A stretch of DNA of 64,000 nt from assembly GCA_964620965.1 (NCBI GenBank), contig CAZUHV010000003.1, forward strand, positions 98,093 through 162,092. The letters run 5' to 3'. Source of the DNA: an uncultured Pseudomonadales bacterium (GTDB taxonomy: Bacteria > Patescibacteriota > Microgenomatia > UBA1400 > PJMF01). The notes under the pieces were generated by a model. That model did no database searches and was not told where the DNA came from. It was given only the letters and a program-made list of their open reading frames with translations. Both the position numbers and the translations under genes were made by a program. This document shows positions 1 through 64,000 of the stretch, one piece after another. Positions within the stretch are counted from its first letter, which is position 1; each line of letters begins with the position of its first letter.

Positions 1-1330
1 GGCAAACTCCACCCCCATCTCCTAAAACAGTTTTTCCTCCTTGAATAACATATGCAGATCTATATCCAGTTGCTTTAGAAACATCACCAAGTGTTTTGTT
101 GAAGGAAAATTCTTCTCCGGGTTTTACAATAGTTAGGTTTACCTTTTCGCTTGTTATATCAACATTGTGAATACGGTTTGGAATAGAGTGGTGGTAGTAA
201 CTTTCTCCAAATCCAATTCTTTCTTTAATACCAAGATCGTTTGTTTGATCTAAAGTAATTTCTGGTTTAGTTTTTTTAAGTACAAGTTGCACAGACTCTG
301 GAATTTCTATTTTTTGAGCTTCATTTTCCGTCTTTTTGTTCTCAATTTGGGCTGTTTGAGCAACGTCATTCATCCAACTTTCAATTAACTGAATGCTCGA
401 TTCTATGTCTACTTCTAACCCATCTCTGTCGGGAACGAACTCTGAAACTTCTAAAGTGTCTTTGTTATATGTAAAAACAGCATTCTGAGGAGCTCTGTTT
501 ACTGACTCAGAAAACTCTGTAATAGTTTCATTCATTTTTGTTTTTTGGTATCCACCCAATGGGTTTAAATAAGAAACTAAATCTTTGTCATCCAAAAAAA
601 GCTTAAAGTCATCAGCCTTTACAGTGAGTTTTTTAGAAACAAACACAGTAGCTTGTTCTATTGTTTTTTCTATTTCTTCATTGGTTAACACACTGCTTGT
701 TGAAGCAATTTTTGCGGTAACTGCAAATTTTTCATTTTGTAACTCTTCCAGAATTTTTTGTGTTGTTTCAACTGAATTTAGTTTTCTTCCTGGTTTTCCG
801 GAATCTACGATGATAGAGTTTACAGAACCAGTTACTTTTAGTGAAACTGTGGGATTGTTTCCAACAAGCTCAACTTTTTGGTTAAACTGTTCTAAAAATT
901 TGGCGAGCTTTTGTTCGTCATATTTTTTTGGAGCTTCTAACTCGTGTTTTTGCATATATGAAAAAAGAGCAGAGAACAGATTTGAGAATGCACTTTTGTT
1001 ATGTTGCTGTATATATATTTCATTTGCTGCTTTAGAAAAATCTGTAGTGTATCCAAGTTCTGCAGAACTACTTGAAAGATTAATGTCATCAACACTTAGG
1101 GTGAAGTTATGAGAATCAAGAATTTTTCTATGATCTTCTAGAATTGTAATTGCGGTTCCCAAACTCAATCCAGAAACATCTATACTATTTATATAGGTAT
1201 TTGGGTACATTCTATTTTGATAGGAGTTTCCTAATAATAGTAACCCCGTTATAATAGTAGTTACTCCTGTAATTGCAGCAAAATACATGATGTGCTGAAT
1301 GGTTACTTGTTGTTTGATTTGTGATATCAT
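1..1330 (-). CDS. VanW-like protein, partial (C-terminus runs off the window start); N-terminal TM anchor
   Basis: The minus-strand ORF starts at ATG (complement of 1328-1330) and reads MISQIKQQVTIQHIMYFAAITGVTTIITGLLLLGNS... with no stop before position 1. Its last visible residues are ...GKTVLGDGGGVC, the hallmark GGGVCQ motif of VanW domains. It is absent from the ORF track because it is open-ended. The plus-strand ORF 585..1112 overlapping it is low-complexity. Confidence 0.6.
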   Translation of the reverse strand, partial: MISQIKQQVTIQHIMYFAAITGVTTIITGLLLLGNSYQNRMYPNTYINSIDVSGLSLGTAITILEDHRKILDSHNFTLSVDDINLSSSSAELGYTTDFSKAANEIYIQQHNKSAFSNLFSALFSYMQKHELEAPKKYDEQKLAKFLEQFNQKVELVGNNPTVSLKVTGSVNSIIVDSGKPGRKLNSVETTQKILEELQNEKFAVTAKIASTSSVLTNEEIEKTIEQATVFVSKKLTVKADDFKLFLDDKDLVSYLNPLGGYQKTKMNETITEFSESVNRAPQNAVFTYNKDTLEVSEFVPDRDGLEVDIESSIQLIESWMNDVAQTAQIENKKTENEAQKIEIPESVQLVLKKTKPEITLDQTNDLGIKERIGFGESYYHHSIPNRIHNVDITSEKVNLTIVKPGEEFSFNKTLGDVSKATGYRSAYVIQGGKTVLGDGGGVC

Positions 1331-1358
1331 GTGTACATAGTATTGTGTCAAAAAAAGT

Positions 1359-3329
1359 ATGAATTCGCCACTGCCTAAACCAACACCACCAAAAAACTCA
1401 GATGATTCAAAACAAAACGTTGTTTTTGATAAAAGTAGTCAGTCAAGTGGTACACCCGGAACAACTCCAAAACCTACAACTGACGTAAAAACACCAACAG
1501 ATACAAAACCTTCAGATTCACAACCAAGAATTCCTCTAGCTCAAAAACCTACAGATCAATCTTTAAATACTTCTGGAGATACTCAAGTTCCAAAGCCAAC
1601 ACTTCCACCAACTTCTCTTAGTGCACTTTCTTCTATGAGTAGTAATAAAATTCCAGCAGGGGCTACTGGTTCTGGTCCAGCAAAACCTATAATGCCTCAA
1701 ACAACAGTTCTAGGACAGCCAATTCCTCAAGCAATTCGTGGTGAAGCAACTCCAGCTGGATTTGGAAGTTCTACTCCAGCTCCTTTCACCCCCGCTCCAG
1801 TTCCAACTTTAGCTAAGGCTCCTGCATCACCAGTTCCTACCCCTGTTACACCTCCCTCAACATCATCTCAAATTAAACAAGAAAATCCTGATGTTGGAGT
1901 AGGAAACGACAAAAAAGCTGCAGAAAAAACAGCTCCAAAAATTGCAACAGCAAAAAGTCCAGTAATGAAATTTTTACCTTTTATTGTTGGAGGCTTAGTA
2001 CTTCTTATAATAGTAGTGGTAGTTTTATCAAGATTATTTGGTGGAGGTGGGTCAACCTCTGTTGCAAATAATCAAGCTACAACTCCTACAACACAAAATA
2101 CGAATACAACAAACCAACAAGGACAAAGGACAGAAGTTCCTGCTCAAAGAGTCGCAGTTGAATATTGGGGCCTTTGGGAACCATCAGAAGTTATGGAACA
2201 AGTAATTACTGATTTTGAAAATGAAAATCCAGGTATTCAAATAAATTATGTAAAACAATCTCCAACTGATTATAGAGAAAGATTAGAAACAGCTATTAAA
2301 TCTGGAAATGGTCCTGATATATTCAGATTTCATGCTTCTTGGGTTCCAATGTTAAAGAACTCTTTAAGTCCAATTCCAGCTTCGGTTGTTTCATCTTCTG
2401 AATTCAAGAGTAATTACTATCCAATAGTTTCAGAACAACTTGTGCATCAAGGTCAGTATGTTGGGTTACCACTTATGTATGATGGTTTAGTTTTGTTCTA
2501 TAACGAAGATATATTAAATACAGCCTCTGAGACTCCTCCAACAACCTGGTCGCAACTAAGAACTCTTGCTGTTAAGCTAACTGTTCCTTCTGCAAGTGGT
2601 ATTCAAAGGGGCGGTCTTGCCATTGGAAATGCAACAAATGTTGAACATTTCTCTGATATATTGGCAACTTTAATTTTACAAAATGGAGGAAATCTTACAG
2701 ATGCTTCCTCTGTAGAAACAAGAGATGCTCTATTGTTTTACACAAACTTCCAGTTAACAGATAAAGTTTGGAATGAAACATTGCCAAGTTCTACAGTTGC
2801 ATTTGCCAGAGGGGATGTTGCAATGATGTTTGCTCCTTCTTGGAGAGCTCATGAAATTAAAGCTTTAAATCCAGATCTTAAGTTTGCTACAGCTCCAATG
2901 CCACAGCTTTCTGAAGATGAAAAACTTTCTTGGGCAAGTTACTGGGCAGAAGGTATTTCTTCTGAAAGTGATAACGCAGATGAAGCAGCAAAATTCTTAG
3001 CATACTTAAATAGAAAAGATGTTTTGATGAAGTTTTTCTCTGAAGCAAGCAAAGTGAGAGCATTTGGAGAAATTTATCCTAAAGTAGATATGGCTGGTGA
3101 GCTTTCAGAAAATTCTATTGTTAATCCAATTTTGGAAGATGCCCTCTATGCAAAAAGTGGATATATGAACTCATATACTCATGATAATGGAATTAATGAC
3201 CAAACAATTAAGTACTATAAAACTGCTATAGATTCTATTATTGGTGGAACAGATGCAGAAGATGTTCAATCAACCTTAGATCAGGGAGTAAAGCAAGTTC
3301 TTAAACAGTATGGGGTAAGTGCTCAATAG
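1359..3329 (+). CDS. Membrane-anchored extracellular solute-binding protein (ABC-type SBP family 1-like) with Pro/Thr-rich N-terminal region
   Basis: There is an N-terminal ~200-aa P/T/S-rich low-complexity stretch, then a TM helix (FLPFIVGGLVLLIIVVVVL). The following domain begins VAVEYWGLWEPSEV...ITDFENENPGIQINYVKQSPTDYRERLETAIKSGNGPDIFRFHASW, which is the typical start of SBP_bac_1. No permease or ATPase genes lie adjacent. Confidence 0.55.
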   Translation: MNSPLPKPTPPKNSDDSKQNVVFDKSSQSSGTPGTTPKPTTDVKTPTDTKPSDSQPRIPLAQKPTDQSLNTSGDTQVPKPTLPPTSLSALSSMSSNKIPAGATGSGPAKPIMPQTTVLGQPIPQAIRGEATPAGFGSSTPAPFTPAPVPTLAKAPASPVPTPVTPPSTSSQIKQENPDVGVGNDKKAAEKTAPKIATAKSPVMKFLPFIVGGLVLLIIVVVVLSRLFGGGGSTSVANNQATTPTTQNTNTTNQQGQRTEVPAQRVAVEYWGLWEPSEVMEQVITDFENENPGIQINYVKQSPTDYRERLETAIKSGNGPDIFRFHASWVPMLKNSLSPIPASVVSSSEFKSNYYPIVSEQLVHQGQYVGLPLMYDGLVLFYNEDILNTASETPPTTWSQLRTLAVKLTVPSASGIQRGGLAIGNATNVEHFSDILATLILQNGGNLTDASSVETRDALLFYTNFQLTDKVWNETLPSSTVAFARGDVAMMFAPSWRAHEIKALNPDLKFATAPMPQLSEDEKLSWASYWAEGISSESDNADEAAKFLAYLNRKDVLMKFFSEASKVRAFGEIYPKVDMAGELSENSIVNPILEDALYAKSGYMNSYTHDNGINDQTIKYYKTAIDSIIGGTDAEDVQSTLDQGVKQVLKQYGVSAQ

Positions 3330-3365
3330 TTTGTTTGTCTTGAAAGATAGTATTTCCTGCCTATA

Positions 3366-4280
3366 ATGGATCAAATGAATGTGACTCAAGGTTTTATTTC
3401 GAGCAGAATTTTGCTAACTCTTTCGTATACCGAACAGTTTTCATATCCTCTAACAAAAGATGAGCTATACACTCGTTTAATTGTTCCTGAAAAGATTTCT
3501 TTTACTACTTTTTCAAAAGTCCTAAAAACTTTAGTTTCAAAAAAACTTATTGATTCTGTTCAAGACTATTTTTTTGTTTCTGGGTTACCAAAACAAAAAC
3601 AATTAAAACTGATTGAAACACGTCAAAAACGAACTACTTTTTCAATAAAAAAATGGCAAGAGGTCTCAGAATTCTTAAATTTTGCAGAGAAAATCCCGTT
3701 TATTACAGGAGTTGCTGTAACGGGTTCTTTATCTGTAAACAACGTTGTAAAAGATGATGATATTGATTTTATGATAGTAACTTCCAAAGGTCGACTTTGG
3801 ATTACCAGATTACTTGTTATTTTCTATGCCACAAATAAGGGCAAACGAAGATCCTTTGCAAGAGAAGAAAAAAACAGTTGGTGTTTTAACTTGTGGGTAG
3901 AAGAGAGTGATCTACAACTACCTCCACCTTCTCGGTCAATCTATGAGGCATATGAAGTTGTTCAAGCTCGGTGGGTGTTAAGCAGGAATGGAGTTGCTAG
4001 AAAATTTTTAAGGCTTAATAAGTGGGTGAAGAATCTCTTGCCTCATACTCAAGACAATCTAGATATGGTTGATTTGCCCGAATTTTGGTTGGAGAAGCTA
4101 CCATTTATTTCTCAATTTTTTAGTTTTTGTAACTTATTTGCTTTTATTTTCCAATATTTGTATATGAAACGTCACATGACTCGAGAAAAAGTAAGTAAAA
4201 CACATGCTTTTTTTCACCCAAGAGATACAAGATTAGTAGTGTTTAATAATTGGAAGAAAGTTTTACTCAGGGTATCATAA
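3366..4280 (+). CDS. Hypothetical protein with nucleotidyltransferase-fold-like motif
   Basis: TGSLSVNNVVKDDDIDFMIV fits the GS-x(~10)-DhD pattern of Pol-beta-type nucleotidyltransferases. The rest shows no recognisable family. Confidence 0.35.
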   Translation: MDQMNVTQGFISSRILLTLSYTEQFSYPLTKDELYTRLIVPEKISFTTFSKVLKTLVSKKLIDSVQDYFFVSGLPKQKQLKLIETRQKRTTFSIKKWQEVSEFLNFAEKIPFITGVAVTGSLSVNNVVKDDDIDFMIVTSKGRLWITRLLVIFYATNKGKRRSFAREEKNSWCFNLWVEESDLQLPPPSRSIYEAYEVVQARWVLSRNGVARKFLRLNKWVKNLLPHTQDNLDMVDLPEFWLEKLPFISQFFSFCNLFAFIFQYLYMKRHMTREKVSKTHAFFHPRDTRLVVFNNWKKVLLRVS

Positions 4281-4283
4281 GGT

Positions 4284-4709
4284 ATGGGAATTACAGATAA
4301 AAAAGTTCTAGTAACAGGTGTTTTTGATATTTTACATTCAGAGCACATTGCTTTCTTAAAAAAAGCAAAAGCGTTGGGTTCGCATCTTATTATTGGAATA
4401 GAGTCTGACTCTAGGGTTAGACAGATGAAGGGCCCTGAAAGGCCTGTTAATTCTCAAATAGCGCGAAAACAAAATCTTGAAAAGCTTGCTATAGCAGATG
4501 AGATCTTTATTCTTCCAGAACAATTTAGTAACCCAGAAGATCATAAGAAGCTAATTCGTACAATTAAACCTGATTTTTTAGCGGTTTCCTCGCATACTAA
4601 ATATTTAGATAGAAAACAGGCAATTCTTGATGAGTTTGGAGGAAAAGTAGTTGTTGTTCATGAACATAATCCTGAGATTTCTACAACAAAGCTTTTAAGT
4701 CAAAGTTAG
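4284..4709 (+). CDS. Cytidylyltransferase-like (HxGH-type nucleotidyltransferase) small protein
   Basis: The N-terminus VLVTGVFDILHSEHIAFLKKAK matches the GxFDxxHxGH nucleotide-binding motif of glycerol-3-phosphate cytidylyltransferase, RfaE domain II and FAD synthetase-type enzymes. The length is ~140 aa. Confidence 0.6.
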   Translation: MGITDKKVLVTGVFDILHSEHIAFLKKAKALGSHLIIGIESDSRVRQMKGPERPVNSQIARKQNLEKLAIADEIFILPEQFSNPEDHKKLIRTIKPDFLAVSSHTKYLDRKQAILDEFGGKVVVVHEHNPEISTTKLLSQS

Positions 4710-4781
4710 CATTTTGAATTCAAGTTTAAAATAGTTTTACAATTTTTTTCTTATAGAAACTTATACAACAGTAGTGATAGG

Positions 4782-5099
4782 ATGAGAGATATGAATAAAA
4801 AATCTTTAACTTTGTTGGTAGTTTTAGTTCTTTCCGTAGGATTTTTTTCTGCCTGTGTGAATAAAAATAGTACTACAGATTCGATGAATTCAACTGGTTT
4901 AGAACAAAAAAATCAGGATATTAGTTTGTCTGGCACCATATCAAAAAATGGGGAGCTATACTTTATTACAGACTCTACCGGGTCAATACACGATGTTGAA
5001 ACATACTCAGTAGATTTCGAGTTGTATGTTGGAAAACAAGTGACAGTTACAGGTCAATATAGTGGTAATACCTTGTATGTAACAGAAATTTCAGAGTAA
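4782..5099 (+). CDS. Small putative lipoprotein
   Basis: The signal peptide is followed by a lipobox-like FFSAC, and the mature part is short and hydrophilic. Confidence 0.4.
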   Translation: MRDMNKKSLTLLVVLVLSVGFFSACVNKNSTTDSMNSTGLEQKNQDISLSGTISKNGELYFITDSTGSIHDVETYSVDFELYVGKQVTVTGQYSGNTLYVTEISE

Positions 5100-5160
5100 A
5101 TTCCTACAGTTTTTGTAAGTTTTCTATGATTTAATGAGTCTGTGATTTAAAAAGGATAGT

Positions 5161-6552
5161 ATGGCAAAAAGTGAATCTGTTTTTGTGTGTCAAAACTGTG
5201 GATGGAATACGGCAAAGTGGGTAGGTCAATGTTATGAGTGTCATACATGGAACTCAATGGTAGAAGAAATCCAAACTGACGTAGTTTTTCAAAAAAAATC
5301 TGGTAAAAAACAAAAAGTAGAAGATTTTACAATCCCTTTTTCTCAAGTAGACTCTTTGAGTGCCTCAAAAACCCGTCTTTCTACAAATATTGATGAACTG
5401 GATAGAGTTTTAGGTGGAGAAAAGTCTCATTTTGGTATGGTTCCAGGAGCGGTTATGCTTATTGGAGGAGAACCTGGTATTGGAAAGTCAACTTTGTTAA
5501 CCCAAATGGTTGTAGGAATGTTACAGCCAAAAACCTCCGAAAAAGCACAAAAGTTTATATATGTTTGTGGGGAAGAGAATCCATCTCAGGTTGCACTCAG
5601 AATTGAGAGAATTGCTCGACAGTTTCATGAAACAGTTTCTGATGTTAAAGAAAACTTAGTTTTTGTAACAACTTCTGATGTTGACTCTATAATTCAGGCG
5701 ATTCAAAAAGTAAAACCAAAGTGTGTGGTTGTTGATAGTATTCAAACTGTTACGACTTCTGATTTATCGGGAGCTGCAGGAAGTGTGGGACAAGTTCGGG
5801 AATGTGCAGAAAGACTGACCTCGATTGCAAAAGTACTTCATATTCCACTGTTTTTAGTTGGTCATGTTACTAAAGAAGGGACGATTTCTGGTCCAAAAGT
5901 ACTAGAACATATTGTGGACTCAGTTTTAGAATTAAGTGGCGATAGAACAGGAGATTTAAGAATTTTAAGAGCAGTTAAAAACAGGTTTGGAGCTACGGAT
6001 GAAGTTGGGGTTTTTAGGATGCGAGAGTTTGGCTTCGAATCTGTTTCAAATCCTTCAGAATTGTTTTTAGAATACTCAGATTCTAAAGTACCAGGCAGCA
6101 CAACGATTTGTGTGATGGAAGGTACACGTCCCTTACTTATGGAAATTCAGGCACTTGTGGTTAACTCACAGCTTGCAATGCCAAGAAGAGTGGGTCGAGG
6201 AATAAAATTACCCAGAATTCAAGTTCTGTCGGCGGTTTTACAAAAACACTGCAAATTACCACTTTCATCAACAGATATTTTTGCCTCAATTGCGGGTGGC
6301 TTTGAAGTTAAAGAACCAGGTATAGACTTGGGTTTAGCAGTAGCTATTGCCAGCTCTTTACACAACAAACCAATAAAAGAGAAAACAGTTTTTATTGGTG
6401 AAATAGGTCTTTTAGGAGAAATAAGGTCAGTTAATTTACTCGATAGAAGAATTAAAGAAGCAAAACGCTTAGGTTTCACGGATATAATTAGTAAAAAGAC
6501 TCACAAGACAATAAAAGATGTCTTATCTGAGTTTAACTTACTTAAAAAATAG
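5161..6552 (+). CDS. radA: DNA repair protein RadA/Sms
   Basis: N-terminal C4 zinc finger (CQNCGWNTAKWVGQCYECHTWN). Walker A GGEPGIGKSTLL. The RadA-specific KNRFG motif (AVKNRFGATDEVGVF). A C-terminal Lon-protease-like domain. Confidence 0.95.
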   Translation: MAKSESVFVCQNCGWNTAKWVGQCYECHTWNSMVEEIQTDVVFQKKSGKKQKVEDFTIPFSQVDSLSASKTRLSTNIDELDRVLGGEKSHFGMVPGAVMLIGGEPGIGKSTLLTQMVVGMLQPKTSEKAQKFIYVCGEENPSQVALRIERIARQFHETVSDVKENLVFVTTSDVDSIIQAIQKVKPKCVVVDSIQTVTTSDLSGAAGSVGQVRECAERLTSIAKVLHIPLFLVGHVTKEGTISGPKVLEHIVDSVLELSGDRTGDLRILRAVKNRFGATDEVGVFRMREFGFESVSNPSELFLEYSDSKVPGSTTICVMEGTRPLLMEIQALVVNSQLAMPRRVGRGIKLPRIQVLSAVLQKHCKLPLSSTDIFASIAGGFEVKEPGIDLGLAVAIASSLHNKPIKEKTVFIGEIGLLGEIRSVNLLDRRIKEAKRLGFTDIISKKTHKTIKDVLSEFNLLKK

Positions 6553-6569
6553 TGTAGAATAGACAACCT

Positions 6570-6953
6570 ATGATATACACAACCCCAGAAACAATCTCAG
6601 AAGCAGGATTCTTTTCAAGCTCAGAATCAAGATCTATTAAAAGAACCTCAGCAAGAGTAGAAAAGTCTGTTACAGACACGATATACAATCTTACCGAATT
6701 TGGAATAGAAGGAGATTTAGAGTTTTTTCTAGAACTAGGAATCTTTTATGATCCATCAAGAAGGGTGTATTATCCTAACCCAAACCTTGAGCTAAGATTG
6801 TTAGGCTTATTGCAACCAATTGTACGCAGAACTGGTGCAATAGATACAAGAGTAATAGAGTATTTAAGAGATACTTATCTTGAAAACCTAAAAATTACTG
6901 AACAAGTTTTAAAAACGTTTCCAATTGAAACGAAAAAGAGAAGGCTCAACTAA
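6570..6953 (+). CDS. Hypothetical protein
   Basis: It has an ORF only and no recognisable motifs. It is convergent with the downstream ATPase gene. Confidence 0.3.
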   Translation: MIYTTPETISEAGFFSSSESRSIKRTSARVEKSVTDTIYNLTEFGIEGDLEFFLELGIFYDPSRRVYYPNPNLELRLLGLLQPIVRRTGAIDTRVIEYLRDTYLENLKITEQVLKTFPIETKKRRLN

Positions 6954-6955
6954 GT

Positions 6956-9100
6956 TCAGCTTTTTGCGTATCGTTCTCGACTCACTTGTATAACTTTGTC
7001 TTTACCTTGATTACTTGAAGAAGCCAACGGTAAAGTAAGAGCTGGGAATGGTTTAGAAACAATATTGTCGATAGAAAGTTTATTAACAATCTGATATCTA
7101 CTCAAAGAAACAAGATCTTCTTGAGTATATTTATTTCCGAACTCTTTAGTGAAAACAGCGGCATCATCTGCTCCCATGACAAAACTAACCATACTTCCAC
7201 AGTTTCCAAAAATCGCTTTTTGAACTTCCTCTGGAATTTGAGCAACATACTGGTTTGCAAGAATGATATTTAATCTATATTTACGTGCTTCAGATAGGAT
7301 TTTAGTAAAAGAATCTGTTGCAAAATTCTGGAACTCGTCAACGTAGAGATAAAAGTCACGACGTTGTTCTTCTGGAATTGCCACTCTTCCCATTGCAGCA
7401 AGCTGAATTTTGGTGATAAGCATAGAGCCAAGTAAAGTAGCATTGTCTTCTCCAAGCTTACCTTGAGAAAGGTTAACTAAAATAATTTTACCTTCGTTCA
7501 TTGCTTCTTCAATACTAAAGGAACTTTTTCGAGCATTCACAATATTTCTTACTAGAGGTGAGGAAACAAATTGACCAACTTTATTCAAGATTGAAGCGAT
7601 TGCTTCAGTTCGTTGGCGTTCTTGCATTTTGTCATACTCATCAACCCAGAAGGCTTTTAGAATAGGATCATCAAGTTCTTCAACAATTTTAGCCCTGAAC
7701 TTAGGATTCGTAAGCAAATCTAAAACATCAGATAACCTTGCTTGTTCAGTTTTTAGAAGAGTTAATAAAGAATTTCTTAAAATATACTCAAGTCTAGGTC
7801 CCCAAGAGTAGGCATAGAGTTTTTTGAACACAGAAACAATTCCAGAAGCAATGAGTTCTCGGTGAACAACATTCTCTCCTTCAAAAAGGTTGAGTTTTAC
7901 AGTTCTATCTGTGTCACTGGGGTCGAAATAAATAACGTCGTTGATTCTGCGTTTAGGAATATAGTTAAGTAGAGTTTCTACAAGATCCCCATGTGGATCA
8001 ATGACACACATGCCTTCATCATTTTTTAGATCATTAATTGCCATATTAGCCAAAAGAGTGGATTTACCGGTACCAGTTTTTCCAATGACATACATGTGAC
8101 GTCTGCGGTCTGTTCTCTTGAGTCCATAAATAACGTTTTTGTTTTTAAACTCTGTAGAGGCAAAAACATTAACATCTCTTTTAAGTTCAGGATCCATTTC
8201 TTTGAATATGATTGGAAGATCCTCTGGCGGTTCACCCAAGAGATTCTTTCCCCAAGCTATATTTGGCACAGTTACTAATTTCTCACTAGGCATATGCATC
8301 AATGTTGCCATTTCCTCTAGAGAAAGGTGAAAACTTGTTGTTGCAGAGTAATCTCTTAACTTCATGTGTTTTAAGAACCTCTTCTTGAAGAGAAGCGTTC
8401 GTTTTAGTCGCAAAGAGTTACCGCTTTGATCAGAAAGACCTTCATATGCGCTTGCCAAGTTTTCAAGTAAGTTTCTTGATTTTTGTTTGTCTGTAGTAGC
8501 AACTGCCATACGAACAGAAACTCTTAAAGATGCAAGTTTTGATTTAGCTGTTTTAGGCTCTGATGCTTCTGAATCGCTGCTAGTTGTAGGCGCAGAAATG
8601 ACACCTTCAGATTTACTTACAACGTATTGCAAAACTACGCGGTCATGTTCTTCTAGTTTTGAGAGAGTAGAAAGAATAGGAGCAAGGGTATCAACATCAT
8701 GAAACTCTTTGTATGTTTTGATCGAAAGGTGTTCCGCAGAACTCAAACTTAAATTTCCGGTTTCCAAAAAGTATTCTTGGTTAGTGTCATGTGTAGGTTG
8801 AACATTGATATAGCTGTCTAAAGAATCGTGTTCTATCTCTTTTATAACAATCTCAGGATAACTAGATACTAATATGCTTTTTATGTAAGTAATGAGTCGA
8901 ACTGGCACATATGCTTGGAAAAATATTGTTTGATTTTCAACTACAATTTCAAACGAAATAGTTTCGTTTTTTCTTAGGATTCTCCAAAACCACATATTTC
9001 GAAGCTTTGGTAGCGAGGAAAAGAGTTGAACAGCCGATTCTGGGGTGTGTTGAGAGTCTCTACTGGTTCTTAACTCGAGGATTGTATGTGGTGCAGACAT
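6956..9100 (-). CDS. Soluble TraD/TrwB/VirD4-like P-loop ATPase (FtsK/HerA superfamily, coupling-protein-like ATPase domain), no TM anchor
   Basis: Walker A YVIGKTGTGKSTLLANM. Walker B LYVDEFQNF. The downstream ARKYRLNIILANQYVAQI resembles the GRKxGlxvvxxxQSxsQL region of TrwB/TraD-type ATPases. There is no N-terminal hydrophobic segment. Confidence 0.55.
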   Translation of the reverse strand: MSAPHTILELRTSRDSQHTPESAVQLFSSLPKLRNMWFWRILRKNETISFEIVVENQTIFFQAYVPVRLITYIKSILVSSYPEIVIKEIEHDSLDSYINVQPTHDTNQEYFLETGNLSLSSAEHLSIKTYKEFHDVDTLAPILSTLSKLEEHDRVVLQYVVSKSEGVISAPTTSSDSEASEPKTAKSKLASLRVSVRMAVATTDKQKSRNLLENLASAYEGLSDQSGNSLRLKRTLLFKKRFLKHMKLRDYSATTSFHLSLEEMATLMHMPSEKLVTVPNIAWGKNLLGEPPEDLPIIFKEMDPELKRDVNVFASTEFKNKNVIYGLKRTDRRRHMYVIGKTGTGKSTLLANMAINDLKNDEGMCVIDPHGDLVETLLNYIPKRRINDVIYFDPSDTDRTVKLNLFEGENVVHRELIASGIVSVFKKLYAYSWGPRLEYILRNSLLTLLKTEQARLSDVLDLLTNPKFRAKIVEELDDPILKAFWVDEYDKMQERQRTEAIASILNKVGQFVSSPLVRNIVNARKSSFSIEEAMNEGKIILVNLSQGKLGEDNATLLGSMLITKIQLAAMGRVAIPEEQRRDFYLYVDEFQNFATDSFTKILSEARKYRLNIILANQYVAQIPEEVQKAIFGNCGSMVSFVMGADDAAVFTKEFGNKYTQEDLVSLSRYQIVNKLSIDNIVSKPFPALTLPLASSSNQGKDKVIQVSRERYAKS

Positions 9101-9287
9101 ATGTAAATAGAGTATAGCATTTATAGAGAACGTTATCGAGTATCATACCTAATTCCAGGTATGAGTAAGTTTTAAACAGTTTTCATTTTTATAAAATCAA
9201 TGTGAATAACTTGTTTAATTGTCTCAATAATTTGTTAAAAATAAAAATTATAAGATCTATTTATTTTATCAGTAATTAAATTATAGG

Positions 9288-9316
9288 TTGACTAAAATTG
9301 AAAAAGTAGTTATACT
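9288..9316 (+). promoter_or_regulatory. Sigma70-like promoter (TTGACT - 17 nt - TATACT) about 500 nt upstream of rho
   Basis: A perfect -35 TTGACT (9288-9293), a 17-nt spacer, and TATACT (9311-9316). AT-rich background raises the chance of a random match. Confidence 0.3.
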
Positions 9317-9433
9317 TCTGGTATATCCTCAAAATTTAGACTTTTAAAGTAAATAAAGATAAAAGAGACAGACCACATACGAGGCTTTAGAAGTGAAAAT
9401 TTAAAAAAAGGGGAAAGCTAGTTAAAACACAAC

Positions 9434-9484
9434 AAAAAAAGCATTATTATCGCTGGACAGACCACGAGTAACAATGCTTTTTTT
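9434..9484. terminator. Bidirectional terminator-like hairpin flanked by A7 and T7 runs, inside the rho/ATPase divergent leader region
   Basis: AAAAAAA-GCATTATTA-[loop]-TAACAATGC-TTTTTTT. The 9-bp stem has one mismatch. It is flanked by near-identical direct repeats GGAAAGCTAGTTAAAAC (9412-9428) and GGAAAGCTAGTAAAAAC (9494-9510). Confidence 0.35.
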
Positions 9485-9608
9485 CATAACACGGAAAGCT
9501 AGTAAAAACTTTTTTATGAACCGTGTACTGGAGAGAATACCAAGCAGAGTATGCTTTGTAAATTCTATCTTTGTGTTATAAATAGTATAAGAACATATCA
9601 AACACACT

Positions 9609-9680
9609 GTGGTTGTGTGGAGGTTCGGTAGTTGGGCAGGCAACCGAGCTTCCACTCAGCCACAAGTTTTGACATTTTTA
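9609..9680 (+). terminator. GC-rich 15-bp-stem hairpin followed by U-rich tract, about 130 nt upstream of the rho start (candidate attenuator or 3' end of a leader RNA)
   Basis: GUGGUUGUGUGGAGG...CUUCCACUCAGCCAC pairs 14 of 15 positions (with G-U wobbles). An inner CGGU/ACCG helix sits in the loop. AAGUUUUGACAUUUUU follows. It is the only GC-rich island in a roughly 700-bp AT-rich intergenic region. Confidence 0.4.
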
Positions 9681-9808
9681 ACTGAATCTGAAATAATCAG
9701 AAGTGTTCCACAAATAGTATTGTTTTTTATTTTATTTCAGTTCAACAGAACGTATTTAATACAGAATTTATCATTTTTTAATAATTACCAAGAAAATATA
9801 GTCTTTTT

Positions 9809-11179
9809 ATGACAGAAACAAACTCTGGCAATGGAGCCAAAACAGTAATAGTTAGTAGTTCTAAGGTAGAAACAAACACAATGCCTGAAACAAACCAAAC
9901 AATAAGTAATCAAGAGGAAACACCAAAAGTAAAGCCAGTTCGTGTAGCTAAAACAGCAAAAAGTATCCCAGTTGTTCCTCTCAATAAAAACGGAAAATCA
10001 AACACTATCTCTGATTTTTCATCAGAGGAAAAAGGTAGAAAGTCAGATAACACAAAAGAGCTGACTGGATTTTTAGACACCTCAAGAGATGGACATGGAG
10101 TGATTCGTGTCACTTTAAGGGGTGAAGACGAAATGGATGCATATATTGCAACCTCTCAGATTAAAAAACTTAACTTAAGGTCTGGCGACATGGTCACTGG
10201 TCCTGCTAGAGAACCAAAAGAAAACGAACGTTTTTGGGGAATGGTAAAAGTTGATAAAGTGAATGGGCTTGAACTAGAAGAGTTTAGAAGACAACAAAGA
10301 GTTAAATTCCATAAACTTACTCCTGTGTATCCAGACTCTCAAATTAAACTAGAAATGGGAGCAGAACCTTTAGATTTAAGAGTTATAGATATGGTTGCTC
10401 CAATTGGAAAAGGACAAAGAAGTTTGATTGTTTCTCCTCCAAAGGCTGGTAAAACAACACTTTTAAAGAATATTGCCTCTGGTGTGGCAAAAAATCACCC
10501 AGAAATTCACATAATGGCAGTTCTTGTTGGTGAACGCCCAGAAGAAGTTACCGATATCAGTAGACATATAGACAGAATTACTAATGGAAAAGGTGAAGTT
10601 GCAGCAAGCAACTTTGACGAATCTGCAAAAGATCAATGTAGAGTTGCAGAGCTAGCACTCGAAAGAGCAAAGCGTTTAGTAGAAGAAGGTAAAGATGTTT
10701 TAATTCTTTTAGACTCTATTACCAGACTTGCTCGTGCGTATAACTTGGCTATTCCAACTTCTGGAAGAACTCTTTCTGGTGGGTTTGACCCAGCAGCATT
10801 GTTCCCACCAAAGAAATTCTTTGGTGCAGCTCGTAACTTTGAAATTCAAGGAAGTCTCACTATTGTTGGTACAGCTCTTGTAGAGACTGGTTCTAGAATG
10901 GATGATCTTGTATACGAAGAATTCAAGGGAACTGGTAACCAAGAAGTACATTTAGACAGAAGATTAGCTGAAAGAAGAATTTTCCCAGCGATTGATGTTC
11001 AAAGATCTGGTACAAGAAGAGACGACTTATTGATTACAGGCATGGAGTATCAACAAATTATGACTCTTCACAGAATGCTTGATATGCTTGATAAAGAACA
11101 AAGAACTCAAACAATGATTGATAACCTCAAGAAAACCAAGAGCAACAAAGAGTTCCTCGCTTCCTTGAAGAATGGGTAG
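9809..11179 (+). CDS. rho: Transcription termination factor Rho (with ~110-aa N-terminal extension)
   Basis: Walker [15 protein letters not shown]. The Q- and R-loop region [68 protein letters not shown] is diagnostic for Rho. Confidence 0.95.
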
Positions 11180-11209
11180 CTCTTAGCTATACTTAACTTT
11201 GAATATTTT

Positions 11210-12322
11210 GTGATGGTAAAGATAACGTTACGATTACGAGCTCCTCAGGTGATAAAAGATATCTCTGCATATCTTACTTTCTTGAAGTGGTATTTCCGAA
11301 GTAGAGTATACAAATGGTTCTCAAAGTTTGAAGTTTTTAAAGATTATCTAGTCGATATGTTATATAAAAAGAGAGGAAAATATGTTCGTCCTTTCTTACA
11401 TTTTGGCACTATTGGGCTTATCTTTTTTGCTATTACAGTTGGTCCCGTTATTTTTACTTCTAATAATGAAAAGCAAGAGGCTTCAAGTAACGTTCTAAGT
11501 TCTACTGTGTATGGTTCTGATTTCTTGACCAAACAAGCAGAAGAAGTGCGTCAATTTAGAGGTGGTGAGATTATTACTCATATTGTTGGAGAGGGCGAAA
11601 CGATTTCGAGTATTGCGGAACTCTATGGTTTGCAACAAGATACAGTGCTCTGGGAAAATGGTTTATCTGCTACAAGTAAGATTAAACCAGGAGATGAATT
11701 GCGAATTTTGCCAATTGATGGTGTTCGACACAAAGTTACTCGAGGTGAAACCATTTATTCAATTGGAAAAAAATATAAACTTGATGAAGCTCAAGTCCAG
11801 GTGATTGTTGACTATCCATTTAACGAATTTTTAAATGATGAGACCTTTGAGTTGGCAACTGGACAGTATGTCATGGTTCCTGATGGTGTGAAGGCTGCGG
11901 TTTCTACTCAACCAGTTACAAGAACTGTGTATACAACTCCAGACGCAGGTGCAGTTACAGCTTCTGGTTCTTTTGTATGGCCAGCATCAGGAAGAATTAC
12001 TCAAGGGTACAGGTTCTATCACAAGGCATGGGATATCGCAAACGGTGGTGGTGGTCCTATTCTTGCAGCAGATGCAGGCACTGTTGTTGCAGCAGGTTGG
12101 GATGCATCTGGATATGGTAACAAAGTTGTTATAGATCATGGCAATGGATTCCTCACTTTGTATGCACACCAAAGTGTACTTCAAGTTCAAGTTGGCCAAA
12201 GAGTTAATCGTGGTGATGTGATCGGACAAATGGGAAGCACAGGACGTTCAACAGGTACTCACTTGCACTTTGAAATTCGACAAGGGGGTGTGTTACTCGA
12301 TCCGGGCAATTTCCTCAGGTAA
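11210..12322 (+). CDS. LysM-domain M23 family metallopeptidase (peptidoglycan hydrolase), N-terminal TM
   Basis: Two LysM repeats (GETISSIAELYGL..., GETIYSIGKKYKL...). The C-terminal M23 motifs are HKAWDIA...GYGNKVVIDHGNGFLTLYAHQS...GSTGRSTGTHLHFEI. Confidence 0.85.
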   Translation: MMVKITLRLRAPQVIKDISAYLTFLKWYFRSRVYKWFSKFEVFKDYLVDMLYKKRGKYVRPFLHFGTIGLIFFAITVGPVIFTSNNEKQEASSNVLSSTVYGSDFLTKQAEEVRQFRGGEIITHIVGEGETISSIAELYGLQQDTVLWENGLSATSKIKPGDELRILPIDGVRHKVTRGETIYSIGKKYKLDEAQVQVIVDYPFNEFLNDETFELATGQYVMVPDGVKAAVSTQPVTRTVYTTPDAGAVTASGSFVWPASGRITQGYRFYHKAWDIANGGGGPILAADAGTVVAAGWDASGYGNKVVIDHGNGFLTLYAHQSVLQVQVGQRVNRGDVIGQMGSTGRSTGTHLHFEIRQGGVLLDPGNFLR

Positions 12323-12350
12323 TATATACTTTTAGTGGTATAATACTATC
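12323..12350 (+). promoter_or_regulatory. Candidate extended -10 promoter for obg (TGgTATAAT)
   Basis: tttTagTGgTATAATact lies ~50 nt upstream of the obg ATG. The -35 is unclear. Confidence 0.3.
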
Positions 12351-12393
12351 CTATATATCAATAAAAATAAGTAAAGAATAAGAAAAGTATTCA

Positions 12394-13629
12394 ATGATTG
12401 ATTTAGTTAAACTCATATTAGTTGCAGGAGACGGTGGACGTGGACGCGTTTCTTTTTTGCGTCTTCGAAAAGTTCCTAAAGGTGGTCCAGACGGTGGAGA
12501 CGGAGGAAACGGTGGGCACGTTATTATTCGTGGAAACAAAAATTTAGCTACACTCAAGCATTTTCAAGGTAAAGTTTTGTATGAAGCAAATGATGGAGTT
12601 GCCGGAGATAAGCGCAAAAAGATTGGTGCAAAAGGAGAGTCTTTAATTTTAGAGGTGCCAATTGGAACTAGTATCGGAGTTGTTGCAGAGAATGATATCG
12701 CAAAGAAGAGAAGAACCTTTGTTGGAATCAATACGTTGCTCAAACGAGATGCTGTTCGCATGCAGAAATTTCATCTTGAAAGAGAAGGTGCTCAAATTCC
12801 AGAACAGTATTACCAAACCCTCCAGGTTCTTGGAACAGACGAGGAAGTAGAACCAGACGTTCAAGAAATCTTGCAAGCAACAAAAAAGGTTGAGCCAACA
12901 ATTGTTGCCGAAATAACAGAAGATGGTCAAGAAATTGTTATTTGTCAGGGTGGTTTTGGGGGAAGAGGAAACGAACGTTTTAAATCTTCAATCAATACAA
13001 CTCCTTTAGAAGCAGAGTTTGGATCAGAAGGTGAAAAGCGAGCAGTTGTTTTAGAGCTTAAGCTCTTAGCAGATGTTGGGCTTGTCGGCTTCCCAAATGC
13101 TGGAAAAAGCACTTTTTTGTCTGTTGTTACTAAAGCTCGACCAAAGATTGCAAACTACCCATTTACAACGATAGAACCAAATTTAGGGGTTATTACCTAT
13201 GATGATGCAGGTGAAGATGGACTCAACGAACTTGTTGTTGCAGATATTCCTGGTTTGATAGAAGGCGCAAGTGAAGGCAAAGGTTTGGGTCATGACTTTT
13301 TAAGACATGTTGAGAACACAAGAGTGTTGATGTTTGTGCTTGCTCTTGATGAAACTGAAGCTTTTGATACAACCATTACAGATTCAGATAGAGCAGAGTT
13401 ACTCGTGGATCAGTTTAATAAATTAAAGTTAGAGCTTGAAAAACATAGTAATCTTTTAGAAGACAAGAATTATTTAGTTACGATCAATAAATCTGATTTT
13501 TATTCTCCAGAGTTAATTGAAGTAATCAAAAAACGATTCGAAGCAGAGTCAGTAGTTGTACATTTCTTTTCTGGAGCAACTCAAACAGGGTTATCAGAAA
13601 TAAAAGCAGAGCTTCGCAAGTTAGTTTAA
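12394..13629 (+). CDS. obg: GTPase Obg/CgtA
   Basis: The Obg-fold Gly-rich N-terminus is ILVAGDGGRGRVSFLRLRKVPKGGPDGGDGGNGGHVII. The G1 motif is GFPNAGKSTFLS. The G3 motif is DIPGLIEGA. Confidence 0.9.
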   Translation: MIDLVKLILVAGDGGRGRVSFLRLRKVPKGGPDGGDGGNGGHVIIRGNKNLATLKHFQGKVLYEANDGVAGDKRKKIGAKGESLILEVPIGTSIGVVAENDIAKKRRTFVGINTLLKRDAVRMQKFHLEREGAQIPEQYYQTLQVLGTDEEVEPDVQEILQATKKVEPTIVAEITEDGQEIVICQGGFGGRGNERFKSSINTTPLEAEFGSEGEKRAVVLELKLLADVGLVGFPNAGKSTFLSVVTKARPKIANYPFTTIEPNLGVITYDDAGEDGLNELVVADIPGLIEGASEGKGLGHDFLRHVENTRVLMFVLALDETEAFDTTITDSDRAELLVDQFNKLKLELEKHSNLLEDKNYLVTINKSDFYSPELIEVIKKRFEAESVVVHFFSGATQTGLSEIKAELRKLV

Positions 13630-13692
13630 AGTTTGATTTTCAATAGTATTGAAGGCTTGGACCCACAAAAGTTTTACATCTTGCATACCAGC

Positions 13693-13758
13693 TCCTTTCC
13701 TTCGAAAAGGAGGGTCTGCAATAATAAAAAACCCGCCTTTCGGCGGGTCTTTCTTTTG
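13693..13758 (+). terminator. Two tandem hairpins; the second is a canonical intrinsic terminator (ACCCGCC-TTTC-GGCGGGT + CTTTCTTTTG) downstream of obg
   Basis: CTCCTTTCCTTCGAAAAGGAGG (13693-13714) and ACCCGCCTTTCGGCGGGT (13731-13748) followed by a T-rich run. An A5 run precedes, so it could also serve the convergent minus-strand gene ending at 13801. Confidence 0.65.
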
Positions 13759-13800
13759 TAATTCAAATTTAGAATTATGTTTTTGAGTTATTTCCCAAAA

Positions 13801-15912
13801 TTAGTTAGCTTGTTCTTCAGCTGGTGGTTGCTGTGTAGGAAGGTTCTCTACTGGAACAGGCTCTGATTCTGGGGTAATAGTATCAGCATTGTTCAAGTTT
13901 TGCTCTGTGATAGAAGGAGTTTTTACACTATTTTCATCTTCAAGCTCACCTGAAAGCGGAGTCTGACCATTTCCTTGAGTTTGCTCTGTTGTTTCAGGCT
14001 CTAAGCTGATCTTGTTTTCTTCCATGTATTTTTCAAGTTCTGCAATTCTGTTAGTAACTGCAGTGTAGTCTTCGCTGTCTGCAGGCAAGAGTACGAGAGT
14101 TCTTTGGAAAGAAAGTCTTGCTTCTCTGAGTGCATCTGGAGTGTTAACGAGTACAAGCATTTCACCTCTTCTGTAGTGAGAGATTGCCAAATCAGCTTTT
14201 AAGTTGATTGCTTGATCATAAATTCCAAGTGCTTGTTGATACGCTTCTTGTCCTACAAAGACTGCTGCTAAGTCTAATCTAAGAAGAGGATCTGTTGGAT
14301 TAGTCTCAATAGCGGTAACATAAGATTGAACAGTCCAGTTAACAGCATCCTCGCTGACACCTATTAAGTTGTTGTAGACTTGCGCAAGATTTGTCCAGTT
14401 CTGTGAATCTGCACCATCTAGTGTTGTTGCAGCTCTTGCTTCTGTAACACTTTGTTGTAACAGTGCTGAAACTTGTTGTTTCTCGTTTTCTGTGATGTCT
14501 GCTTTGTTAGAGAGAGCAATAGCAATTAACGCACTTGTTGCAGAATATCTTCTTCTAAAGACATCATAGTAAGGGTTAATTGTAACAGCTTTTTGCTGGA
14601 GCTCATATGCTTTTACAATATCGTTGTTAGCAATTGCTCTCGAAGAATCAGCCATAACAATGTTTGCTTGAAGAGTTCTTGCAGCTAAATATCCAACTCC
14701 CAAAACACCAACTAATGCGATCCCTGTACCAATATAGAAAGGAATGTTCATTGGGTTTTTTCTCTCGCTTAAAGTTTCTGGCTTGTTAAGCATTTTAAAC
14801 TTAAGTGCATGCATTTGAAGTAATGGAAGTCTGTGTTTTTCATTTGCAACTAAACATGCGAGTGCAATTGCTTGCAAGGTAAGCATGATTGTGTTGAATG
14901 GTAACACTAAGTTAAGCAAGAAAGAGAAAATAATGAAAACTCCGATTGCTTTACTACCAACGAGTGAGTTTTTATGGAACTTGAATGATTTTAGCACTAC
15001 AAGTACCCAAGCAACTAATCCAAAAATACCCATTGTTGTAACTAAACTGAGAGGCATGTTTGCACCTTGTGAAAACACAACTGCCCAGTTATTTGTACCA
15101 TTCATCCAAACAGGTTTAAAGATTTGGTATGCATTTCTGTATGAACTAACACCTGCTCCAATTAAAGCTGATTTTGGTGCTCTAATTGTGTCGAGCATAA
15201 TTGACCAGCTAGTTGCGAATGGAGGAAGCGTAAGAGCTGTTTCTTTTCCTGGAAGGAGATTCCATGCAAAAATACCTGCTCCAATTACGAGTACTGGAAG
15301 TGTTACTGCAAAGAATTTGCTCAGTTTTTTTGTTGATACAACATGTACAAGAACAGTGATGAGTGTGAGCCCAACAACTTGTAGCGCAATAAATGGAGAA
15401 CCAGCAATGTTAAAACTCATTGAGGTTGGTAATGCAGCTCCGAGTGCTTTATTGATCATTTGAGCAGGTCCAAATCCAACCATTTGTAGAACAGTTAAAA
15501 GAGTTAAGCCGACGGATGATCCTGTTAACATGTACAAGAATTTTTCTGTACTGTCTTTTGGCATAATGTTTCCACCTAAAAGAGCTATTACAGAAGTTGC
15601 AAGGAAAACTCCACCAAGACCTAATAGGCCTTCAACAGGATAGTCTGCAGTAAAGAAAGTTGAAGCAAGTGTTGCAATAGCAAAAAGCACAAGCATTCCA
15701 GAAACGGGACTAACTGAAACTCTTACAGCTCTTTCTTTAAAAGTTTTAGCAACAAACAAGAGAAGCACAAGAATTGCTCCAAAAACTAAAGTGTAAAACT
15801 TAGTATGCTCAATAAAACTATCTGTAACTGGTACTACTAGGAGAGTAGAAAGTACTCCTATAGCCAGGACAGAAACAAGCGATACTTTTTTGAAAAGTGA
15901 ATCTGTATTCAT
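13801..15912 (-). CDS. Polytopic membrane protein, O-antigen-ligase (Wzy_C)-like core with C-terminal TPR repeats and acidic/Pro-rich tail
   Basis: Roughly 12 predicted TM helices in the first ~420 aa. A loop GAGVSSYRNAYQ...SQGANMPLSLVTTMGIFGL resembles the GxGxxxY...HNxyL...GxxG loop of Wzy_C/WaaL/PglL-type proteins, though the His is not conserved. C-terminal TPR-like repeats and a PE-rich tail follow. Confidence 0.4.
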   Translation of the reverse strand: MNTDSLFKKVSLVSVLAIGVLSTLLVVPVTDSFIEHTKFYTLVFGAILVLLLFVAKTFKERAVRVSVSPVSGMLVLFAIATLASTFFTADYPVEGLLGLGGVFLATSVIALLGGNIMPKDSTEKFLYMLTGSSVGLTLLTVLQMVGFGPAQMINKALGAALPTSMSFNIAGSPFIALQVVGLTLITVLVHVVSTKKLSKFFAVTLPVLVIGAGIFAWNLLPGKETALTLPPFATSWSIMLDTIRAPKSALIGAGVSSYRNAYQIFKPVWMNGTNNWAVVFSQGANMPLSLVTTMGIFGLVAWVLVVLKSFKFHKNSLVGSKAIGVFIIFSFLLNLVLPFNTIMLTLQAIALACLVANEKHRLPLLQMHALKFKMLNKPETLSERKNPMNIPFYIGTGIALVGVLGVGYLAARTLQANIVMADSSRAIANNDIVKAYELQQKAVTINPYYDVFRRRYSATSALIAIALSNKADITENEKQQVSALLQQSVTEARAATTLDGADSQNWTNLAQVYNNLIGVSEDAVNWTVQSYVTAIETNPTDPLLRLDLAAVFVGQEAYQQALGIYDQAINLKADLAISHYRRGEMLVLVNTPDALREARLSFQRTLVLLPADSEDYTAVTNRIAELEKYMEENKISLEPETTEQTQGNGQTPLSGELEDENSVKTPSITEQNLNNADTITPESEPVPVENLPTQQPPAEEQAN

Positions 15913-16094
15913 GTCGTTTCCCGTCTGTACTATTTTACTTACATTTATTCAACCTCCATTTAATCAAGTTATGAGTGAGTTGTAAAGGGTAGTATTTACT
16001 GGTAATTTTTGCAGTTTTTGCGGTTAATTATTATGGGATTTTAAGCTATTTTCGCAAATTAAGTTCTAGCTTTGCATATAGTAGTGTAGTATAA

Positions 16095-16757
16095 ATGTAC
16101 TATATGAACAAAAGACAGAAAAAATCGGGTCTTTCAATGATTGAAATCTTGATTGTTACTGCTGTCATTGGTGTTTTAATTCTTGCTGCGCTTTCTATAC
16201 TTCCACAACAGATAAATAAGAGTCGAGATGGCAGAAGAAAGAGTGATTTACAAAAGATAAAAATAGCATTTGAAAACTATTTTAGTGATAATGACTGTTA
16301 TCCAGACCCAGATATTTTAAATAATTGCGGAGGCACTGATTTACAACCTTATTTAGCAAGCATTCCCTGTGATCCACAAACTAAAACAAGATATTTATAT
16401 GCCCCAGAAGAAGTGAGTTGTCCTCATTACTATAGAGTATATGCAAATCTTGAGATTGACGTTGACCCAGTTATAACAGAGCTTGGATGTAACTTAGCAG
16501 GAGGTTGTGGGGCATACGCATTTTTTGGTGAAGAAATAGGAAGTGATGCGTTTGACTATAACTATGGAGTTTCCGAAGGGGTCCCGGTTGCTAACCAAGA
16601 AGGATCTGTGCCGCCGGGAACACAAGGATATTGTTGCCAAGTTATGGGTGATCAATGTAATGTTTGGACTCAAGGAGATGGTGTTTGTAATTTAGGATTT
16701 TACTTTACTCAGCCTGAATGTAATGCGGGATGTGGTTTTAGTGGAGAAATGAATTAA
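16095..16757 (+). CDS. Type IV pilin/pseudopilin (prepilin N-terminal cleavage-methylation motif), Cys-rich C-terminal domain
   Basis: KKSG|LSMIEILIVTAVIGVLIL has a basic leader, Gly, Glu at +5 and a hydrophobic helix. The C-terminal half has many Cys. Confidence 0.7.
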   Translation: MYYMNKRQKKSGLSMIEILIVTAVIGVLILAALSILPQQINKSRDGRRKSDLQKIKIAFENYFSDNDCYPDPDILNNCGGTDLQPYLASIPCDPQTKTRYLYAPEEVSCPHYYRVYANLEIDVDPVITELGCNLAGGCGAYAFFGEEIGSDAFDYNYGVSEGVPVANQEGSVPPGTQGYCCQVMGDQCNVWTQGDGVCNLGFYFTQPECNAGCGFSGEMN

Positions 16758-16760
16758 TAT

Positions 16761-17324
16761 ATGAAAGCTAAAAAAATAAACTCAGTTAAGAATAAAAAAA
16801 TTTTTGGTTTTACGATGATTGAGTTGCTTATTGTGATTGTCATTATGGGAATTTTATCCGCAATTGGGCTTGGTACTTTTACGTCATCGCAGATGAAAGC
16901 AAGAGATAGTAAAAGAAAATCAGACTTAAGGACAATAGGTGATGCGCTTGAGGTGTATTACAATGATCTAGGTTCTTATCCACTTTCTGATGGTAATGGG
17001 GGAATACTTGGCTGTGGAGTCGATGCAGCAGAACTTTGTTCTGGTGGAACTATATGGCAAAACACTACTAACTCAACTACCTATATGGTTCAAATGCCCG
17101 AAGATCCAAGTGGAGGAAAATATTACTATATTTCTGATGGAAGTTACTATCAGATTTATGCCAACCTAGAGAATGATCAAGATAGAGATGTTCCTAAAGA
17201 TGTTGATGATAACCCGTTGAGCTATGATAACCCTGAGGCCGAATCAGGAAATGATGCTTGTACGATTGGCGATTGTAATTACGGAAAAAGCAGTACAAAT
17301 ATTGATTTAGGAACTACATTCTAA
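16761..17324 (+). CDS. Type IV pilin
   Basis: KKIFG|FTMIELLIVIVIMGILSAIGL is a canonical GFTxIE prepilin motif. Confidence 0.75.
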   Translation: MKAKKINSVKNKKIFGFTMIELLIVIVIMGILSAIGLGTFTSSQMKARDSKRKSDLRTIGDALEVYYNDLGSYPLSDGNGGILGCGVDAAELCSGGTIWQNTTNSTTYMVQMPEDPSGGKYYYISDGSYYQIYANLENDQDRDVPKDVDDNPLSYDNPEAESGNDACTIGDCNYGKSSTNIDLGTTF

Positions 17325-17349
17325 TCCAAGTAGTGCCGGTCACATCTTT

Positions 17350-17853
17350 TTGTTAAGGAGAAATATGAAGAAAAGCAGAGCACAGTTTAGTAAAGGTTTT
17401 ACTTTGATAGAGCTATTAGTTGTTATAGCCATTATCGGTGTTTTGACAGCTGTACTCCTTGTTAACTTAGTTGGGATTCGTGAAAGAGGAGCAGACACTA
17501 AGAAAAAAGCAGACCTCAATCAACTTAAGAATGCCTTGAGGTTGTATTACAACGATTATCAGGCCTATCCAAGTGCTTCTGGTCCAAGTGCTTCTGGCGG
17601 GATACTTATGGGTTGTACAGATGGTACAAGTGCTTGTGCACAAGTAGGTGGAAGTTCCCTAACCAATGCTTCTGGGACAGTGTACATGAAGGAAGTTCCA
17701 GAATATGTTGAATATTCTGTTGGGGCAGGTAGTGAAACTTTTTATGTTGGAGTTACTTTGAGTAATCCATCAGATCCAGAAGCAGCTGCGAGTGGTTCAA
17801 AATGTGGAGTAGGAGTACCTACAGAAGGTGTATTCTACGTTTGTACGGACTAG
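17350..17853 (+). CDS. Type IV pilin
   Basis: FSKG|FTLIELLVVIAIIGVLTAVLL. The KKADLNQLKNALRLYYNDYQAYP region parallels the ...DLRTIGDALEVYYNDLGSYP region of the preceding gene, so the two are paralogues. Confidence 0.75.
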   Translation: MLRRNMKKSRAQFSKGFTLIELLVVIAIIGVLTAVLLVNLVGIRERGADTKKKADLNQLKNALRLYYNDYQAYPSASGPSASGGILMGCTDGTSACAQVGGSSLTNASGTVYMKEVPEYVEYSVGAGSETFYVGVTLSNPSDPEAAASGSKCGVGVPTEGVFYVCTD

Positions 17854-18018
17854 GTTATTTTGTATAAACAGAAACTTTATTATTGGTGATTATCGCAACC
17901 AGTGTTTGAACATTCTCCAAGAATATTGATGACTCCAGGAACGTTATTTGTTGAGAGAGTGTAACTTTTCTCTTACAATTTGACATAAAGACATATTTAT
18001 GTCAAAATAACCGGCAAT

Positions 18019-18243
18019 ATGCAACTCACAAGAACTACTATCCGTTTACAAAAGCCACTACAAATTGCTGCCAAAAAAAAGGCAGAAGAGTTAGACATTT
18101 CTTTTCAAACATTATTGACTCGAGCACTTGAAGCATATTTATCCGATGTAAGCAAAAAGAAAGCTACAGAGATTATTTTCAAAGGTAAGAACATAGGGGC
18201 AAACTTAGACAACCTTACTAGAGAAGATATATATGCTGATTGA
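18019..18243 (+). CDS. Antitoxin (VapB-like, putative ribbon-helix-helix)
   Basis: A 74-aa protein that overlaps the downstream PIN gene by 11 nt. The N-terminus TTIRLQKPLQIAAKKKAEELDISFQTLLTRALEAYL is RHH-like. Confidence 0.5.
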   Translation: MQLTRTTIRLQKPLQIAAKKKAEELDISFQTLLTRALEAYLSDVSKKKATEIIFKGKNIGANLDNLTREDIYAD

Positions 18244-18658
18244 CACAAACATTCTAGTATACTCACTAAATTATGGCTCATCAAAGAGTGATGTAGCACG
18301 AGAGTTCATTAAAAACATTGTAAGAAACTCTAATACAGTCCCAGTTATTGCACATCAAAATGTTTTCGAGTTTTTAAGAGTTGTTACTCATAAAAAATAT
18401 CCAAACAGATTTTCAATAGCACAAGCTATTAGTGCATTAGAACCAATTAAAGATACCATTAAAATAATTTATCCAACAAAAGAAACACAGGATATTGCTT
18501 TGGCGCTGATTCAAAAATACTCGGTCGCTGGAAGCGAGGTATTCGATGCTTATTTGGTTGCAACTGCTTTGAGTAATGACTGTTTTGAAATTGCAACAGA
18601 CAACGAAAAACACTTAGGTAAATATCAAGAAATACAAGTTGTTAATCCGTTTAAATGA
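18233..18658 (+). CDS. vapC: PIN-domain toxin (VapC-like ribonuclease)
   Basis: MLIDTNILVYSL supplies the first acidic residue of the PIN N-terminal motif. The length is ~140 aa. The later D (FDAYLVATAL) is consistent with a PIN fold. The start overlaps the antitoxin gene. Confidence 0.7.
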   Translation: MLIDTNILVYSLNYGSSKSDVAREFIKNIVRNSNTVPVIAHQNVFEFLRVVTHKKYPNRFSIAQAISALEPIKDTIKIIYPTKETQDIALALIQKYSVAGSEVFDAYLVATALSNDCFEIATDNEKHLGKYQEIQVVNPFK

Positions 18659-18714
18659 GTTTTAGCAAGTGGTTTTTTGGATAATTAAGCAATATTAAGT
18701 TTAGATTTATAGAA

Positions 18715-21700
18715 CTAGTTCACTATCCACCAGTTGAATGAAACATCTGCTGATGCAGGAGAGTCAAATCCAACTACAAATTCGCCTTCATTTTCTGGGG
18801 TATTTGGATCGTCTTGCGCTTGAGATTTAACAAAGAGAACTTTATTATCTGTGCTGCCAACTGCAGTGACATAGACTAAGCTGTCGTTTGTAACAATTCC
18901 AGATTTAATGGTAACTTTGTCTGAACCAGCTTTTATTGTAGCTTTACCAGAGGTTTTGTTAGTTGAAAGTTCGTTTGTATCGCTAGATCCCAAGTTCTGA
19001 CTTTCAAGTCCGATTCCGCCAGCTATATCAACTTTTCCAGCAAATGCTGCATTTCCTTCTGCTGAGAAGGTGGCAACTGGGGTTCCAACTTCGTTGATGA
19101 TTTCGAATCTAGATTTTTTGACCTCGTTGGTTTGAGTATCAACACCAGCAACTTGAACCTGGAGTGGGTTACCAAACTCTGTAGGTTTGAGCATGTCTGT
19201 GAGGAGTGTGCCTGCGATTTTTGCATTACCTGTAACATCAAGGTCTCCATTGACAGTGACTTTGCCTGAATCATCAATTGTAACTATGCCCGCGAGTAAT
19301 TCGATAGAACCTTGACCTTCTGGTTGAATTTTAAGAATTTGGTTCGCAGGATCTGCGGTTGTGTATCTGATTAATCCATCAGCTATCAACATGCTGTCAC
19401 CAACAAAAAGGTCATTACCAACTGCTAGTGAATCAGACACGTATGCACCACCATTTACCTTGAGGTATTTCTCTACAAACAGGGCAGATCCAGTAAGAAC
19501 AACATCGTCGCTTGTCATGCTGAGTTCTGCAAAGCTTAAGTCCAAATCTGCGCTAGAGCTTGCATTGAACTCTGTTTTGTTAACTGTTGCATAGAGATCT
19601 TCCATAAATGAAGCAGAGGAGGTGCTTTCGTTAGTACCAAGTAAAATATCGAGTAAACCAGGTTGTTGTAGGGTAGTTGCAACTTTATTCTCAAAATCAT
19701 AGATAGAGTTCGCATACAAAGTGCCAGATACAGTAGCGGTAACAAGGTCTGCGGTTGTAGCTCTAACGCTTTCTAGTTGGGCAATTCCTGCCTCTAGGGC
19801 AGAAATACGTGCGGATGCAGCTGTAACTTCATTAGCAAGCAAGGTTCCAACCTGAGCAGTTCCAGAAATGGTAGCATTTTGAGCAACGAGGGTTCCAGAG
19901 ATGCTTACTTCATTTGCAAGTAAGTTACCGAGTTTTGAGTTTTGAGCAGTTAATGTTCCAGAAACCGTTGCATCTCCTTGAACCAGAAGTGAACCAAGAG
20001 TAGAAGAGCCAGATGCAGCTATAGAGTTAGTAATTACATCTTTAGAATTAAGGTTTCCAAGTAAGCTGAGGTTTCCGTCTTTGTTTATTTCTGCAGTTGT
20101 TTTTGTTCCATCGCTAAATTTGACTTTACCAGAGTTTGTAGCAGTGATGACAGTGTCGTTTCCGACTGGAGAAACAAGGGTAGAGTTATTTGAAGCGGTC
20201 TGGTTTCCAACAACACTTTGAATATAGCTGACTAGTGATTGACCGTTAATTGTAATAGTTTCTGCAGAGAGATTCTTGATTGTTGCAGTATTTTCAACGA
20301 TTAACTCTTTGGTGTTAGTAAGGCCTGCTTGGATTATGCCCAATATAGCTGAACGGGCACCAATAATTGTACTCAAAACATTATTATTTTTAGATTCTGT
20401 AACAATGTAATCAGATCCTGATTGAGTAATAACTATGCCTCCTATAGAGTCAAACATGATGTTGTTATTTTCCAAATTTTTCAGTTTGATTTGGTGCTTT
20501 TGTATTTCTGAAAGTAGTAGTGGCGCCAAGAATTGGTAAGAAACACCAGCAGGACTGCCATCTGTATCATAAAATGCCATTTCTGGGATTGTTTGAGCAA
20601 CCTCTTCAGCAATAAGTCCGTATTGGATTGTTCCCAAGCTATCCTTATATTCAAACTTTACGGGTCTTAAGTCATAAAGTTTCTTTGAAGTATTTTCTTG
20701 TATATTTTCTACGTTTGTTTTGTTTTTGATAGATGAAGATAAGTATCCTAGCTGACCATCAGAATTGACATAAACATTACGTGTACTTGAGGTAGTATTG
20801 TAAACTCCTGGCGCATATATGATTCCAGTACTACCTATTGTTAAACGTGTAGTGTTATTTGTCCTGAAATTCATAACATTGTTAAATGGGTTGTTTAAAT
20901 AAACCTGGTCAGTGTCCATCCATAATACTGAGTAATCAGTTCCACCTCTTTCTATTTTATATGCGTTAGTGCTTGAACTGGTATTGTCTTCAATTACAAT
21001 ACCTCCTCCGACAACGTCAAGAACTTGTGAAGCGGTTGTTGTTCCAATTCCAAGATTACCTGCAATATCAACATTTGTTCCATTTCCTCTCAAAAAATAG
21101 TTTACAGAAGTATTACTGTCTGCAAGGATAGAGTATCCACCTTCTTGAGTAATACCAAAGTAATCTGTACTACTATCATCACGAAGTACTATTCCATAGT
21201 TGGAAGTATTAGACTTAAGTTCAATATAACCATTCAAGTGAATCCAATCGTCTGAATTTTCGCCCATCGTTGCATCATCGTCAATGTACCCAGCGGCACC
21301 AATTTGAATATTTCCGCTTACTACTAATTTTTGTCCTGGACTCGTTGACCCAATACCCACATTTCCATCAGAATCTATAACCATTCTTTCTGTTAGAGAC
21401 CCTGCAGTGCTTTGTGTATAGAAACGGAGTATTCCAGGAACAATAGCTCCGCTAATTGTTCCTTCTGTATCAAAAGTAATTCTGCCGGCTTCAGACCAAG
21501 TGCTAGAAGCGCTTCTTCCATAGGCACGAAGCAAGAGAATGTCATCTCCAGTAGTTACAACAGATGGTGATGCTGCTGAACCTCTTGATTTTCTAATATT
21601 AAAGTGAACTCCAGTAGAGTTTGCAGTTGATTGTTGTGCATACATATCATTTGCGCTTGCATCGAATTGGAAGCCTCCAGTACTATCGCCTGCAATGATA

Positions 21701-24700
21701 TCTCCAGTTGCTGCAGTAACAATTGCAACAGGTGCATCTCCAACTGTTAGTGCTCCGTTTACATGAAGTCTTGTTTGTGGAGTAGAGGTAGATAAACCAA
21801 TATTTCCACCTGCTTCAACAAACATCACGTTTCCTGAGACTCCTTCTTCAATTAAGCTGAATCCGTTGAGTGCATTCCAGTCGTTTGCCCAACTCCAGTC
21901 GTGTCCATCTACATCTGTGTTTTCCATTCTGATTCTGCTATCTCCTGGATCAGCAATATGCAAGATTGTTCCTGGAGCAGTGGTTCCAATACCGATATTC
22001 CCACTAACAATGGACATATAGTAAGAGTTAGATATATATGAATGACCAAAGTTGATTGTATTTCCAATTCCACCTCCCGTCATAATATTTAGTCCGCCCC
22101 CATAGCTTGAGATTAGATTTGTTCCTGCAAAGGAAGAAGAGTTTGCATCAGAGTAACTTGATAAAGTTAGACTATTATCTCCACCTGCTACAAGGAGTGT
22201 AGTTGCTGCAGATGTTCCACTTGCTGTGTTATTTATTGCAACGGAAGTTAGAGCATCTTGATTTTTTTCTACAACCAAAAGCCTGCTTGGAGCAGTGGTT
22301 CCAATACCAACATTTGCTCCATCTATAACCAAGTAGTCATCTCCATATAAACCAATTCTTGCATCATAGTCTGTTCCGCCAATATCATTTTGGAAGTCCA
22401 GGTGAGGAATTCCACCGCCGCTTGTAAGTTCAATTGCATAGTTTCCACTTAAATCTTCTCCAGTTCGGAATCCAGGTCCGTTTGGAGTTGAATCCCTTCC
22501 AACACCTACAACATGTAGTTTTGAATCAGAGGTAGTGGTTCCAATACCAATGTTCCCCTCATGGTACATATTTCCACCTTCAGAGTAGACAGAGTAGTTA
22601 GAGGAGCTTCCAACATTCATATTGGCGATTTGTATACCTTTAAGGTGGTTGATTGTTCCACCACTAACACCTGGTGTGTACACTCTAACTAGTGCTAAGT
22701 TATCAACTATTGCTCCAGTGTAGACATCTGCGGCAGAGGTAAGGCCTTCTGAGTATGAAGTTGTGCCTCCATTTCCCCAGAACTTAAGTTGTGAAGAGTT
22801 TCCTTGTAATCCAGACAAAGTTCCAGAGGTGTGTGTTGTGCCAGTGACAGTTCTATATCCATATGCAGTCATTGCTCCAGAAACAGATTGAGTTATTTCA
22901 TTCATAAAGCCAATATAATCACCTGAACCAGAAGAGTTTGTTTTTACAACATGTAACTGAGAGGTTGGGCTTGTAGTTCCAATACCTAAATTCCCTGTAT
23001 CAGTTAGTCTCATTAGTTCGGTACTGGCATTATGAAGGAACTTAAAAGCATGGTTTGAACCATCATTATCAGCATCCATAGTAAAGTTAATATCTTGGTC
23101 ACTTTTAATTTCAGCTACTCCTGTGTCTCCGCTAAAGTACAGTTCTACACCTGCAGAGTTTGCTATGTCTAATTTCGCAGCTGGAGTAATAGAACCAATA
23201 CCGACATTACCACCATCAAGAACAGTGAAGACTTCTGTAGATCCATCAAATAAGTTAAGGATATCTTCGGTTGAGCTATTGCGAACGTCAAGTCTTGCAC
23301 CTGGAGTTGTGGTTCCAATACCTGCATTACTTGCAAGTACCATAGAAGTTGTGCCACCAGCAGGATCAACATAATAGGAACTATTGCTCACATCAGAAAA
23401 TCTTTCTGCGTATAAATATCCAGTATTTGCCATTCTAAATCTAGTTACACCTGCAGAGTTACTTGCTGTAAGAATATCCTGATCCCCAAGTTCTTTGAGT
23501 AAGACCAATGCTTTTCCTGTTACTGCAGTATTAACTTCAAAGCCATGTGTTGGGGTTGCAGTTCCGATACCAACTTTACCAATATTATCAATTACTAGTC
23601 TTTCAGTTCCAGCAGTATCAAATCTGATGTAGTCTTCGTCTGCAGACTCCTCAACCTGAATTTTTGTATCTCCGTCTGCATCAGAAATACCAGAAGCTAT
23701 TATGTCTCCTGAAGAATAAATATTTGTGAACCTTCTTGAAGCAGAGCCAAGAGAATAGGTATCGTCTGCTGTTGGGCCAATGTTTCCGGCAACTTCGAGT
23801 AAGAAACTTGTTGGGGCAGTGGTTCCAATACCGACGTTTCCTGTAGAAGTAATCACAAACTCTGCGGTTGCATCTGCGTCTGGATCAAAGCCGAAGTAAT
23901 TATCTGTGGTGTTGTAAGTAAGGATTCCTTCATCACCTGAATTACCAATATGGATACTTGCTCCTTTTACATACAAGGAATCCCATCTTACGGAATCTGA
24001 ACCTAAACTACTTGCTCCGTCTGAAGCAGGAAGCAGATCATCAGATAGAATGAAATTAGAAGAATCCCATCTAAGATATTCTGTGCCTGCATTGCCAAAG
24101 TACAAATAGTTTGCAAGCTCTATTTCTCCAGCAACGTCGAGTTTTTGACCTGGAGTCGTGGTGCCGATACCAATATTGCCTGCATCTGTAATTACCATAT
24201 CTGGAGAAACTAAACTTCCTCCTCCCGTGAAACGGAGACTCCCGTCATTGTACTGCCCAAGTCCTGCAGGGTTTGGTGTGCCATCATTATCACTTTGGAA
24301 GAATAGTGAAGCATCATTAGCAGAGCCAACGTTTGTATCTGTTGTTATGAATAATTGACTTGCACTGCTTGTTCTATGAATTTGTAATGCTGAAAGTGTT
24401 GTGTTGGTGCCAATACCGATATTAGCATTAAGACCATCAAGGAAGAACGCGTTAGCATTGGTATCAGATTCAATTCTAAAATCTGAGTCATTGCCTTGTT
24501 CGTTGAATACAGCAGAACCGTTAGAGTAGAGTTGGATATCAGCAGAGGCTGTAGAAGTGCCACCAATAGCCAAATCAACTACAGAAGCATATTCGTTTTT
24601 AGGATGGAGTACATTAAGAGTATTAGCCCAAAGAGTTGCACTTGTTGCAATAGAAGCAGGATCAGTCCAGGTCATTGCACCACCACCAGAAGAGGTGAGG

Positions 24701-27700
24701 AGATATCCAGAAGTGCCAGCATTACCAGCCACTCTAATTGCGTCTGTCAAATTAAATTCCCCGACTAGGTCAAGTGCATATCCTGGAGCTGTAGAACCAA
24801 TTCCGACGTTGCCATTTGCATCAATGGTTACTTTTTCGGTTCCAGCGGTTACTATACCAATAGTATCTATCGCAGGTCTGTACAATCCAGTGTTAGTGTC
24901 ACTTGCAAATGAGAATGTTGGTCCACCAACAGTTCCATTACCTGCATAGTAGGTTCGAGCCGTTACATCGTTGTCTACTGATACATCTCCATCTTCATCA
25001 ACAGTAAATCTTGTAGAATCCGCATCTGTCCCAATTTGGAATAGTATTTGGTTTGGAGTAGGGCTATTTTGGAAAATATTTAGGTTAGCAACTGGTGTTG
25101 CGGTGCCGAGTCCAATGTTACCATCAGAACCTTGAAAGAAGAACGCGTTGGCATTTGTGTCTGATTCAATTCTAAAGTCAGAGTCATTGCCTTGTTCGTT
25201 GAATACAGCAGAACCATTAGAGTATAGTTGGATATCAGCAGAGGCAGTAGAGGTGCCACCGATAGCTAAATCAACAACAGAAGCATATTCGTTTTTAGGA
25301 TGGAAGACATTTAATGTGTTTGCCCAAAGGTTAGCTCCAGAACCTAAGGTACTTGGGTCAGTCCAGGTCATAGCACCACCAGCAGATGAAGTGAGGAGGT
25401 ATCCAGAAGTACCAGCATCACCTGCAACTCTAATTGCATCTGTGAGGTTGAATTCGCCAACTAAATCAAGAGTGTATCCTGGAGAGGAGCTACCAATACC
25501 AACATTACCACCATTTGCAGAAAGGATGACAGCATCTGTTGCAGCATCACCGATAAGTAGGTTTCCAGTATTGTTCATGATGTAGGAGTTTGTGCCGTCA
25601 TGGTATAGCTCTAAATCTTGTCCTTCACCAAGTATGATGTTTCCACCACCACTGGTTCCACCTGCTACCCCGTCGCCATCTTCATCTAAAATCCAGTCTC
25701 CAGCCTCACCCCAAATGCCATAGTTATTCGAAGAAGCTGCTGTGATAGCAGTCATATACAGACCATATAAAGTTTGGAAGGAACCACCCCCTGTATCACT
25801 AATTGTTTGTAATCTAAAACCATGTCCAACGGCTACGTTTCCTGATCCAGATAGGTACATATTTGCGTTATACGCAGTTCCATAGGTAATTGTTCCAGCT
25901 CCAGAATTAGTAAATGCTCCAGTAACAGCAGTTCCATTTGTTAAAGTTCCAGCAGTTCCTTGATAGTTGATTGATCCTTGAACACCAGAAAGACCGGAAA
26001 GTGTATTACTTGATCCACTAGGGGTTGTTGCAGAACCAGAAATAGCATTATATGCAGATGCAGCACTATCTATACCATAGACACTTACTCCCAATGCATT
26101 TTGAGTGCTACCTCCGGTATAGCTTGAGACGTATCCAATAGATGCAGCTCCTGTAGAAGAGTTACCTGCACTAGTAGTAATGTTGAGGGGAGCAGTAGGG
26201 CTAGTACTGCCGATACCTACGTTTCCTGCAAAATAGTTTTTTGTGCTACTGCCAGATTGATATACACCATAACTACTAGAAGAGTTGTTTGCAATATCAA
26301 CTGCTCTAAAGTCAGCTGCGCTTGTAAGAGTTGGGTTAATATAAACACCTCTGGTAATTGCAGTTGTTCCACCTGTTTGGTTAATAGTAGATCCAAAATA
26401 GAGACCGTTATAAGAGATATCTTTTGTTGCTGCATTTGGAGAAAATGATTGAGCAACTTTAACTCCATTAACTATGCTGCCAACCAAATTATTTGTAGGG
26501 TCGAAAGTTATTGTATTTGCTAGATCTAGGCCTCCGATATTGCTTGAGTTATTTGTAATATTTTGTGTGGTAGAAAGTTTAATGCCACTTGCATTTGAAA
26601 TAGTTCTACCAGTGTAGAGTTCTAACCCAGCAGTAGTTGTAGTAGTGAGTGCTGATGGGTACATGACAAAACCATTACTGCTTGTTCCAGGAGTATTAAA
26701 CAAGTAAGTATCTGAGGTGTCATCGTAGTATAAGGAAAGCTGTCCCCCAGAACTAACAACGTCGTTAAAAAAAGTAAATCTGTTAATACGGAATGAGTTT
26801 CCACCACTATTGCCTAGTGTACCAATACCTATATTTCCTCCGACAGAGCCTACTTGAAGTTGTGAGGTTGGGTTTGTTGTTCCAATTCCCAAGTTTCCAC
26901 CATTAAAGTATGAACTTCCATTACTATTAAGAGTAATATCTTGGTTCGAAGAGGCATCATAGATAAATAATTGTTGATCTACACCAGATCTAAACATTCT
27001 AGTTTGTCCATATTCGGAACTTAAATAAAGAATTCCATAACTGCTTGCTCCAGTTCTAGCTTCAACTTTACCTCCATAAATATCTGTTGAAAGTTGGAGC
27101 ACAGCATTTGTTGAATAGTCATTGCTTAATTCAAATTTAGAACCTGGTGTTGAAGTTCCAATACCAATATTTCCATCAGAACCCTGAAGGAAAAAGGCGT
27201 TAGCATTTGTGTCTGATTCAATTCTAAAGTCAGAGTCATTGCCTTGTTCGTTGAATACAGCAGAACCATTAGAGTATAGTTGGATATCAGCAGAGGCAGT
27301 GGATGTACCACCAATAGCTAAATCAACAACGCTTGCATATTCATTTTTAGGATGAAGGACATTAAGGGTATTAGCCCAAAGATTAAAACCAGAACCTAAA
27401 GTGCTTGGGTCAGTCCAGGTCATTGCGCCACCACCAGATGAGGTTAGTAAGTATCCAGAGGTTCCGGCGTCGTTGTTTGCATATAGTCCTGAGGTGATGT
27501 TTACTGCTCCATTAACATCAAGTTTTCTTGTAGGACTAATAGAGCCAATTCCTAGATTTCCACTAGCGTTAATCACACTCAAGGCTGTTCCTGCACTATC
27601 TTGCCACTCTTGGATATTTGCAGTACCACTTGGTCCTCCTTTGACAACTAAGCCTTTGCCTCCAGCATATGTCGCAGAGATAGTAGCAGTGTTAGCAGCA

Positions 27701-30700
27701 AGATCGCCACTAACATCAAGCCTTGCACCTGGAGTTGTGGTTCCAATACCTGCATTACCTGCAAGAGTCATAGAAGTTGTGCTTCCAGCAGGGTCTACAT
27801 AGTAAGAATCATTACTAATATCGGAGAATCTTTCTGCATATACGTATCCAGTATTTGCTATTCTCATTCTAGTAGTGCCGCTTGAGCTTGCTGTGAAAAT
27901 ATCTTGGTTACCTGTTTGGTTTAGGATTGCTAAAGCTTTACCTGTTGCTGCACCATCAATATTGAGTAGTCCGATTGGGGTTGCAGAACCAATCCCAACA
28001 TTTCCTAGACCATTAACAATAAACTCTGTTGTTGGAGTACCATCATAGTCGCTTATAAGTTCTAGTAAGCTCCAGTTAGCGGTTGGTGATTGAGCAGATC
28101 TTCCAAGTATTACAGGACCTGTAGGGGTGGCACTTCCATTTGTTCTAGAGAAGGCTCCAACAGCAGCACCAGGTATGTTGGTAACACTTGAATTAACACT
28201 CATTGCACCTACAGAACCAGATTGTAATTCTGTAGCAGTGAACTCTGATCTTCCACGTCCCATCATTACAAACATTGTGCTTTCGTCGCCATCAATAAAA
28301 CGAAATGCAACATGATTGGATCCCAGTGATGTTCCTGTATCTTGTGTTTTTGCTTGGAATGTTATTCTTCCTGCTCCGTTACCATTATCGGCCTGGCTAC
28401 CAACTAGTTTTAGAGCTCCATTATATGTGCTTCCTCCATTAACTATACCAGTTATTAGTAATCCACCATTACTAGAATTATTGATCCCGATTCTTCCAAA
28501 AGTATCGGCTGGAAGTACTGTTGTAACACTATGTGTAATACTTGAACTAGAAAGATCAAGACCTGGAGTTGTACTACTTTGTAGCTCTAGTTTGTTTGTT
28601 GGGTTAGTAGTGCCAATCCCAACATTTCCACCAAAATAAGCTTGGCCATTAGATTGTAAGTGTATATCTGCAGAAGCAGTAGAAGTACCACCTAAAACTA
28701 AGTCAACTATGCTAGCATACTCATCTTTAGGATGTAGTACATTAAGAGTATTTTCCCACCAGCCAGCCCCAGTAATATCATCTGGATCAGTCCAGGTGTT
28801 GGCACCACCACCAGAAGAGGTTAGGAAGTATCCAGTTGTCCCAGCGTCTCCAGCTATTCTGATTGCGTCTGTTAGATTGAGCTCACCGGTAATTTGGGTG
28901 TTGCCAACAACGTCAAGTTTATATCCAGGAGAAGCAGATCCTATCCCCACATTGCCACTGCTGTTAATTGCAAAAATATCACCGTTACTTGCTGCACTAC
29001 TTCTGATTTGGAAGTAATCAGCTGTTGGTGTTGCACCACCTTTGAAGTACGCAACAGGAGAGGTAACAGAAGCAGCATTTTGAACGACTTTAAAAGAAGC
29101 GTCAACATAGTTGAGAGAGATCCCAACACCTCTAGAAGTTCCTACAGTACCACCGATAAGAGAAATATCTCCAGCAGACATACCAGTGCCAACGTTATAT
29201 CCAAAGTCCATTCTGGTAGCATATCCACCAGAAGTAATAGAGGAATTAGTAGAGTTAGTAGCCATGTAGATAGCAGCGGTACCAGAAGGACCAGCACTGA
29301 TATTTAGTCTACCGGCCCCAGTGTAAGAAGAACCAATACCAACATTACCATCATTTGCGATAATAAATTGAGTAGTACCAGAAGCAGAGGCAGTAAAGAT
29401 AGCTTGATTTCCAGTTTGATTTAGAATAGTGAGAGCTTTCCCTGTTGCTGCGCCGTTTACATTTAAAAGACCAATAGGAGCGCTACTACCAATTCCAACA
29501 TTGCCTCCAAAGTATGATTGTGTAGTTCCAGCAGTATAGATTGCATAGTTGTTTGTACCTTGAGTCAAAGCTTCTACGTATAAACCGTATAGGTTTGGAA
29601 TAGTTCCGCTTGTTATTGTGTTTCTAGCTTGGAAAAATGCGGTACTACCTGTGACTGATCCTAAAGCTCCGTGTAGTCTAGACTGAATACCAATAAGTTC
29701 TCCAGTAACTGTGGAAGATGCGTTATTTGTCACTATGCTTCTGCTACCATATTCATTACCAATTGAATATGCACCAGAGATATTTGTATAAACATATGAT
29801 CCATCTATTGTTGATGTAGTGCTTGCATCTGCATACACAAATGCAAGTATACCGGCGGCTCCGCCACTTCCTGTTTTATGTAAATCTATGTTGTAACCAT
29901 AAACAGAACTAGAATTATTTATTGTTCTTGAACCTGCTAAGATTGATCTGCTTGCTTGTCCTGGATCTGCGAAAAGGTAGATCCCATTTGATGGAATTAT
30001 TCCAAGTAAACCAGAGGAATCTACTCCAAATGTTGTTTCTTTAGATCCTGTAGGCTGAGTTATTTTGAATTGTGGACTTGTTGTTGAACTTACCTCTAAT
30101 TTTGCACTAGGAGCAGTAGAACCAATTCCGACATTGCCACCAAAGTAAGCTTGACCATTCGATTGTAAGTGGATATCTGCAGAGGCAGTGGATGTGCCAC
30201 CAATAATAAGATCAACTACAGAAGCATACTCGTCGGTAGGATGATACACATTTAAAGTATTTGTCCAAAGAGTAGAAGCAACTAATGAAGCAGGGTCAGT
30301 CCAGGTCATAGCACCACCGCCGGATGAAGTGAGGAGGTAGCCGGAAGTGCCAGCGTCGCCAGAAGAACGAATAGCATCTGTTAGATTGAGTTCACCAGTG
30401 ATTTGGGTGTTGCCAACAACGTCAAGTTTATATCCTGGAGAAGAAGATCCTATCCCCACATTGCCACTGCTGTTAATTGCAAAAATATCACCGTTACTTG
30501 CTGCACTACTTCTGATTTGGAAGTAATCAGCTGTTGGTGTTGCACCACCTTTGAAGTACGCAACAGGAGAGGTAACAGAAGCAGCATTTTGAACGACTTT
30601 AAAAGAAGCGTCAACATAGTTGAGAGAGATCCCAACACCTCTAGAAGTTCCTACAGTACCACCGATAAGAGAAATATCTCCAGCAGACATACCAGTGCCA

Positions 30701-33700
30701 ACGTTATATCCAAAGTCCATTCTGGTAGCATATCCACCAGAAGTAATAGAGGAATTAGTAGAGTTAGTAGCCATGTAGATAGCAGCGGTACCAGAAGGAC
30801 CAGCACTGATATTTAGTCTACCGGCCCCAGTGTAAGAAGAACCAATACCAACATTACCATCATTTGCGATAATAAATTGAGTAGTACCAGAAGCAGAGGC
30901 AGTAAAGATAGCTTGATTTCCAGTTTGATTTAGAATAGTGAGAGCTTTCCCTGTTGCTGCGCCGTTTACATTTAAAAGACCAATAGGAGCGCTACTACCA
31001 ATTCCAACATTGCCTCCAAAGTATGATTGTGTAGTTCCAGCAGTATAGATTGCATAGTTGTTTGTACCTTGAGTCAAAGCTTCTACGTATAAACCGTATA
31101 GGTTTGGAATAGTTCCGCTTGTTATTGTGTTTCTAGCTTGGAAAAATGCGGTACTACCTGTGACTGATCCTAAAGCTCCGTGTAGTCTAGACTGAATACC
31201 AATAAGTTCTCCAGTAACTGTGGAAGATGCGTTATTTGTCACTATGCTTCTGCTACCATATTCATTACCAATTGAATATGCACCAGAGATATTTGTATAA
31301 ACATATGATCCATCTATTGTTGATGTAGTGCTTGCATCTGCATACACAAATGCAAGTATACCGGCGGCTCCGCCACTTCCTGTTTTATGTAAATCTATGT
31401 TGTAACCATAAACAGAACTAGAATTATTTATTGTTCTTGAACCTGCTAAGATTGATCTGCTTGCTTGTCCTGGATCTGCGAAAAGGTAGATCCCATTTGA
31501 TGGAATTATTCCAAGTAAACCAGAGGAATCTACTCCAAATGTTGTTTCTTTAGATCCTGTAGGCTGAGTTATTTTGAATTGTGGACTTGTTGTTGAACTT
31601 ACCTCTAATTTTGCACTAGGAGCAGTAGAACCAATTCCGACATTGCCACCAAAGTAAGCTTGACCATTCGATTGTAAGTGGATATCTGCAGAGGCAGTGG
31701 ATGTGCCACCAATAATAAGATCAACTACAGAAGCATACTCGTCGGTAGGATGATACACATTTAAAGTATTTGTCCAAAGAGTAGAAGCAACTAATGAAGC
31801 AGGGTCAGTCCAGGTCATAGCACCACCGCCGGATGAAGTGAGGAGGTAGCCGGAAGTGCCAGCGTCGCCAGAAGAACGAATAGCATCTGTTAGATTGAGT
31901 TCACCAGTGATTTGGGTGTTGCCAACAACGTCAAGTTTATATCCTGGAGAAGAAGATCCTATCCCCACATTGCCACTGCTGTTAATTGCAAAAATATCTC
32001 CTGTAGCTGAACCATTTGTAGCAATTTGCAAGTAGTCAAGTGTTGGGCTAGATTCATGCTCAAATCTTACTAGTGCAATGTCGGAGTTGCCAGTGAAACC
32101 AACTACCCCAAAGCTGGCAGCTGTTGTAGGTGCAGCAGGACCAACAAAAGCTCCATTTGCGCCATTTCCTCCCGCAGTGAGTTGCATTACTAGTTCGGAA
32201 GTAGAAACATAAAAATATTGTGATGAACCAGATCTATACATTAGAGAGTCGTCGGAGTTGCCTGTGCCTGTTCCAATAGAAGCCTCTGTAGTTCCTGCTT
32301 GTTGAAATAGGATTCTAGTTTCTTGACCATGAGTTTGGTGGTTCATTTTAATGTACTGGTTAGCATCGCTGTAGAGTTCTAGTAATGCAGTTGCATTGCT
32401 AGTGCCTATACCAACATTTCCTGAAGTATTCACAGAAGATAAAACAGTCCCAGCACTATTTTGCCATTCTTGAATATTAGCAGTGCCACTTGGGCCTCCT
32501 TTTGCTATGAGTGCAGTGCCACCTGCATAGGTAGCGGAGAAGGTTGCTCCAGGTGCATGTAAGTAACCTTCTAGGTCTAAATCTGACTGAACAATAACTT
32601 TACCCGTTCCATCGGGAGCGAGAGTAATGTTGCCATTTGAACCCGAAGATGTCTGTAAAACTAAAGCTTGAGCTTCAATAGTGAAAGATCCTGAGGTTGC
32701 TTTAAGAGAAGGCGAAACTTCCCCTAACAAGACTTGTCCACCGGCATCCATTGTGAGAATTGTGTTTGTGGTTGCCGCTCCTGTGGCAGAAACAGGGTAT
32801 CCTTGAACGGTTTCAGAGTTGAGAGCATAGGCGACGGTTTTGATTGATTGTCTTGGGTCAAGAGTTTCAGATTCAATCTCAACTTCTAACCAGACGTTTG
32901 AGTTCTCAGTAAAGACATTTTCTGTGATTTCAGATCCACAGTCATCTCCTAGACCAACATTAAAAATACCATCTTGATCTGGAGTGACGCTACAAGTTCC
33001 AGAACTCCAGAGTTGAGTTCCTCCAGAACTGTTGTCATACAGTCTAAAAGCCATATCAGTTGAGGTAGTTATTGGGTTTTGTGCGGCATCTGTCAATCTA
33101 CCTTGAAAGGAAAGCTCTCGATTTGGTCGTACAGGGGTACTTGGATACGCAAATGGAGTAGGTGCTTGCTTGATAAATTGTTGATAGCCCAATACACCAA
33201 GTCCAATTGCAAACACAACCATCATTACCAGGTTTAAATATGGCAAAAATTGCTTATTTCTTTTGGTATTTATTTGGTTTGCGAAGTCTTTTAAGCTAGA
33301 TCTAATGCCTGCATATATTTTTCGAGTTTCCTCACTATTTGTAAGTTCTTTCTCTGATTTTGTTGTATTACCTGATTTTTTTTCTAACTCTTCTGCTGCA
33401 AAGTCTGGAACTGGGAGTTTCCAACCATGCTTTACTTGGTTTTGGTTTGTTTGGTGAGCATGAACAAGGGTATTTGGCTTGAGTTTTAATTCAAATTTTT
33501 GTGGAGTAGAGGTTGTAAATTTTGCATTTGGGATTATTGAGTGAGTAGATACAGTTTCTCTCTGAGAGGAAACTGTGGTTGTTTGATTACCAACTCGGCT
33601 ATGATCTTGAGCAATAACTTCTTGAGTTTCAAAGAGCTGTCCTTGAAGTAAGTGGATCCATGAAGAGACTCTCTCAATGAGACTTCTGTCTTGAGCCCAG

Positions 33701-34674
33701 AGAGAAAATTGAGTAATACTTGTCACTTTTCTTTTGATACTACTTGGTTTGAGTCCGGTTTTTCTCTGTAAGACAACAAAATTCTCTATATTTTCTTGAG
33801 TAATAATCTTATCCAGATCAGGTTTGCCTGTGGACTCGAAGAATTGGTTGAGGTCAGATTTGTAGTTTTTAATTGTTGCTTGTGAATGTCCATCGATTTC
33901 AAGACTAATCAAGAAGTTCTCAAGTTCTGTTTGAGCATTTTTTTGGTGTGATGCAGAGTTTTGGGTAGAGACAGAACTTGTTTTGTGTAGATAATTTGGT
34001 TTTCCTGTGACTAGGGATTCTAAGTCTGAAATCCAGAATGAAGCATCTTGAACAATTTTTTCAGTTTCTGCCCAGAGGGCAAACTGAGATATACTCGAGA
34101 GTTTGCGTTTTATCGTAGACAACTTGAGTCCTGAATCGAGTTGATTATGAACAAAATTTCTTAAATTCTCTGGTTCAAAGAGGTTTGAAATTTGTTTTGT
34201 TTGAGAAAGACTAACAAACTGTTGAATATCACTGCGGTAGTTTTTGATGGTTGAGTCGGAGCGATTATCAGCTTTGATTGAAGATAAAAACTCATGAAGG
34301 TAAATATCAATTTCGAGTGGAGTGTATTCTGCAACAAACTTTTTTAAGAGGACTGCCTGCTTATGAGCGACATTTTCGGCAGTTAAGAACTTTTCTAGGT
34401 CATCAATCGACCAATGTTCTGCCCATTTTGGATCATCAATCTTGCGCTTATTGATAAATACAATAAATTTTTCTGTTGTCAACAAAGCCAAATCTTTGGA
34501 GACATGGTGACTTTCCAAAAATGTGGAAAAGACAGAGAGGAGGCTGGTGATATATCTGTTTTGGGCAGTCATCTTTTTTTGTTGCTTTAGTACCTTTTTT
34601 CTCAGACGTATTAGACGTCTTAGATAGCGCATATTTAAGTTTAGATAACTCGAGTTCACTTGGCAATACCTCAA
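18715..34674 (-). CDS. Giant (5319 aa) single-pass surface protein. The N-terminal ~480-aa cytoplasmic part has two phage-integrase SAM-like (core-binding) domains; then a TM; then a huge repetitive tail-fibre-like ectodomain with an internal Peptidase-S74-type intramolecular chaperone domain and a ~640-aa coiled/β tail
   Basis: An uninterrupted 15.96-kb ORF. The N-terminus has S.STIKNYRSDIQQFVSL...GLKLSTIKRKLSSISQFALWA and a second copy ATIKNYKSDLNQFFES...GLKPSSIKRKVTSITQFSLWA, matching the NTxxxYRxDL..F...G.sxxTxxRxLSxxxxFxxW pattern of XerD-type N-terminal domains. The TM is FLPYLNLVMMVVFAIGLGVLGY. The ectodomain has dozens of G(N)VGIG(T/S)xxP..KLDVxG and TSGYLLTSSGGGAMTWTDP modules. The S74-like segment SSIKNKTNVENIQENTSKKLYDLRPVKFEYKDSLGTIQYGLIAEEVAQTIPEMAFYDTDGSPAGVSYQFLAPLLLSEIQKHQIKLKNLE lies at about 20470-20740. 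Confidence 0.8.
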   Translation of the reverse strand: MRYCQVNSSYLNLNMRYLRRLIRLRKKVLKQQKKMTAQNRYITSLLSVFSTFLESHHVSKDLALLTTEKFIVFINKRKIDDPKWAEHWSIDDLEKFLTAENVAHKQAVLLKKFVAEYTPLEIDIYLHEFLSSIKADNRSDSTIKNYRSDIQQFVSLSQTKQISNLFEPENLRNFVHNQLDSGLKLSTIKRKLSSISQFALWAETEKIVQDASFWISDLESLVTGKPNYLHKTSSVSTQNSASHQKNAQTELENFLISLEIDGHSQATIKNYKSDLNQFFESTGKPDLDKIITQENIENFVVLQRKTGLKPSSIKRKVTSITQFSLWAQDRSLIERVSSWIHLLQGQLFETQEVIAQDHSRVGNQTTTVSSQRETVSTHSIIPNAKFTTSTPQKFELKLKPNTLVHAHQTNQNQVKHGWKLPVPDFAAEELEKKSGNTTKSEKELTNSEETRKIYAGIRSSLKDFANQINTKRNKQFLPYLNLVMMVVFAIGLGVLGYQQFIKQAPTPFAYPSTPVRPNRELSFQGRLTDAAQNPITTSTDMAFRLYDNSSGGTQLWSSGTCSVTPDQDGIFNVGLGDDCGSEITENVFTENSNVWLEVEIESETLDPRQSIKTVAYALNSETVQGYPVSATGAATTNTILTMDAGGQVLLGEVSPSLKATSGSFTIEAQALVLQTSSGSNGNITLAPDGTGKVIVQSDLDLEGYLHAPGATFSATYAGGTALIAKGGPSGTANIQEWQNSAGTVLSSVNTSGNVGIGTSNATALLELYSDANQYIKMNHQTHGQETRILFQQAGTTEASIGTGTGNSDDSLMYRSGSSQYFYVSTSELVMQLTAGGNGANGAFVGPAAPTTAASFGVVGFTGNSDIALVRFEHESSPTLDYLQIATNGSATGDIFAINSSGNVGIGSSSPGYKLDVVGNTQITGELNLTDAIRSSGDAGTSGYLLTSSGGGAMTWTDPASLVASTLWTNTLNVYHPTDEYASVVDLIIGGTSTASADIHLQSNGQAYFGGNVGIGSTAPSAKLEVSSTTSPQFKITQPTGSKETTFGVDSSGLLGIIPSNGIYLFADPGQASRSILAGSRTINNSSSVYGYNIDLHKTGSGGAAGILAFVYADASTTSTIDGSYVYTNISGAYSIGNEYGSRSIVTNNASSTVTGELIGIQSRLHGALGSVTGSTAFFQARNTITSGTIPNLYGLYVEALTQGTNNYAIYTAGTTQSYFGGNVGIGSSAPIGLLNVNGAATGKALTILNQTGNQAIFTASASGTTQFIIANDGNVGIGSSYTGAGRLNISAGPSGTAAIYMATNSTNSSITSGGYATRMDFGYNVGTGMSAGDISLIGGTVGTSRGVGISLNYVDASFKVVQNAASVTSPVAYFKGGATPTADYFQIRSSAASNGDIFAINSSGNVGIGSSSPGYKLDVVGNTQITGELNLTDAIRSSGDAGTSGYLLTSSGGGAMTWTDPASLVASTLWTNTLNVYHPTDEYASVVDLIIGGTSTASADIHLQSNGQAYFGGNVGIGSTAPSAKLEVSSTTSPQFKITQPTGSKETTFGVDSSGLLGIIPSNGIYLFADPGQASRSILAGSRTINNSSSVYGYNIDLHKTGSGGAAGILAFVYADASTTSTIDGSYVYTNISGAYSIGNEYGSRSIVTNNASSTVTGELIGIQSRLHGALGSVTGSTAFFQARNTITSGTIPNLYGLYVEALTQGTNNYAIYTAGTTQSYFGGNVGIGSSAPIGLLNVNGAATGKALTILNQTGNQAIFTASASGTTQFIIANDGNVGIGSSYTGAGRLNISAGPSGTAAIYMATNSTNSSITSGGYATRMDFGYNVGTGMSAGDISLIGGTVGTSRGVGISLNYVDASFKVVQNAASVTSPVAYFKGGATPTADYFQIRSSAASNGDIFAINSSGNVGIGSASPGYKLDVVGNTQITGELNLTDAIRIAGDAGTTGYFLTSSGGGANTWTDPDDITGAGWWENTLNVLHPKDEYASIVDLVLGGTSTASADIHLQSNGQAYFGGNVGIGTTNPTNKLELQSSTTPGLDLSSSSITHSVTTVLPADTFGRIGINNSSNGGLLITGIVNGGSTYNGALKLVGSQADNGNGAGRITFQAKTQDTGTSLGSNHVAFRFIDGDESTMFVMMGRGRSEFTATELQSGSVGAMSVNSSVTNIPGAAVGAFSRTNGSATPTGPVILGRSAQSPTANWSLLELISDYDGTPTTEFIVNGLGNVGIGSATPIGLLNIDGAATGKALAILNQTGNQDIFTASSSGTTRMRIANTGYVYAERFSDISNDSYYVDPAGSTTSMTLAGNAGIGTTTPGARLDVSGDLAANTATISATYAGGKGLVVKGGPSGTANIQEWQDSAGTALSVINASGNLGIGSISPTRKLDVNGAVNITSGLYANNDAGTSGYLLTSSGGGAMTWTDPSTLGSGFNLWANTLNVLHPKNEYASVVDLAIGGTSTASADIQLYSNGSAVFNEQGNDSDFRIESDTNANAFFLQGSDGNIGIGTSTPGSKFELSNDYSTNAVLQLSTDIYGGKVEARTGASSYGILYLSSEYGQTRMFRSGVDQQLFIYDASSNQDITLNSNGSSYFNGGNLGIGTTNPTSQLQVGSVGGNIGIGTLGNSGGNSFRINRFTFFNDVVSSGGQLSLYYDDTSDTYLFNTPGTSSNGFVMYPSALTTTTTAGLELYTGRTISNASGIKLSTTQNITNNSSNIGGLDLANTITFDPTNNLVGSIVNGVKVAQSFSPNAATKDISYNGLYFGSTINQTGGTTAITRGVYINPTLTSAADFRAVDIANNSSSSYGVYQSGSSTKNYFAGNVGIGSTSPTAPLNITTSAGNSSTGAASIGYVSSYTGGSTQNALGVSVYGIDSAASAYNAISGSATTPSGSSNTLSGLSGVQGSINYQGTAGTLTNGTAVTGAFTNSGAGTITYGTAYNANMYLSGSGNVAVGHGFRLQTISDTGGGSFQTLYGLYMTAITAASSNNYGIWGEAGDWILDEDGDGVAGGTSGGGNIILGEGQDLELYHDGTNSYIMNNTGNLLIGDAATDAVILSANGGNVGIGSSSPGYTLDLVGEFNLTDAIRVAGDAGTSGYLLTSSAGGAMTWTDPSTLGSGANLWANTLNVFHPKNEYASVVDLAIGGTSTASADIQLYSNGSAVFNEQGNDSDFRIESDTNANAFFFQGSDGNIGLGTATPVANLNIFQNSPTPNQILFQIGTDADSTRFTVDEDGDVSVDNDVTARTYYAGNGTVGGPTFSFASDTNTGLYRPAIDTIGIVTAGTEKVTIDANGNVGIGSTAPGYALDLVGEFNLTDAIRVAGNAGTSGYLLTSSGGGAMTWTDPASIATSATLWANTLNVLHPKNEYASVVDLAIGGTSTASADIQLYSNGSAVFNEQGNDSDFRIESDTNANAFFLDGLNANIGIGTNTTLSALQIHRTSSASQLFITTDTNVGSANDASLFFQSDNDGTPNPAGLGQYNDGSLRFTGGGSLVSPDMVITDAGNIGIGTTTPGQKLDVAGEIELANYLYFGNAGTEYLRWDSSNFILSDDLLPASDGASSLGSDSVRWDSLYVKGASIHIGNSGDEGILTYNTTDNYFGFDPDADATAEFVITSTGNVGIGTTAPTSFLLEVAGNIGPTADDTYSLGSASRRFTNIYSSGDIIASGISDADGDTKIQVEESADEDYIRFDTAGTERLVIDNIGKVGIGTATPTHGFEVNTAVTGKALVLLKELGDQDILTASNSAGVTRFRMANTGYLYAERFSDVSNSSYYVDPAGGTTSMVLASNAGIGTTTPGARLDVRNSSTEDILNLFDGSTEVFTVLDGGNVGIGSITPAAKLDIANSAGVELYFSGDTGVAEIKSDQDINFTMDADNDGSNHAFKFLHNASTELMRLTDTGNLGIGTTSPTSQLHVVKTNSSGSGDYIGFMNEITQSVSGAMTAYGYRTVTGTTHTSGTLSGLQGNSSQLKFWGNGGTTSYSEGLTSAADVYTGAIVDNLALVRVYTPGVSGGTINHLKGIQIANMNVGSSSNYSVYSEGGNMYHEGNIGIGTTTSDSKLHVVGVGRDSTPNGPGFRTGEDLSGNYAIELTSGGGIPHLDFQNDIGGTDYDARIGLYGDDYLVIDGANVGIGTTAPSRLLVVEKNQDALTSVAINNTASGTSAATTLLVAGGDNSLTLSSYSDANSSSFAGTNLISSYGGGLNIMTGGGIGNTINFGHSYISNSYYMSIVSGNIGIGTTAPGTILHIADPGDSRIRMENTDVDGHDWSWANDWNALNGFSLIEEGVSGNVMFVEAGGNIGLSTSTPQTRLHVNGALTVGDAPVAIVTAATGDIIAGDSTGGFQFDASANDMYAQQSTANSTGVHFNIRKSRGSAASPSVVTTGDDILLLRAYGRSASSTWSEAGRITFDTEGTISGAIVPGILRFYTQSTAGSLTERMVIDSDGNVGIGSTSPGQKLVVSGNIQIGAAGYIDDDATMGENSDDWIHLNGYIELKSNTSNYGIVLRDDSSTDYFGITQEGGYSILADSNTSVNYFLRGNGTNVDIAGNLGIGTTTASQVLDVVGGGIVIEDNTSSSTNAYKIERGGTDYSVLWMDTDQVYLNNPFNNVMNFRTNNTTRLTIGSTGIIYAPGVYNTTSSTRNVYVNSDGQLGYLSSSIKNKTNVENIQENTSKKLYDLRPVKFEYKDSLGTIQYGLIAEEVAQTIPEMAFYDTDGSPAGVSYQFLAPLLLSEIQKHQIKLKNLENNNIMFDSIGGIVITQSGSDYIVTESKNNNVLSTIIGARSAILGIIQAGLTNTKELIVENTATIKNLSAETITINGQSLVSYIQSVVGNQTASNNSTLVSPVGNDTVITATNSGKVKFSDGTKTTAEINKDGNLSLLGNLNSKDVITNSIAASGSSTLGSLLVQGDATVSGTLTAQNSKLGNLLANEVSISGTLVAQNATISGTAQVGTLLANEVTAASARISALEAGIAQLESVRATTADLVTATVSGTLYANSIYDFENKVATTLQQPGLLDILLGTNESTSSASFMEDLYATVNKTEFNASSSADLDLSFAELSMTSDDVVLTGSALFVEKYLKVNGGAYVSDSLAVGNDLFVGDSMLIADGLIRYTTADPANQILKIQPEGQGSIELLAGIVTIDDSGKVTVNGDLDVTGNAKIAGTLLTDMLKPTEFGNPLQVQVAGVDTQTNEVKKSRFEIINEVGTPVATFSAEGNAAFAGKVDIAGGIGLESQNLGSSDTNELSTNKTSGKATIKAGSDKVTIKSGIVTNDSLVYVTAVGSTDNKVLFVKSQAQDDPNTPENEGEFVVGFDSPASADVSFNWWIVN
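20470..20740 (-). other. Peptidase S74-like (tail-fibre/endosialidase intramolecular chaperone) domain, internal to the giant protein
   Basis: The Ser...Lys spacing (SSIKNK), the ...LRPVxFxYK...GLIAEEVxxxxPExx...G...VxYxxLxxLLxxxIQ pattern, and a coiled-coil end all match the autoproteolytic C-terminal chaperone domain family. Confidence 0.55.
28880..31990. repeat. Near-perfect tandem duplication (2 x 1509 bp) inside the giant gene, flanked by more diverged copies of the same module
   Basis: DNA at 28,9xx re-occurs at +1509 (30,4xx) with near-identical bases, and a third copy at 31,9xx begins to diverge. The antisense track ORFs 28894..29307 and 30403..30816 have identical 137-aa translations apart from 2 aa. 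At protein level the ~503-aa block ...DIFAINSSGNVGIGSSSPGYKLDVVGNTQITGELNLTDAIRSSGDAGTSGYLLTSSGGGAMTWTDPASLVASTLW... occurs twice verbatim. Confidence 0.85.
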
Positions 34675-35174
34675 GAATTCCAGACTTTTATGTCAATGGG
34701 AAAATGCATGAAAAAATGCACATTTTTGCAATTAATTTTTATGTTTTTCATGATTTTCATGTATATCAAATAGATTCAAATGTTTGTGTATTTTTTGTTT
34801 TTACAGGTTAGAACTTGGTAATTTATGCTAAAAACAAAGCGCTAAAAATAGTATGTGAATCAGTTTAAAAAAGTGATATTATGTGAAGGAAAAAATAAAC
34901 GAAAGAGTATTAAACATTGTTTCCAGGTTAAAAAACAGTTTTTAATACAAATTCGTGGAAAAGTGTGGCTGAAAAGAGTGCTTCGGTACAAAAATGTGGA
35001 AAAGTGTTTAAAATTAGTATTAATATAATATATTTATATTTTTGCAGTAAAGGCAACTATTTAAAATAAACTAAGCATATTGATATGTATATAACATTTT
35101 TGCTAGATCAATAACATAAAACAAAAGACGAAATTTTGATTTAAATTATAAAGCTATCAACGATTAAATGAGAT

Positions 35175-35921
35175 ATGAAGAAAAATACCCAAAAAATACT
35201 GCTTTCACTGTACTCAGAGATAGGGACGCTTAAATATAGAGTCCCTACGAGTAATTTAGAGTGTGTGGTGCCAGAGCTATCTGCTGGAGGCTTTAGATCT
35301 TTGCTTCATGTATTAAAGAAGCAGGGTGTGATTACTTCACAACGGGTACTCGGGGTTACAACAGTTAGTATTACTCAATATGGAATGACTCTTCTAGAAA
35401 GCGAATTTCCGGCTTTATCTTCCAAATGGGATGAATGGACAGGACAATGGAGCTGTCTAGTCTTTATGGAGTCTCCTTTCTTTGATAAACAGTTTAGATA
35501 CTTACGCAAACTCTTGTTGTCTGAAGGGGCTTTGGCAATCAGTAGAGGTGTGTATATTAGTCCTGGTGGTTTTTCTGATGTTGTTATTAAAGAGTGCAAA
35601 GCGAGCTATTTTTCTAGTGTACTCATCTTTTCGGTTGCAGATTGGAAAATAGCAGCTGACTCTTCATTTATCATAGAAAAATATGGGCTTTTAGACATAG
35701 CAGAAAACTACTCTGGAATTAGCAGTGATGTAACTAGATTGCTAAAAAATACACTAGATAAAAAAGGATTGACTGATAGACAAAAAGAAAATATACATTT
35801 GGTATATGACCGATTGATTGATATTTTACTTGAGGATCCGGGTTTTTGTACATTTTACTTTAGAGAAGTGGAATCTATTAAAACTTTGCTTTCTAGATTG
35901 AACTCTGTAATTGCTCTCTAG
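35175..35921 (+). CDS. Putative PaaX-like winged-helix transcriptional regulator
   Basis: ELSAGGFRSLLHVLKKQGVITSQRVLGVTTVSITQYG resembles the PaaX N-terminal wHTH (…GISERAVRTALSRMVKQGWL…Y.LT..G). It is divergent from the giant gene across a 500-bp repeat-containing intergenic region. Confidence 0.35.
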   Translation: MKKNTQKILLSLYSEIGTLKYRVPTSNLECVVPELSAGGFRSLLHVLKKQGVITSQRVLGVTTVSITQYGMTLLESEFPALSSKWDEWTGQWSCLVFMESPFFDKQFRYLRKLLLSEGALAISRGVYISPGGFSDVVIKECKASYFSSVLIFSVADWKIAADSSFIIEKYGLLDIAENYSGISSDVTRLLKNTLDKKGLTDRQKENIHLVYDRLIDILLEDPGFCTFYFREVESIKTLLSRLNSVIAL

Positions 35922-36795
35922 ACTAACCCAAACAAAGATAGAGTATTCAAGGCTATTTCAACACGAATGGTTTTTTGTAGAGCCTTTGAAAATTATTCAC
36001 ACACACTATTTTTGAGAAACTTTAGTAAAAGAGCAGAATATTCGGGTATCAATTTTTAATGAAAAAATAAGACCAAAAATATCTATATTTATATATTTAT
36101 AATATAATTATCTTCGTTGCGTTAATATAATAACAGGCTTTGCAATAATAAAGCTGTAATTATGCAATAATAAAATTCTGCTCTAAAAATAGACGTGCAA
36201 TTATAAAGATGTCTTATATTTATTGAATAAAATACGAATCTTTTATCTTTTTGAAGATATGGGATAAAAAGAGGCCCAAAATAGGCTTTAGTTTCTTTTT
36301 TTGTATTACAATAACTTTACTAAGATTTAGCGCTTTTTTTGTATAGCAACTCACTAGTTATGAGACGAAACTATTATTGAAGCTAAATATATCAAATAGT
36401 ACCTTATTAGAATGCTTTTAGAGGCATCATGAACCGTGTTAAATCAAAGAAATCCTATTTTTGGCGTTTCACAAGTGCTCTTGAGGTTAGTTTTAGGAGT
36501 AAAAGTCAATATTTCTTGACGCTATTTCACTTCAGACTTCATATGTTTTCTAGATAACTGTATTTTTGGGTCACACAGGTAGTACTTTTTCTTCCTCTGG
36601 AGTTATCAAACAAAAATTTTGATTGCTAAGTTTTAAAATTTAAATTCTTAGTTGGTTGATAGGACAAAAATGAACTTCTTTTCGGACTTTTGGGGGGAGC
36701 GAATTTTACCTTCTGTTTTTGTCTAATTGAGATGACTTAAGTAGATCAAAATCGTGCAATAATTATACGTTAATTTTCTTACTTTTCAGTATAGA

Positions 36796-38913
36796 TTAGG
36801 AGAGGTTGCCAAAGAGTTCTTTATAGATATCGCCAATGTTTCTCATGATAGCATTGAGTGTTTTTGGCTTTTCTGTAACATCAACTTCTTCAAAACTAAG
36901 CTGAGAGCCTTTTCGTTCCCAAATAAGGTTTGTTTTGGTAACTTGAACCTGGTATTTGTTGGGATCAAGGAAGGCTTGATGGTAGCCATCCTTGTTAGTA
37001 TTCACAATGGCAACAAGCTCACCCTTTGTTGGGTCACTGATACGTACAATTGCATTCTCAACAGGCTCTTTGTTCTCTGTGATCACAATCCCAGATAAGG
37101 TTGGCTTTTTAAGTGAGTATATGAGTCTTTTAATGAGCATTACAAAATAAATGCTCAACAGCAGGAAGTTAATCCAAGTTGGATAGAAAATTGTTATTAG
37201 TACAGAAATAATGAACAAAGGCCAGAATAAATCCAGTGATCTCAGTTTTCTCAGCATAGATCTTAGGGTCTTTTTTATCTGGTATGTTTCTTTTGTTTCG
37301 GTTCTTCTGTCCATAGGAATCAAGAATAACTGTTGGCGTTTTGTTGAGGTAACTTCGAACTCTTCGCCTTTATAGAAATCTTGGACACCTAAATAGTTTG
37401 GTCTTTCCTTACTTGTTGGAAAGTTATAATCCTGATGAGTTACGTTGATAACATATTTCCCCAAGGGGAGTTGCACTCCTTGATAGACTCCATGAACGTC
37501 AGTAACAACGGTTTCGATAATCTTTTCGGTAACTGTTTGGCTAGTTGAGGTAATAGTGAGTAAAGCAAACGAGACTGGTTCATTGGTTTGGGAATCAAAT
37601 ACCATCCCTTGAGGTTCTTTTGGTGGAATAAGCCCAAGAGCTTGCAGTATTTTAAAGATAAGGTCTAATGAAAGCTGTTGCCCAAGTTGTAAAAGAAGTG
37701 TTAAAAAGCTAATGGCTGGAACTGCTGCACTTGCTACCAGTACTCCAATAGGGGCAACAGCATCAGTAGTTTTTTGTATTGCTTGCCTGATTTCTTGAGG
37801 AAGAGCAGAAATAATTTCAACAATTGGAGAAGGAACAGTTTTTATTATGTCTTTTTTGATAATTTCAACGATTTCCTTTGGAGGAAGCACTGGTATTTTT
37901 ATTATTGGGCTTGGAGGCGGTGTTCCAGGTGGGGTTGGTGGTATTATTGGGGTTGGAAAAGGGGTAATTTCTGGGGTTACACCTGGAGATGGGGTTGGGG
38001 TAGTACTTGGAGTAGGTGTTGGGATAAGGGTTGGAGTCGGAGTAGGAGTTGGTGGAATAATAATATACTCTTGTATGATCAAAATTTTTAGGTCTGTGAT
38101 GACACTTACATTGCCTGCTTGATCTGTTATGACGAAATTAAGCGTAATTACTTCGTCTCTAGGCAGAATTCCAAGCTGAAAACTCCAATTTCCACCACTA
38201 TCTATAACAAAATTGATGATTTGGTTACTTTCTCCAGGAATTTGCACAGTTACTTGGACAGTTGCATTTGCTTCACCTGTCCCAATGAACTCTGGCTCAT
38301 TGTCTTCTAGTTCTATTGGGTCATCTGGAACAGAGTTTATATCGGAGGCAGAAATATTCGTAGGGAGAGGTCCAATACTAGTAATAACAAAGCTTGGCGC
38401 TTGAGTATCTATAGTGAAATCCCAGATTACAGAACTATTTGAGTTTCCAGCTGCATCATAGACTTTTACTTGCCAGGTGTGAGCCCCATTAGAAATTGTT
38501 GCTACAGGTGTAAGCGTATACTGTCCTGAGCCACTATTATATGTCAGGGTGTATGATCCCGTAGTAGTAGCAGTAGTTGGAATAGATCCATGTAGCAGAT
38601 TTCCATCTAAGTAAAGCTCATAATAACTGACCCCAACATTGTCAGTAGATTCTTGCCAAACAAAACTTGGGGTGGCGTCGTTAATGAGTGCTTCATCAAC
38701 TGGAGAGATTAAAATAGGTGCAGAAGGAGGAACAATATCTGGAACAGTTGCTGTAACAGTATTGTCTCTGTTTTTTGGATTGGTGCTTCCGCTTTCTCCA
38801 GGACCTATACCTCCTGCTTGTGCGTATACATTTACAGAAAAAAACTGATATATGGAAACAAAAACTAAAAATAGAGCAAACTTTAAAAAATTATGAGTAA
38901 AAAAATTTCTCAT
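36796..38913 (-). CDS. Large secreted/membrane surface protein: signal peptide, Ig-like β domains, PT-rich linker, TM segments, two transthyretin/carboxypeptidase-regulatory-like β-sandwich domains
   Basis: The signal peptide ends ...VNVYAQA. The linker is PTPTPTPTLIPTPTPSTTPTPSPGVTPEITPFPTPIIPPTPPGTPPPSP. Hydrophobic helices lie after the linker. GMVFDSQTNEPVSFALLTITS and GIVITENKEPVENAIVRISD are CarbopepD_reg-like openings. Confidence 0.5.
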   Translation of the reverse strand: MRNFFTHNFLKFALFLVFVSIYQFFSVNVYAQAGGIGPGESGSTNPKNRDNTVTATVPDIVPPSAPILISPVDEALINDATPSFVWQESTDNVGVSYYELYLDGNLLHGSIPTTATTTGSYTLTYNSGSGQYTLTPVATISNGAHTWQVKVYDAAGNSNSSVIWDFTIDTQAPSFVITSIGPLPTNISASDINSVPDDPIELEDNEPEFIGTGEANATVQVTVQIPGESNQIINFVIDSGGNWSFQLGILPRDEVITLNFVITDQAGNVSVITDLKILIIQEYIIIPPTPTPTPTLIPTPTPSTTPTPSPGVTPEITPFPTPIIPPTPPGTPPPSPIIKIPVLPPKEIVEIIKKDIIKTVPSPIVEIISALPQEIRQAIQKTTDAVAPIGVLVASAAVPAISFLTLLLQLGQQLSLDLIFKILQALGLIPPKEPQGMVFDSQTNEPVSFALLTITSTSQTVTEKIIETVVTDVHGVYQGVQLPLGKYVINVTHQDYNFPTSKERPNYLGVQDFYKGEEFEVTSTKRQQLFLIPMDRRTETKETYQIKKTLRSMLRKLRSLDLFWPLFIISVLITIFYPTWINFLLLSIYFVMLIKRLIYSLKKPTLSGIVITENKEPVENAIVRISDPTKGELVAIVNTNKDGYHQAFLDPNKYQVQVTKTNLIWERKGSQLSFEEVDVTEKPKTLNAIMRNIGDIYKELFGNLS

Positions 38914-38928
38914 GTCTACAGAGATCTA

Positions 38929-40077
38929 TCATAGGGCGTTCTCTTCGTCTCCTTTGGTTTGCATCTCTTCGATTTGTGATTCTAGCTCTTTAATTCTTTG
39001 CTCATCCATTTTCTTTCTGTGGTTGAGGTGTCTTTTTACAGAGAAGACAATGAAAGCAAGGATCATGAGTAGGGCGAATCCAGCGAGGATAATCTTAAGA
39101 GGTAGAAGCCAGAAACTTGTGTTAGCTACAACAATAGAGCCTGTTGATCCATAGCTCATGGTAAGTTTAGCTTTGTATAAGCCCCAGCCCCAGATTCGAT
39201 CCCATTGACCAGTGAAGTCTCTGCTATAGAGAGGAAAAATATTTTTTGGCTCTACAGCAATTGTTTCAACTTTTTGGTTGAATAAATTATAAATTTCAAC
39301 GCTCATTTGAGGAGTAATGTGGACATCAGAGTTATTTTCTACAGTGAAATTAAAGGGAACGGGACCATATTCAGTAAAGCTTGGGAAAGTAAAGTCTCTG
39401 ATGTAAGCTTCTTCGTTGATAGGTCCATCAACAACAACATAGAGGAGCGTTCCAACTCTTTGGTTGATAGCTGCACCAGATCCACTATTTGTTACAGAGT
39501 ATTCATCTGTTGTTTCTCCAGGCTCGTGTAAAATCATTGCATAGTGTCCTCCAGGAAGAGCATCTTCTGGAACCTCAATGAGTACATTTATTCCAACAGT
39601 AGATTTTGATGGGATTTGGTGTTCAGTTGGAGTAATTGTGAGCCATGAAGCAAGACTCCATCTATTTGAAGCGCTATCATCTATAGCTATTGGAGTTTCC
39701 CCATCTACATCAAGAATAAAGTCTTGTGCTGAAGTGATAACAGAAACTGGCTGTTCTGAAATGTTTCTGACACGGATTTGAACTTGAATTTTTTCTCCAG
39801 GAGCTGCTGTGAGAGAACCATCATCCCCAAGTCTTGGAGGAATTGCAGTTAATGAGATTTGATCTTGAGCAATTGTTCTAGTTGCGTCTGTTTCGTCATA
39901 TAAAACTGGTTCTGCAGTCGGCTCTAGTACCACATTTTCAGTTTCTGTAGGTATAAATGGATTGCTTGTGGTCTGAGCAAGTGCACCAGATTTAAAACTT
40001 AAAAAAACTGAAGAAACCAAGACGAACCCAGTGGTAAGAGCAATGTTTTTGTAGTTTTTTTGTTGGGCAGTGTTCAT
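38929..40077 (-). CDS. Secreted protein with N-terminal signal peptide, C-terminal TM anchor and cytoplasmic coiled-coil tail
   Basis: The signal ends ...SGALAQ. The C-terminus is WLLPLKIILAGFALLMILAFIVFSV + KRHLNHRKKMDEQRIKELESQIEEMQ. Confidence 0.45.
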   Translation of the reverse strand: MNTAQQKNYKNIALTTGFVLVSSVFLSFKSGALAQTTSNPFIPTETENVVLEPTAEPVLYDETDATRTIAQDQISLTAIPPRLGDDGSLTAAPGEKIQVQIRVRNISEQPVSVITSAQDFILDVDGETPIAIDDSASNRWSLASWLTITPTEHQIPSKSTVGINVLIEVPEDALPGGHYAMILHEPGETTDEYSVTNSGSGAAINQRVGTLLYVVVDGPINEEAYIRDFTFPSFTEYGPVPFNFTVENNSDVHITPQMSVEIYNLFNQKVETIAVEPKNIFPLYSRDFTGQWDRIWGWGLYKAKLTMSYGSTGSIVVANTSFWLLPLKIILAGFALLMILAFIVFSVKRHLNHRKKMDEQRIKELESQIEEMQTKGDEENAL

Positions 40078-40093
40078 TTATTTGTTCCTTGTT

Positions 40094-41566
40094 TTAGAAT
40101 GTCGCGGTGGCAGTATAAATAACATGGTTTTCGTAGTCTCCTGCAGATTGAGTTGAGGAGATAACAGCTCTATAGCAGACATACAAATTATGTTCGTCTG
40201 CAACAGTAGTAGATGAGAATATTTGTTGAGCCGCTTGACCATCCTCTGTGTCTGCAAATTGGCGTGCGCAGTAAGTTCCTCCAGAACAGTTGCCTGCTAC
40301 TGTGTCATACTCAAAAACTGGAGTAAGACCAGAGGTGTTTACGTCATCTAAAGAGAATCCGAAGCCTTTATATGTTGTTGAATCCCATCGATCTGAAGCT
40401 GTGTGACTCATTGCTGCGTTATTACCTGTGGCGTCTGGAATACAATCTGCTCCAGTGTTATCACCTGCACAAGTGCCTGCATCCCTACCAAGCTGATCGT
40501 TTGCTCTAACTGTAACGGCATAGCCATTTGTAGCGTTTGTAGAAACTGAGAGTGCTTGTGCAGCATCAGAGAAAGCAGAAATAGAAAGTTCTCCAAATGG
40601 AACAGCTGCTGCAGTGGTTGTAACATCTGTTGTTACGCCACATGCAGTAGTGCTTGCTGCAACACCACTAATTTGGAATGTAATTTGAGGAGCAACAGAA
40701 GCAGTAACACGGACGGCTTCGATTACTCCAACAGAGGTTGTTGTTGAATCTTGAGCTGAATAAGAACTATTAAGATGTTGGACAATAATCCTGTAGGTAT
40801 CTGCTAGCCCTGTTGTATGAGCTGCTTTTGGAGCAGGATTGATGAGGTCATTGATAACAACTGCATCGTTAGCACTTCCATCAAATGCGGTTCCAATTGC
40901 ACCATTTCCAGAGTATCTACACTCAAAAGAGTGATAGTCTTGGCTTCCAATGGTAATTGCTGAAGCAGAAGCAGTTCCAGCGACAAAATCATATCCACTA
41001 ATATCAGAAGGACAGGTAACAGTTGGTGGAGTGTTACTAAAATCAAAGTTTCCAGAATCTGGTAGGCCATCTTGAGAATCGGCGTTATTCGCAACAGCGG
41101 GTACTAAAATTCTAATTGCCCCATTTGGAATGGCATTTGCAGTTGTGAATCGAACTGTTTGTGTAGCAGATTGAGTAGAAATAACGATGTCTCCAGCTTC
41201 AATATCGCCAGATGCAAGAACAGGTGTAACATTAAAAGTAGAAGCGGAGTTAATGCTTGTAATTGTGTATGAACCAATAGAGTTTGTATCTCCAACACCA
41301 ACAACATCCCCACTTACGAGTTGAGCAGAGGAAGTAGAAGGTCTAACCCCAACAGTTGTATCAATGATAACTTGAGAAGACCCAGCGGTATTTCCAGAAG
41401 CTAAAATGCCACTGAATGACAGTCTTGAGTTTGAAAGCGTAACTGAAACATTGGTCAAGCTAGCAGATTGGCTTTTTTGATATACCCCTCCTATAAATAT
41501 GCCAGAAAAAATCACTGCAGCGGTAAGTAATTTTTTTGTGGTATTCTTTGATATTTTTAATCTCAT
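40094..41566 (-). CDS. Secreted S/T/A/G-rich protein of unknown function
   Basis: Signal peptide present. A β-rich, low-charge sequence with paired Cys residues. The C-terminal ...GDYENHVIYTATATF is shared in pattern with the 243-aa protein at 42683..43414. Confidence 0.45.
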   Translation of the reverse strand: MRLKISKNTTKKLLTAAVIFSGIFIGGVYQKSQSASLTNVSVTLSNSRLSFSGILASGNTAGSSQVIIDTTVGVRPSTSSAQLVSGDVVGVGDTNSIGSYTITSINSASTFNVTPVLASGDIEAGDIVISTQSATQTVRFTTANAIPNGAIRILVPAVANNADSQDGLPDSGNFDFSNTPPTVTCPSDISGYDFVAGTASASAITIGSQDYHSFECRYSGNGAIGTAFDGSANDAVVINDLINPAPKAAHTTGLADTYRIIVQHLNSSYSAQDSTTTSVGVIEAVRVTASVAPQITFQISGVAASTTACGVTTDVTTTAAAVPFGELSISAFSDAAQALSVSTNATNGYAVTVRANDQLGRDAGTCAGDNTGADCIPDATGNNAAMSHTASDRWDSTTYKGFGFSLDDVNTSGLTPVFEYDTVAGNCSGGTYCARQFADTEDGQAAQQIFSSTTVADEHNLYVCYRAVISSTQSAGDYENHVIYTATATF

Positions 41567-41700
41567 TTTTTTGCTCTAGATAGGCATTTTTTAGTTTTTA
41601 CTTTTTATTTTTTTCAATACGAAAAATAAAGACTTTCTGCCTTGTAGTTTAATAATATAGAGTTTTGCAAAACTATACAATATGCATTTTTTCTTATTAA

Positions 41701-42666
41701 CTACTCAATTTTGTGTTTTGTTCGGAAATAAATAGAAATTCCAATACCAAAAATGATCGCTAGCACAATTGCTATAGGTACTGCATAGTAAACGGCTACA
41801 AATTGAGTAATAACTGAGTTATTTTCATCCGTTAGAGTGATAACTATTTGATATGGTCCAAGCGAGAATTGGGGCTTAAAGGAAAATGACCCAACTTCTG
41901 GTTTTTCTAGATCTGAATTAGAGAGTAGTGCCCGTAACTCTCTAGAGTTGTGCCCAAGTATCGTATCTGGATACACTTGAAACTCTGCGATTGTTTGTTT
42001 ACGCCAGTTCACAATTTTTGCACTTCCAGATGCAGTAGTTGCTCCAAAACTGTTGTTTTTTACGATTGGGGCAAATGATATTTTTTGAAAACTATCAACA
42101 ATTTTTGGTGCATTTGCATCTAGTACTTCTAGAATTTTTGCAAATTTATTTTGTTTTGCTACTAGTACAACAAGATTACTTCCGATTGCTCCTGTAACAC
42201 TGGAGTTGGTAGTTTTTTGGGCACTTAAGTTTGCTGTTTTTTCGAGTTCAGACTGGGAAAAAAAGAGTACTGTCATTGGATACTCTTTTTCTTCAGCTTC
42301 TTTAGGGACATCAATGTACAAGGTTAGTTGAGCTTTTTTTTGTGGAGGAATAGTTACTTCTTTAACGGAGTTATCAACTCCTAGAGAAATATAGGGAAAC
42401 GTAAGTTGATTTGTAACAATGACTCTGCCTGATTTTCCATCTGTGGTAAAGTCAACAAGAGTGGGGAGGACAGTTATTGGAGCTGTTCCAGTGTTTTCTA
42501 GAATTATTGTGTGGTTTGCAGAGCTTCCAGGAGCAACATGTAAGTAGGAAACAGGAGGAGAAACAGTTAAATTTACCTCAGTTTCTTGTGCAAGAACAAT
42601 ATTTGTTCTGCTGAAAATACAGAAGGCGAGTACCTGCATAGCTAAAAGTAACACTGTTTTTTTCAT
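41701..42666 (-). CDS. Secreted protein with signal peptide and C-terminal TM anchor (short cytoplasmic tail)
   Basis: The signal ends ...IVLAQE. The C-terminus is AVPIAIVLAIIFGIGISIYF + RTKHKIE. It has the same architecture as 38929..40077. Confidence 0.45.
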   Translation of the reverse strand: MKKTVLLLAMQVLAFCIFSRTNIVLAQETEVNLTVSPPVSYLHVAPGSSANHTIILENTGTAPITVLPTLVDFTTDGKSGRVIVTNQLTFPYISLGVDNSVKEVTIPPQKKAQLTLYIDVPKEAEEKEYPMTVLFFSQSELEKTANLSAQKTTNSSVTGAIGSNLVVLVAKQNKFAKILEVLDANAPKIVDSFQKISFAPIVKNNSFGATTASGSAKIVNWRKQTIAEFQVYPDTILGHNSRELRALLSNSDLEKPEVGSFSFKPQFSLGPYQIVITLTDENNSVITQFVAVYYAVPIAIVLAIIFGIGISIYFRTKHKIE

Positions 42667-42682
42667 AAAATCTGATATCCTG

Positions 42683-43414
42683 CTAATATCCTGGTACAGC
42701 TACATACACAACCGCTGTCTCATAATTACCGCTTGCCTGGTAATCACCAATTCCTGCTTTGTAAGTAACAGTTGCTTGGCGTTGGTTGGCGATGTTGTCT
42801 GAACTCATAACTACTTGCATTGGATCTGCGCTTTCATTATCTGCAAAGCTTTTAAAGTAAGTATTGTCGATAAAGTTTGCAGGAATGTCGTTTCCAGACA
42901 TGTTATAACCAAACCCTGCGATAGATTGATTTGTCCAAACAGCAGCAGCAGTATGTGAACAGGTTCCAGAGTCACAGGTGGTATCTGGAATTTCTTCAGA
43001 ACCCTGTTGTTGTCTTAAAGGATGTTCTTCAAATGCATATACTGAATAGCCACCAGCTCCTTTTGTTGTAATGGTTAGAGTGTGAGAATCGGTGTTATGT
43101 GTATTTTCGACTAATTCTCCAAAGTTAATGAGGGTTTTTGAGATTTGAAAACTAAAAGTGTCTATTTGGTAAATGTATTGAAAACCTGAACCAACAAAGT
43201 ACGTGGAAGTTCCATATTCTCCATATGGCCCAGCTCCTGTTTGTCCAACAGTGTCGGTTACTTTATAACTAGCACTTTCTTTTTCTCCAGAGGTAACATT
43301 GAAATTTCCAAAGGTGATCACATAGGAATCAGATTCTAGACGCTCTGCACTTGCAAGTTTGAATGCAAAAAAGAATAGAATAAAGGTAGTAAGAAAAATA
43401 GTAGTTTTTTTCAC
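42683..43414 (-). CDS. Secreted protein of unknown function
   Basis: The signal ends ...LASAE. The C-terminal ...GNYETAVVYVAVPGY parallels ...GDYENHVIYTATATF of the 490-aa protein. Confidence 0.45.
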   Translation of the reverse strand: MKKTTIFLTTFILFFFAFKLASAERLESDSYVITFGNFNVTSGEKESASYKVTDTVGQTGAGPYGEYGTSTYFVGSGFQYIYQIDTFSFQISKTLINFGELVENTHNTDSHTLTITTKGAGGYSVYAFEEHPLRQQQGSEEIPDTTCDSGTCSHTAAAVWTNQSIAGFGYNMSGNDIPANFIDNTYFKSFADNESADPMQVVMSSDNIANQRQATVTYKAGIGDYQASGNYETAVVYVAVPGY

Positions 43415-43418
43415 AGTG

Positions 43419-44141
43419 TTATTTTTTTTCGGTTTCCACTGCTTCAGTATTCATTTGTGTGACTATTTTTTTGCTTTCTGAAGCTAATAATGAAATCTGT
43501 GTTTCTAAAATCTGAGAATCAATTGGTTCGTTTCTATGTGTTGCAGTTTCGAGCATGTCTTGAAGAATATTAAGTTTTGGTAACAAAAATTTTGTAATGA
43601 AACTCTCAAGGGTAAGCTCTTTTTGAATAACTGATTCCAGTTGTTTTTCTTCTTTTTCTGCAATCTTTTGTTGTAGGCGAGCATCGTCATACTGTTTTCT
43701 GGCGAAAAGGAAGAAGATAAGCATGAGTGGTAGAGTTGTAAATGCTGCGATTGTGAGAGAAGTGATTTCTGGCTGTAGTGCATAGTGTACAAGCATGATA
43801 GCTAAAGTTGCTGAGATGGCAGTTACTTGTCTTGTAGTCATAACTAAAAAGAAGAGGTGAATATATGAAAAAGGATAGAAAATCGAGTTGGCATTTCCTG
43901 TGGATCCAATCAAAACTGTGACTGCAAATGACACAAATACAATTTCTAAAGAATTATTTTCTGGCAAGATATGCCAAATTTGTGCTTTCCCTAAGCGTTT
44001 TGAGATGAAAAAACCGAAGATTGCTACTGCAAAAGCTTGGAGTGAGTAGTATGAAAGACTAGGATTGGAGAGCCAAAAATATGCCAGTCCAATTGAGCCG
44101 AGCACTGCGAGAGTGTGTTTTAGTTGTGACATTGTTTTCAT
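43419..44141 (-). CDS. Integral membrane protein (~5 TM) with C-terminal coiled-coil; first gene of the secreted-protein operon
   Basis: N-terminal hydrophobic helices and a C-terminal heptad-like EKEEKQLESVIQKELTLE... segment. It ends 4 bp before the next gene. Confidence 0.45.
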   Translation of the reverse strand: MKTMSQLKHTLAVLGSIGLAYFWLSNPSLSYYSLQAFAVAIFGFFISKRLGKAQIWHILPENNSLEIVFVSFAVTVLIGSTGNANSIFYPFSYIHLFFLVMTTRQVTAISATLAIMLVHYALQPEITSLTIAAFTTLPLMLIFFLFARKQYDDARLQQKIAEKEEKQLESVIQKELTLESFITKFLLPKLNILQDMLETATHRNEPIDSQILETQISLLASESKKIVTQMNTEAVETEKK

Positions 44142-44224
44142 TTCTTATCCAGTATACCTTAAAAAGTGTGATATACTCTACTGGTATGTTGCAAATAAAC
44201 ACACTCGAGCTTCTTCTTAACCTC

Positions 44225-44295
44225 TAGGTAATAAGGGGAGCGTATGTGTGCAGTGAAGTCCCCTTACAAGAGGGGCTTTTTTATTATTTTGGACC
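44225..44295 (+). promoter_or_regulatory. Terminator/antiterminator-like element in the leuS 5' leader
   Basis: GGGGA (region 1) ... TCCCCTT (region 2) ... AGGGGC + TTTTTTATT (region 3). Region 2 can pair with either region 1 or region 3. It lies ~140 nt upstream of the leuS ATG. No canonical T-box sequence was recognised. Confidence 0.3.
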
Positions 44296-44431
44296 CGGTC
44301 TTTTTTGATAAAAAAAGTCGTAGGTACAAAAGATGCACAGTATTGGAAAAGGTGTTGTGTTTAAGCAAAATAAGTAGAAAAAACCAAGTTATAATTAGAT
44401 TGAACCAAAAATCAATCAAAATAAGGAATAT

Positions 44432-46969
44432 ATGTTTGATCAAAACCAAATCGAAGAGAAGTGGCAACAAATCTGGGAGAATAACAGTTTGTTTCAACAA
44501 ACTGAAAAAGGACTTGCTCCAGATGGTAAAGCACTTGTAGATGGAGAAGATACACAGATAAAAGACAAAATGTATTTATTGTTTGCGTTTGCATATCCTT
44601 CTGGTTCGGGTTTACATGTTGGGCATGTTGAGAGCAAAACAGCGTTGGATATTTTGGCTCGTTTTTACAGGATGAAAGGTAAAGATGTATTTTTTCCAGT
44701 TGGTTGGGATGCATTTGGCTTACCTGCAGAAAACTATGCTATTAAAACTGGAGTTCATCCAAAAGTTACAACAAAAGAAGCTATAAACACATTTAGAAGA
44801 CAGATTAAACGTATTGGAATCTCTTATGATTGGAAAAATGAGCTGGCAACAAATCACCCAGAATACTATAAGTGGACACAATGGATTTTTACCCAAATGT
44901 TTAACAAAGGTTTGGCATATCAAAAAGACGGAAACGTGAACTGGTGTCCTTCTTGTCAAACAGTGTTAGCAAATGAGCAGGTTGTTGAAGGGTTATGTGA
45001 GCGCTGTGATAGCGAAGTTGTGCAAAAGCAAATGCGTCAGTGGTATTACAAAATTACTGAGTATCAGGATGAGTTAATTTCTGGATTAGATCAGGTTGAT
45101 TGGCCAGCTCCAACAAAAGCACAGCAGTTAAATTGGATTGGCAAAAAAACAGGAATTGAAATTACCTATGAAGTTGTTGATGAAACAGGAAAAACTTCAA
45201 AAGAAGGTAGCTCTATTACTTGTTTTACAACAAGGCCAGATACAAACTTTGGTGCAACATTTGTCGTAATTGCTCCAGAACATGAATTCGCACAAAAAAT
45301 CGCAGAAACAGATACTGGTGTTGCCAATTATTTAGATGCATCTAGCAGAAAAACAGAGTTAGAAAGACAACAAGAAGGCAAGAAAAAAACTGGTGCGTTT
45401 ACTGGATACTATGCAGTTAATCAGTTAACGAACAAAAAAATGCCAATTTGGGTTTCTGATTTTGTTTTAGGAGGATTTGGAACTGGAGCAGTAGTTGGTG
45501 TACCTGGTCATGATATGCGTGACTTTGAGTTTGCACAGTTTGTGAATGCCACAGCTGATAAAAACGCAATAGAGGTAATTCGTGTAGTTGTTGGGTCTGA
45601 TGGTGATATATCAAAGATAACCAGGCCAAGTCAAGTTCAAGAAGAAGAGGGCGCTATGATGAACTCTGACTTTTTGAATGGGATGGAAATTCATGAGGCA
45701 ACTGAAAAAATCATGGACTATATGGAAGAAAAAGGAATGGGGAAGAGAGTCACAACATATAGACTTCGTGATTGGTTAATTTCTAGACAGAGATATTGGG
45801 GAACTCCAATTCCCATTGTGTATGATCCAGAGGGAAATGCACATCCGGTAAAACAAGAACACCTCCCATGGGAGTTACCAACAGATGTAGATTTCAAGCC
45901 AACTGGTGAATCTCCTCTAAAATCTAGCAAAGAATTTATTGACAGAGTAGAAAAACTGTATGGGAAAGGTTGGAAGCCAGAGTTTGATACTATGGATACC
46001 TTTGTTGATTCTAGCTGGTATTTTTTGCGCTATGTAGATTCAAGAAATTCAGCAGTTTTTGCAGATAGCGATCAAATTAAAACTTGGTTACCAGTTGATT
46101 TGTATATGATTGGTCCAGAACACATTGTGCTGCATCTGCTATATTCTAGATTTTTTACAAAGTTCTTGCGTGACGAAGGCTATCTACAGTTTGATGAACC
46201 ATTTATGAAGATGCGTCATCAAGGTATGATTTTAGGTCCAGACAATCGCAAGATGTCGAAATCTAAGGGAAATGTAATCAATCCAGATGAAATTATCGAA
46301 AAATTCGGTGCAGATACTTTGCGTGTATACGAAATGTTCATGGGACCACTTGAAGCAGATAAACCTTGGGATGTTCGTGCCGTGATTGGTGTCTACAAAT
46401 TTTTACAAAGAATATATGCAATTGTTACAGAAGCAGAACTAGAAGAGTTTTCTGATGAACAAAAAGCAGTAACCGAACGAAAACTACATCAATTACTCGC
46501 GAAAGCGACAGATGACATTCCAAAATTAAAATTTAACACAACAATAGCATTTATGATGGAGTTCGTGAATTTATGGCAGGCAGAATCTAAAAAATACTCC
46601 GCGACATTATCTGCAGAAGACAAAGTTAAGTTTATAAAAGTGTTGGCCCCATTTGCTCCATTTATGGCGGATGAATTATTTGAAACAGTGACTGGCCAAG
46701 CAAGTGATAACCATGAGTATGACGGAGTTCATATTTCTGATTGGCCAGAATTTGATCCAGAAACAGCTCAAGCAGATGAAGTTATGATACCAGTGCAAAT
46801 AAACGGAAAAATTCGTGCTCAGTTGGTTGTGCCAGCTGATAAAGTTGCTGATAAAGAGTTTGTCTTGGCTCAGGCTACACAAATGGATGAAATTCAAAAA
46901 TATGTTGCAGGTACACAATTTAAAAAACAGATATATGTTCCTGGCAAGATAATTTCTTTTGTGGTTTAA
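44432..46969 (+). CDS. leuS: Leucyl-tRNA synthetase
   Basis: HIGH motif (HVGHV). KMSKS motif (KMSKSKGN). The CP1 editing-domain region and a typical bacterial-LeuRS N-terminus YPSGSGLHVGHVESKTALDILARFYRM. Confidence 0.95.
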   Translation: MFDQNQIEEKWQQIWENNSLFQQTEKGLAPDGKALVDGEDTQIKDKMYLLFAFAYPSGSGLHVGHVESKTALDILARFYRMKGKDVFFPVGWDAFGLPAENYAIKTGVHPKVTTKEAINTFRRQIKRIGISYDWKNELATNHPEYYKWTQWIFTQMFNKGLAYQKDGNVNWCPSCQTVLANEQVVEGLCERCDSEVVQKQMRQWYYKITEYQDELISGLDQVDWPAPTKAQQLNWIGKKTGIEITYEVVDETGKTSKEGSSITCFTTRPDTNFGATFVVIAPEHEFAQKIAETDTGVANYLDASSRKTELERQQEGKKKTGAFTGYYAVNQLTNKKMPIWVSDFVLGGFGTGAVVGVPGHDMRDFEFAQFVNATADKNAIEVIRVVVGSDGDISKITRPSQVQEEEGAMMNSDFLNGMEIHEATEKIMDYMEEKGMGKRVTTYRLRDWLISRQRYWGTPIPIVYDPEGNAHPVKQEHLPWELPTDVDFKPTGESPLKSSKEFIDRVEKLYGKGWKPEFDTMDTFVDSSWYFLRYVDSRNSAVFADSDQIKTWLPVDLYMIGPEHIVLHLLYSRFFTKFLRDEGYLQFDEPFMKMRHQGMILGPDNRKMSKSKGNVINPDEIIEKFGADTLRVYEMFMGPLEADKPWDVRAVIGVYKFLQRIYAIVTEAELEEFSDEQKAVTERKLHQLLAKATDDIPKLKFNTTIAFMMEFVNLWQAESKKYSATLSAEDKVKFIKVLAPFAPFMADELFETVTGQASDNHEYDGVHISDWPEFDPETAQADEVMIPVQINGKIRAQLVVPADKVADKEFVLAQATQMDEIQKYVAGTQFKKQIYVPGKIISFVV

Positions 46970-47029
46970 ATATGTTTTAGAGTTCTTGTTTCTATTACTC
47001 CTGAATGCAAATAGTGTTAAACTGGAATT

Positions 47030-47326
47030 ATGGTCGCGATAGACGAACAATTTCAGCTGAAAGTATATAACCAGAATGGTTTAATTTTTGATGAGCTAGT
47101 AACTGCGGTTAGTGCAGAAAACGAGACTGGTCCAATTAGTTTTTTGTCTGGGCATACAAATTTTATTACAACAATTAAGGGGTCTTTAACAGACGAAATG
47201 TTGTTTGCGTATTTTAAAGATGGTTCAAAAAAAGGATTCTTACTTGAATCCGGAGTTGTTAAAATTTTTAACAATGTTGTTGAGGTATTTTTGGTTTTAG
47301 ATCTAAACTTAAATATTGAGAAATAA
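47030..47326 (+). CDS. atpC: F-type ATPase epsilon-subunit-like protein (β-sandwich domain only), convergent to the operon
   Basis: FQLKVYNQNGLIFDELVTAVSAENETGPISFLSGHTNFITTIK aligns with the epsilon N-domain (…L.V…lf…V..v…e.G…i..GHaPl.t.IK…). At 98 aa it lacks the C-terminal helical hairpin. Confidence 0.5.
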   Translation: MVAIDEQFQLKVYNQNGLIFDELVTAVSAENETGPISFLSGHTNFITTIKGSLTDEMLFAYFKDGSKKGFLLESGVVKIFNNVVEVFLVLDLNLNIEK

Positions 47327-47328
47327 TT

Positions 47329-49221
47329 TTATTTCTTTGAGTCTTTTTTTGAAGTTTTCACTTTTGATTTTGCTTCGTTATTTTTCTTTTTGGTTTCCTG
47401 AGGCATTTGAGTAGGAGAGTAGTTCACTACAATATCTTGAGGAGCAAGGCTTCCTTGAATTCCGTGTTTAGACTGAAGTTCTGCACCTTCCAAAAGTAGT
47501 GCTTTATATTTTTCCTCAATATTAAGATCTCTTGACTGTGCAATTTGTGCCTCTCTTTGTTCTCGTTTTATTTTTTTTACTTCATCATCTGTAAGTGTCA
47601 TTGGTGGGTTCGCAGAATCAGTATTTAAGATTGTTCGTTTTTCTTTGATGAATGGTAACTTAGGGAGTTTAAATTTGAATCCCGATTTTTTTTGAACAGG
47701 AAATGCAGGTTCGAAGACTTGTTGTCCTACAGGCTCTTTTGATTCGTTTGGAAAGCTGGTTGGCTGATTTGAAGATGTGCTTGCTTCAGTAGGTGGTTGT
47801 GGAGTTATTTTTTCTTTAGTTGCTGTGTTTTCTTGGGCTTCACTAATAATGCTTTGGTCAATTTTTTCTATGTATAAAAGCTTTTCTGGGTCGATATTAT
47901 CAATTTGCCCAGACAAGATGATTTCTATATCAGCTAGTGTTTGGTCCATTTTGGCAAACACACCTTTTCTATTCGTTTGAGGTTCAGCAACGGTGAGGCT
48001 TTGAGCCATGTAGTTTTCAAGCAAAATTGATCTTTTGTAGGTGACTTGATCTTCAGTAGAAAGCTCAGAAAGGCCAACTAGCGAAACAATTTTTTCTATT
48101 TCGGTTGCTTGTTCAAGGATTCGCTTTGCTTTTACATGTAGGCCAAAGTGTTTGGTTCCAATAATTTCAGGTTCTACAGCCGAAGAATTAGAGGCAATCA
48201 AATCAATAGCAGGAAGTCTTCCAGATTGGTAAATATCTCTTGAGAGCACGATATAGCTATCAAGATAGTAGAGAGCAGAACGAACAGAATAGTCAAAAAG
48301 ATCATCAGAAGGAAGATAGATTGCCTCTATGCTTGTAATATCTGCATCTGGAGTAGAGGTGAGTGCCTCATGAAGTGTTCCAATTTCTGATGGAAGTGTT
48401 GGTTGGTATCCGTCTTCTGATGGAACAGCTTGCATTAAAGTTGAGAGCTCGTATCCAGCCTGGCTAAAACGGTACATATTATCCATAAAAAATAAAACAT
48501 CTTTTCCACGATCTCTGAAGTCTTCTGCTATACTTGCAGCTGCATACGCAGTTCTAAAACGAACTGCTGGATTTTCACCCATTTGACCAACTACCATGAC
48601 AGTTTTATCAAGAACTTTAGATGCTTCTAAGTTTTCAAGTAATTCATGAGCTTCTCTGGAACGTTCTCCAACAGCGCTGAAAACAGAGATACTTTCTTTG
48701 CTTTCTTTGCTTGCGATAACCACATTATGGATTAATTCTGTTAATAGAATAGTTTTTCCAAGTCCAGCCCCTCCAACAAGCCCAATTTTACTTCCTTTTA
48801 AGACAGGAGTGAAAAAGTCGATTGCTCTAATCCCGGTATACAAAATGTCTTTTGGAGTTATGGCAGTTTCTATATTTGTAGCAGTATGGGAATGTAGGGA
48901 CTTAAATTTTTTTGGTTTAAATGGTTTTGCATCTTGAGCGTTTCCAAAAACGTCGATAGCTCTTCCCAAAATTTCATCTCCAACTGGGATCATGAGGTTT
49001 TGTTCTGTATTTATTACAATATCTCCTCTGGCAATCTCATTTTTTTTATTTAAGACAAAACAATAGTAAGTATTTTCTTCCTGAGCGGAAGAAACAACTT
49101 CAAGCTTAATTTCTGGATTTGTTTCTAGAACAAGAACATCAAAAATCGCAGGTTGAGCGAGTGTGAACTCAACTGTTGCGACGTTATCTTGAACTCCAGT
49201 AATTTTTCCTATTTTTTTCAT
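47329..49221 (-). CDS. atpD: F1-ATPase beta-subunit homologue with ~160-aa Lys-rich C-terminal extension
   Basis: P-loop GGAGLGKT. Catalytic region FSAVGERSREAHEL...VLDKTVMVVGQMGENPAVRFRTAYAAASIAEDFRDRGKDVLFFMDNMYRFSQAGYELSTL...GYQPTLPSEIGTLHE. A DELSEED-like SELSTED. At 630 aa it is far longer than the usual ~470; the extra sequence is a low-complexity K/E/P/T tail. Confidence 0.9.
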   Translation of the reverse strand: MKKIGKITGVQDNVATVEFTLAQPAIFDVLVLETNPEIKLEVVSSAQEENTYYCFVLNKKNEIARGDIVINTEQNLMIPVGDEILGRAIDVFGNAQDAKPFKPKKFKSLHSHTATNIETAITPKDILYTGIRAIDFFTPVLKGSKIGLVGGAGLGKTILLTELIHNVVIASKESKESISVFSAVGERSREAHELLENLEASKVLDKTVMVVGQMGENPAVRFRTAYAAASIAEDFRDRGKDVLFFMDNMYRFSQAGYELSTLMQAVPSEDGYQPTLPSEIGTLHEALTSTPDADITSIEAIYLPSDDLFDYSVRSALYYLDSYIVLSRDIYQSGRLPAIDLIASNSSAVEPEIIGTKHFGLHVKAKRILEQATEIEKIVSLVGLSELSTEDQVTYKRSILLENYMAQSLTVAEPQTNRKGVFAKMDQTLADIEIILSGQIDNIDPEKLLYIEKIDQSIISEAQENTATKEKITPQPPTEASTSSNQPTSFPNESKEPVGQQVFEPAFPVQKKSGFKFKLPKLPFIKEKRTILNTDSANPPMTLTDDEVKKIKREQREAQIAQSRDLNIEEKYKALLLEGAELQSKHGIQGSLAPQDIVVNYSPTQMPQETKKKNNEAKSKVKTSKKDSKK

Positions 49222-50090
49222 GACCAGAATCTCATTCCAGAAAGTCTATTTCTTTGTTTTTTGTTTGCTTTATACTTCATTGTTTTAAGTTTAAGTCTTT
49301 TTATTTTTTCTAGCTCCTCTTCAAGGTTATTTTGCGTATTTTGAAGAGTTGATATTCTAGAACCTAAGTTTGCCAGATGAGCTTCTTTAATTTTGTGTTG
49401 GAATAAGTTTGACATAATTTGAATTTCAAAGAAATGGAGGATTTTTTCTTTGTCTGGTTCAAATAAAAAATGTTTTTTTTCTGTATTTTTTATTTCTTCG
49501 GAACTGCTGAGATCAAGATCTCCAGAAATTGTTTCAACTTGAGGTTGTTGATCAACTAAAGAAATATAGTATGGGTTGAAAACGTTAATTTTTTCGTAAT
49601 TTAATAAATGCTTTAGCAGCTTAATATTAGACTTGAGGCTCGTATCTTTTTCTGTTAATTCAAAGTATTCATACTTGGTATTTTGAGGAAAAAATTCGTT
49701 AAAAAGTTTTTTTGCAGTAAGTCCAACGATGACAATGTCACTGTCTGTTTCAGAAATTGTGTTTTTGAAAAATTGTAAACTTTTTCTGTTAATGTCGGTA
49801 GAAAATTTAGTTTCAAAAGAAATGAAAACAGCAACACTTTTACCATTTTTTGTGAGGGTAGAGAAACTAATAATTTCTTTATTTTTAGGATTACTTTTTA
49901 TAAATCGTTTTAAATCTTGTTTGAGGTCTATGAAAGTATTCAACAAACCTTGAAAAAAATCACGACTGTTAATTGTTGCGTCACGATTTTGTTTCATCTG
50001 GTAAATGGTGAGTTTTTGATATGCAGAAAAGAAATCGCCAATTGCATTGAGAGAATCTTCTTGTATTTGTAGTTGTTTTACACTTGGCAT
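49218..50090 (-). CDS. atpG: F1-ATPase gamma-subunit-like protein (divergent)
   Basis: Position between alpha and beta. The N-terminal MPSVKQLQIQEDSLNAIGDFFSAYQKLTIYQM parallels the gamma N-helix (M.s.kei..rI.Sv.nt.kIt.AM.mVAasKm). A C-terminal helix with a conserved-type ending is present. Confidence 0.65.
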   Translation of the reverse strand: MPSVKQLQIQEDSLNAIGDFFSAYQKLTIYQMKQNRDATINSRDFFQGLLNTFIDLKQDLKRFIKSNPKNKEIISFSTLTKNGKSVAVFISFETKFSTDINRKSLQFFKNTISETDSDIVIVGLTAKKLFNEFFPQNTKYEYFELTEKDTSLKSNIKLLKHLLNYEKINVFNPYYISLVDQQPQVETISGDLDLSSSEEIKNTEKKHFLFEPDKEKILHFFEIQIMSNLFQHKIKEAHLANLGSRISTLQNTQNNLEEELEKIKRLKLKTMKYKANKKQRNRLSGMRFWS

Positions 50091-51556
50091 AAATTTAATA
50101 AAACAGATTTTTGAGCTTCGATATTTTTTATAAGTTCCTTAAATGATTTTGAATAGCTGATAAGGTTATCAATTTGCTTTTTTATTTCTTTTTGGCTGAT
50201 ATATTGTTTTTCTAGCTCGAATTTGCATGATGAAACGACATTTTTATGAGTATTTTCAAACCAATTTTGCCAGATCATGGAAAGCAAAATGATCTGCACA
50301 TTGATTGGAAGTCCGTTATTTTCGCTAAAGAAATCGGTAATAAGTTCACCTTTTTGTAGCACTCTTTGGCTTTCTGCACTGATTTCACTGCCTAAATGAG
50401 TAAGGCTCTTTGTTTTTTTGTAACTTGCAAGAAAACTGGTTATCTTAAGATTGATATCACGTTGAACTGGAGTTTGTGTTTGTTTACCAACACGAGTGAC
50501 AGACAGCCCAATGTTTATTGCAGGTCTAACTCCTTGATTGAACAATCTCTGATCAAAGAGGAGATGTCCATCTGTTATAGAAATTAAGTTTGAAGCAATA
50601 AAGTCTGTAAGGTCGCTGTTTGTGGTTCTTACAACAGGAAGACAGGTAAGTGAAACAGATTTATTAGGATCGGTTGGGTGTTGATATGTCCCAGATCTTT
50701 CAAGTAATTGTGCCTGAGAAAAAAAGATATCACCTGGAAACGAGTCTCTTCCTGGAAATTTCTTTGCAAGCAAAGAAATTTCTCTATAAAACTCTGCTTG
50801 TGAAGTCAAATCATCCAGAATTAAAAGAACGTTATTTCCCAAACTTAAAAGGTGCTCTGCAACTGTCATTGCAGCAAATGGAGTAACAACAATAGAGCTA
50901 ATAGAGTCTTTGGGTGTAGAAGCAACAATTGTGATTGAATCCATAACCTTTTTTTCTACAAAAAAATCAAATGCATTTTTAATGTCTGAAGTTTTCTTGG
51001 AAATCATAGCGTACACAACTTTATTTCCACCTTGCGCTTGTTTAACAGCTAAGTTTTTTGCAAAGTTACTTTTACCAGATTTTCTGTCTCCAATGAGGAG
51101 CTCGCGCTGACCTTCACCAATAGGGAGGAGTAGGTCTGTAACACTAAACCCAGTAATAAGTTGTTGTGTTGTCCTTCTTCTTTTAGTGATACTTGGTGGT
51201 TCAGCATACATTTCTTTAAAGATAGTATTTTTTTCTTTCGACTTGTTGATTGTAGTCAAGAGATCTCCTACAGAGTTAAACACAGAGCCTAGTAGTTGTT
51301 GAGTAATTGGGAACGAAAGCTGTTTGTTGGTTCTGTAGAGTCTTTCACCAGTCTTGACTGGATCTTTTGAAAAAACCATAAGTTTGATTGTATCTTGTGT
51401 AAACGAGAGTACCTGTCCAACAGATGCATTCTCGAAAATAACCATCTCGCCTGGATTTATATTAGAAAATCCTTTTGCTGTAACCAAAGGATGATTTACA
51501 GAGGTGACCTCTGCATATTCATTTTTGTTGATTTGATACTGTGCTTCTTGTTTCAT
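50078..51556 (-). CDS. atpA: F1-ATPase alpha-subunit homologue
   Basis: GQRELLIGDRKSGKS parallels GQRELIIGDRQTGKT. ILDDLTSQAEFYREISLLAKKFPGRDSFPGDIFFSQAQLLERS parallels YDDLSKQAVAYRQ[MI]SLLLRRPPGREA[FY]PGDVFYLHSRLLERA. ISITDGHLLFDQRLFNQGVRPAINIGLSVTRVG is also present. Confidence 0.85.
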   Translation of the reverse strand: MKQEAQYQINKNEYAEVTSVNHPLVTAKGFSNINPGEMVIFENASVGQVLSFTQDTIKLMVFSKDPVKTGERLYRTNKQLSFPITQQLLGSVFNSVGDLLTTINKSKEKNTIFKEMYAEPPSITKRRRTTQQLITGFSVTDLLLPIGEGQRELLIGDRKSGKSNFAKNLAVKQAQGGNKVVYAMISKKTSDIKNAFDFFVEKKVMDSITIVASTPKDSISSIVVTPFAAMTVAEHLLSLGNNVLLILDDLTSQAEFYREISLLAKKFPGRDSFPGDIFFSQAQLLERSGTYQHPTDPNKSVSLTCLPVVRTTNSDLTDFIASNLISITDGHLLFDQRLFNQGVRPAINIGLSVTRVGKQTQTPVQRDINLKITSFLASYKKTKSLTHLGSEISAESQRVLQKGELITDFFSENNGLPINVQIILLSMIWQNWFENTHKNVVSSCKFELEKQYISQKEIKKQIDNLISYSKSFKELIKNIEAQKSVLLNLCQV

Positions 51557-52011
51557 GTAATGAGTTCTGTTTCTAGTGATTTTTCGTAAATTTTCCCATC
51601 AAACTCTATTTTTAAACCGATTAACTCTGGATTAATTGAATAATCAACAATAATTTGTGAACCATTTTTTTGTTGTAATTTGTTTGCTATTTGTTCGATT
51701 TGGTCTCTGGTTGGTTCGTATCCAAGTGTTAGATGAATAACAGGTATCTTAGAAATGTATGTTCCAACAGAGGCAATGGTTTCGATTAGTTCTTTTGGTG
51801 TCTCAGTGTTTCCAACAATTAGTTCTAGAGGTTTAAAAAACCTCACAGGAACTGTAGTCTTGAGTTTTTTTAAAAACTTTGAGGCATCTTTTGTATAGGC
51901 AGCATCACGAACTATTGAAAGAGAGTCTAAAATCACAGCTCGGTCAGCTGTTGTTACTATGAGTTCACCTGCAAGTTTTTCTAGTTCAGTTGTTGTCATT
52001 TCTATTTCCAA
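51553..52011 (-). CDS. atpH: F-type ATPase delta (OSCP)-like subunit
   Basis: The C-terminal IIVDYSINPELIGLKIEFDGKIYEKSLETEL matches the delta/OSCP C-terminus (…vdpsLiGG..i..gd.viDgSv..rL). Position between b and alpha. Confidence 0.6.
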   Translation of the reverse strand: MEIEMTTTELEKLAGELIVTTADRAVILDSLSIVRDAAYTKDASKFLKKLKTTVPVRFFKPLELIVGNTETPKELIETIASVGTYISKIPVIHLTLGYEPTRDQIEQIANKLQQKNGSQIIVDYSINPELIGLKIEFDGKIYEKSLETELIT

Positions 52012-52622
52012 ATTTCATCAATAATTTGCAGTGTTAGTTCATGTTTTTCAGAGTTTTTTATTGCTTTTCCTAAATATTTTTGTGCAACTTTTGTCACTAA
52101 CTTTTCACTTTCTTGCGCAATCTTTTCTTTTTGTTGGGTTTTAAACTCTTGGATTTCTGTTTTTGTTGTTTGAGCTTCTTTTACAAGTTCGTCTGCGACT
52201 TGTTTTTGTAAAGTTGCTATTGTTTCTTGCAGAGTAGTGCTTAAATTTTTCACTTCTGTTGTTAAGGCTGTAACAAGCTCTTGTGACGAGTGTTGAGCAT
52301 GCTTTTTAAGCAGATCTTTTTGCTGTTCGACGATTTCTTCTGTAATATCATCAACTCTTTGGTGCAGTTTTAATGTAAAGTTTTTAACTTCCGAATGAAC
52401 ATCATGATATTGCTCTAGAGTTTTGAGGATGATTTCTTGAGATTCATCTTTTGTTGCAGAAACAACTTTTTCTAGTTGCTCTTTAATGTGTTTGAACTCA
52501 TTTTTGTATTCTTCATCAATTTTTTCGAGTCTTTTTTTGTCGGACCTGAGTTTATATGCAATTATTAACTCTAGTACGAGTCCTAAGATTACGACAGCGA
52601 GTATGTTATATGTTTGGTCCAT
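52002..52622 (-). CDS. atpF: F-type ATPase b-subunit-like (single N-terminal TM + long coiled coil)
   Basis: N-terminal helix ILAVVILGLVLELIIAYKL, then ~170 aa of heptad-rich K/E/Q sequence. Operon position matches b. Confidence 0.55.
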   Translation of the reverse strand: MDQTYNILAVVILGLVLELIIAYKLRSDKKRLEKIDEEYKNEFKHIKEQLEKVVSATKDESQEIILKTLEQYHDVHSEVKNFTLKLHQRVDDITEEIVEQQKDLLKKHAQHSSQELVTALTTEVKNLSTTLQETIATLQKQVADELVKEAQTTKTEIQEFKTQQKEKIAQESEKLVTKVAQKYLGKAIKNSEKHELTLQIIDEIWK

Positions 52623-52633
52623 AGTTTCCTTTT

Positions 52634-53482
52634 TTACAGTGACACCACAAAATAGGCACCTGCTATTCCGGCACCAATGATTGTGACACTGATTAATATG
52701 TTAACAAAAATTCCAGTAAGGATGCTACTTTTGGCTAATGGATTTCTTCCCAAAGCCTCAATTCCTTTTTGTGAAGTTCTAGAAAAACTGACAAATGCAA
52801 TGGTGACTGCTGTTAAAAGAATGATCCCTGCAACGACATACTTAAACACTTCTTTTGGATCGTCGATTGCTGCAATTGCACTCAAACTTACTATATCTCG
52901 CAGTCTATTACCAATCGTTTCTGAATCAGGAGTATCTTCTCCAAATGTAAAGTCTTTTGCAATTCTTACGTCAATAAGACCTTTGTCACTTGCAGAATTA
53001 CCATCAAATTCTTGCATGGCAATTCCAAGAGTAAATCCAGATTTAACTGCTTTCATGCCAACCCCAGCAACTGAGGAGGCTGTAATGTAATCGCCTTTTT
53101 CTATTGGCCCACTTTCTCCAGAGACAAGAACAGGCGCTGTTCCAGAACTGACGATTGGGACTTCTCCTTCACTTATATTTTCTGGTTGGGTAAGTGGAAG
53201 GGTATTAATGAACTCAATTTTAGGAAATAAATTGACTGAACCAATAATTGCTCTGTCATAGGCTTCGCTACTCAGTTGATACTGTCCATTTTTATGGGCA
53301 ATAATCATGCCATTTTCTATTTCTTGGCCATCTTGGACAAATATTTCAACAGGGTAGGCAACGCCAAAACTTGTCTCAGTTTCTTGTGCAAACACTGTTG
53401 AAGTGGTGGGCAGTAAAACAACAAGCAACATCAAAGTTGCTGTGATGTTTGTAATTAATTTTGTCACAATTCCATTGTACAT
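52634..53482 (-). CDS. Fusion of a secreted ~200-aa domain to a C-terminal F0 c-subunit-like helical hairpin that lacks the ion-binding carboxylate
   Basis: Signal peptide (…TSTVFAQ). A soluble domain of unknown type. The C-terminal VVAGIILLTAVTIAFVSFSRTSQKGIEALGRNPLAKSSILTGIFVNILISVTIIGAGIAGAYFVV aligns with the c-subunit …SRTIEGIARQPEL…FIGVALVEALPII…. The polar loop is R-N-P. Helix 2 has no Asp/Glu (Asn 13 residues after the loop Pro; the canonical position 18 is Val), and helix 1 lacks the GxGxGxG motif. Confidence 0.55.
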   Translation of the reverse strand: MYNGIVTKLITNITATLMLLVVLLPTTSTVFAQETETSFGVAYPVEIFVQDGQEIENGMIIAHKNGQYQLSSEAYDRAIIGSVNLFPKIEFINTLPLTQPENISEGEVPIVSSGTAPVLVSGESGPIEKGDYITASSVAGVGMKAVKSGFTLGIAMQEFDGNSASDKGLIDVRIAKDFTFGEDTPDSETIGNRLRDIVSLSAIAAIDDPKEVFKYVVAGIILLTAVTIAFVSFSRTSQKGIEALGRNPLAKSSILTGIFVNILISVTIIGAGIAGAYFVVSL

Positions 53483-53745
53483 TTTTTTTCTACCAGATGT
53501 AAATACTGGTTTTCCGATTGTTTTGGTATATCAAAGTATATTTTTTTATACCATTAAAATCGATTTTTAATTGAGTACAAAAATTTGTTACTACTTTTTA
53601 AGTTTCCGTTAACTTGAGGAAAATATTGAATAAAAAAAGTATTCATATCACATACTACAATCATATAAAAAATGCTATATGTCAATATTTTTCGCTTATT
53701 CTTCGTCTATATTTTTATTACAAAAATCGGTACTATTAATCTTGT

Positions 53746-56700
53746 ATGTTTAACCAAACAAAAACTCGAGCAAAGGGTAAGGGTCTTTTGTTGCCTATGG
53801 CTTTGTTTTTTGTGGTTTTTATTAGTGTATATTTTTTTAGATTTCCTCTAGAGTCATGGTTCGGTGTAATTAGAACAGAGTCCAACGCTGAAACAATACA
53901 GGATTTAAAAAGCACCGATTCTGAGGGAAAAGTTAAAGGTATTACAACTGAAACTCAAGAAACGCAAGATCTTGTACAAAAACCTCAAGGAGAAGTTAAA
54001 GCAGTTTCAGACGACATTACAGAAAATAGTTTGGTTTTTAGGCTAAAAGTATTTTTCTTAGACACAATAGGGGCAGTTTCAGCTAAATTTGATACAGATT
54101 TAGAAGTTGGGAATGATGTTGTCATTGGCAATGATCTTGATGTGGGTGGGCAGTTAACTCTTGCAGGAGATTTGGTTGCTCCAAATGTTTTGTATTCGCT
54201 TACCGCTGGGACAGGTGTCACTATTAGTGGAGATCAAGAAATTACAATAACGAACGATGATTTAGGTTCTGATCAAGAAATATTCAAAAACTTTAAGATT
54301 GGTGATACGACTATTAGTGCTGGTTCAAATGACGATACATTAACTTGGCAAGGTGGAACAGGTATTTCACTTTCTAGTGATGGAAAAACAGTGACAGTTT
54401 CTGCAAGCGGTTCTGACCTTAATGTATCTGGTTTTACGGATGGGGGAAGTTCAGTATATCTAACGACAAGCACAGATAATGTAGGGATTGGAACCTCAAA
54501 TCCAGGTTATAAATTACATGTTGTTGGAACAAGTTATTTCAGTGGAAACGCTACATTTGCTGGTGGCACAGTAATTTCTTCTGGAATTAATAATTCTTCT
54601 GGAGGAATAACTAATGCTGGTCCGATTACCGGAGCAACAGGGCTTACTTCCTCTGGAACAATTACATTTTCAGGTCTTGGTACTGGCATAGTGCATAGTA
54701 ATGTTAATGGAGTTATTTCTTCTTCTGCACTTAATTTAGCAGGTGGAGGAACAGAAATTACTGGTACTTTGCCTGTTACAAATGGTGGTACAGGACTAAC
54801 TTCTGCAACAACGGGCCAGATTATATATGCATCAGCGGCAAATACTTTTGCGACGCTTGGGATTGGCTCAGAAGGACAAGTCCTTACAGTGAGCAGTGGA
54901 ATTCCTGCATGGGGAAGCTCTGGATCAGGATCTCCTTGTGCAACATGTATTGTTAATAATCCCGGATCAACACAAACAATTACGCCTGCGGCAGCAACGG
55001 CAACAGGTCTAGTAGTCAAACAAGCTACAAGTGGTTCTGTTGATGTATTTAGGATAGAAAGCAATGATGGTTCCAGTACCTTTTTCAAGATTGATTCTTC
55101 TGGAAATGTGACACTTGGTAACCAGACAAGTAGTGGAGTGTTTACTGTTTCTCCAACAAATACAGATCCAATCTCAATTTCTCCAGTTGCTGAAGGTGCA
55201 GGACAGTATACAGGAACAATAACTTCAGAAGATCTTACTGCTGCAAGGACATGGACATTTCCAAATGAATCTGGAATTATTTGTTTAGCCTCTGGAAATT
55301 GTAGCGGAACAGCAGCAGGTGTTGGAGGATCTGGAACAGCTCATTATCTATCAAGATGGAGTAGTACGTATGGACTTACAGATTCTATTATTTATGATTC
55401 TGGCACAAATATTGGAATTGGTTCAACGAGTCCAGGTGCGAAACTAGATCTTGTTGGTACGTTTAATGTAAGTGGATTGGCAACTTTAGCAGATGATCTG
55501 CAAGTAAATAAACATGCAACAATTTCAGGGTCTTTAACTGTAGACCAAACAGTTGATTTTAATTCAACTCTTGGGGTAACTGGAGCAACGACTCTGGGCT
55601 CAACTTTGGATGTAACAGGATTGGCAACGTTTGGTGGGAATGTGGGGATTGGAACAACAAGTCCAAACTATTATCTAGATGTGAGAGGAGCTGGATCAAG
55701 TAGTGCGCGTTTTAATTTTGCTTCAACAGATAGTAGTGCGGCAAAAGTTAGAATTGGTACGACTAATGGGGCATATCACTTTAATGTAAACTCTAGTGGA
55801 GAATTCCAGATAGATAGAGAAAGCGGAAATAGTAGTATCTTTTCGATACAAGGAGATGCTCCTGCAAACTTGTTTAATCTTCAATCTTCTGGCGGTGGAT
55901 TTATTGCGATAGGGGGGGATATTACCCCAAGTACAAAAGTTGGAGATGTTCACCTCGTTGACTCGAATTCTCCATCCTCAACACATGGTTTAGCGTTAGA
56001 TGTTGATTCCACAACAACACAGTCAGTTATTTTCAGAGAAAATAGTAATAATGTTTTTAGATTACGGTCAACTTTGGGAAATGGAACGTATGCAAATAAT
56101 TCTTTGAGTTTTCAAACAGATACTGACTCTGGAAGTGGTGCTACTTATGGTGATTTGTTGACTATTTTGCAGGGGGGAAATATCGGTATAGGAACAAATC
56201 TTCCTACTGCTCGGCTACAAATCGTTGGTGATGAGGTACGAATTGGTGATGCAGGCACAGTTACCTATGCAACAGGAGATGGTGAACTCTATGTAGAAGG
56301 TGATCTGGAGGTTGACGGACAAGTTTATTTAGACGGAAGAATAAATTTGTTGTCTAATGTAGACCAAATAAATAGCTCTAGAGCAACTTTTTATGGATTC
56401 AACCATACAGGTTCTACTCTTATTTACAATACTCAAGGGCAACACTGGTGGAGAACAAATGATCTAACGAGAATGATTCTTGCAAATAATGGGTATTTTG
56501 GGATAGGAGGAAGTACTCCTGTTGGTCTCTTTAATGTTGAAGGAGCAGCAACAGGTAAAGCTCTTGCAATTCTTAATGAGACTGGTGACCAAGATATTTT
56601 TGCAGCTTCTGCTTCTGGAACAAACAGATTTACCATTAAAAACAGTGGTAACGTTGGCATAGGAACAACTAATCCGCTTGCCGCACTACATATTGGACAA

Positions 56701-59700
56701 GGAACGCCAAATGCAATTGATGGAACAAGTGGAGATGATCTTTTTGTAAGAGATGATCTAGAGGTTGATGGTATTAGTACTTTAGGTACGACAACTTTCG
56801 CTGCCGGTACAACAACTTTTAGTAATGGTGTTTTGAGGTTTAACAGTAATGGAGAATATCTTTATCTTCAAAGTCAATCTGATGATGGAATTCATTTTGC
56901 ACTTGGTACCAATGGGTTTGGAAATAACAGTATGGTTATTACAACACAAGCTAATAGATCTGTAGATCATGGACATAATACGTTACAGACTAATCCAACA
57001 GTTTTTATTCATTCAGCAACAGCACCAGGAACAAGTAATCTAGAATGGGGTAGTTTAAGTTTTGAAGGTACGGGATCTGGTGGAGGATATTTTAACTTGG
57101 CTTCTGGAGTTGGTAATTTAGCCTTATCTCCTGCAAGTGGCAACGTAGGGATAGGAACTACTGCTCCAGTACATGCGCTTGAGGTAAATGGGAATGTTGC
57201 CCTAGGCCAATTTTTGTACCATTCAGGAGATACAGATACATATTTCAGATTTGGAACAGATCAATGGCAGATAGCTGCTGGTGGAGCTGGTTTTTTTGAT
57301 TTCAGTGAAGGGGCAACTGATATAGCGACTTTTAACTATAATAATGCAGATATTGACTTTAGTATTAATGGCGACACAAATAATGGAATCTTTTTCGTTG
57401 ATGGAGCTTTAGAGCGCATAGGTATTGGAACTACTACACCAAGTTATACTCTTGATCTTGTTGGAGAATTTAACTTAACGGATGCAATTAGGATAGCTGG
57501 CGATGCTGGTACTTCTGGCTATCTCCTTACCTCCTCTGCTGGAGGAGCTATGACCTGGACAGATCCTACAACTTTAGGATCTGCATTTGGTCACTGGGAA
57601 AATACACTTAATGTTTTACATCCAAAAAATGAGTATGCGGCTGTAGTTGATCTTGCTCTGGGTGGCACGTCCACTGCTTCTGCAAACATTCATCTGCAAT
57701 CTAGTGGACAAGCCTATTTTGGTGGAAATGTTGGAATAGGAACAACAGATCCATCTAATGCAATGGTTGATCTCTATGGGAATCAGATACATCTGTATTT
57801 ACATGATACTTTTGGAACGGGTGCTGTAATTCGTGAAACAGGAGATAATCTTGTTCTTCAGTCTCAGGGAGGAAGTATTTCTGCTTTAACTGGAGCAGCT
57901 GATGGAAGTACAGGTTTTTCATTGATCAACAGTTCAAGTCAAACGGCAATTAGTTTATTAGATAATGGTGGAGCAATCTTTAACGAGCAGGGGAATGACG
58001 CTGATTTTAGAATTGAAGCATCTGGTCAAACTAATGCATTTTTCTTGCAAGGTTCTGATGGTAATATTGGTATTGGTTCTGCAAGTCCAGGTTATAAACT
58101 TGATGTTGTAGGAAGCCTAAGGCTTTCTACTGGTAACACAAACGGGTGGGTTCATACAGACGGAACAGTTCAATTAGCTTCATATTTGGGAGTTAATTAT
58201 GGAAAAATAACAACTTTAGGAAACCACGCATTAAGACTTGGATTTAATAATACTGTTGAAGTGCTTTCTATAAATACAACAGCACATGTTGGTATACAAG
58301 ATGTATCTCCGGAGGCTGTGTTTGAAGTAACAGGAACTGGCACATCTGATGATGAGCTTTTTATGGTAAGTTCCGTTGCGGCAAATGATGGGGATATTTT
58401 TACTGTAAGAAGAAATGGAAATGTCGGTATAGGTTCGACTACCCCAATAGGGAAGTTAAACGTATCAGGAGCAGCAACAGGCAAGGCTTTAACAATTCTT
58501 AATGAAACAGGTGATCAAGCATTTTTAACTGCTTCTGCATCTGGAACTACTAAATTTGTACTAGACAGAGATGGATCAATTTATTGGAGTGAGTATGGTT
58601 GTTCTAATCAAAACTGTATTACTCCGTCAGCAAGACATACTTTTTATGATTACGATATTTATGCACACAATGGGGGAACGATATCGTTAAATGCTGATGG
58701 AGACATTGCTTTAAATGCAGGAGGCAACGTTGGGATAGGCTCAACCTCTCCTGGAGCAAATCTTAATATTTTTCAAAGTAGTCCTACTGCAAACCAGATT
58801 TTATTTCAAATTGGAACAAGTGATTCAGCAACGAGATTTACTGTTGATGAAGATGGAGATGGACACTTTGGAGGTGATGTAGATGCTCGAACTTTTTATG
58901 CAGGTAATGGTGTTGTAACAGGGCCTACACTTTCTTTCTTAAACGACACAAATACAGGAATATATAGACCTGGAGTTGATACATTGGGTTTAGTCACAGG
59001 GGGAGGAGAAAGGTTAACGATCAATGCAGGAGGCAACGTTGGGATAGGCTCAACCTCTCCTGGATTAGCACTAGACGTTGTTGGAAGTGCACGATTTAGT
59101 GCTGTAGGTTCTGGAACATACTCAAATGACCTTAATCTAACTTCCGATGGTACACTTACTACTTCAAGTTCTGATATTAGGTTGAAAGAAAACCTAGTTG
59201 AGCTTACAGACAGTGAAGTTCTTTCTAAAGTTTTGCAGTTGCAAACATACACTTTTGACTGGAAACAAAATGGAGCACATGACTATGGTATGGTTGCTCA
59301 AGAAGTCGCACAGATTTTTCCACAAATTACGTTTACCAATAAAACAGATGGGTTTATGGGAATTAATTACTCGAGAGTTCCAACTTTATTAGTCAGTGCG
59401 GTCCAAGAGCAGCAAAGGCTCATTGATTCACTAAAGCTTCAAGTTGAAGGTATCTCTGGTGCAAATGCTCAATCAGTCGGACAAACTGAGACTAGTACAA
59501 CGCAAACCGGCCAGAACACACAAACAGAAGCAATTACTCTACAAAGTTTAGTTTCAGAATTTGTCTCTTTCCCAGATTCGGTTTGGACATTTGTAAAAGA
59601 GGTTGTGTTTACTGCTCAAACGAAGTTTATGGCAAATGTGAGCTTTATGAAACAGGTAGTGTTTAAAGATGAACTTAAAGTTAATTCAAATACTTCTGGT

Positions 59701-60114
59701 AGGTTTATTATTCTTCAAGGTACCAAAAAGGTAAGAATCGCTTTTGATAGCCAGTTTTCCGAAGTTCCAACAGTGTATTTGTCTCCTCAATCTCAAGTTG
59801 TAGGCGGATATAGCATTAGTTCTATAGATGAAACTGGTTTTGCCGTTTCACTTAATGAAAACCAGACAACAACACTTACATTTGATTGGCTTGCCCTATT
59901 AAGTTCTAGGACTCAAAACGCTCCAGTAACTGTTCTTGAAGAGTTTACCGGTGCTACAGAGGGTAGCGTATCTGGAGTAAGCACTGAACAGACAGAAGTT
60001 CTTGAGGAAAGTCAAACAGTACTTGAAGAATCAGAACCAGCAGCAACGGAGGAAGCCGATTTAGGTCATTCAGAAATGCCGGTTGCAACAGATTCTGGAT
60101 CAGTTGCTGAATAA
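53746..60114 (+). CDS. Giant (2122 aa) signal-anchored surface protein, paralogue of the 5319-aa protein; tail-fibre-like repeat array + canonical C-proximal Peptidase S74 intramolecular chaperone domain
   Basis: The N-terminal anchor is LLLPMALFFVVFISVYFF. Shared modules include NLTDAIRIAGDAGTSGYLLTSSAGGAMTWTDPTTLGS...NTLNVLHPKNEYAAVVDLALGGTSTASANIHLQSSGQAYFGGNVGIGTT and AIFNEQGNDADFRIEASGQTNAFFLQGSDGNIGIGSASPGYKLDVVG. The S74 domain is SSSDIRLKENLVELTDSEVLSKVLQLQTYTFDWK...YGMVAQEVAQIFPQI...GINYSRVPTLLVSAVQEQQRLIDSL. Confidence 0.8.
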   Translation: MFNQTKTRAKGKGLLLPMALFFVVFISVYFFRFPLESWFGVIRTESNAETIQDLKSTDSEGKVKGITTETQETQDLVQKPQGEVKAVSDDITENSLVFRLKVFFLDTIGAVSAKFDTDLEVGNDVVIGNDLDVGGQLTLAGDLVAPNVLYSLTAGTGVTISGDQEITITNDDLGSDQEIFKNFKIGDTTISAGSNDDTLTWQGGTGISLSSDGKTVTVSASGSDLNVSGFTDGGSSVYLTTSTDNVGIGTSNPGYKLHVVGTSYFSGNATFAGGTVISSGINNSSGGITNAGPITGATGLTSSGTITFSGLGTGIVHSNVNGVISSSALNLAGGGTEITGTLPVTNGGTGLTSATTGQIIYASAANTFATLGIGSEGQVLTVSSGIPAWGSSGSGSPCATCIVNNPGSTQTITPAAATATGLVVKQATSGSVDVFRIESNDGSSTFFKIDSSGNVTLGNQTSSGVFTVSPTNTDPISISPVAEGAGQYTGTITSEDLTAARTWTFPNESGIICLASGNCSGTAAGVGGSGTAHYLSRWSSTYGLTDSIIYDSGTNIGIGSTSPGAKLDLVGTFNVSGLATLADDLQVNKHATISGSLTVDQTVDFNSTLGVTGATTLGSTLDVTGLATFGGNVGIGTTSPNYYLDVRGAGSSSARFNFASTDSSAAKVRIGTTNGAYHFNVNSSGEFQIDRESGNSSIFSIQGDAPANLFNLQSSGGGFIAIGGDITPSTKVGDVHLVDSNSPSSTHGLALDVDSTTTQSVIFRENSNNVFRLRSTLGNGTYANNSLSFQTDTDSGSGATYGDLLTILQGGNIGIGTNLPTARLQIVGDEVRIGDAGTVTYATGDGELYVEGDLEVDGQVYLDGRINLLSNVDQINSSRATFYGFNHTGSTLIYNTQGQHWWRTNDLTRMILANNGYFGIGGSTPVGLFNVEGAATGKALAILNETGDQDIFAASASGTNRFTIKNSGNVGIGTTNPLAALHIGQGTPNAIDGTSGDDLFVRDDLEVDGISTLGTTTFAAGTTTFSNGVLRFNSNGEYLYLQSQSDDGIHFALGTNGFGNNSMVITTQANRSVDHGHNTLQTNPTVFIHSATAPGTSNLEWGSLSFEGTGSGGGYFNLASGVGNLALSPASGNVGIGTTAPVHALEVNGNVALGQFLYHSGDTDTYFRFGTDQWQIAAGGAGFFDFSEGATDIATFNYNNADIDFSINGDTNNGIFFVDGALERIGIGTTTPSYTLDLVGEFNLTDAIRIAGDAGTSGYLLTSSAGGAMTWTDPTTLGSAFGHWENTLNVLHPKNEYAAVVDLALGGTSTASANIHLQSSGQAYFGGNVGIGTTDPSNAMVDLYGNQIHLYLHDTFGTGAVIRETGDNLVLQSQGGSISALTGAADGSTGFSLINSSSQTAISLLDNGGAIFNEQGNDADFRIEASGQTNAFFLQGSDGNIGIGSASPGYKLDVVGSLRLSTGNTNGWVHTDGTVQLASYLGVNYGKITTLGNHALRLGFNNTVEVLSINTTAHVGIQDVSPEAVFEVTGTGTSDDELFMVSSVAANDGDIFTVRRNGNVGIGSTTPIGKLNVSGAATGKALTILNETGDQAFLTASASGTTKFVLDRDGSIYWSEYGCSNQNCITPSARHTFYDYDIYAHNGGTISLNADGDIALNAGGNVGIGSTSPGANLNIFQSSPTANQILFQIGTSDSATRFTVDEDGDGHFGGDVDARTFYAGNGVVTGPTLSFLNDTNTGIYRPGVDTLGLVTGGGERLTINAGGNVGIGSTSPGLALDVVGSARFSAVGSGTYSNDLNLTSDGTLTTSSSDIRLKENLVELTDSEVLSKVLQLQTYTFDWKQNGAHDYGMVAQEVAQIFPQITFTNKTDGFMGINYSRVPTLLVSAVQEQQRLIDSLKLQVEGISGANAQSVGQTETSTTQTGQNTQTEAITLQSLVSEFVSFPDSVWTFVKEVVFTAQTKFMANVSFMKQVVFKDELKVNSNTSGRFIILQGTKKVRIAFDSQFSEVPTVYLSPQSQVVGGYSISSIDETGFAVSLNENQTTTLTFDWLALLSSRTQNAPVTVLEEFTGATEGSVSGVSTEQTEVLEESQTVLEESEPAATEEADLGHSEMPVATDSGSVAE
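59165..59460 (+). other. Peptidase S74 (intramolecular chaperone auto-processing) domain of the 2122-aa protein
   Basis: A canonical S-D-x-R-L-K-x-N catalytic Ser/Lys signature (SDIRLKEN). The …QEVxxxxPxxV……G…xNYxxLxxLLVxAVQE… pattern is present, followed by a ~220-aa C-terminal region. Confidence 0.7.
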
Positions 60115-60182
60115 TTTTCATTGCTCAGGTTGTGGTTATAGCTGTTACGGTTTTTGTAGGATTCTAGGTTTAGTATGTCCAC

Positions 60183-60830
60183 ATGCTATATGATTCTAAA
60201 GAATCAATCCCTTTTAAAGAGTACTTCACTCAAAAGCCAGTTTTTATTTGGTTAGTTATTTTTTTTCTTTTCATTTTGGGGGTAGGGTTTGGTATTTTTG
60301 GAATTTACGAATTGTTTAGCTCAAATGATCAAGAAATAGTAAGTAGCTCAGATGTTGAGAATCAGGTATGCACACAAACCACCGATTTTGGACAAATCAC
60401 AGTGTACATATCTGGTGCAGTAACTCATCCTGGTGTCTATGTATTAAATTCTGGAAATAGGTTAGTCGATTTAGTTGCATCTGCAGGAGGAATTAGCTCT
60501 GTTGCCGACAAATTGTATGTAAATAAGCAATTTAATTTAGCTCAAAGGTTGAGTGATGGTGAGCAAGTGTATATCCCAACAAATGCAGAAACAGAAGCTG
60601 CGTTAGAAGTGCAACAACAGAAACAAGAACAACAAGTAGGGAGCATTGATAATCCTATATCAATAAATTCTAGTACTAAAGAAAGTCTAATGGAGTTATC
60701 GGGAATTGGAGAGGCTAGAGCTACAAAAATTATCGAAAATCGACCGTATAGCTCTATAGAAGAACTACTCACAAAAGAAGTAATTTCTCAGTCAATTTTT
60801 GATGAAATAAAAGAAAAAATGGTGCTATAA
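60183..60830 (+). CDS. comEA: Competence protein ComEA (TM anchor + SLBB + tandem helix-hairpin-helix DNA-binding domain)
   Basis: The N-terminal TM is VFIWLVIFFLFILGVGFGIFGI. The SLBB-like region is ITVYISGAVTHPGVYVLNSGNRLVDLVASAGGIS. The C-terminal HhH region is INSSTKESLMELSGIGEARATKIIENRPYSSIEELL. Confidence 0.8.
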   Translation: MLYDSKESIPFKEYFTQKPVFIWLVIFFLFILGVGFGIFGIYELFSSNDQEIVSSSDVENQVCTQTTDFGQITVYISGAVTHPGVYVLNSGNRLVDLVASAGGISSVADKLYVNKQFNLAQRLSDGEQVYIPTNAETEAALEVQQQKQEQQVGSIDNPISINSSTKESLMELSGIGEARATKIIENRPYSSIEELLTKEVISQSIFDEIKEKMVL

Positions 60831-61005
60831 ATTGTCATCAATTTATTTAAAATTATTGAGACTTAGCTATAGGATAATAAAATGCAAGGCAGTTGTGATT
60901 GGGGAAATATAAAAAGAGCTGTTTTTGGTAAAAACACGAATAAAACACTATTTTAAAATCAAAGTATATCAATAATTATTATATGTTTATATTCAATAAA
61001 ATGTT

Positions 61006-62349
61006 ATGCATAAATACATTTTAATCATAATTTTTATATTAATATTAACGATAATATTGCAACAATTATATTTTCGTACGAACAACTTGCAAAGCAGTAT
61101 TGAGGAAGGGTCGACCCAAAATCATGAAAATGAACTGAAAACAGTTCATTTGAGCACCAACTTTGAGATAGTCAGTTTGCTAGGCTACACCAGGATGAAG
61201 GCTTTTTCTACTTATAGTGATATAAAAACAGCTGCAATTGGCTTTTTTGACAACTTGAGTATTAGCAGAGAGTCACTTGTTATTGATAAGCATTTTTTTT
61301 CAAAAAAAGGATTGATTTTAGAATCTAAAGACTGCTTTATAACATGGAGTTGTTCGATTGATGTTTGGAAACGCTTTTTCAACTTTTTTGAAACTCAATT
61401 TGTAAGAGCAAGAGAAGGCTTTACCACTCGCTCTACAACAACTTTGAACCAGATGTTTTACTCAAGTATATCAGAAGTTGTCACTCGACTATTACTCGGC
61501 AGTGCTACCCCTACAACAGTAATAAACAGTCATCTTTATAAAGTTACGGGGACGTTGCATTTATTTGCAATTTCCGGTTTTCACTTAACTTTTTTTATTT
61601 CTTTTGTGCGTAAATCTTATGCTCGTATTTTTTCAAAAAAAAGCATTTTTTTCTGTGATTTGTTATTTTCAATTGTGTTTTTCTGCCTTGTGGGTTACTC
61701 TCCAGGCCTGTTAAGGGCGTTTTTTATGTTTTTATTATCAAGTATAGCCTGGAGTCTAAATAGGCAAAAAAACGGTATTTTGAGTTTATTTTTCTCTTTT
61801 TTAATAGCAAATTTAATTGATTTAAAGGCACTTAATCAAGTTGGGTTTCAACTTTCATATGGTGCAACTTTGGGAATTTTACTATATTCTCAAGCTTATT
61901 TTAGCCGTTTTCCTCAAGTAAAAAACAAATTTATAAGGATTTTGTTAAATAACTTAGGTATCAGCTTTGCTGCACAAATAGCCATTTTACCTCTGGTACT
62001 GTACCATTTTGGTACTATTAGCTTGCTTAGTACTGTTGTCACAGTTTTTGTTTCTTGGTTGGTACCACTCATAATGCAACTGGGATACAGTTTTGTGTTG
62101 TTCAGTTTTATTGTTCCCCAAAACATTTTGTTTATTCTATCGTTGCCACTGTTTTTTGCTGTTTCAACTTTGTTACAAATTTTAGAATTCTTTAATTTTG
62201 ATGGAGCATTAATTTCAGTTCCAAATTTTTCAATTGTACATGTGTGTATGTATTATGGTTCTTTCGTGGTTTTTGGATTGCTATGGTATGTAGTTTTAAG
62301 GACAAAAAATGATGCTAAAAATAACAAAATATATCATTTTTCTCTTTAG
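61006..62349 (+). CDS. comEC: ComEC/Rec2 N-terminal part (DUF4131-like + Competence domain polytopic membrane region)
   Basis: The Competence-domain signature TGTLHLFAISGFHLTFFISF parallels the ComEC motif ...LLAISGLHVG... Multiple TM helices follow. The ORF stops inside an overlap with the next ORF. Confidence 0.7.
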   Translation: MHKYILIIIFILILTIILQQLYFRTNNLQSSIEEGSTQNHENELKTVHLSTNFEIVSLLGYTRMKAFSTYSDIKTAAIGFFDNLSISRESLVIDKHFFSKKGLILESKDCFITWSCSIDVWKRFFNFFETQFVRAREGFTTRSTTTLNQMFYSSISEVVTRLLLGSATPTTVINSHLYKVTGTLHLFAISGFHLTFFISFVRKSYARIFSKKSIFFCDLLFSIVFFCLVGYSPGLLRAFFMFLLSSIAWSLNRQKNGILSLFFSFLIANLIDLKALNQVGFQLSYGATLGILLYSQAYFSRFPQVKNKFIRILLNNLGISFAAQIAILPLVLYHFGTISLLSTVVTVFVSWLVPLIMQLGYSFVLFSFIVPQNILFILSLPLFFAVSTLLQILEFFNFDGALISVPNFSIVHVCMYYGSFVVFGLLWYVVLRTKNDAKNNKIYHFSL

Positions 62350-63262
62350 TCTTACCTTATTTTTTGTCATTTACTCTGGTAGACAACAAAATATGTTAAA
62401 AATTATTTTTTGTGATGTTGGACAGGGTGATGCAACCTTACTTGTTTTTGGTCAATTTCAAATGTTGGTGGACGCTGGCCCAAATAATTCTGTTTTACAG
62501 TGTTTGGACAAAAATATTCCGCTTTGGGATAAATCTATTGAATATTTTGTATTAACGCATATGGATTCAGATCACATAGGTGGAGCAACTTCTATTTTGG
62601 AACGTTACAATGTCGATTTTCTTTTTATGAATCCTTCTACAAAACAAACGTCCGATTTTGAGCTTCTAGAACAGGTTGTCTCGAGGAAAAATGCCAATAA
62701 TACTCAGGTGATTACTACCTACTTAGGTCAGAAAATAAGGGTATTTGACTCTTTTGAAGCACAGGTGATCAGCCCTCAATTTACTTTTCCTCAAGTAGAG
62801 CGTCTAAAAAAGCCTGGAACCGAAACAATATTATCGGATAAAACAGATGATACTAATACTGAAAAACTTGCAAAAATATCAGAAAATGACCTATCCATAG
62901 GTCTAAAAGTTGTTTTTAAAGATGTTTTTGTTGTTTTGCCTGGAGATCTCGAGAAAGATTCTGAATTAGCAATTATTAAGGGCGGATTGCTAAATACAAC
63001 TACAGTGCTAAAAGCAGGGCATCATGGCTCTAAATCTAGTTCTACACCAGAATTTATTGAGGTTTTACAACCCGAAATTGCAATCATTAGTAGTGGGAAA
63101 AATAACGCGTATAATCATCCCGATCCTCGAGTTCTTAAGACATTTAGCGATTTTTTGACTATTGTCTTCCAGACTAAAATCTCAGGAGAGCTTCATTTTG
63201 CCAGTGATGGTACAAGAATTTGGGAGTGTAGTGGTTCACTGACAGACTTTTTGCGTTGTTAA
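62309..63262 (+). CDS. comEC: ComEC C-terminal part: metallo-β-lactamase-fold domain (preceded by one TM helix)
   Basis: LKIIFCDVGQGDATLLV is the ComEC MBL start. VLTHMDSDHIGG is the HxHxDH zinc motif. AGHHGS and ...NAYNHPDP motifs follow. It overlaps the preceding comEC fragment by 41 nt in the +1 frame. Confidence 0.8.
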   Translation: MMLKITKYIIFLFSLTLFFVIYSGRQQNMLKIIFCDVGQGDATLLVFGQFQMLVDAGPNNSVLQCLDKNIPLWDKSIEYFVLTHMDSDHIGGATSILERYNVDFLFMNPSTKQTSDFELLEQVVSRKNANNTQVITTYLGQKIRVFDSFEAQVISPQFTFPQVERLKKPGTETILSDKTDDTNTEKLAKISENDLSIGLKVVFKDVFVVLPGDLEKDSELAIIKGGLLNTTTVLKAGHHGSKSSSTPEFIEVLQPEIAIISSGKNNAYNHPDPRVLKTFSDFLTIVFQTKISGELHFASDGTRIWECSGSLTDFLRC

Positions 63263-64000
63263 TTTGCTTAGTAAGCACTTTTTCATATTTTGAAGTTGTT
63301 TGCAAGTACCAATTTTACTTTTGTAGTGTGACTTTAATTGAATTTCGTTTTGCCAAACTTGATTTCCAGGCTAAAATAAAAAGTGCCTAAAATAAAGTTG
63401 AATGTAATTTAATGCAAATAAGCCTAACTTCAATTAACTCAATCTAACATTAACCTAAATCTGTACAGATTTTTCCAGGCATGACTAGAGTTACTCTGCT
63501 GATTGGAAATACAGACTTTTGCTTTCTGATTATTTATAGAACTTACCGAAATTAATTTGAGAACTGGAATTACATAAAAGTAACAACGAAGCAACTTGCT
63601 AGTTTTATAAAAAATAAACTCTCTATTTTTGCCATTATTTCTTGTTTTGCTATAAGTATGTCAAAAAATATCATTGCTTTACTATCCAAAAAATACACGA
63701 ATATTTATAATTTTAAGAGCAAAATAGAGTACAAAAAAATAGCCATAAAAATATTAAAAATTAACCAAATCTTTAAAGGAAGAAGAACAAAAAAAATACT
63801 CGGATAATTTCGCTATATTTTCGGATTCTAAATACTTTTATTTCACTACTTGTGATAAATAAATGGCTCGATTTTAAGGGTAAAATTACTTGCAATAAAT
63901 CTTTTTTTCAATTACAATATGGTTTTAGAAGCGTTAGACTTAGTTCGCACCTAAGGACTTTGAAGTAAGAAAGTTTGTGACTTTAACACATTCTGAACAC

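Follow-up and report, generated by a model that had tools for sequence, protein, structure and literature searches.

We analyzed a 64,000-nucleotide stretch of DNA (the window) in which an open reading frame on the reverse strand, at positions 52634 to 53482, opens with ATG and encodes a 282-aa protein followed by a stop codon. This gene is the first of an operon for F1-type ATPase subunits, and the genes for b, delta, alpha, gamma, and beta follow it on the same strand. The b-like subunit (206 aa; 52002 to 52622) has one N-terminal transmembrane (TM) helix and a long charged helix but no family-model match, while the 152-aa delta/OSCP-like subunit (51553 to 52011) matches PF00213 (E = 9.5e-6) through its C-terminal part only and scores 26.8 bits against TIGR01145, where the cut-off is 57.5. 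Next come a divergent 492-aa alpha subunit (50078 to 51556) with the P-loop GDRKSGKS and the arginine finger SVTRVG, which aligns from model position ~19-20 onward and is missing the canonical N-terminal segment; a very divergent 290-aa gamma subunit (49218 to 50090; PF00231, E = 2.7e-12; 35.7 bits against TIGR01146, cut-off 194); and a 630-aa beta subunit (47329 to 49221) with intact GGAGLGKT, GERSRE, and DNMYRF motifs and a 165-aa Lys/Glu/Pro-rich C-terminal extension. Epsilon (98 aa; 47030 to 47326; PF02823, E = 1.3e-8) lies nearby on the forward strand and consists of the beta-sandwich only, covering positions 2-77 of a 130-position model, with the C-terminal helices absent. The F1 subunits of the window fall below the NCBI equivalog cut-offs, and all of the F1 catalytic motifs that we checked are intact. 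On the other side of the first gene, a divergently transcribed gene on the forward strand (53746 to 60114) encodes a giant surface-fiber protein of 2122 aa with GIGT-type repeats, a Peptidase_S74 match (a tail-fiber chaperone domain; E = 4.7e-13), and an H_lectin match (E = 1e-4).

This arrangement recurs among 84 related loci, 75 of which carry alpha-gamma-beta downstream of the first gene, with b and delta in between wherever we inspected them; at one such locus (L062), the b-like gene has the same position and shape as in the window. A place directly ahead of b/delta/alpha/gamma/beta is the normal position of the c-subunit gene. The b-like and delta-like stalk genes are kept in most operons, including that of the window, while the Woesebacteria operon lacks both, and in WWE3 the first gene lies apart from the ATPase genes and adjoins a large open reading frame. 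No second alpha/beta/gamma set was found within the related loci. Two metagenome-assembled genomes each hold two operons of this type (L012/L036 and L063/L066), more than a housekeeping ATP synthase would usually have.

The product of the first gene is predicted to be a single polypeptide in which a cleavable signal peptide, an extracellular domain, and a short helix are fused to a hairpin descended from the ATP synthase c subunit. The Sec-type signal peptide spans residues 1-32 (53387 to 53482), with a modeled helix at residues 3-23 and predicted cleavage between VFA and QE, after A32. It is followed by an external beta domain (residues 33-186; 52925 to 53386) and by a conserved helix, LxDIxxLSAIA..E.P (residues 187-208; 52859 to 52924), which joins that domain to the first helix of the hairpin. 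The hairpin comprises TM1 (residues 209-234; 52781 to 52858), with conserved P209, Y215, and A218; a cytoplasmic loop containing GIEALGRNPLA (residues 235-254; 52721 to 52780); and TM2 (residues 255-282; 52637 to 52720), which has no acidic residue. The first-pass annotation, whose quoted peptide corresponds to residues 233-277, had described a signal peptide and a ~200-aa soluble domain; the Sec signal peptide stands, while the soluble part resolves into a beta domain of ~150 aa and a 20-aa helix. Its placement of that domain outside the cell agrees with our signal-peptide prediction and structure model, and the predicted topology, with the domain outside and a positive loop inside, is that of a normal c subunit.

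The fusion is widespread, as we found 250 homologues at E <= 1e-3 (90% clusters), with all of the matches listed being full-length; 691 clusters at 50% identity and E <= 1e-30; and a relative in 300 GTDB species genomes. Given this abundance, the open reading frame is not a product of chance. [quoted passage not shown] Family signal peptides combine a charged n-region with a hydrophobic h-region in 99/111 sequences, with Ala at -1 in 101, a small or aliphatic residue at -3 in 110, and Gln at +1 in 94. The N-terminal domain is likewise conserved in protein sequence, with invariant G114, G125, S136, G140, and G149. The first-pass annotation had seen no Met inside the c-like part and had left GTG and TTG starts open; we found no conserved start codon before TM1 in the relatives: 34 of 71 relatives have no ATG, GTG, or TTG over the 28 codons ahead of TM1, and GTG makes up 6 of 47 Val codons at the candidate internal-start site compared to a background of 18%. 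The evidence thus did not point to a translation start beyond the soluble domain, one of the two grounds for refutation named at the outset. Our literature searches found no published account of a c subunit fused to an external domain.

As first proposed from the sequence, the hairpin is a homologue of the c subunit of F-type ATP synthases, on the evidence of profile comparison, fold, and the place of its gene. A family profile was needed to establish this, since single-sequence searches gave no c-subunit call: the window protein alone has no PF00137 match at E <= 1 in Pfam and no NCBIfam match, and its sole Pfam match, Pox_A14, is spurious. When a profile of 38 hairpins was searched against all PDB sequences (177,635), the six matches at E <= 10 were all F-type c subunits (E = 0.003 to 1.6), led by Acetobacterium woodii c2 (E = 0.003) and Chloroflexus c (E = 0.01), the latter with an identical GRNP loop. 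PF00137 was matched by 14 of the 38 hairpins (best E = 1.1e-4), and an hhalign comparison of the hairpin family with ten c subunits covered 66 columns at P = 4.8e-4, so that the lack of ATP-synt_C similarity named at the outset as grounds for refutation did not materialize. The two TM helices fall within the c-subunit range of ~70-85 residues, and the loop is in register with that of 4bem and 9itj in the profile alignment, with R246-N247-P248 aligned to the R-Q/N-P motif of solved c subunits. R-N-P is invariant in 111/111 sequences, as are A250 and I254 within the loop, whose conservation exceeds that of every other part of the protein (mean top-residue frequency of 0.76, compared to 0.49-0.57 elsewhere). 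In ATP synthases, the c-subunit polar loop touches gamma and epsilon.

What the hairpin lacks is the ion-binding carboxylate. Within the final 78 aa, acidic residues occur at D207, D208, E211, and E242 only, none of which is membrane-embedded in either helix. In alignment with solved c subunits, V266 (GTC; 52685 to 52687), 18 residues after P248 (P+18), occupies the Glu/Asp column, whereas N261 (AAC; 52700 to 52702), a polar residue of TM2, lies at P+13. The initial reading that Asn and Val replace the carboxylate is therefore right in that no Glu or Asp is present and Val sits exactly at the site, but the Asn lies five residues upstream. These features hold across the family (n = 261), where none of the 260 scored members has D or E at P+18 and 239 have I, V, L, or F; P+13 holds N in 249 members, H in eight, and S in three; and P+17 is T or S in 207. 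An acidic residue anywhere in the membrane part of TM2 occurs in two members only, and in neither at P+18. TM1 follows the consensus YxxAGxxxxxSxxxGFxSFGR, in which small residues recur every ~3-6 positions rather than at every second one.

The genes for subunits a and c are usually adjacent, and subunit a (PF00119), with its essential Arg, works against c. We searched for subunit a within 10 kb on either side in the window and the 84 related loci and found none, whether by a regular expression for the arginine motif or by phmmer --max with E. coli a and human ATP6 as queries; Pfam searches of 37 multi-TM open reading frames from the loci likewise returned no subunit a. No canonical small c open reading frame was found in the window or in the 84 loci over the same distance. 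Two candidates were set aside along the way: a 73-aa open reading frame just upstream in L002, considered as a small c or AtpI, is low-complexity junk, and a 240-aa multi-TM protein of the window (43419 to 44141), considered as a replacement for a, has no Pfam match and is syntenic in the closest relatives only (eight matches).

In its fold, the external domain matches the barrel at the C-terminus of phage tail fibers as well as capsid decoration proteins. Neither Pfam nor PHROG gave a match for this domain of the window protein; P0080 scored 25.1 bits against PF23982 (E = 1.7e-5), below the cut-off of 27, and 18.5 bits against PF22758. The same domain closes a 1338-aa phage tail fiber, and while the fusion occurs in no phage contig, the core of the N-terminal domain alone does occur in four viral contigs. 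As in the window, giant genes are common beside the operon: the upstream neighbor encodes at least 700 aa in 34 of 63 loci, compared to 38 of 679 other genes (Fisher p = 1e-21, with loci counted as independent despite shared ancestry), and in four loci the giant gene is co-directional with the fusion operon across gaps of 2-15 nt. An HMM of the N-terminal domain also found matches inside eight of the neighboring giants (E = 1.5e-19 to 2.8e-5), although it detected no copy in the window's own giant neighbor, and we saw no co-evolution signal between the N-terminal domain and the giant copies (47.7 bits within a locus compared to 45.6 bits across loci).

Together, these findings suggest a non-chemiosmotic, F1-like ATPase that has been repurposed to deliver torque to a crown exposed at the surface, a reading to which we give an even chance; this motor would probably consume ATP to perform mechanical work on the cell surface rather than making ATP. 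We infer ring formation, rotation, and contact with the giant proteins along the following lines. Copies of the fusion protein would assemble as a c-like ring beneath the gamma/epsilon foot; since this ring would be unable to move H+ or Na+ by the known mechanism, F1 would run only in the ATPase direction, and its torque would reach the ring and hence the crown of external domains. More speculatively, the crown may engage the giant tail-fiber-like proteins of the adjacent genes, several of which carry a homologous domain, so that cytoplasmic ATP could power the assembly, movement, or remodeling of surface fibers, where ATP is absent. The specific version, in which an ATP-driven rotary or torsional motor uses its crown of tail-fiber-barrel domains to grip the homologous domains of giant trimeric fibers and rotates, assembles, or retracts adhesive fibers with which these episymbionts engage their hosts, is tentative, and we consider it somewhat unlikely as stated. 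Retention of the stalk counts against the non-chemiosmotic reading as a whole, because b and delta normally imply a stator anchored on subunit a. In Woesebacteria, where b and delta are missing, an unanchored F1 head would spin instead of the ring.

The stalk genes could instead belong to a genuine ion-translocating ATP synthase or pump, with subunit a encoded elsewhere, an unconventional neutral site in the ring built from N261 at P+13, Thr/Ser at P+17, and backbone carbonyls (for Na+, for example), and the external domain as an ornament or attachment point. The two polar positions lie on one face of TM2, where N, H, or S fills P+13 in all 260 scored members, and a published COG table covering 33 CPR genomes, from a search of PMC10656485 and PMC11738941, lists one subunit a in some Microgenomatia, although none of its genomes could be matched to a fusion-type operon. 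Against this stand the absence of an a gene within 10 kb in the window and the 84 loci, where it would be expected, and the distance of the F1 subunits from the canonical equivalogs, which is as great as that of the mycoplasma F1-like ATPases. To our knowledge, every characterized F/V/A rotor ring uses Glu or Asp, and Asn and Ser are unable to carry a proton. We therefore regard ion coupling as unlikely.

It is also unlikely that the hairpins oligomerize only as a static scaffold that anchors or displays the external domain for fiber docking or assembly, with F1 as a decaying relic or a non-rotating partner. The external-domain class does include C-terminal barrels of trimeric phage fibers (such as the phi29 gp12 fragment), and both the stalkless Woesebacteria operon and the WWE3 gene beside its large open reading frame, away from F1, would suit a scaffold. 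However, the cytoplasmic loop is more conserved than the membrane or external parts, which speaks for a retained contact with gamma and epsilon, and intact catalytic motifs in an operon conserved across 300 species fit poorly with decay.

A role for the fusion as an assembly factor, or as a minor or accessory component of a mixed ring, beside a canonical c and Fo encoded elsewhere, is in our view more doubtful still. There is a precedent in A. woodii, where the carboxylate-poor c1 joins c2/c3 in one ring, and the isolated WWE3 gene is compatible with such a role, as is the CPR genome GCA_001790445, which in the same COG table has two alpha/beta/gamma/epsilon sets but one a/b/c/delta set, so that canonical and fusion systems may coexist. 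On the other hand, in 75 of 84 loci the fusion gene sits where c is expected, in an operon that supplies b, delta, alpha, gamma, and beta of its own; no canonical c lies within 10 kb at any locus; and coexisting systems would, judging by their gene arrangement, probably form separate complexes as in mycoplasmas. Finally, a two-helix membrane anchor unrelated to subunit c and c-like by convergence is very improbable, since for all the modest E-values of the best profile matches (0.003-0.01), the silence of Pfam and NCBIfam on the window protein, and the ease with which any two helical hairpins superpose, c subunits were the only PDB sequences reached, in register from a GRNP loop common to Chloroflexus c, and the gene holds the c position.

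Rotary ATPases are defined by the coupling of ion flow at the a/c interface to ATP. Here, a large conserved family (at least 300 species and 691 clusters) has lost the ion site, has no neighboring a gene, and has gained an external domain. The implication is that a major uncultivated lineage has put the F1 motor to a different use. In genome surveys, these organisms are counted as having either an incomplete ATP synthase or a conventional one, so that their bioenergetics may be misjudged. In addition, the family offers a link, open to testing, from a cytoplasmic ATPase to the giant surface proteins that are typical of CPR bacteria. If the fiber-gripping motor were true, it would be a second, independent F1-powered surface machine beside mycoplasma gliding and MIB-MIP, and the first case in which the rotor ring itself serves as a membrane-crossing drive shaft.

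Among known systems, the fusion resembles F-type c subunits such as those of Chloroflexus aurantiacus (PDB 9itj) and A. woodii (c2; 4bem), which are likewise ~75-residue two-helix hairpins with a polar R-(Q/N)-P loop, termini outside and loop inside, encoded first before b in the F1 operon. It differs from them in having Val for the TM2 Glu/Asp, no GxGxGxG motif in TM1, no adjacent a gene, an added signal peptide and external extension of ~175 aa, and scores below the Pfam and NCBIfam thresholds. Acid-free hairpins are also known from rotor subunits such as A. woodii c1, V-type proteolipids with one site per four helices, and the c/K subunits that ProAD (PMC11738941) labels "non-catalytic" for want of an acidic residue (20 F/N and 41 A-type). 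In the characterized cases, however, the carboxylate survives in other hairpins or subunits of that ring, and a/I is present, whereas the fusion operon has neither a carboxylate-bearing partner nor an a gene, and its product carries an external domain. That domain shares its beta fold with the preneck-appendage barrel of phi29 gp12 (C-terminal fragment, PDB 3gqh) and with the decoration or cement proteins of HFTV1, Sf11 (gp40), XM1 (gp53), TW1, and Pam3 (gp6) (PF23982 and PF22758) at sequence identities of 10-23%, but it is tethered by a helix to an ATPase membrane hairpin rather than being part of a virion.

A functional parallel may lie in the F1-like X0 ATPases of mycoplasmas, which serve the gliding legs and the MIB-MIP system. 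Both the Type 2 gliding cluster (MMOB1610-1670) and the Type 3 MIB-MIP cluster (MMCAP2_0575-0581) similarly pair divergent alpha, beta, gamma, and epsilon subunits, with catalytic motifs intact and the canonical N-terminal segment of alpha missing, with large surface proteins in a genome-reduced, host-dependent bacterium, and have neither a nor a canonical c. In NCBIfam, the window's alpha and beta subunits score nearly as well on the mycoplasma gliding and MSC_0618/0619 models as on atpA/atpD: alpha reaches 330.8 bits against glide_MMOB1660 (cut-off 600) and 266.6 against MSC_0619 (cut-off 520), and beta reaches 359.7 against MSC_0618 (cut-off 570). The hosts differ (CPR as opposed to Mollicutes), the mycoplasma clusters also encode a 12-TM protein and a small cytoplasmic protein while the fusion operon has no 12-TM "Protein 1" or "Protein 2," and most fusion operons keep the b-like and delta-like genes that the mycoplasma clusters lack, with the Woesebacteria operon as an exception. 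As described in PMC12994834 and PMC3369863, mycoplasma "Protein 5" (MMOB1650/MMCAP2_0577/MSC_0620) likewise consists of a signal peptide, an ectodomain, and two C-terminal TM helices. We detected no similarity between the fusion protein and the NCBIfam Protein 5 families, and the fusion differs in its small ectodomain (~150 aa) of phage-fiber fold and in a two-TM part that is still recognizably a c subunit. The family may also shed light on the two-TM Protein 5 of the mycoplasma machines, which has had no explanation.

The fusion gene, at 52634..53482 (-), is a single ORF with an ATG start that encodes 282 aa and, by ORF order in the window, heads a minus-strand operon. The first-pass annotation had described a c-subunit-like hairpin fused to a secreted N-terminal domain, with no obvious separate start for a stand-alone c subunit, and we found that both points hold across the family. 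The N-terminus looks like a Sec signal peptide that would be cleaved at V-x-A↓Q; among 111 sequences, position -1 is Ala in 101, position -3 is small or aliphatic in 110, and position +1 is Gln in 94. In the same 111 sequences, G114, G125, S136, G140, and G149 are invariant, and the N-terminal part is conserved at the protein level. No conserved internal start precedes TM1: the Val before TM1 is encoded by GTG in 6/47 sequences (background, 18%), and 34 of 71 relatives lack ATG, GTG, or TTG across the 28 codons preceding it. Since there is no conserved internal start codon, the hairpin and the N-terminal domain appear to be produced as one fusion protein. Homologous fusions in other genomes, which the annotation had proposed to look for, were recovered: with each GTDB species represented by one genome, relatives turned up in at least 300. 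Among 5.8 billion proteins, 250 homologues were found at E<=1e-3, of which the 120 listed are 236-303 aa long with a query coverage of 62-100%, mostly >85%. Searched exhaustively with a profile, 1.84 billion cluster representatives yielded 691 proteins at E<=1e-30, and in all 150 of those listed (230-346 aa) the match runs from close to the beginning of the profile through to its end. The nearest relatives are MAGs of Patescibacteria (the Candidate Phyla Radiation, CPR), and relatives with meaningful names belong to Roizmanbacteria, Levybacteria, Daviesbacteria, Woesebacteria, Pacebacteria, Microgenomates, and WWE3.

In alignments to c subunits, the ion-binding Glu/Asp column falls at P+18, counted in TM2 from the loop proline P248, and is V266 in the window protein. 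This position is I, V, L, or F in 239 of 260 scored members and D or E in none, which bears out the earlier claim that the carboxylate is missing. That claim named Asn and Val as its replacements; Val does occupy the aligned column, but Asn (N261) sits at P+13. An acidic residue occurs in the membrane part of TM2 in only two members, neither at P+18. Since the defining carboxylate was tested for and is absent, the fusion protein lies outside the c-subunit family in the functional sense. P+13 is always polar (N in 249, H in 8, and S in 3 of the 260) and P+17 is Thr or Ser in 207, the two residues sharing one face, one helical turn apart. This polar face bears on the alternative that the ring has an unconventional ion site and a subunit a encoded elsewhere, which we consider improbable. 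No subunit a turned up anywhere in the 64-kb window or, in any of the related loci, in the 10 kb on either side of the fusion gene; we applied an Arg-motif regex, screened 37 multi-TM ORFs with Pfam, and used E. coli a and human ATP6 as phmmer queries at maximum sensitivity. Some Microgenomatia genomes, with operons that may be of the fusion or the canonical type, are given a=1 in a published COG table (PMC10656485).

The TM1 glycine motif of c subunits is not retained in the family. The most conserved stretch of the whole protein is the cytoplasmic loop GIEALGRNPLA, with a mean top-residue frequency of 0.76 vs 0.49-0.57 in the other mature segments. In ATP synthases, gamma and epsilon dock onto this c-subunit loop. 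Because the most conserved segment corresponds to the one that docks the central stalk there, selection appears to have kept this contact while the ion site vanished.

The operon continues with genes for a b-like protein (206 aa; a single TM helix at the N-terminus plus a long charged helix; no family match), a delta/OSCP-like protein (152 aa; PF00213, 9.5e-6), alpha (492 aa; 50078..51556, -), gamma (290 aa), and beta (630 aa), and epsilon (98 aa; PF02823, 1.3e-8) lies just past beta on the opposite strand (47030..47326, +). Alpha, gamma, and beta directly follow the fusion gene in 75 of 84 related loci, the exceptions being WWE3 and short contigs. Most operons have space for the b-like and delta-like genes between the fusion and alpha genes, and locus L062 has both, while in a complete Woesebacteria chromosome the fusion gene is followed by alpha, gamma, beta, and epsilon only. 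Beta retains GGAGLGKT, GERSRE, and DNMYRF, and alpha retains GDRKSGKS and the arginine finger SVTRVG. Every F1 subunit scored below the NCBI curated cut-off for its canonical equivalog: alpha, 314 bits (cut-off 484); beta, 384 (463); gamma, 36 (194); delta, 27 (57.5); and epsilon, 32 (67). Alpha and beta score nearly equally against the mycoplasma gliding (MMOB1660/1670) and MSC_0619/0618 F1-like families. A static scaffold is another reading, on which the retained motifs bear, and we think it unlikely. Epsilon is the beta sandwich alone; it lacks the C-terminal helices, by which bacterial enzymes are inhibited in hydrolysis. Since its alignment to canonical models begins at about position 19-20, alpha lacks the canonical N-terminal segment, which binds delta; a delta-like gene is nonetheless present in the window, and the mycoplasma alpha-like subunit is reported to have lost this segment as well.

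Several features of these operons vary. Epsilon is convergent with beta and co-directional with leuS, likewise in the closest relatives L001 and L005, and follows beta on the same strand in the more distant L004, L007, and L075; the opposite-strand arrangement is a small local inversion. At its C-terminus, beta is extended by 165 aa (residues 466-630; 47329..47823, -), a probably disordered stretch with many Lys, Glu, Pro, and Ser residues that the Woesebacteria beta (463 aa) lacks and that is shorter in other relatives (betas of 570-589 aa). In each of two MAGs, fusion-type operons with an alpha, gamma, and beta of their own occur at two separate loci (L012 and L036 in CAYVAJ01; L063 and L066 in CAYQEE01). 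In WWE3 (L003/L031, JAAXWF010000001.1), no ATPase genes lie within 10 kb downstream of the fusion gene, which adjoins a large divergent ORF of at least 897 aa (truncated) and whose product NCBI names 'ATP synthase F0 subunit C'.

We detected no ORF for a small canonical c in the window or within 10 kb in the loci. One CPR genome in the COG table has two sets of alpha/beta/gamma/epsilon but a single a, b, c, and delta (PMC10656485), a hint that one genome can house both canonical and fusion-type systems. Both results bear on a mixed ring of fusion protein and canonical c, which we regard as quite unlikely.

As a single sequence, the fusion protein is not recognized as a c subunit by Pfam or NCBIfam. 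The c-subunit likeness reported in the first-pass annotation did emerge with profiles. A profile of 38 C-terminal hairpins, run against all 177,635 distinct PDB sequences, gave six matches at E<=10, all F-type c subunits, led by A. woodii c2 (E=0.003) and Chloroflexus aurantiacus c (E=0.01), with the family loop GRNPLA in register with GRQPEA and GRNPEI, respectively. PF00137 was matched individually by 14 of the 38 hairpins (best, 1.1e-4), and hhalign against ten c subunits gave P=4.8e-4 over 66 columns. Because of these matches and the position of the gene at the head of an F1 operon, descent from an F-type c subunit is the only reasonable reading of the hairpin, and a resemblance by convergence is very improbable.

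The best viral predicted-structure matches of the external domain are parts of large tail/appendage proteins (E 8e-11 to 1e-8), some named 'preneck appendage protein barrel', and one relative scores slightly under threshold against Pfam XM1_gp53 and Phage_cement. Across 2.9 million viral contigs, the fusion was not found and the domain core occurred in four; in one of these, L085, it is the extreme C-terminus of a 1338-aa fibre-like protein. Upstream of the operon and divergent from it, the window encodes a 2122-aa giant (53746..60114, +) with a Peptidase_S74 tail-fibre chaperone domain (4.7e-13) and an H-type lectin domain. The gene adjoining the operon encodes at least 700 aa in 34 of 63 informative loci, a size reached by 38 of the 679 remaining genes there (Fisher p=1e-21, with loci counted as independent despite shared ancestry). 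These neighbours are mostly divergent; in four loci they run in the direction of the operon and are separated from it by 2-15 nt. The giant gene of L036 (1594 aa) stops 2 nt ahead of the fusion gene. The external-domain HMM matches within eight neighbouring giants (E 1.5e-19 to 2.8e-5) and not in the window's own, and domain pairs from the same locus (fusion vs giant) are not more alike than cross-locus pairs.

The giant on the Woesebacteria chromosome (L075, CP066686.1; 5450..9754, -) starts with a MerR-type HTH DNA-binding domain (PF13411, 1.1e-9), followed by a hydrophobic stretch and fibre repeats, and that of L021 starts similarly; it is odd for a surface fibre protein to bear such an apparently cytoplasmic DNA-binding head. 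The window (37% G+C) holds a second giant, a 5319-aa ORF with a TTG start (18715..34674, -), and a six-gene run (36796..44141, -) that may be a cell-surface assembly cluster, comprising a 240-aa multi-TM protein with a coiled-coil tail and then five secreted or anchored proteins of 243, 321 (weak Fn3-like match), 490, 382, and 705 aa. In the closest relatives L001 and L004, the gene for the 240-aa protein and the two after it are still found in place beside leuS. Competence genes follow the window's giant (60183..63262, +), namely ComEA (SLBB and HHH) and a ComEC split into two overlapping ORFs (Competence domain, 61006..62349; metallo-beta-lactamase domain, 62309..63262), and ComEA/ComEC also flank the operon in L004 and the Woesebacteria contig of the relative P0042.

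Altogether, a secreted fibre-barrel domain sits on a c-derived hairpin without the carboxylate, the gamma/epsilon loop is conserved, the F1 motifs are intact, and the operon lacks an a gene and is linked to giant fibre genes. In the reading we prefer, a repurposed rotary ATPase, the fusion protein would form a ring beneath gamma and epsilon. Since this ring would be unable to translocate ions by the known a-Arg/c-carboxylate mechanism, F1 would act as an ATPase only, and its torque would be delivered to a crown of external domains that, we speculate, binds or acts on the giant fibres.

We found no published description of the fusion in the full-text literature. A survey noted 'minimal complexes' for CPR (PMC10656485) and another a small number of 'non-catalytic' c subunits that lack Glu/Asp (PMC11738941), both without domain architecture or context, and a few database records call family members just 'ATP synthase F0 subunit C'. 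We file the system among the repurposed F1-like ATPases. Its nearest functional precedent is the mycoplasma F1-like X0 ATPases, of which Type 2 powers gliding and Type 3 is needed for the MIB-MIP antibody-cleavage system (PMC12994834, PMC3369863). Each of these two clusters includes a gene for a protein that combines a signal peptide with a large ectodomain and a pair of TM helices at the C-terminus (PMC12994834; PMC3369863). In contrast to these, the two-TM part of the CPR protein is still recognizably c, the system has no 12-TM protein and usually retains the b/delta stalk, and the ectodomain is of the phage-fibre type.
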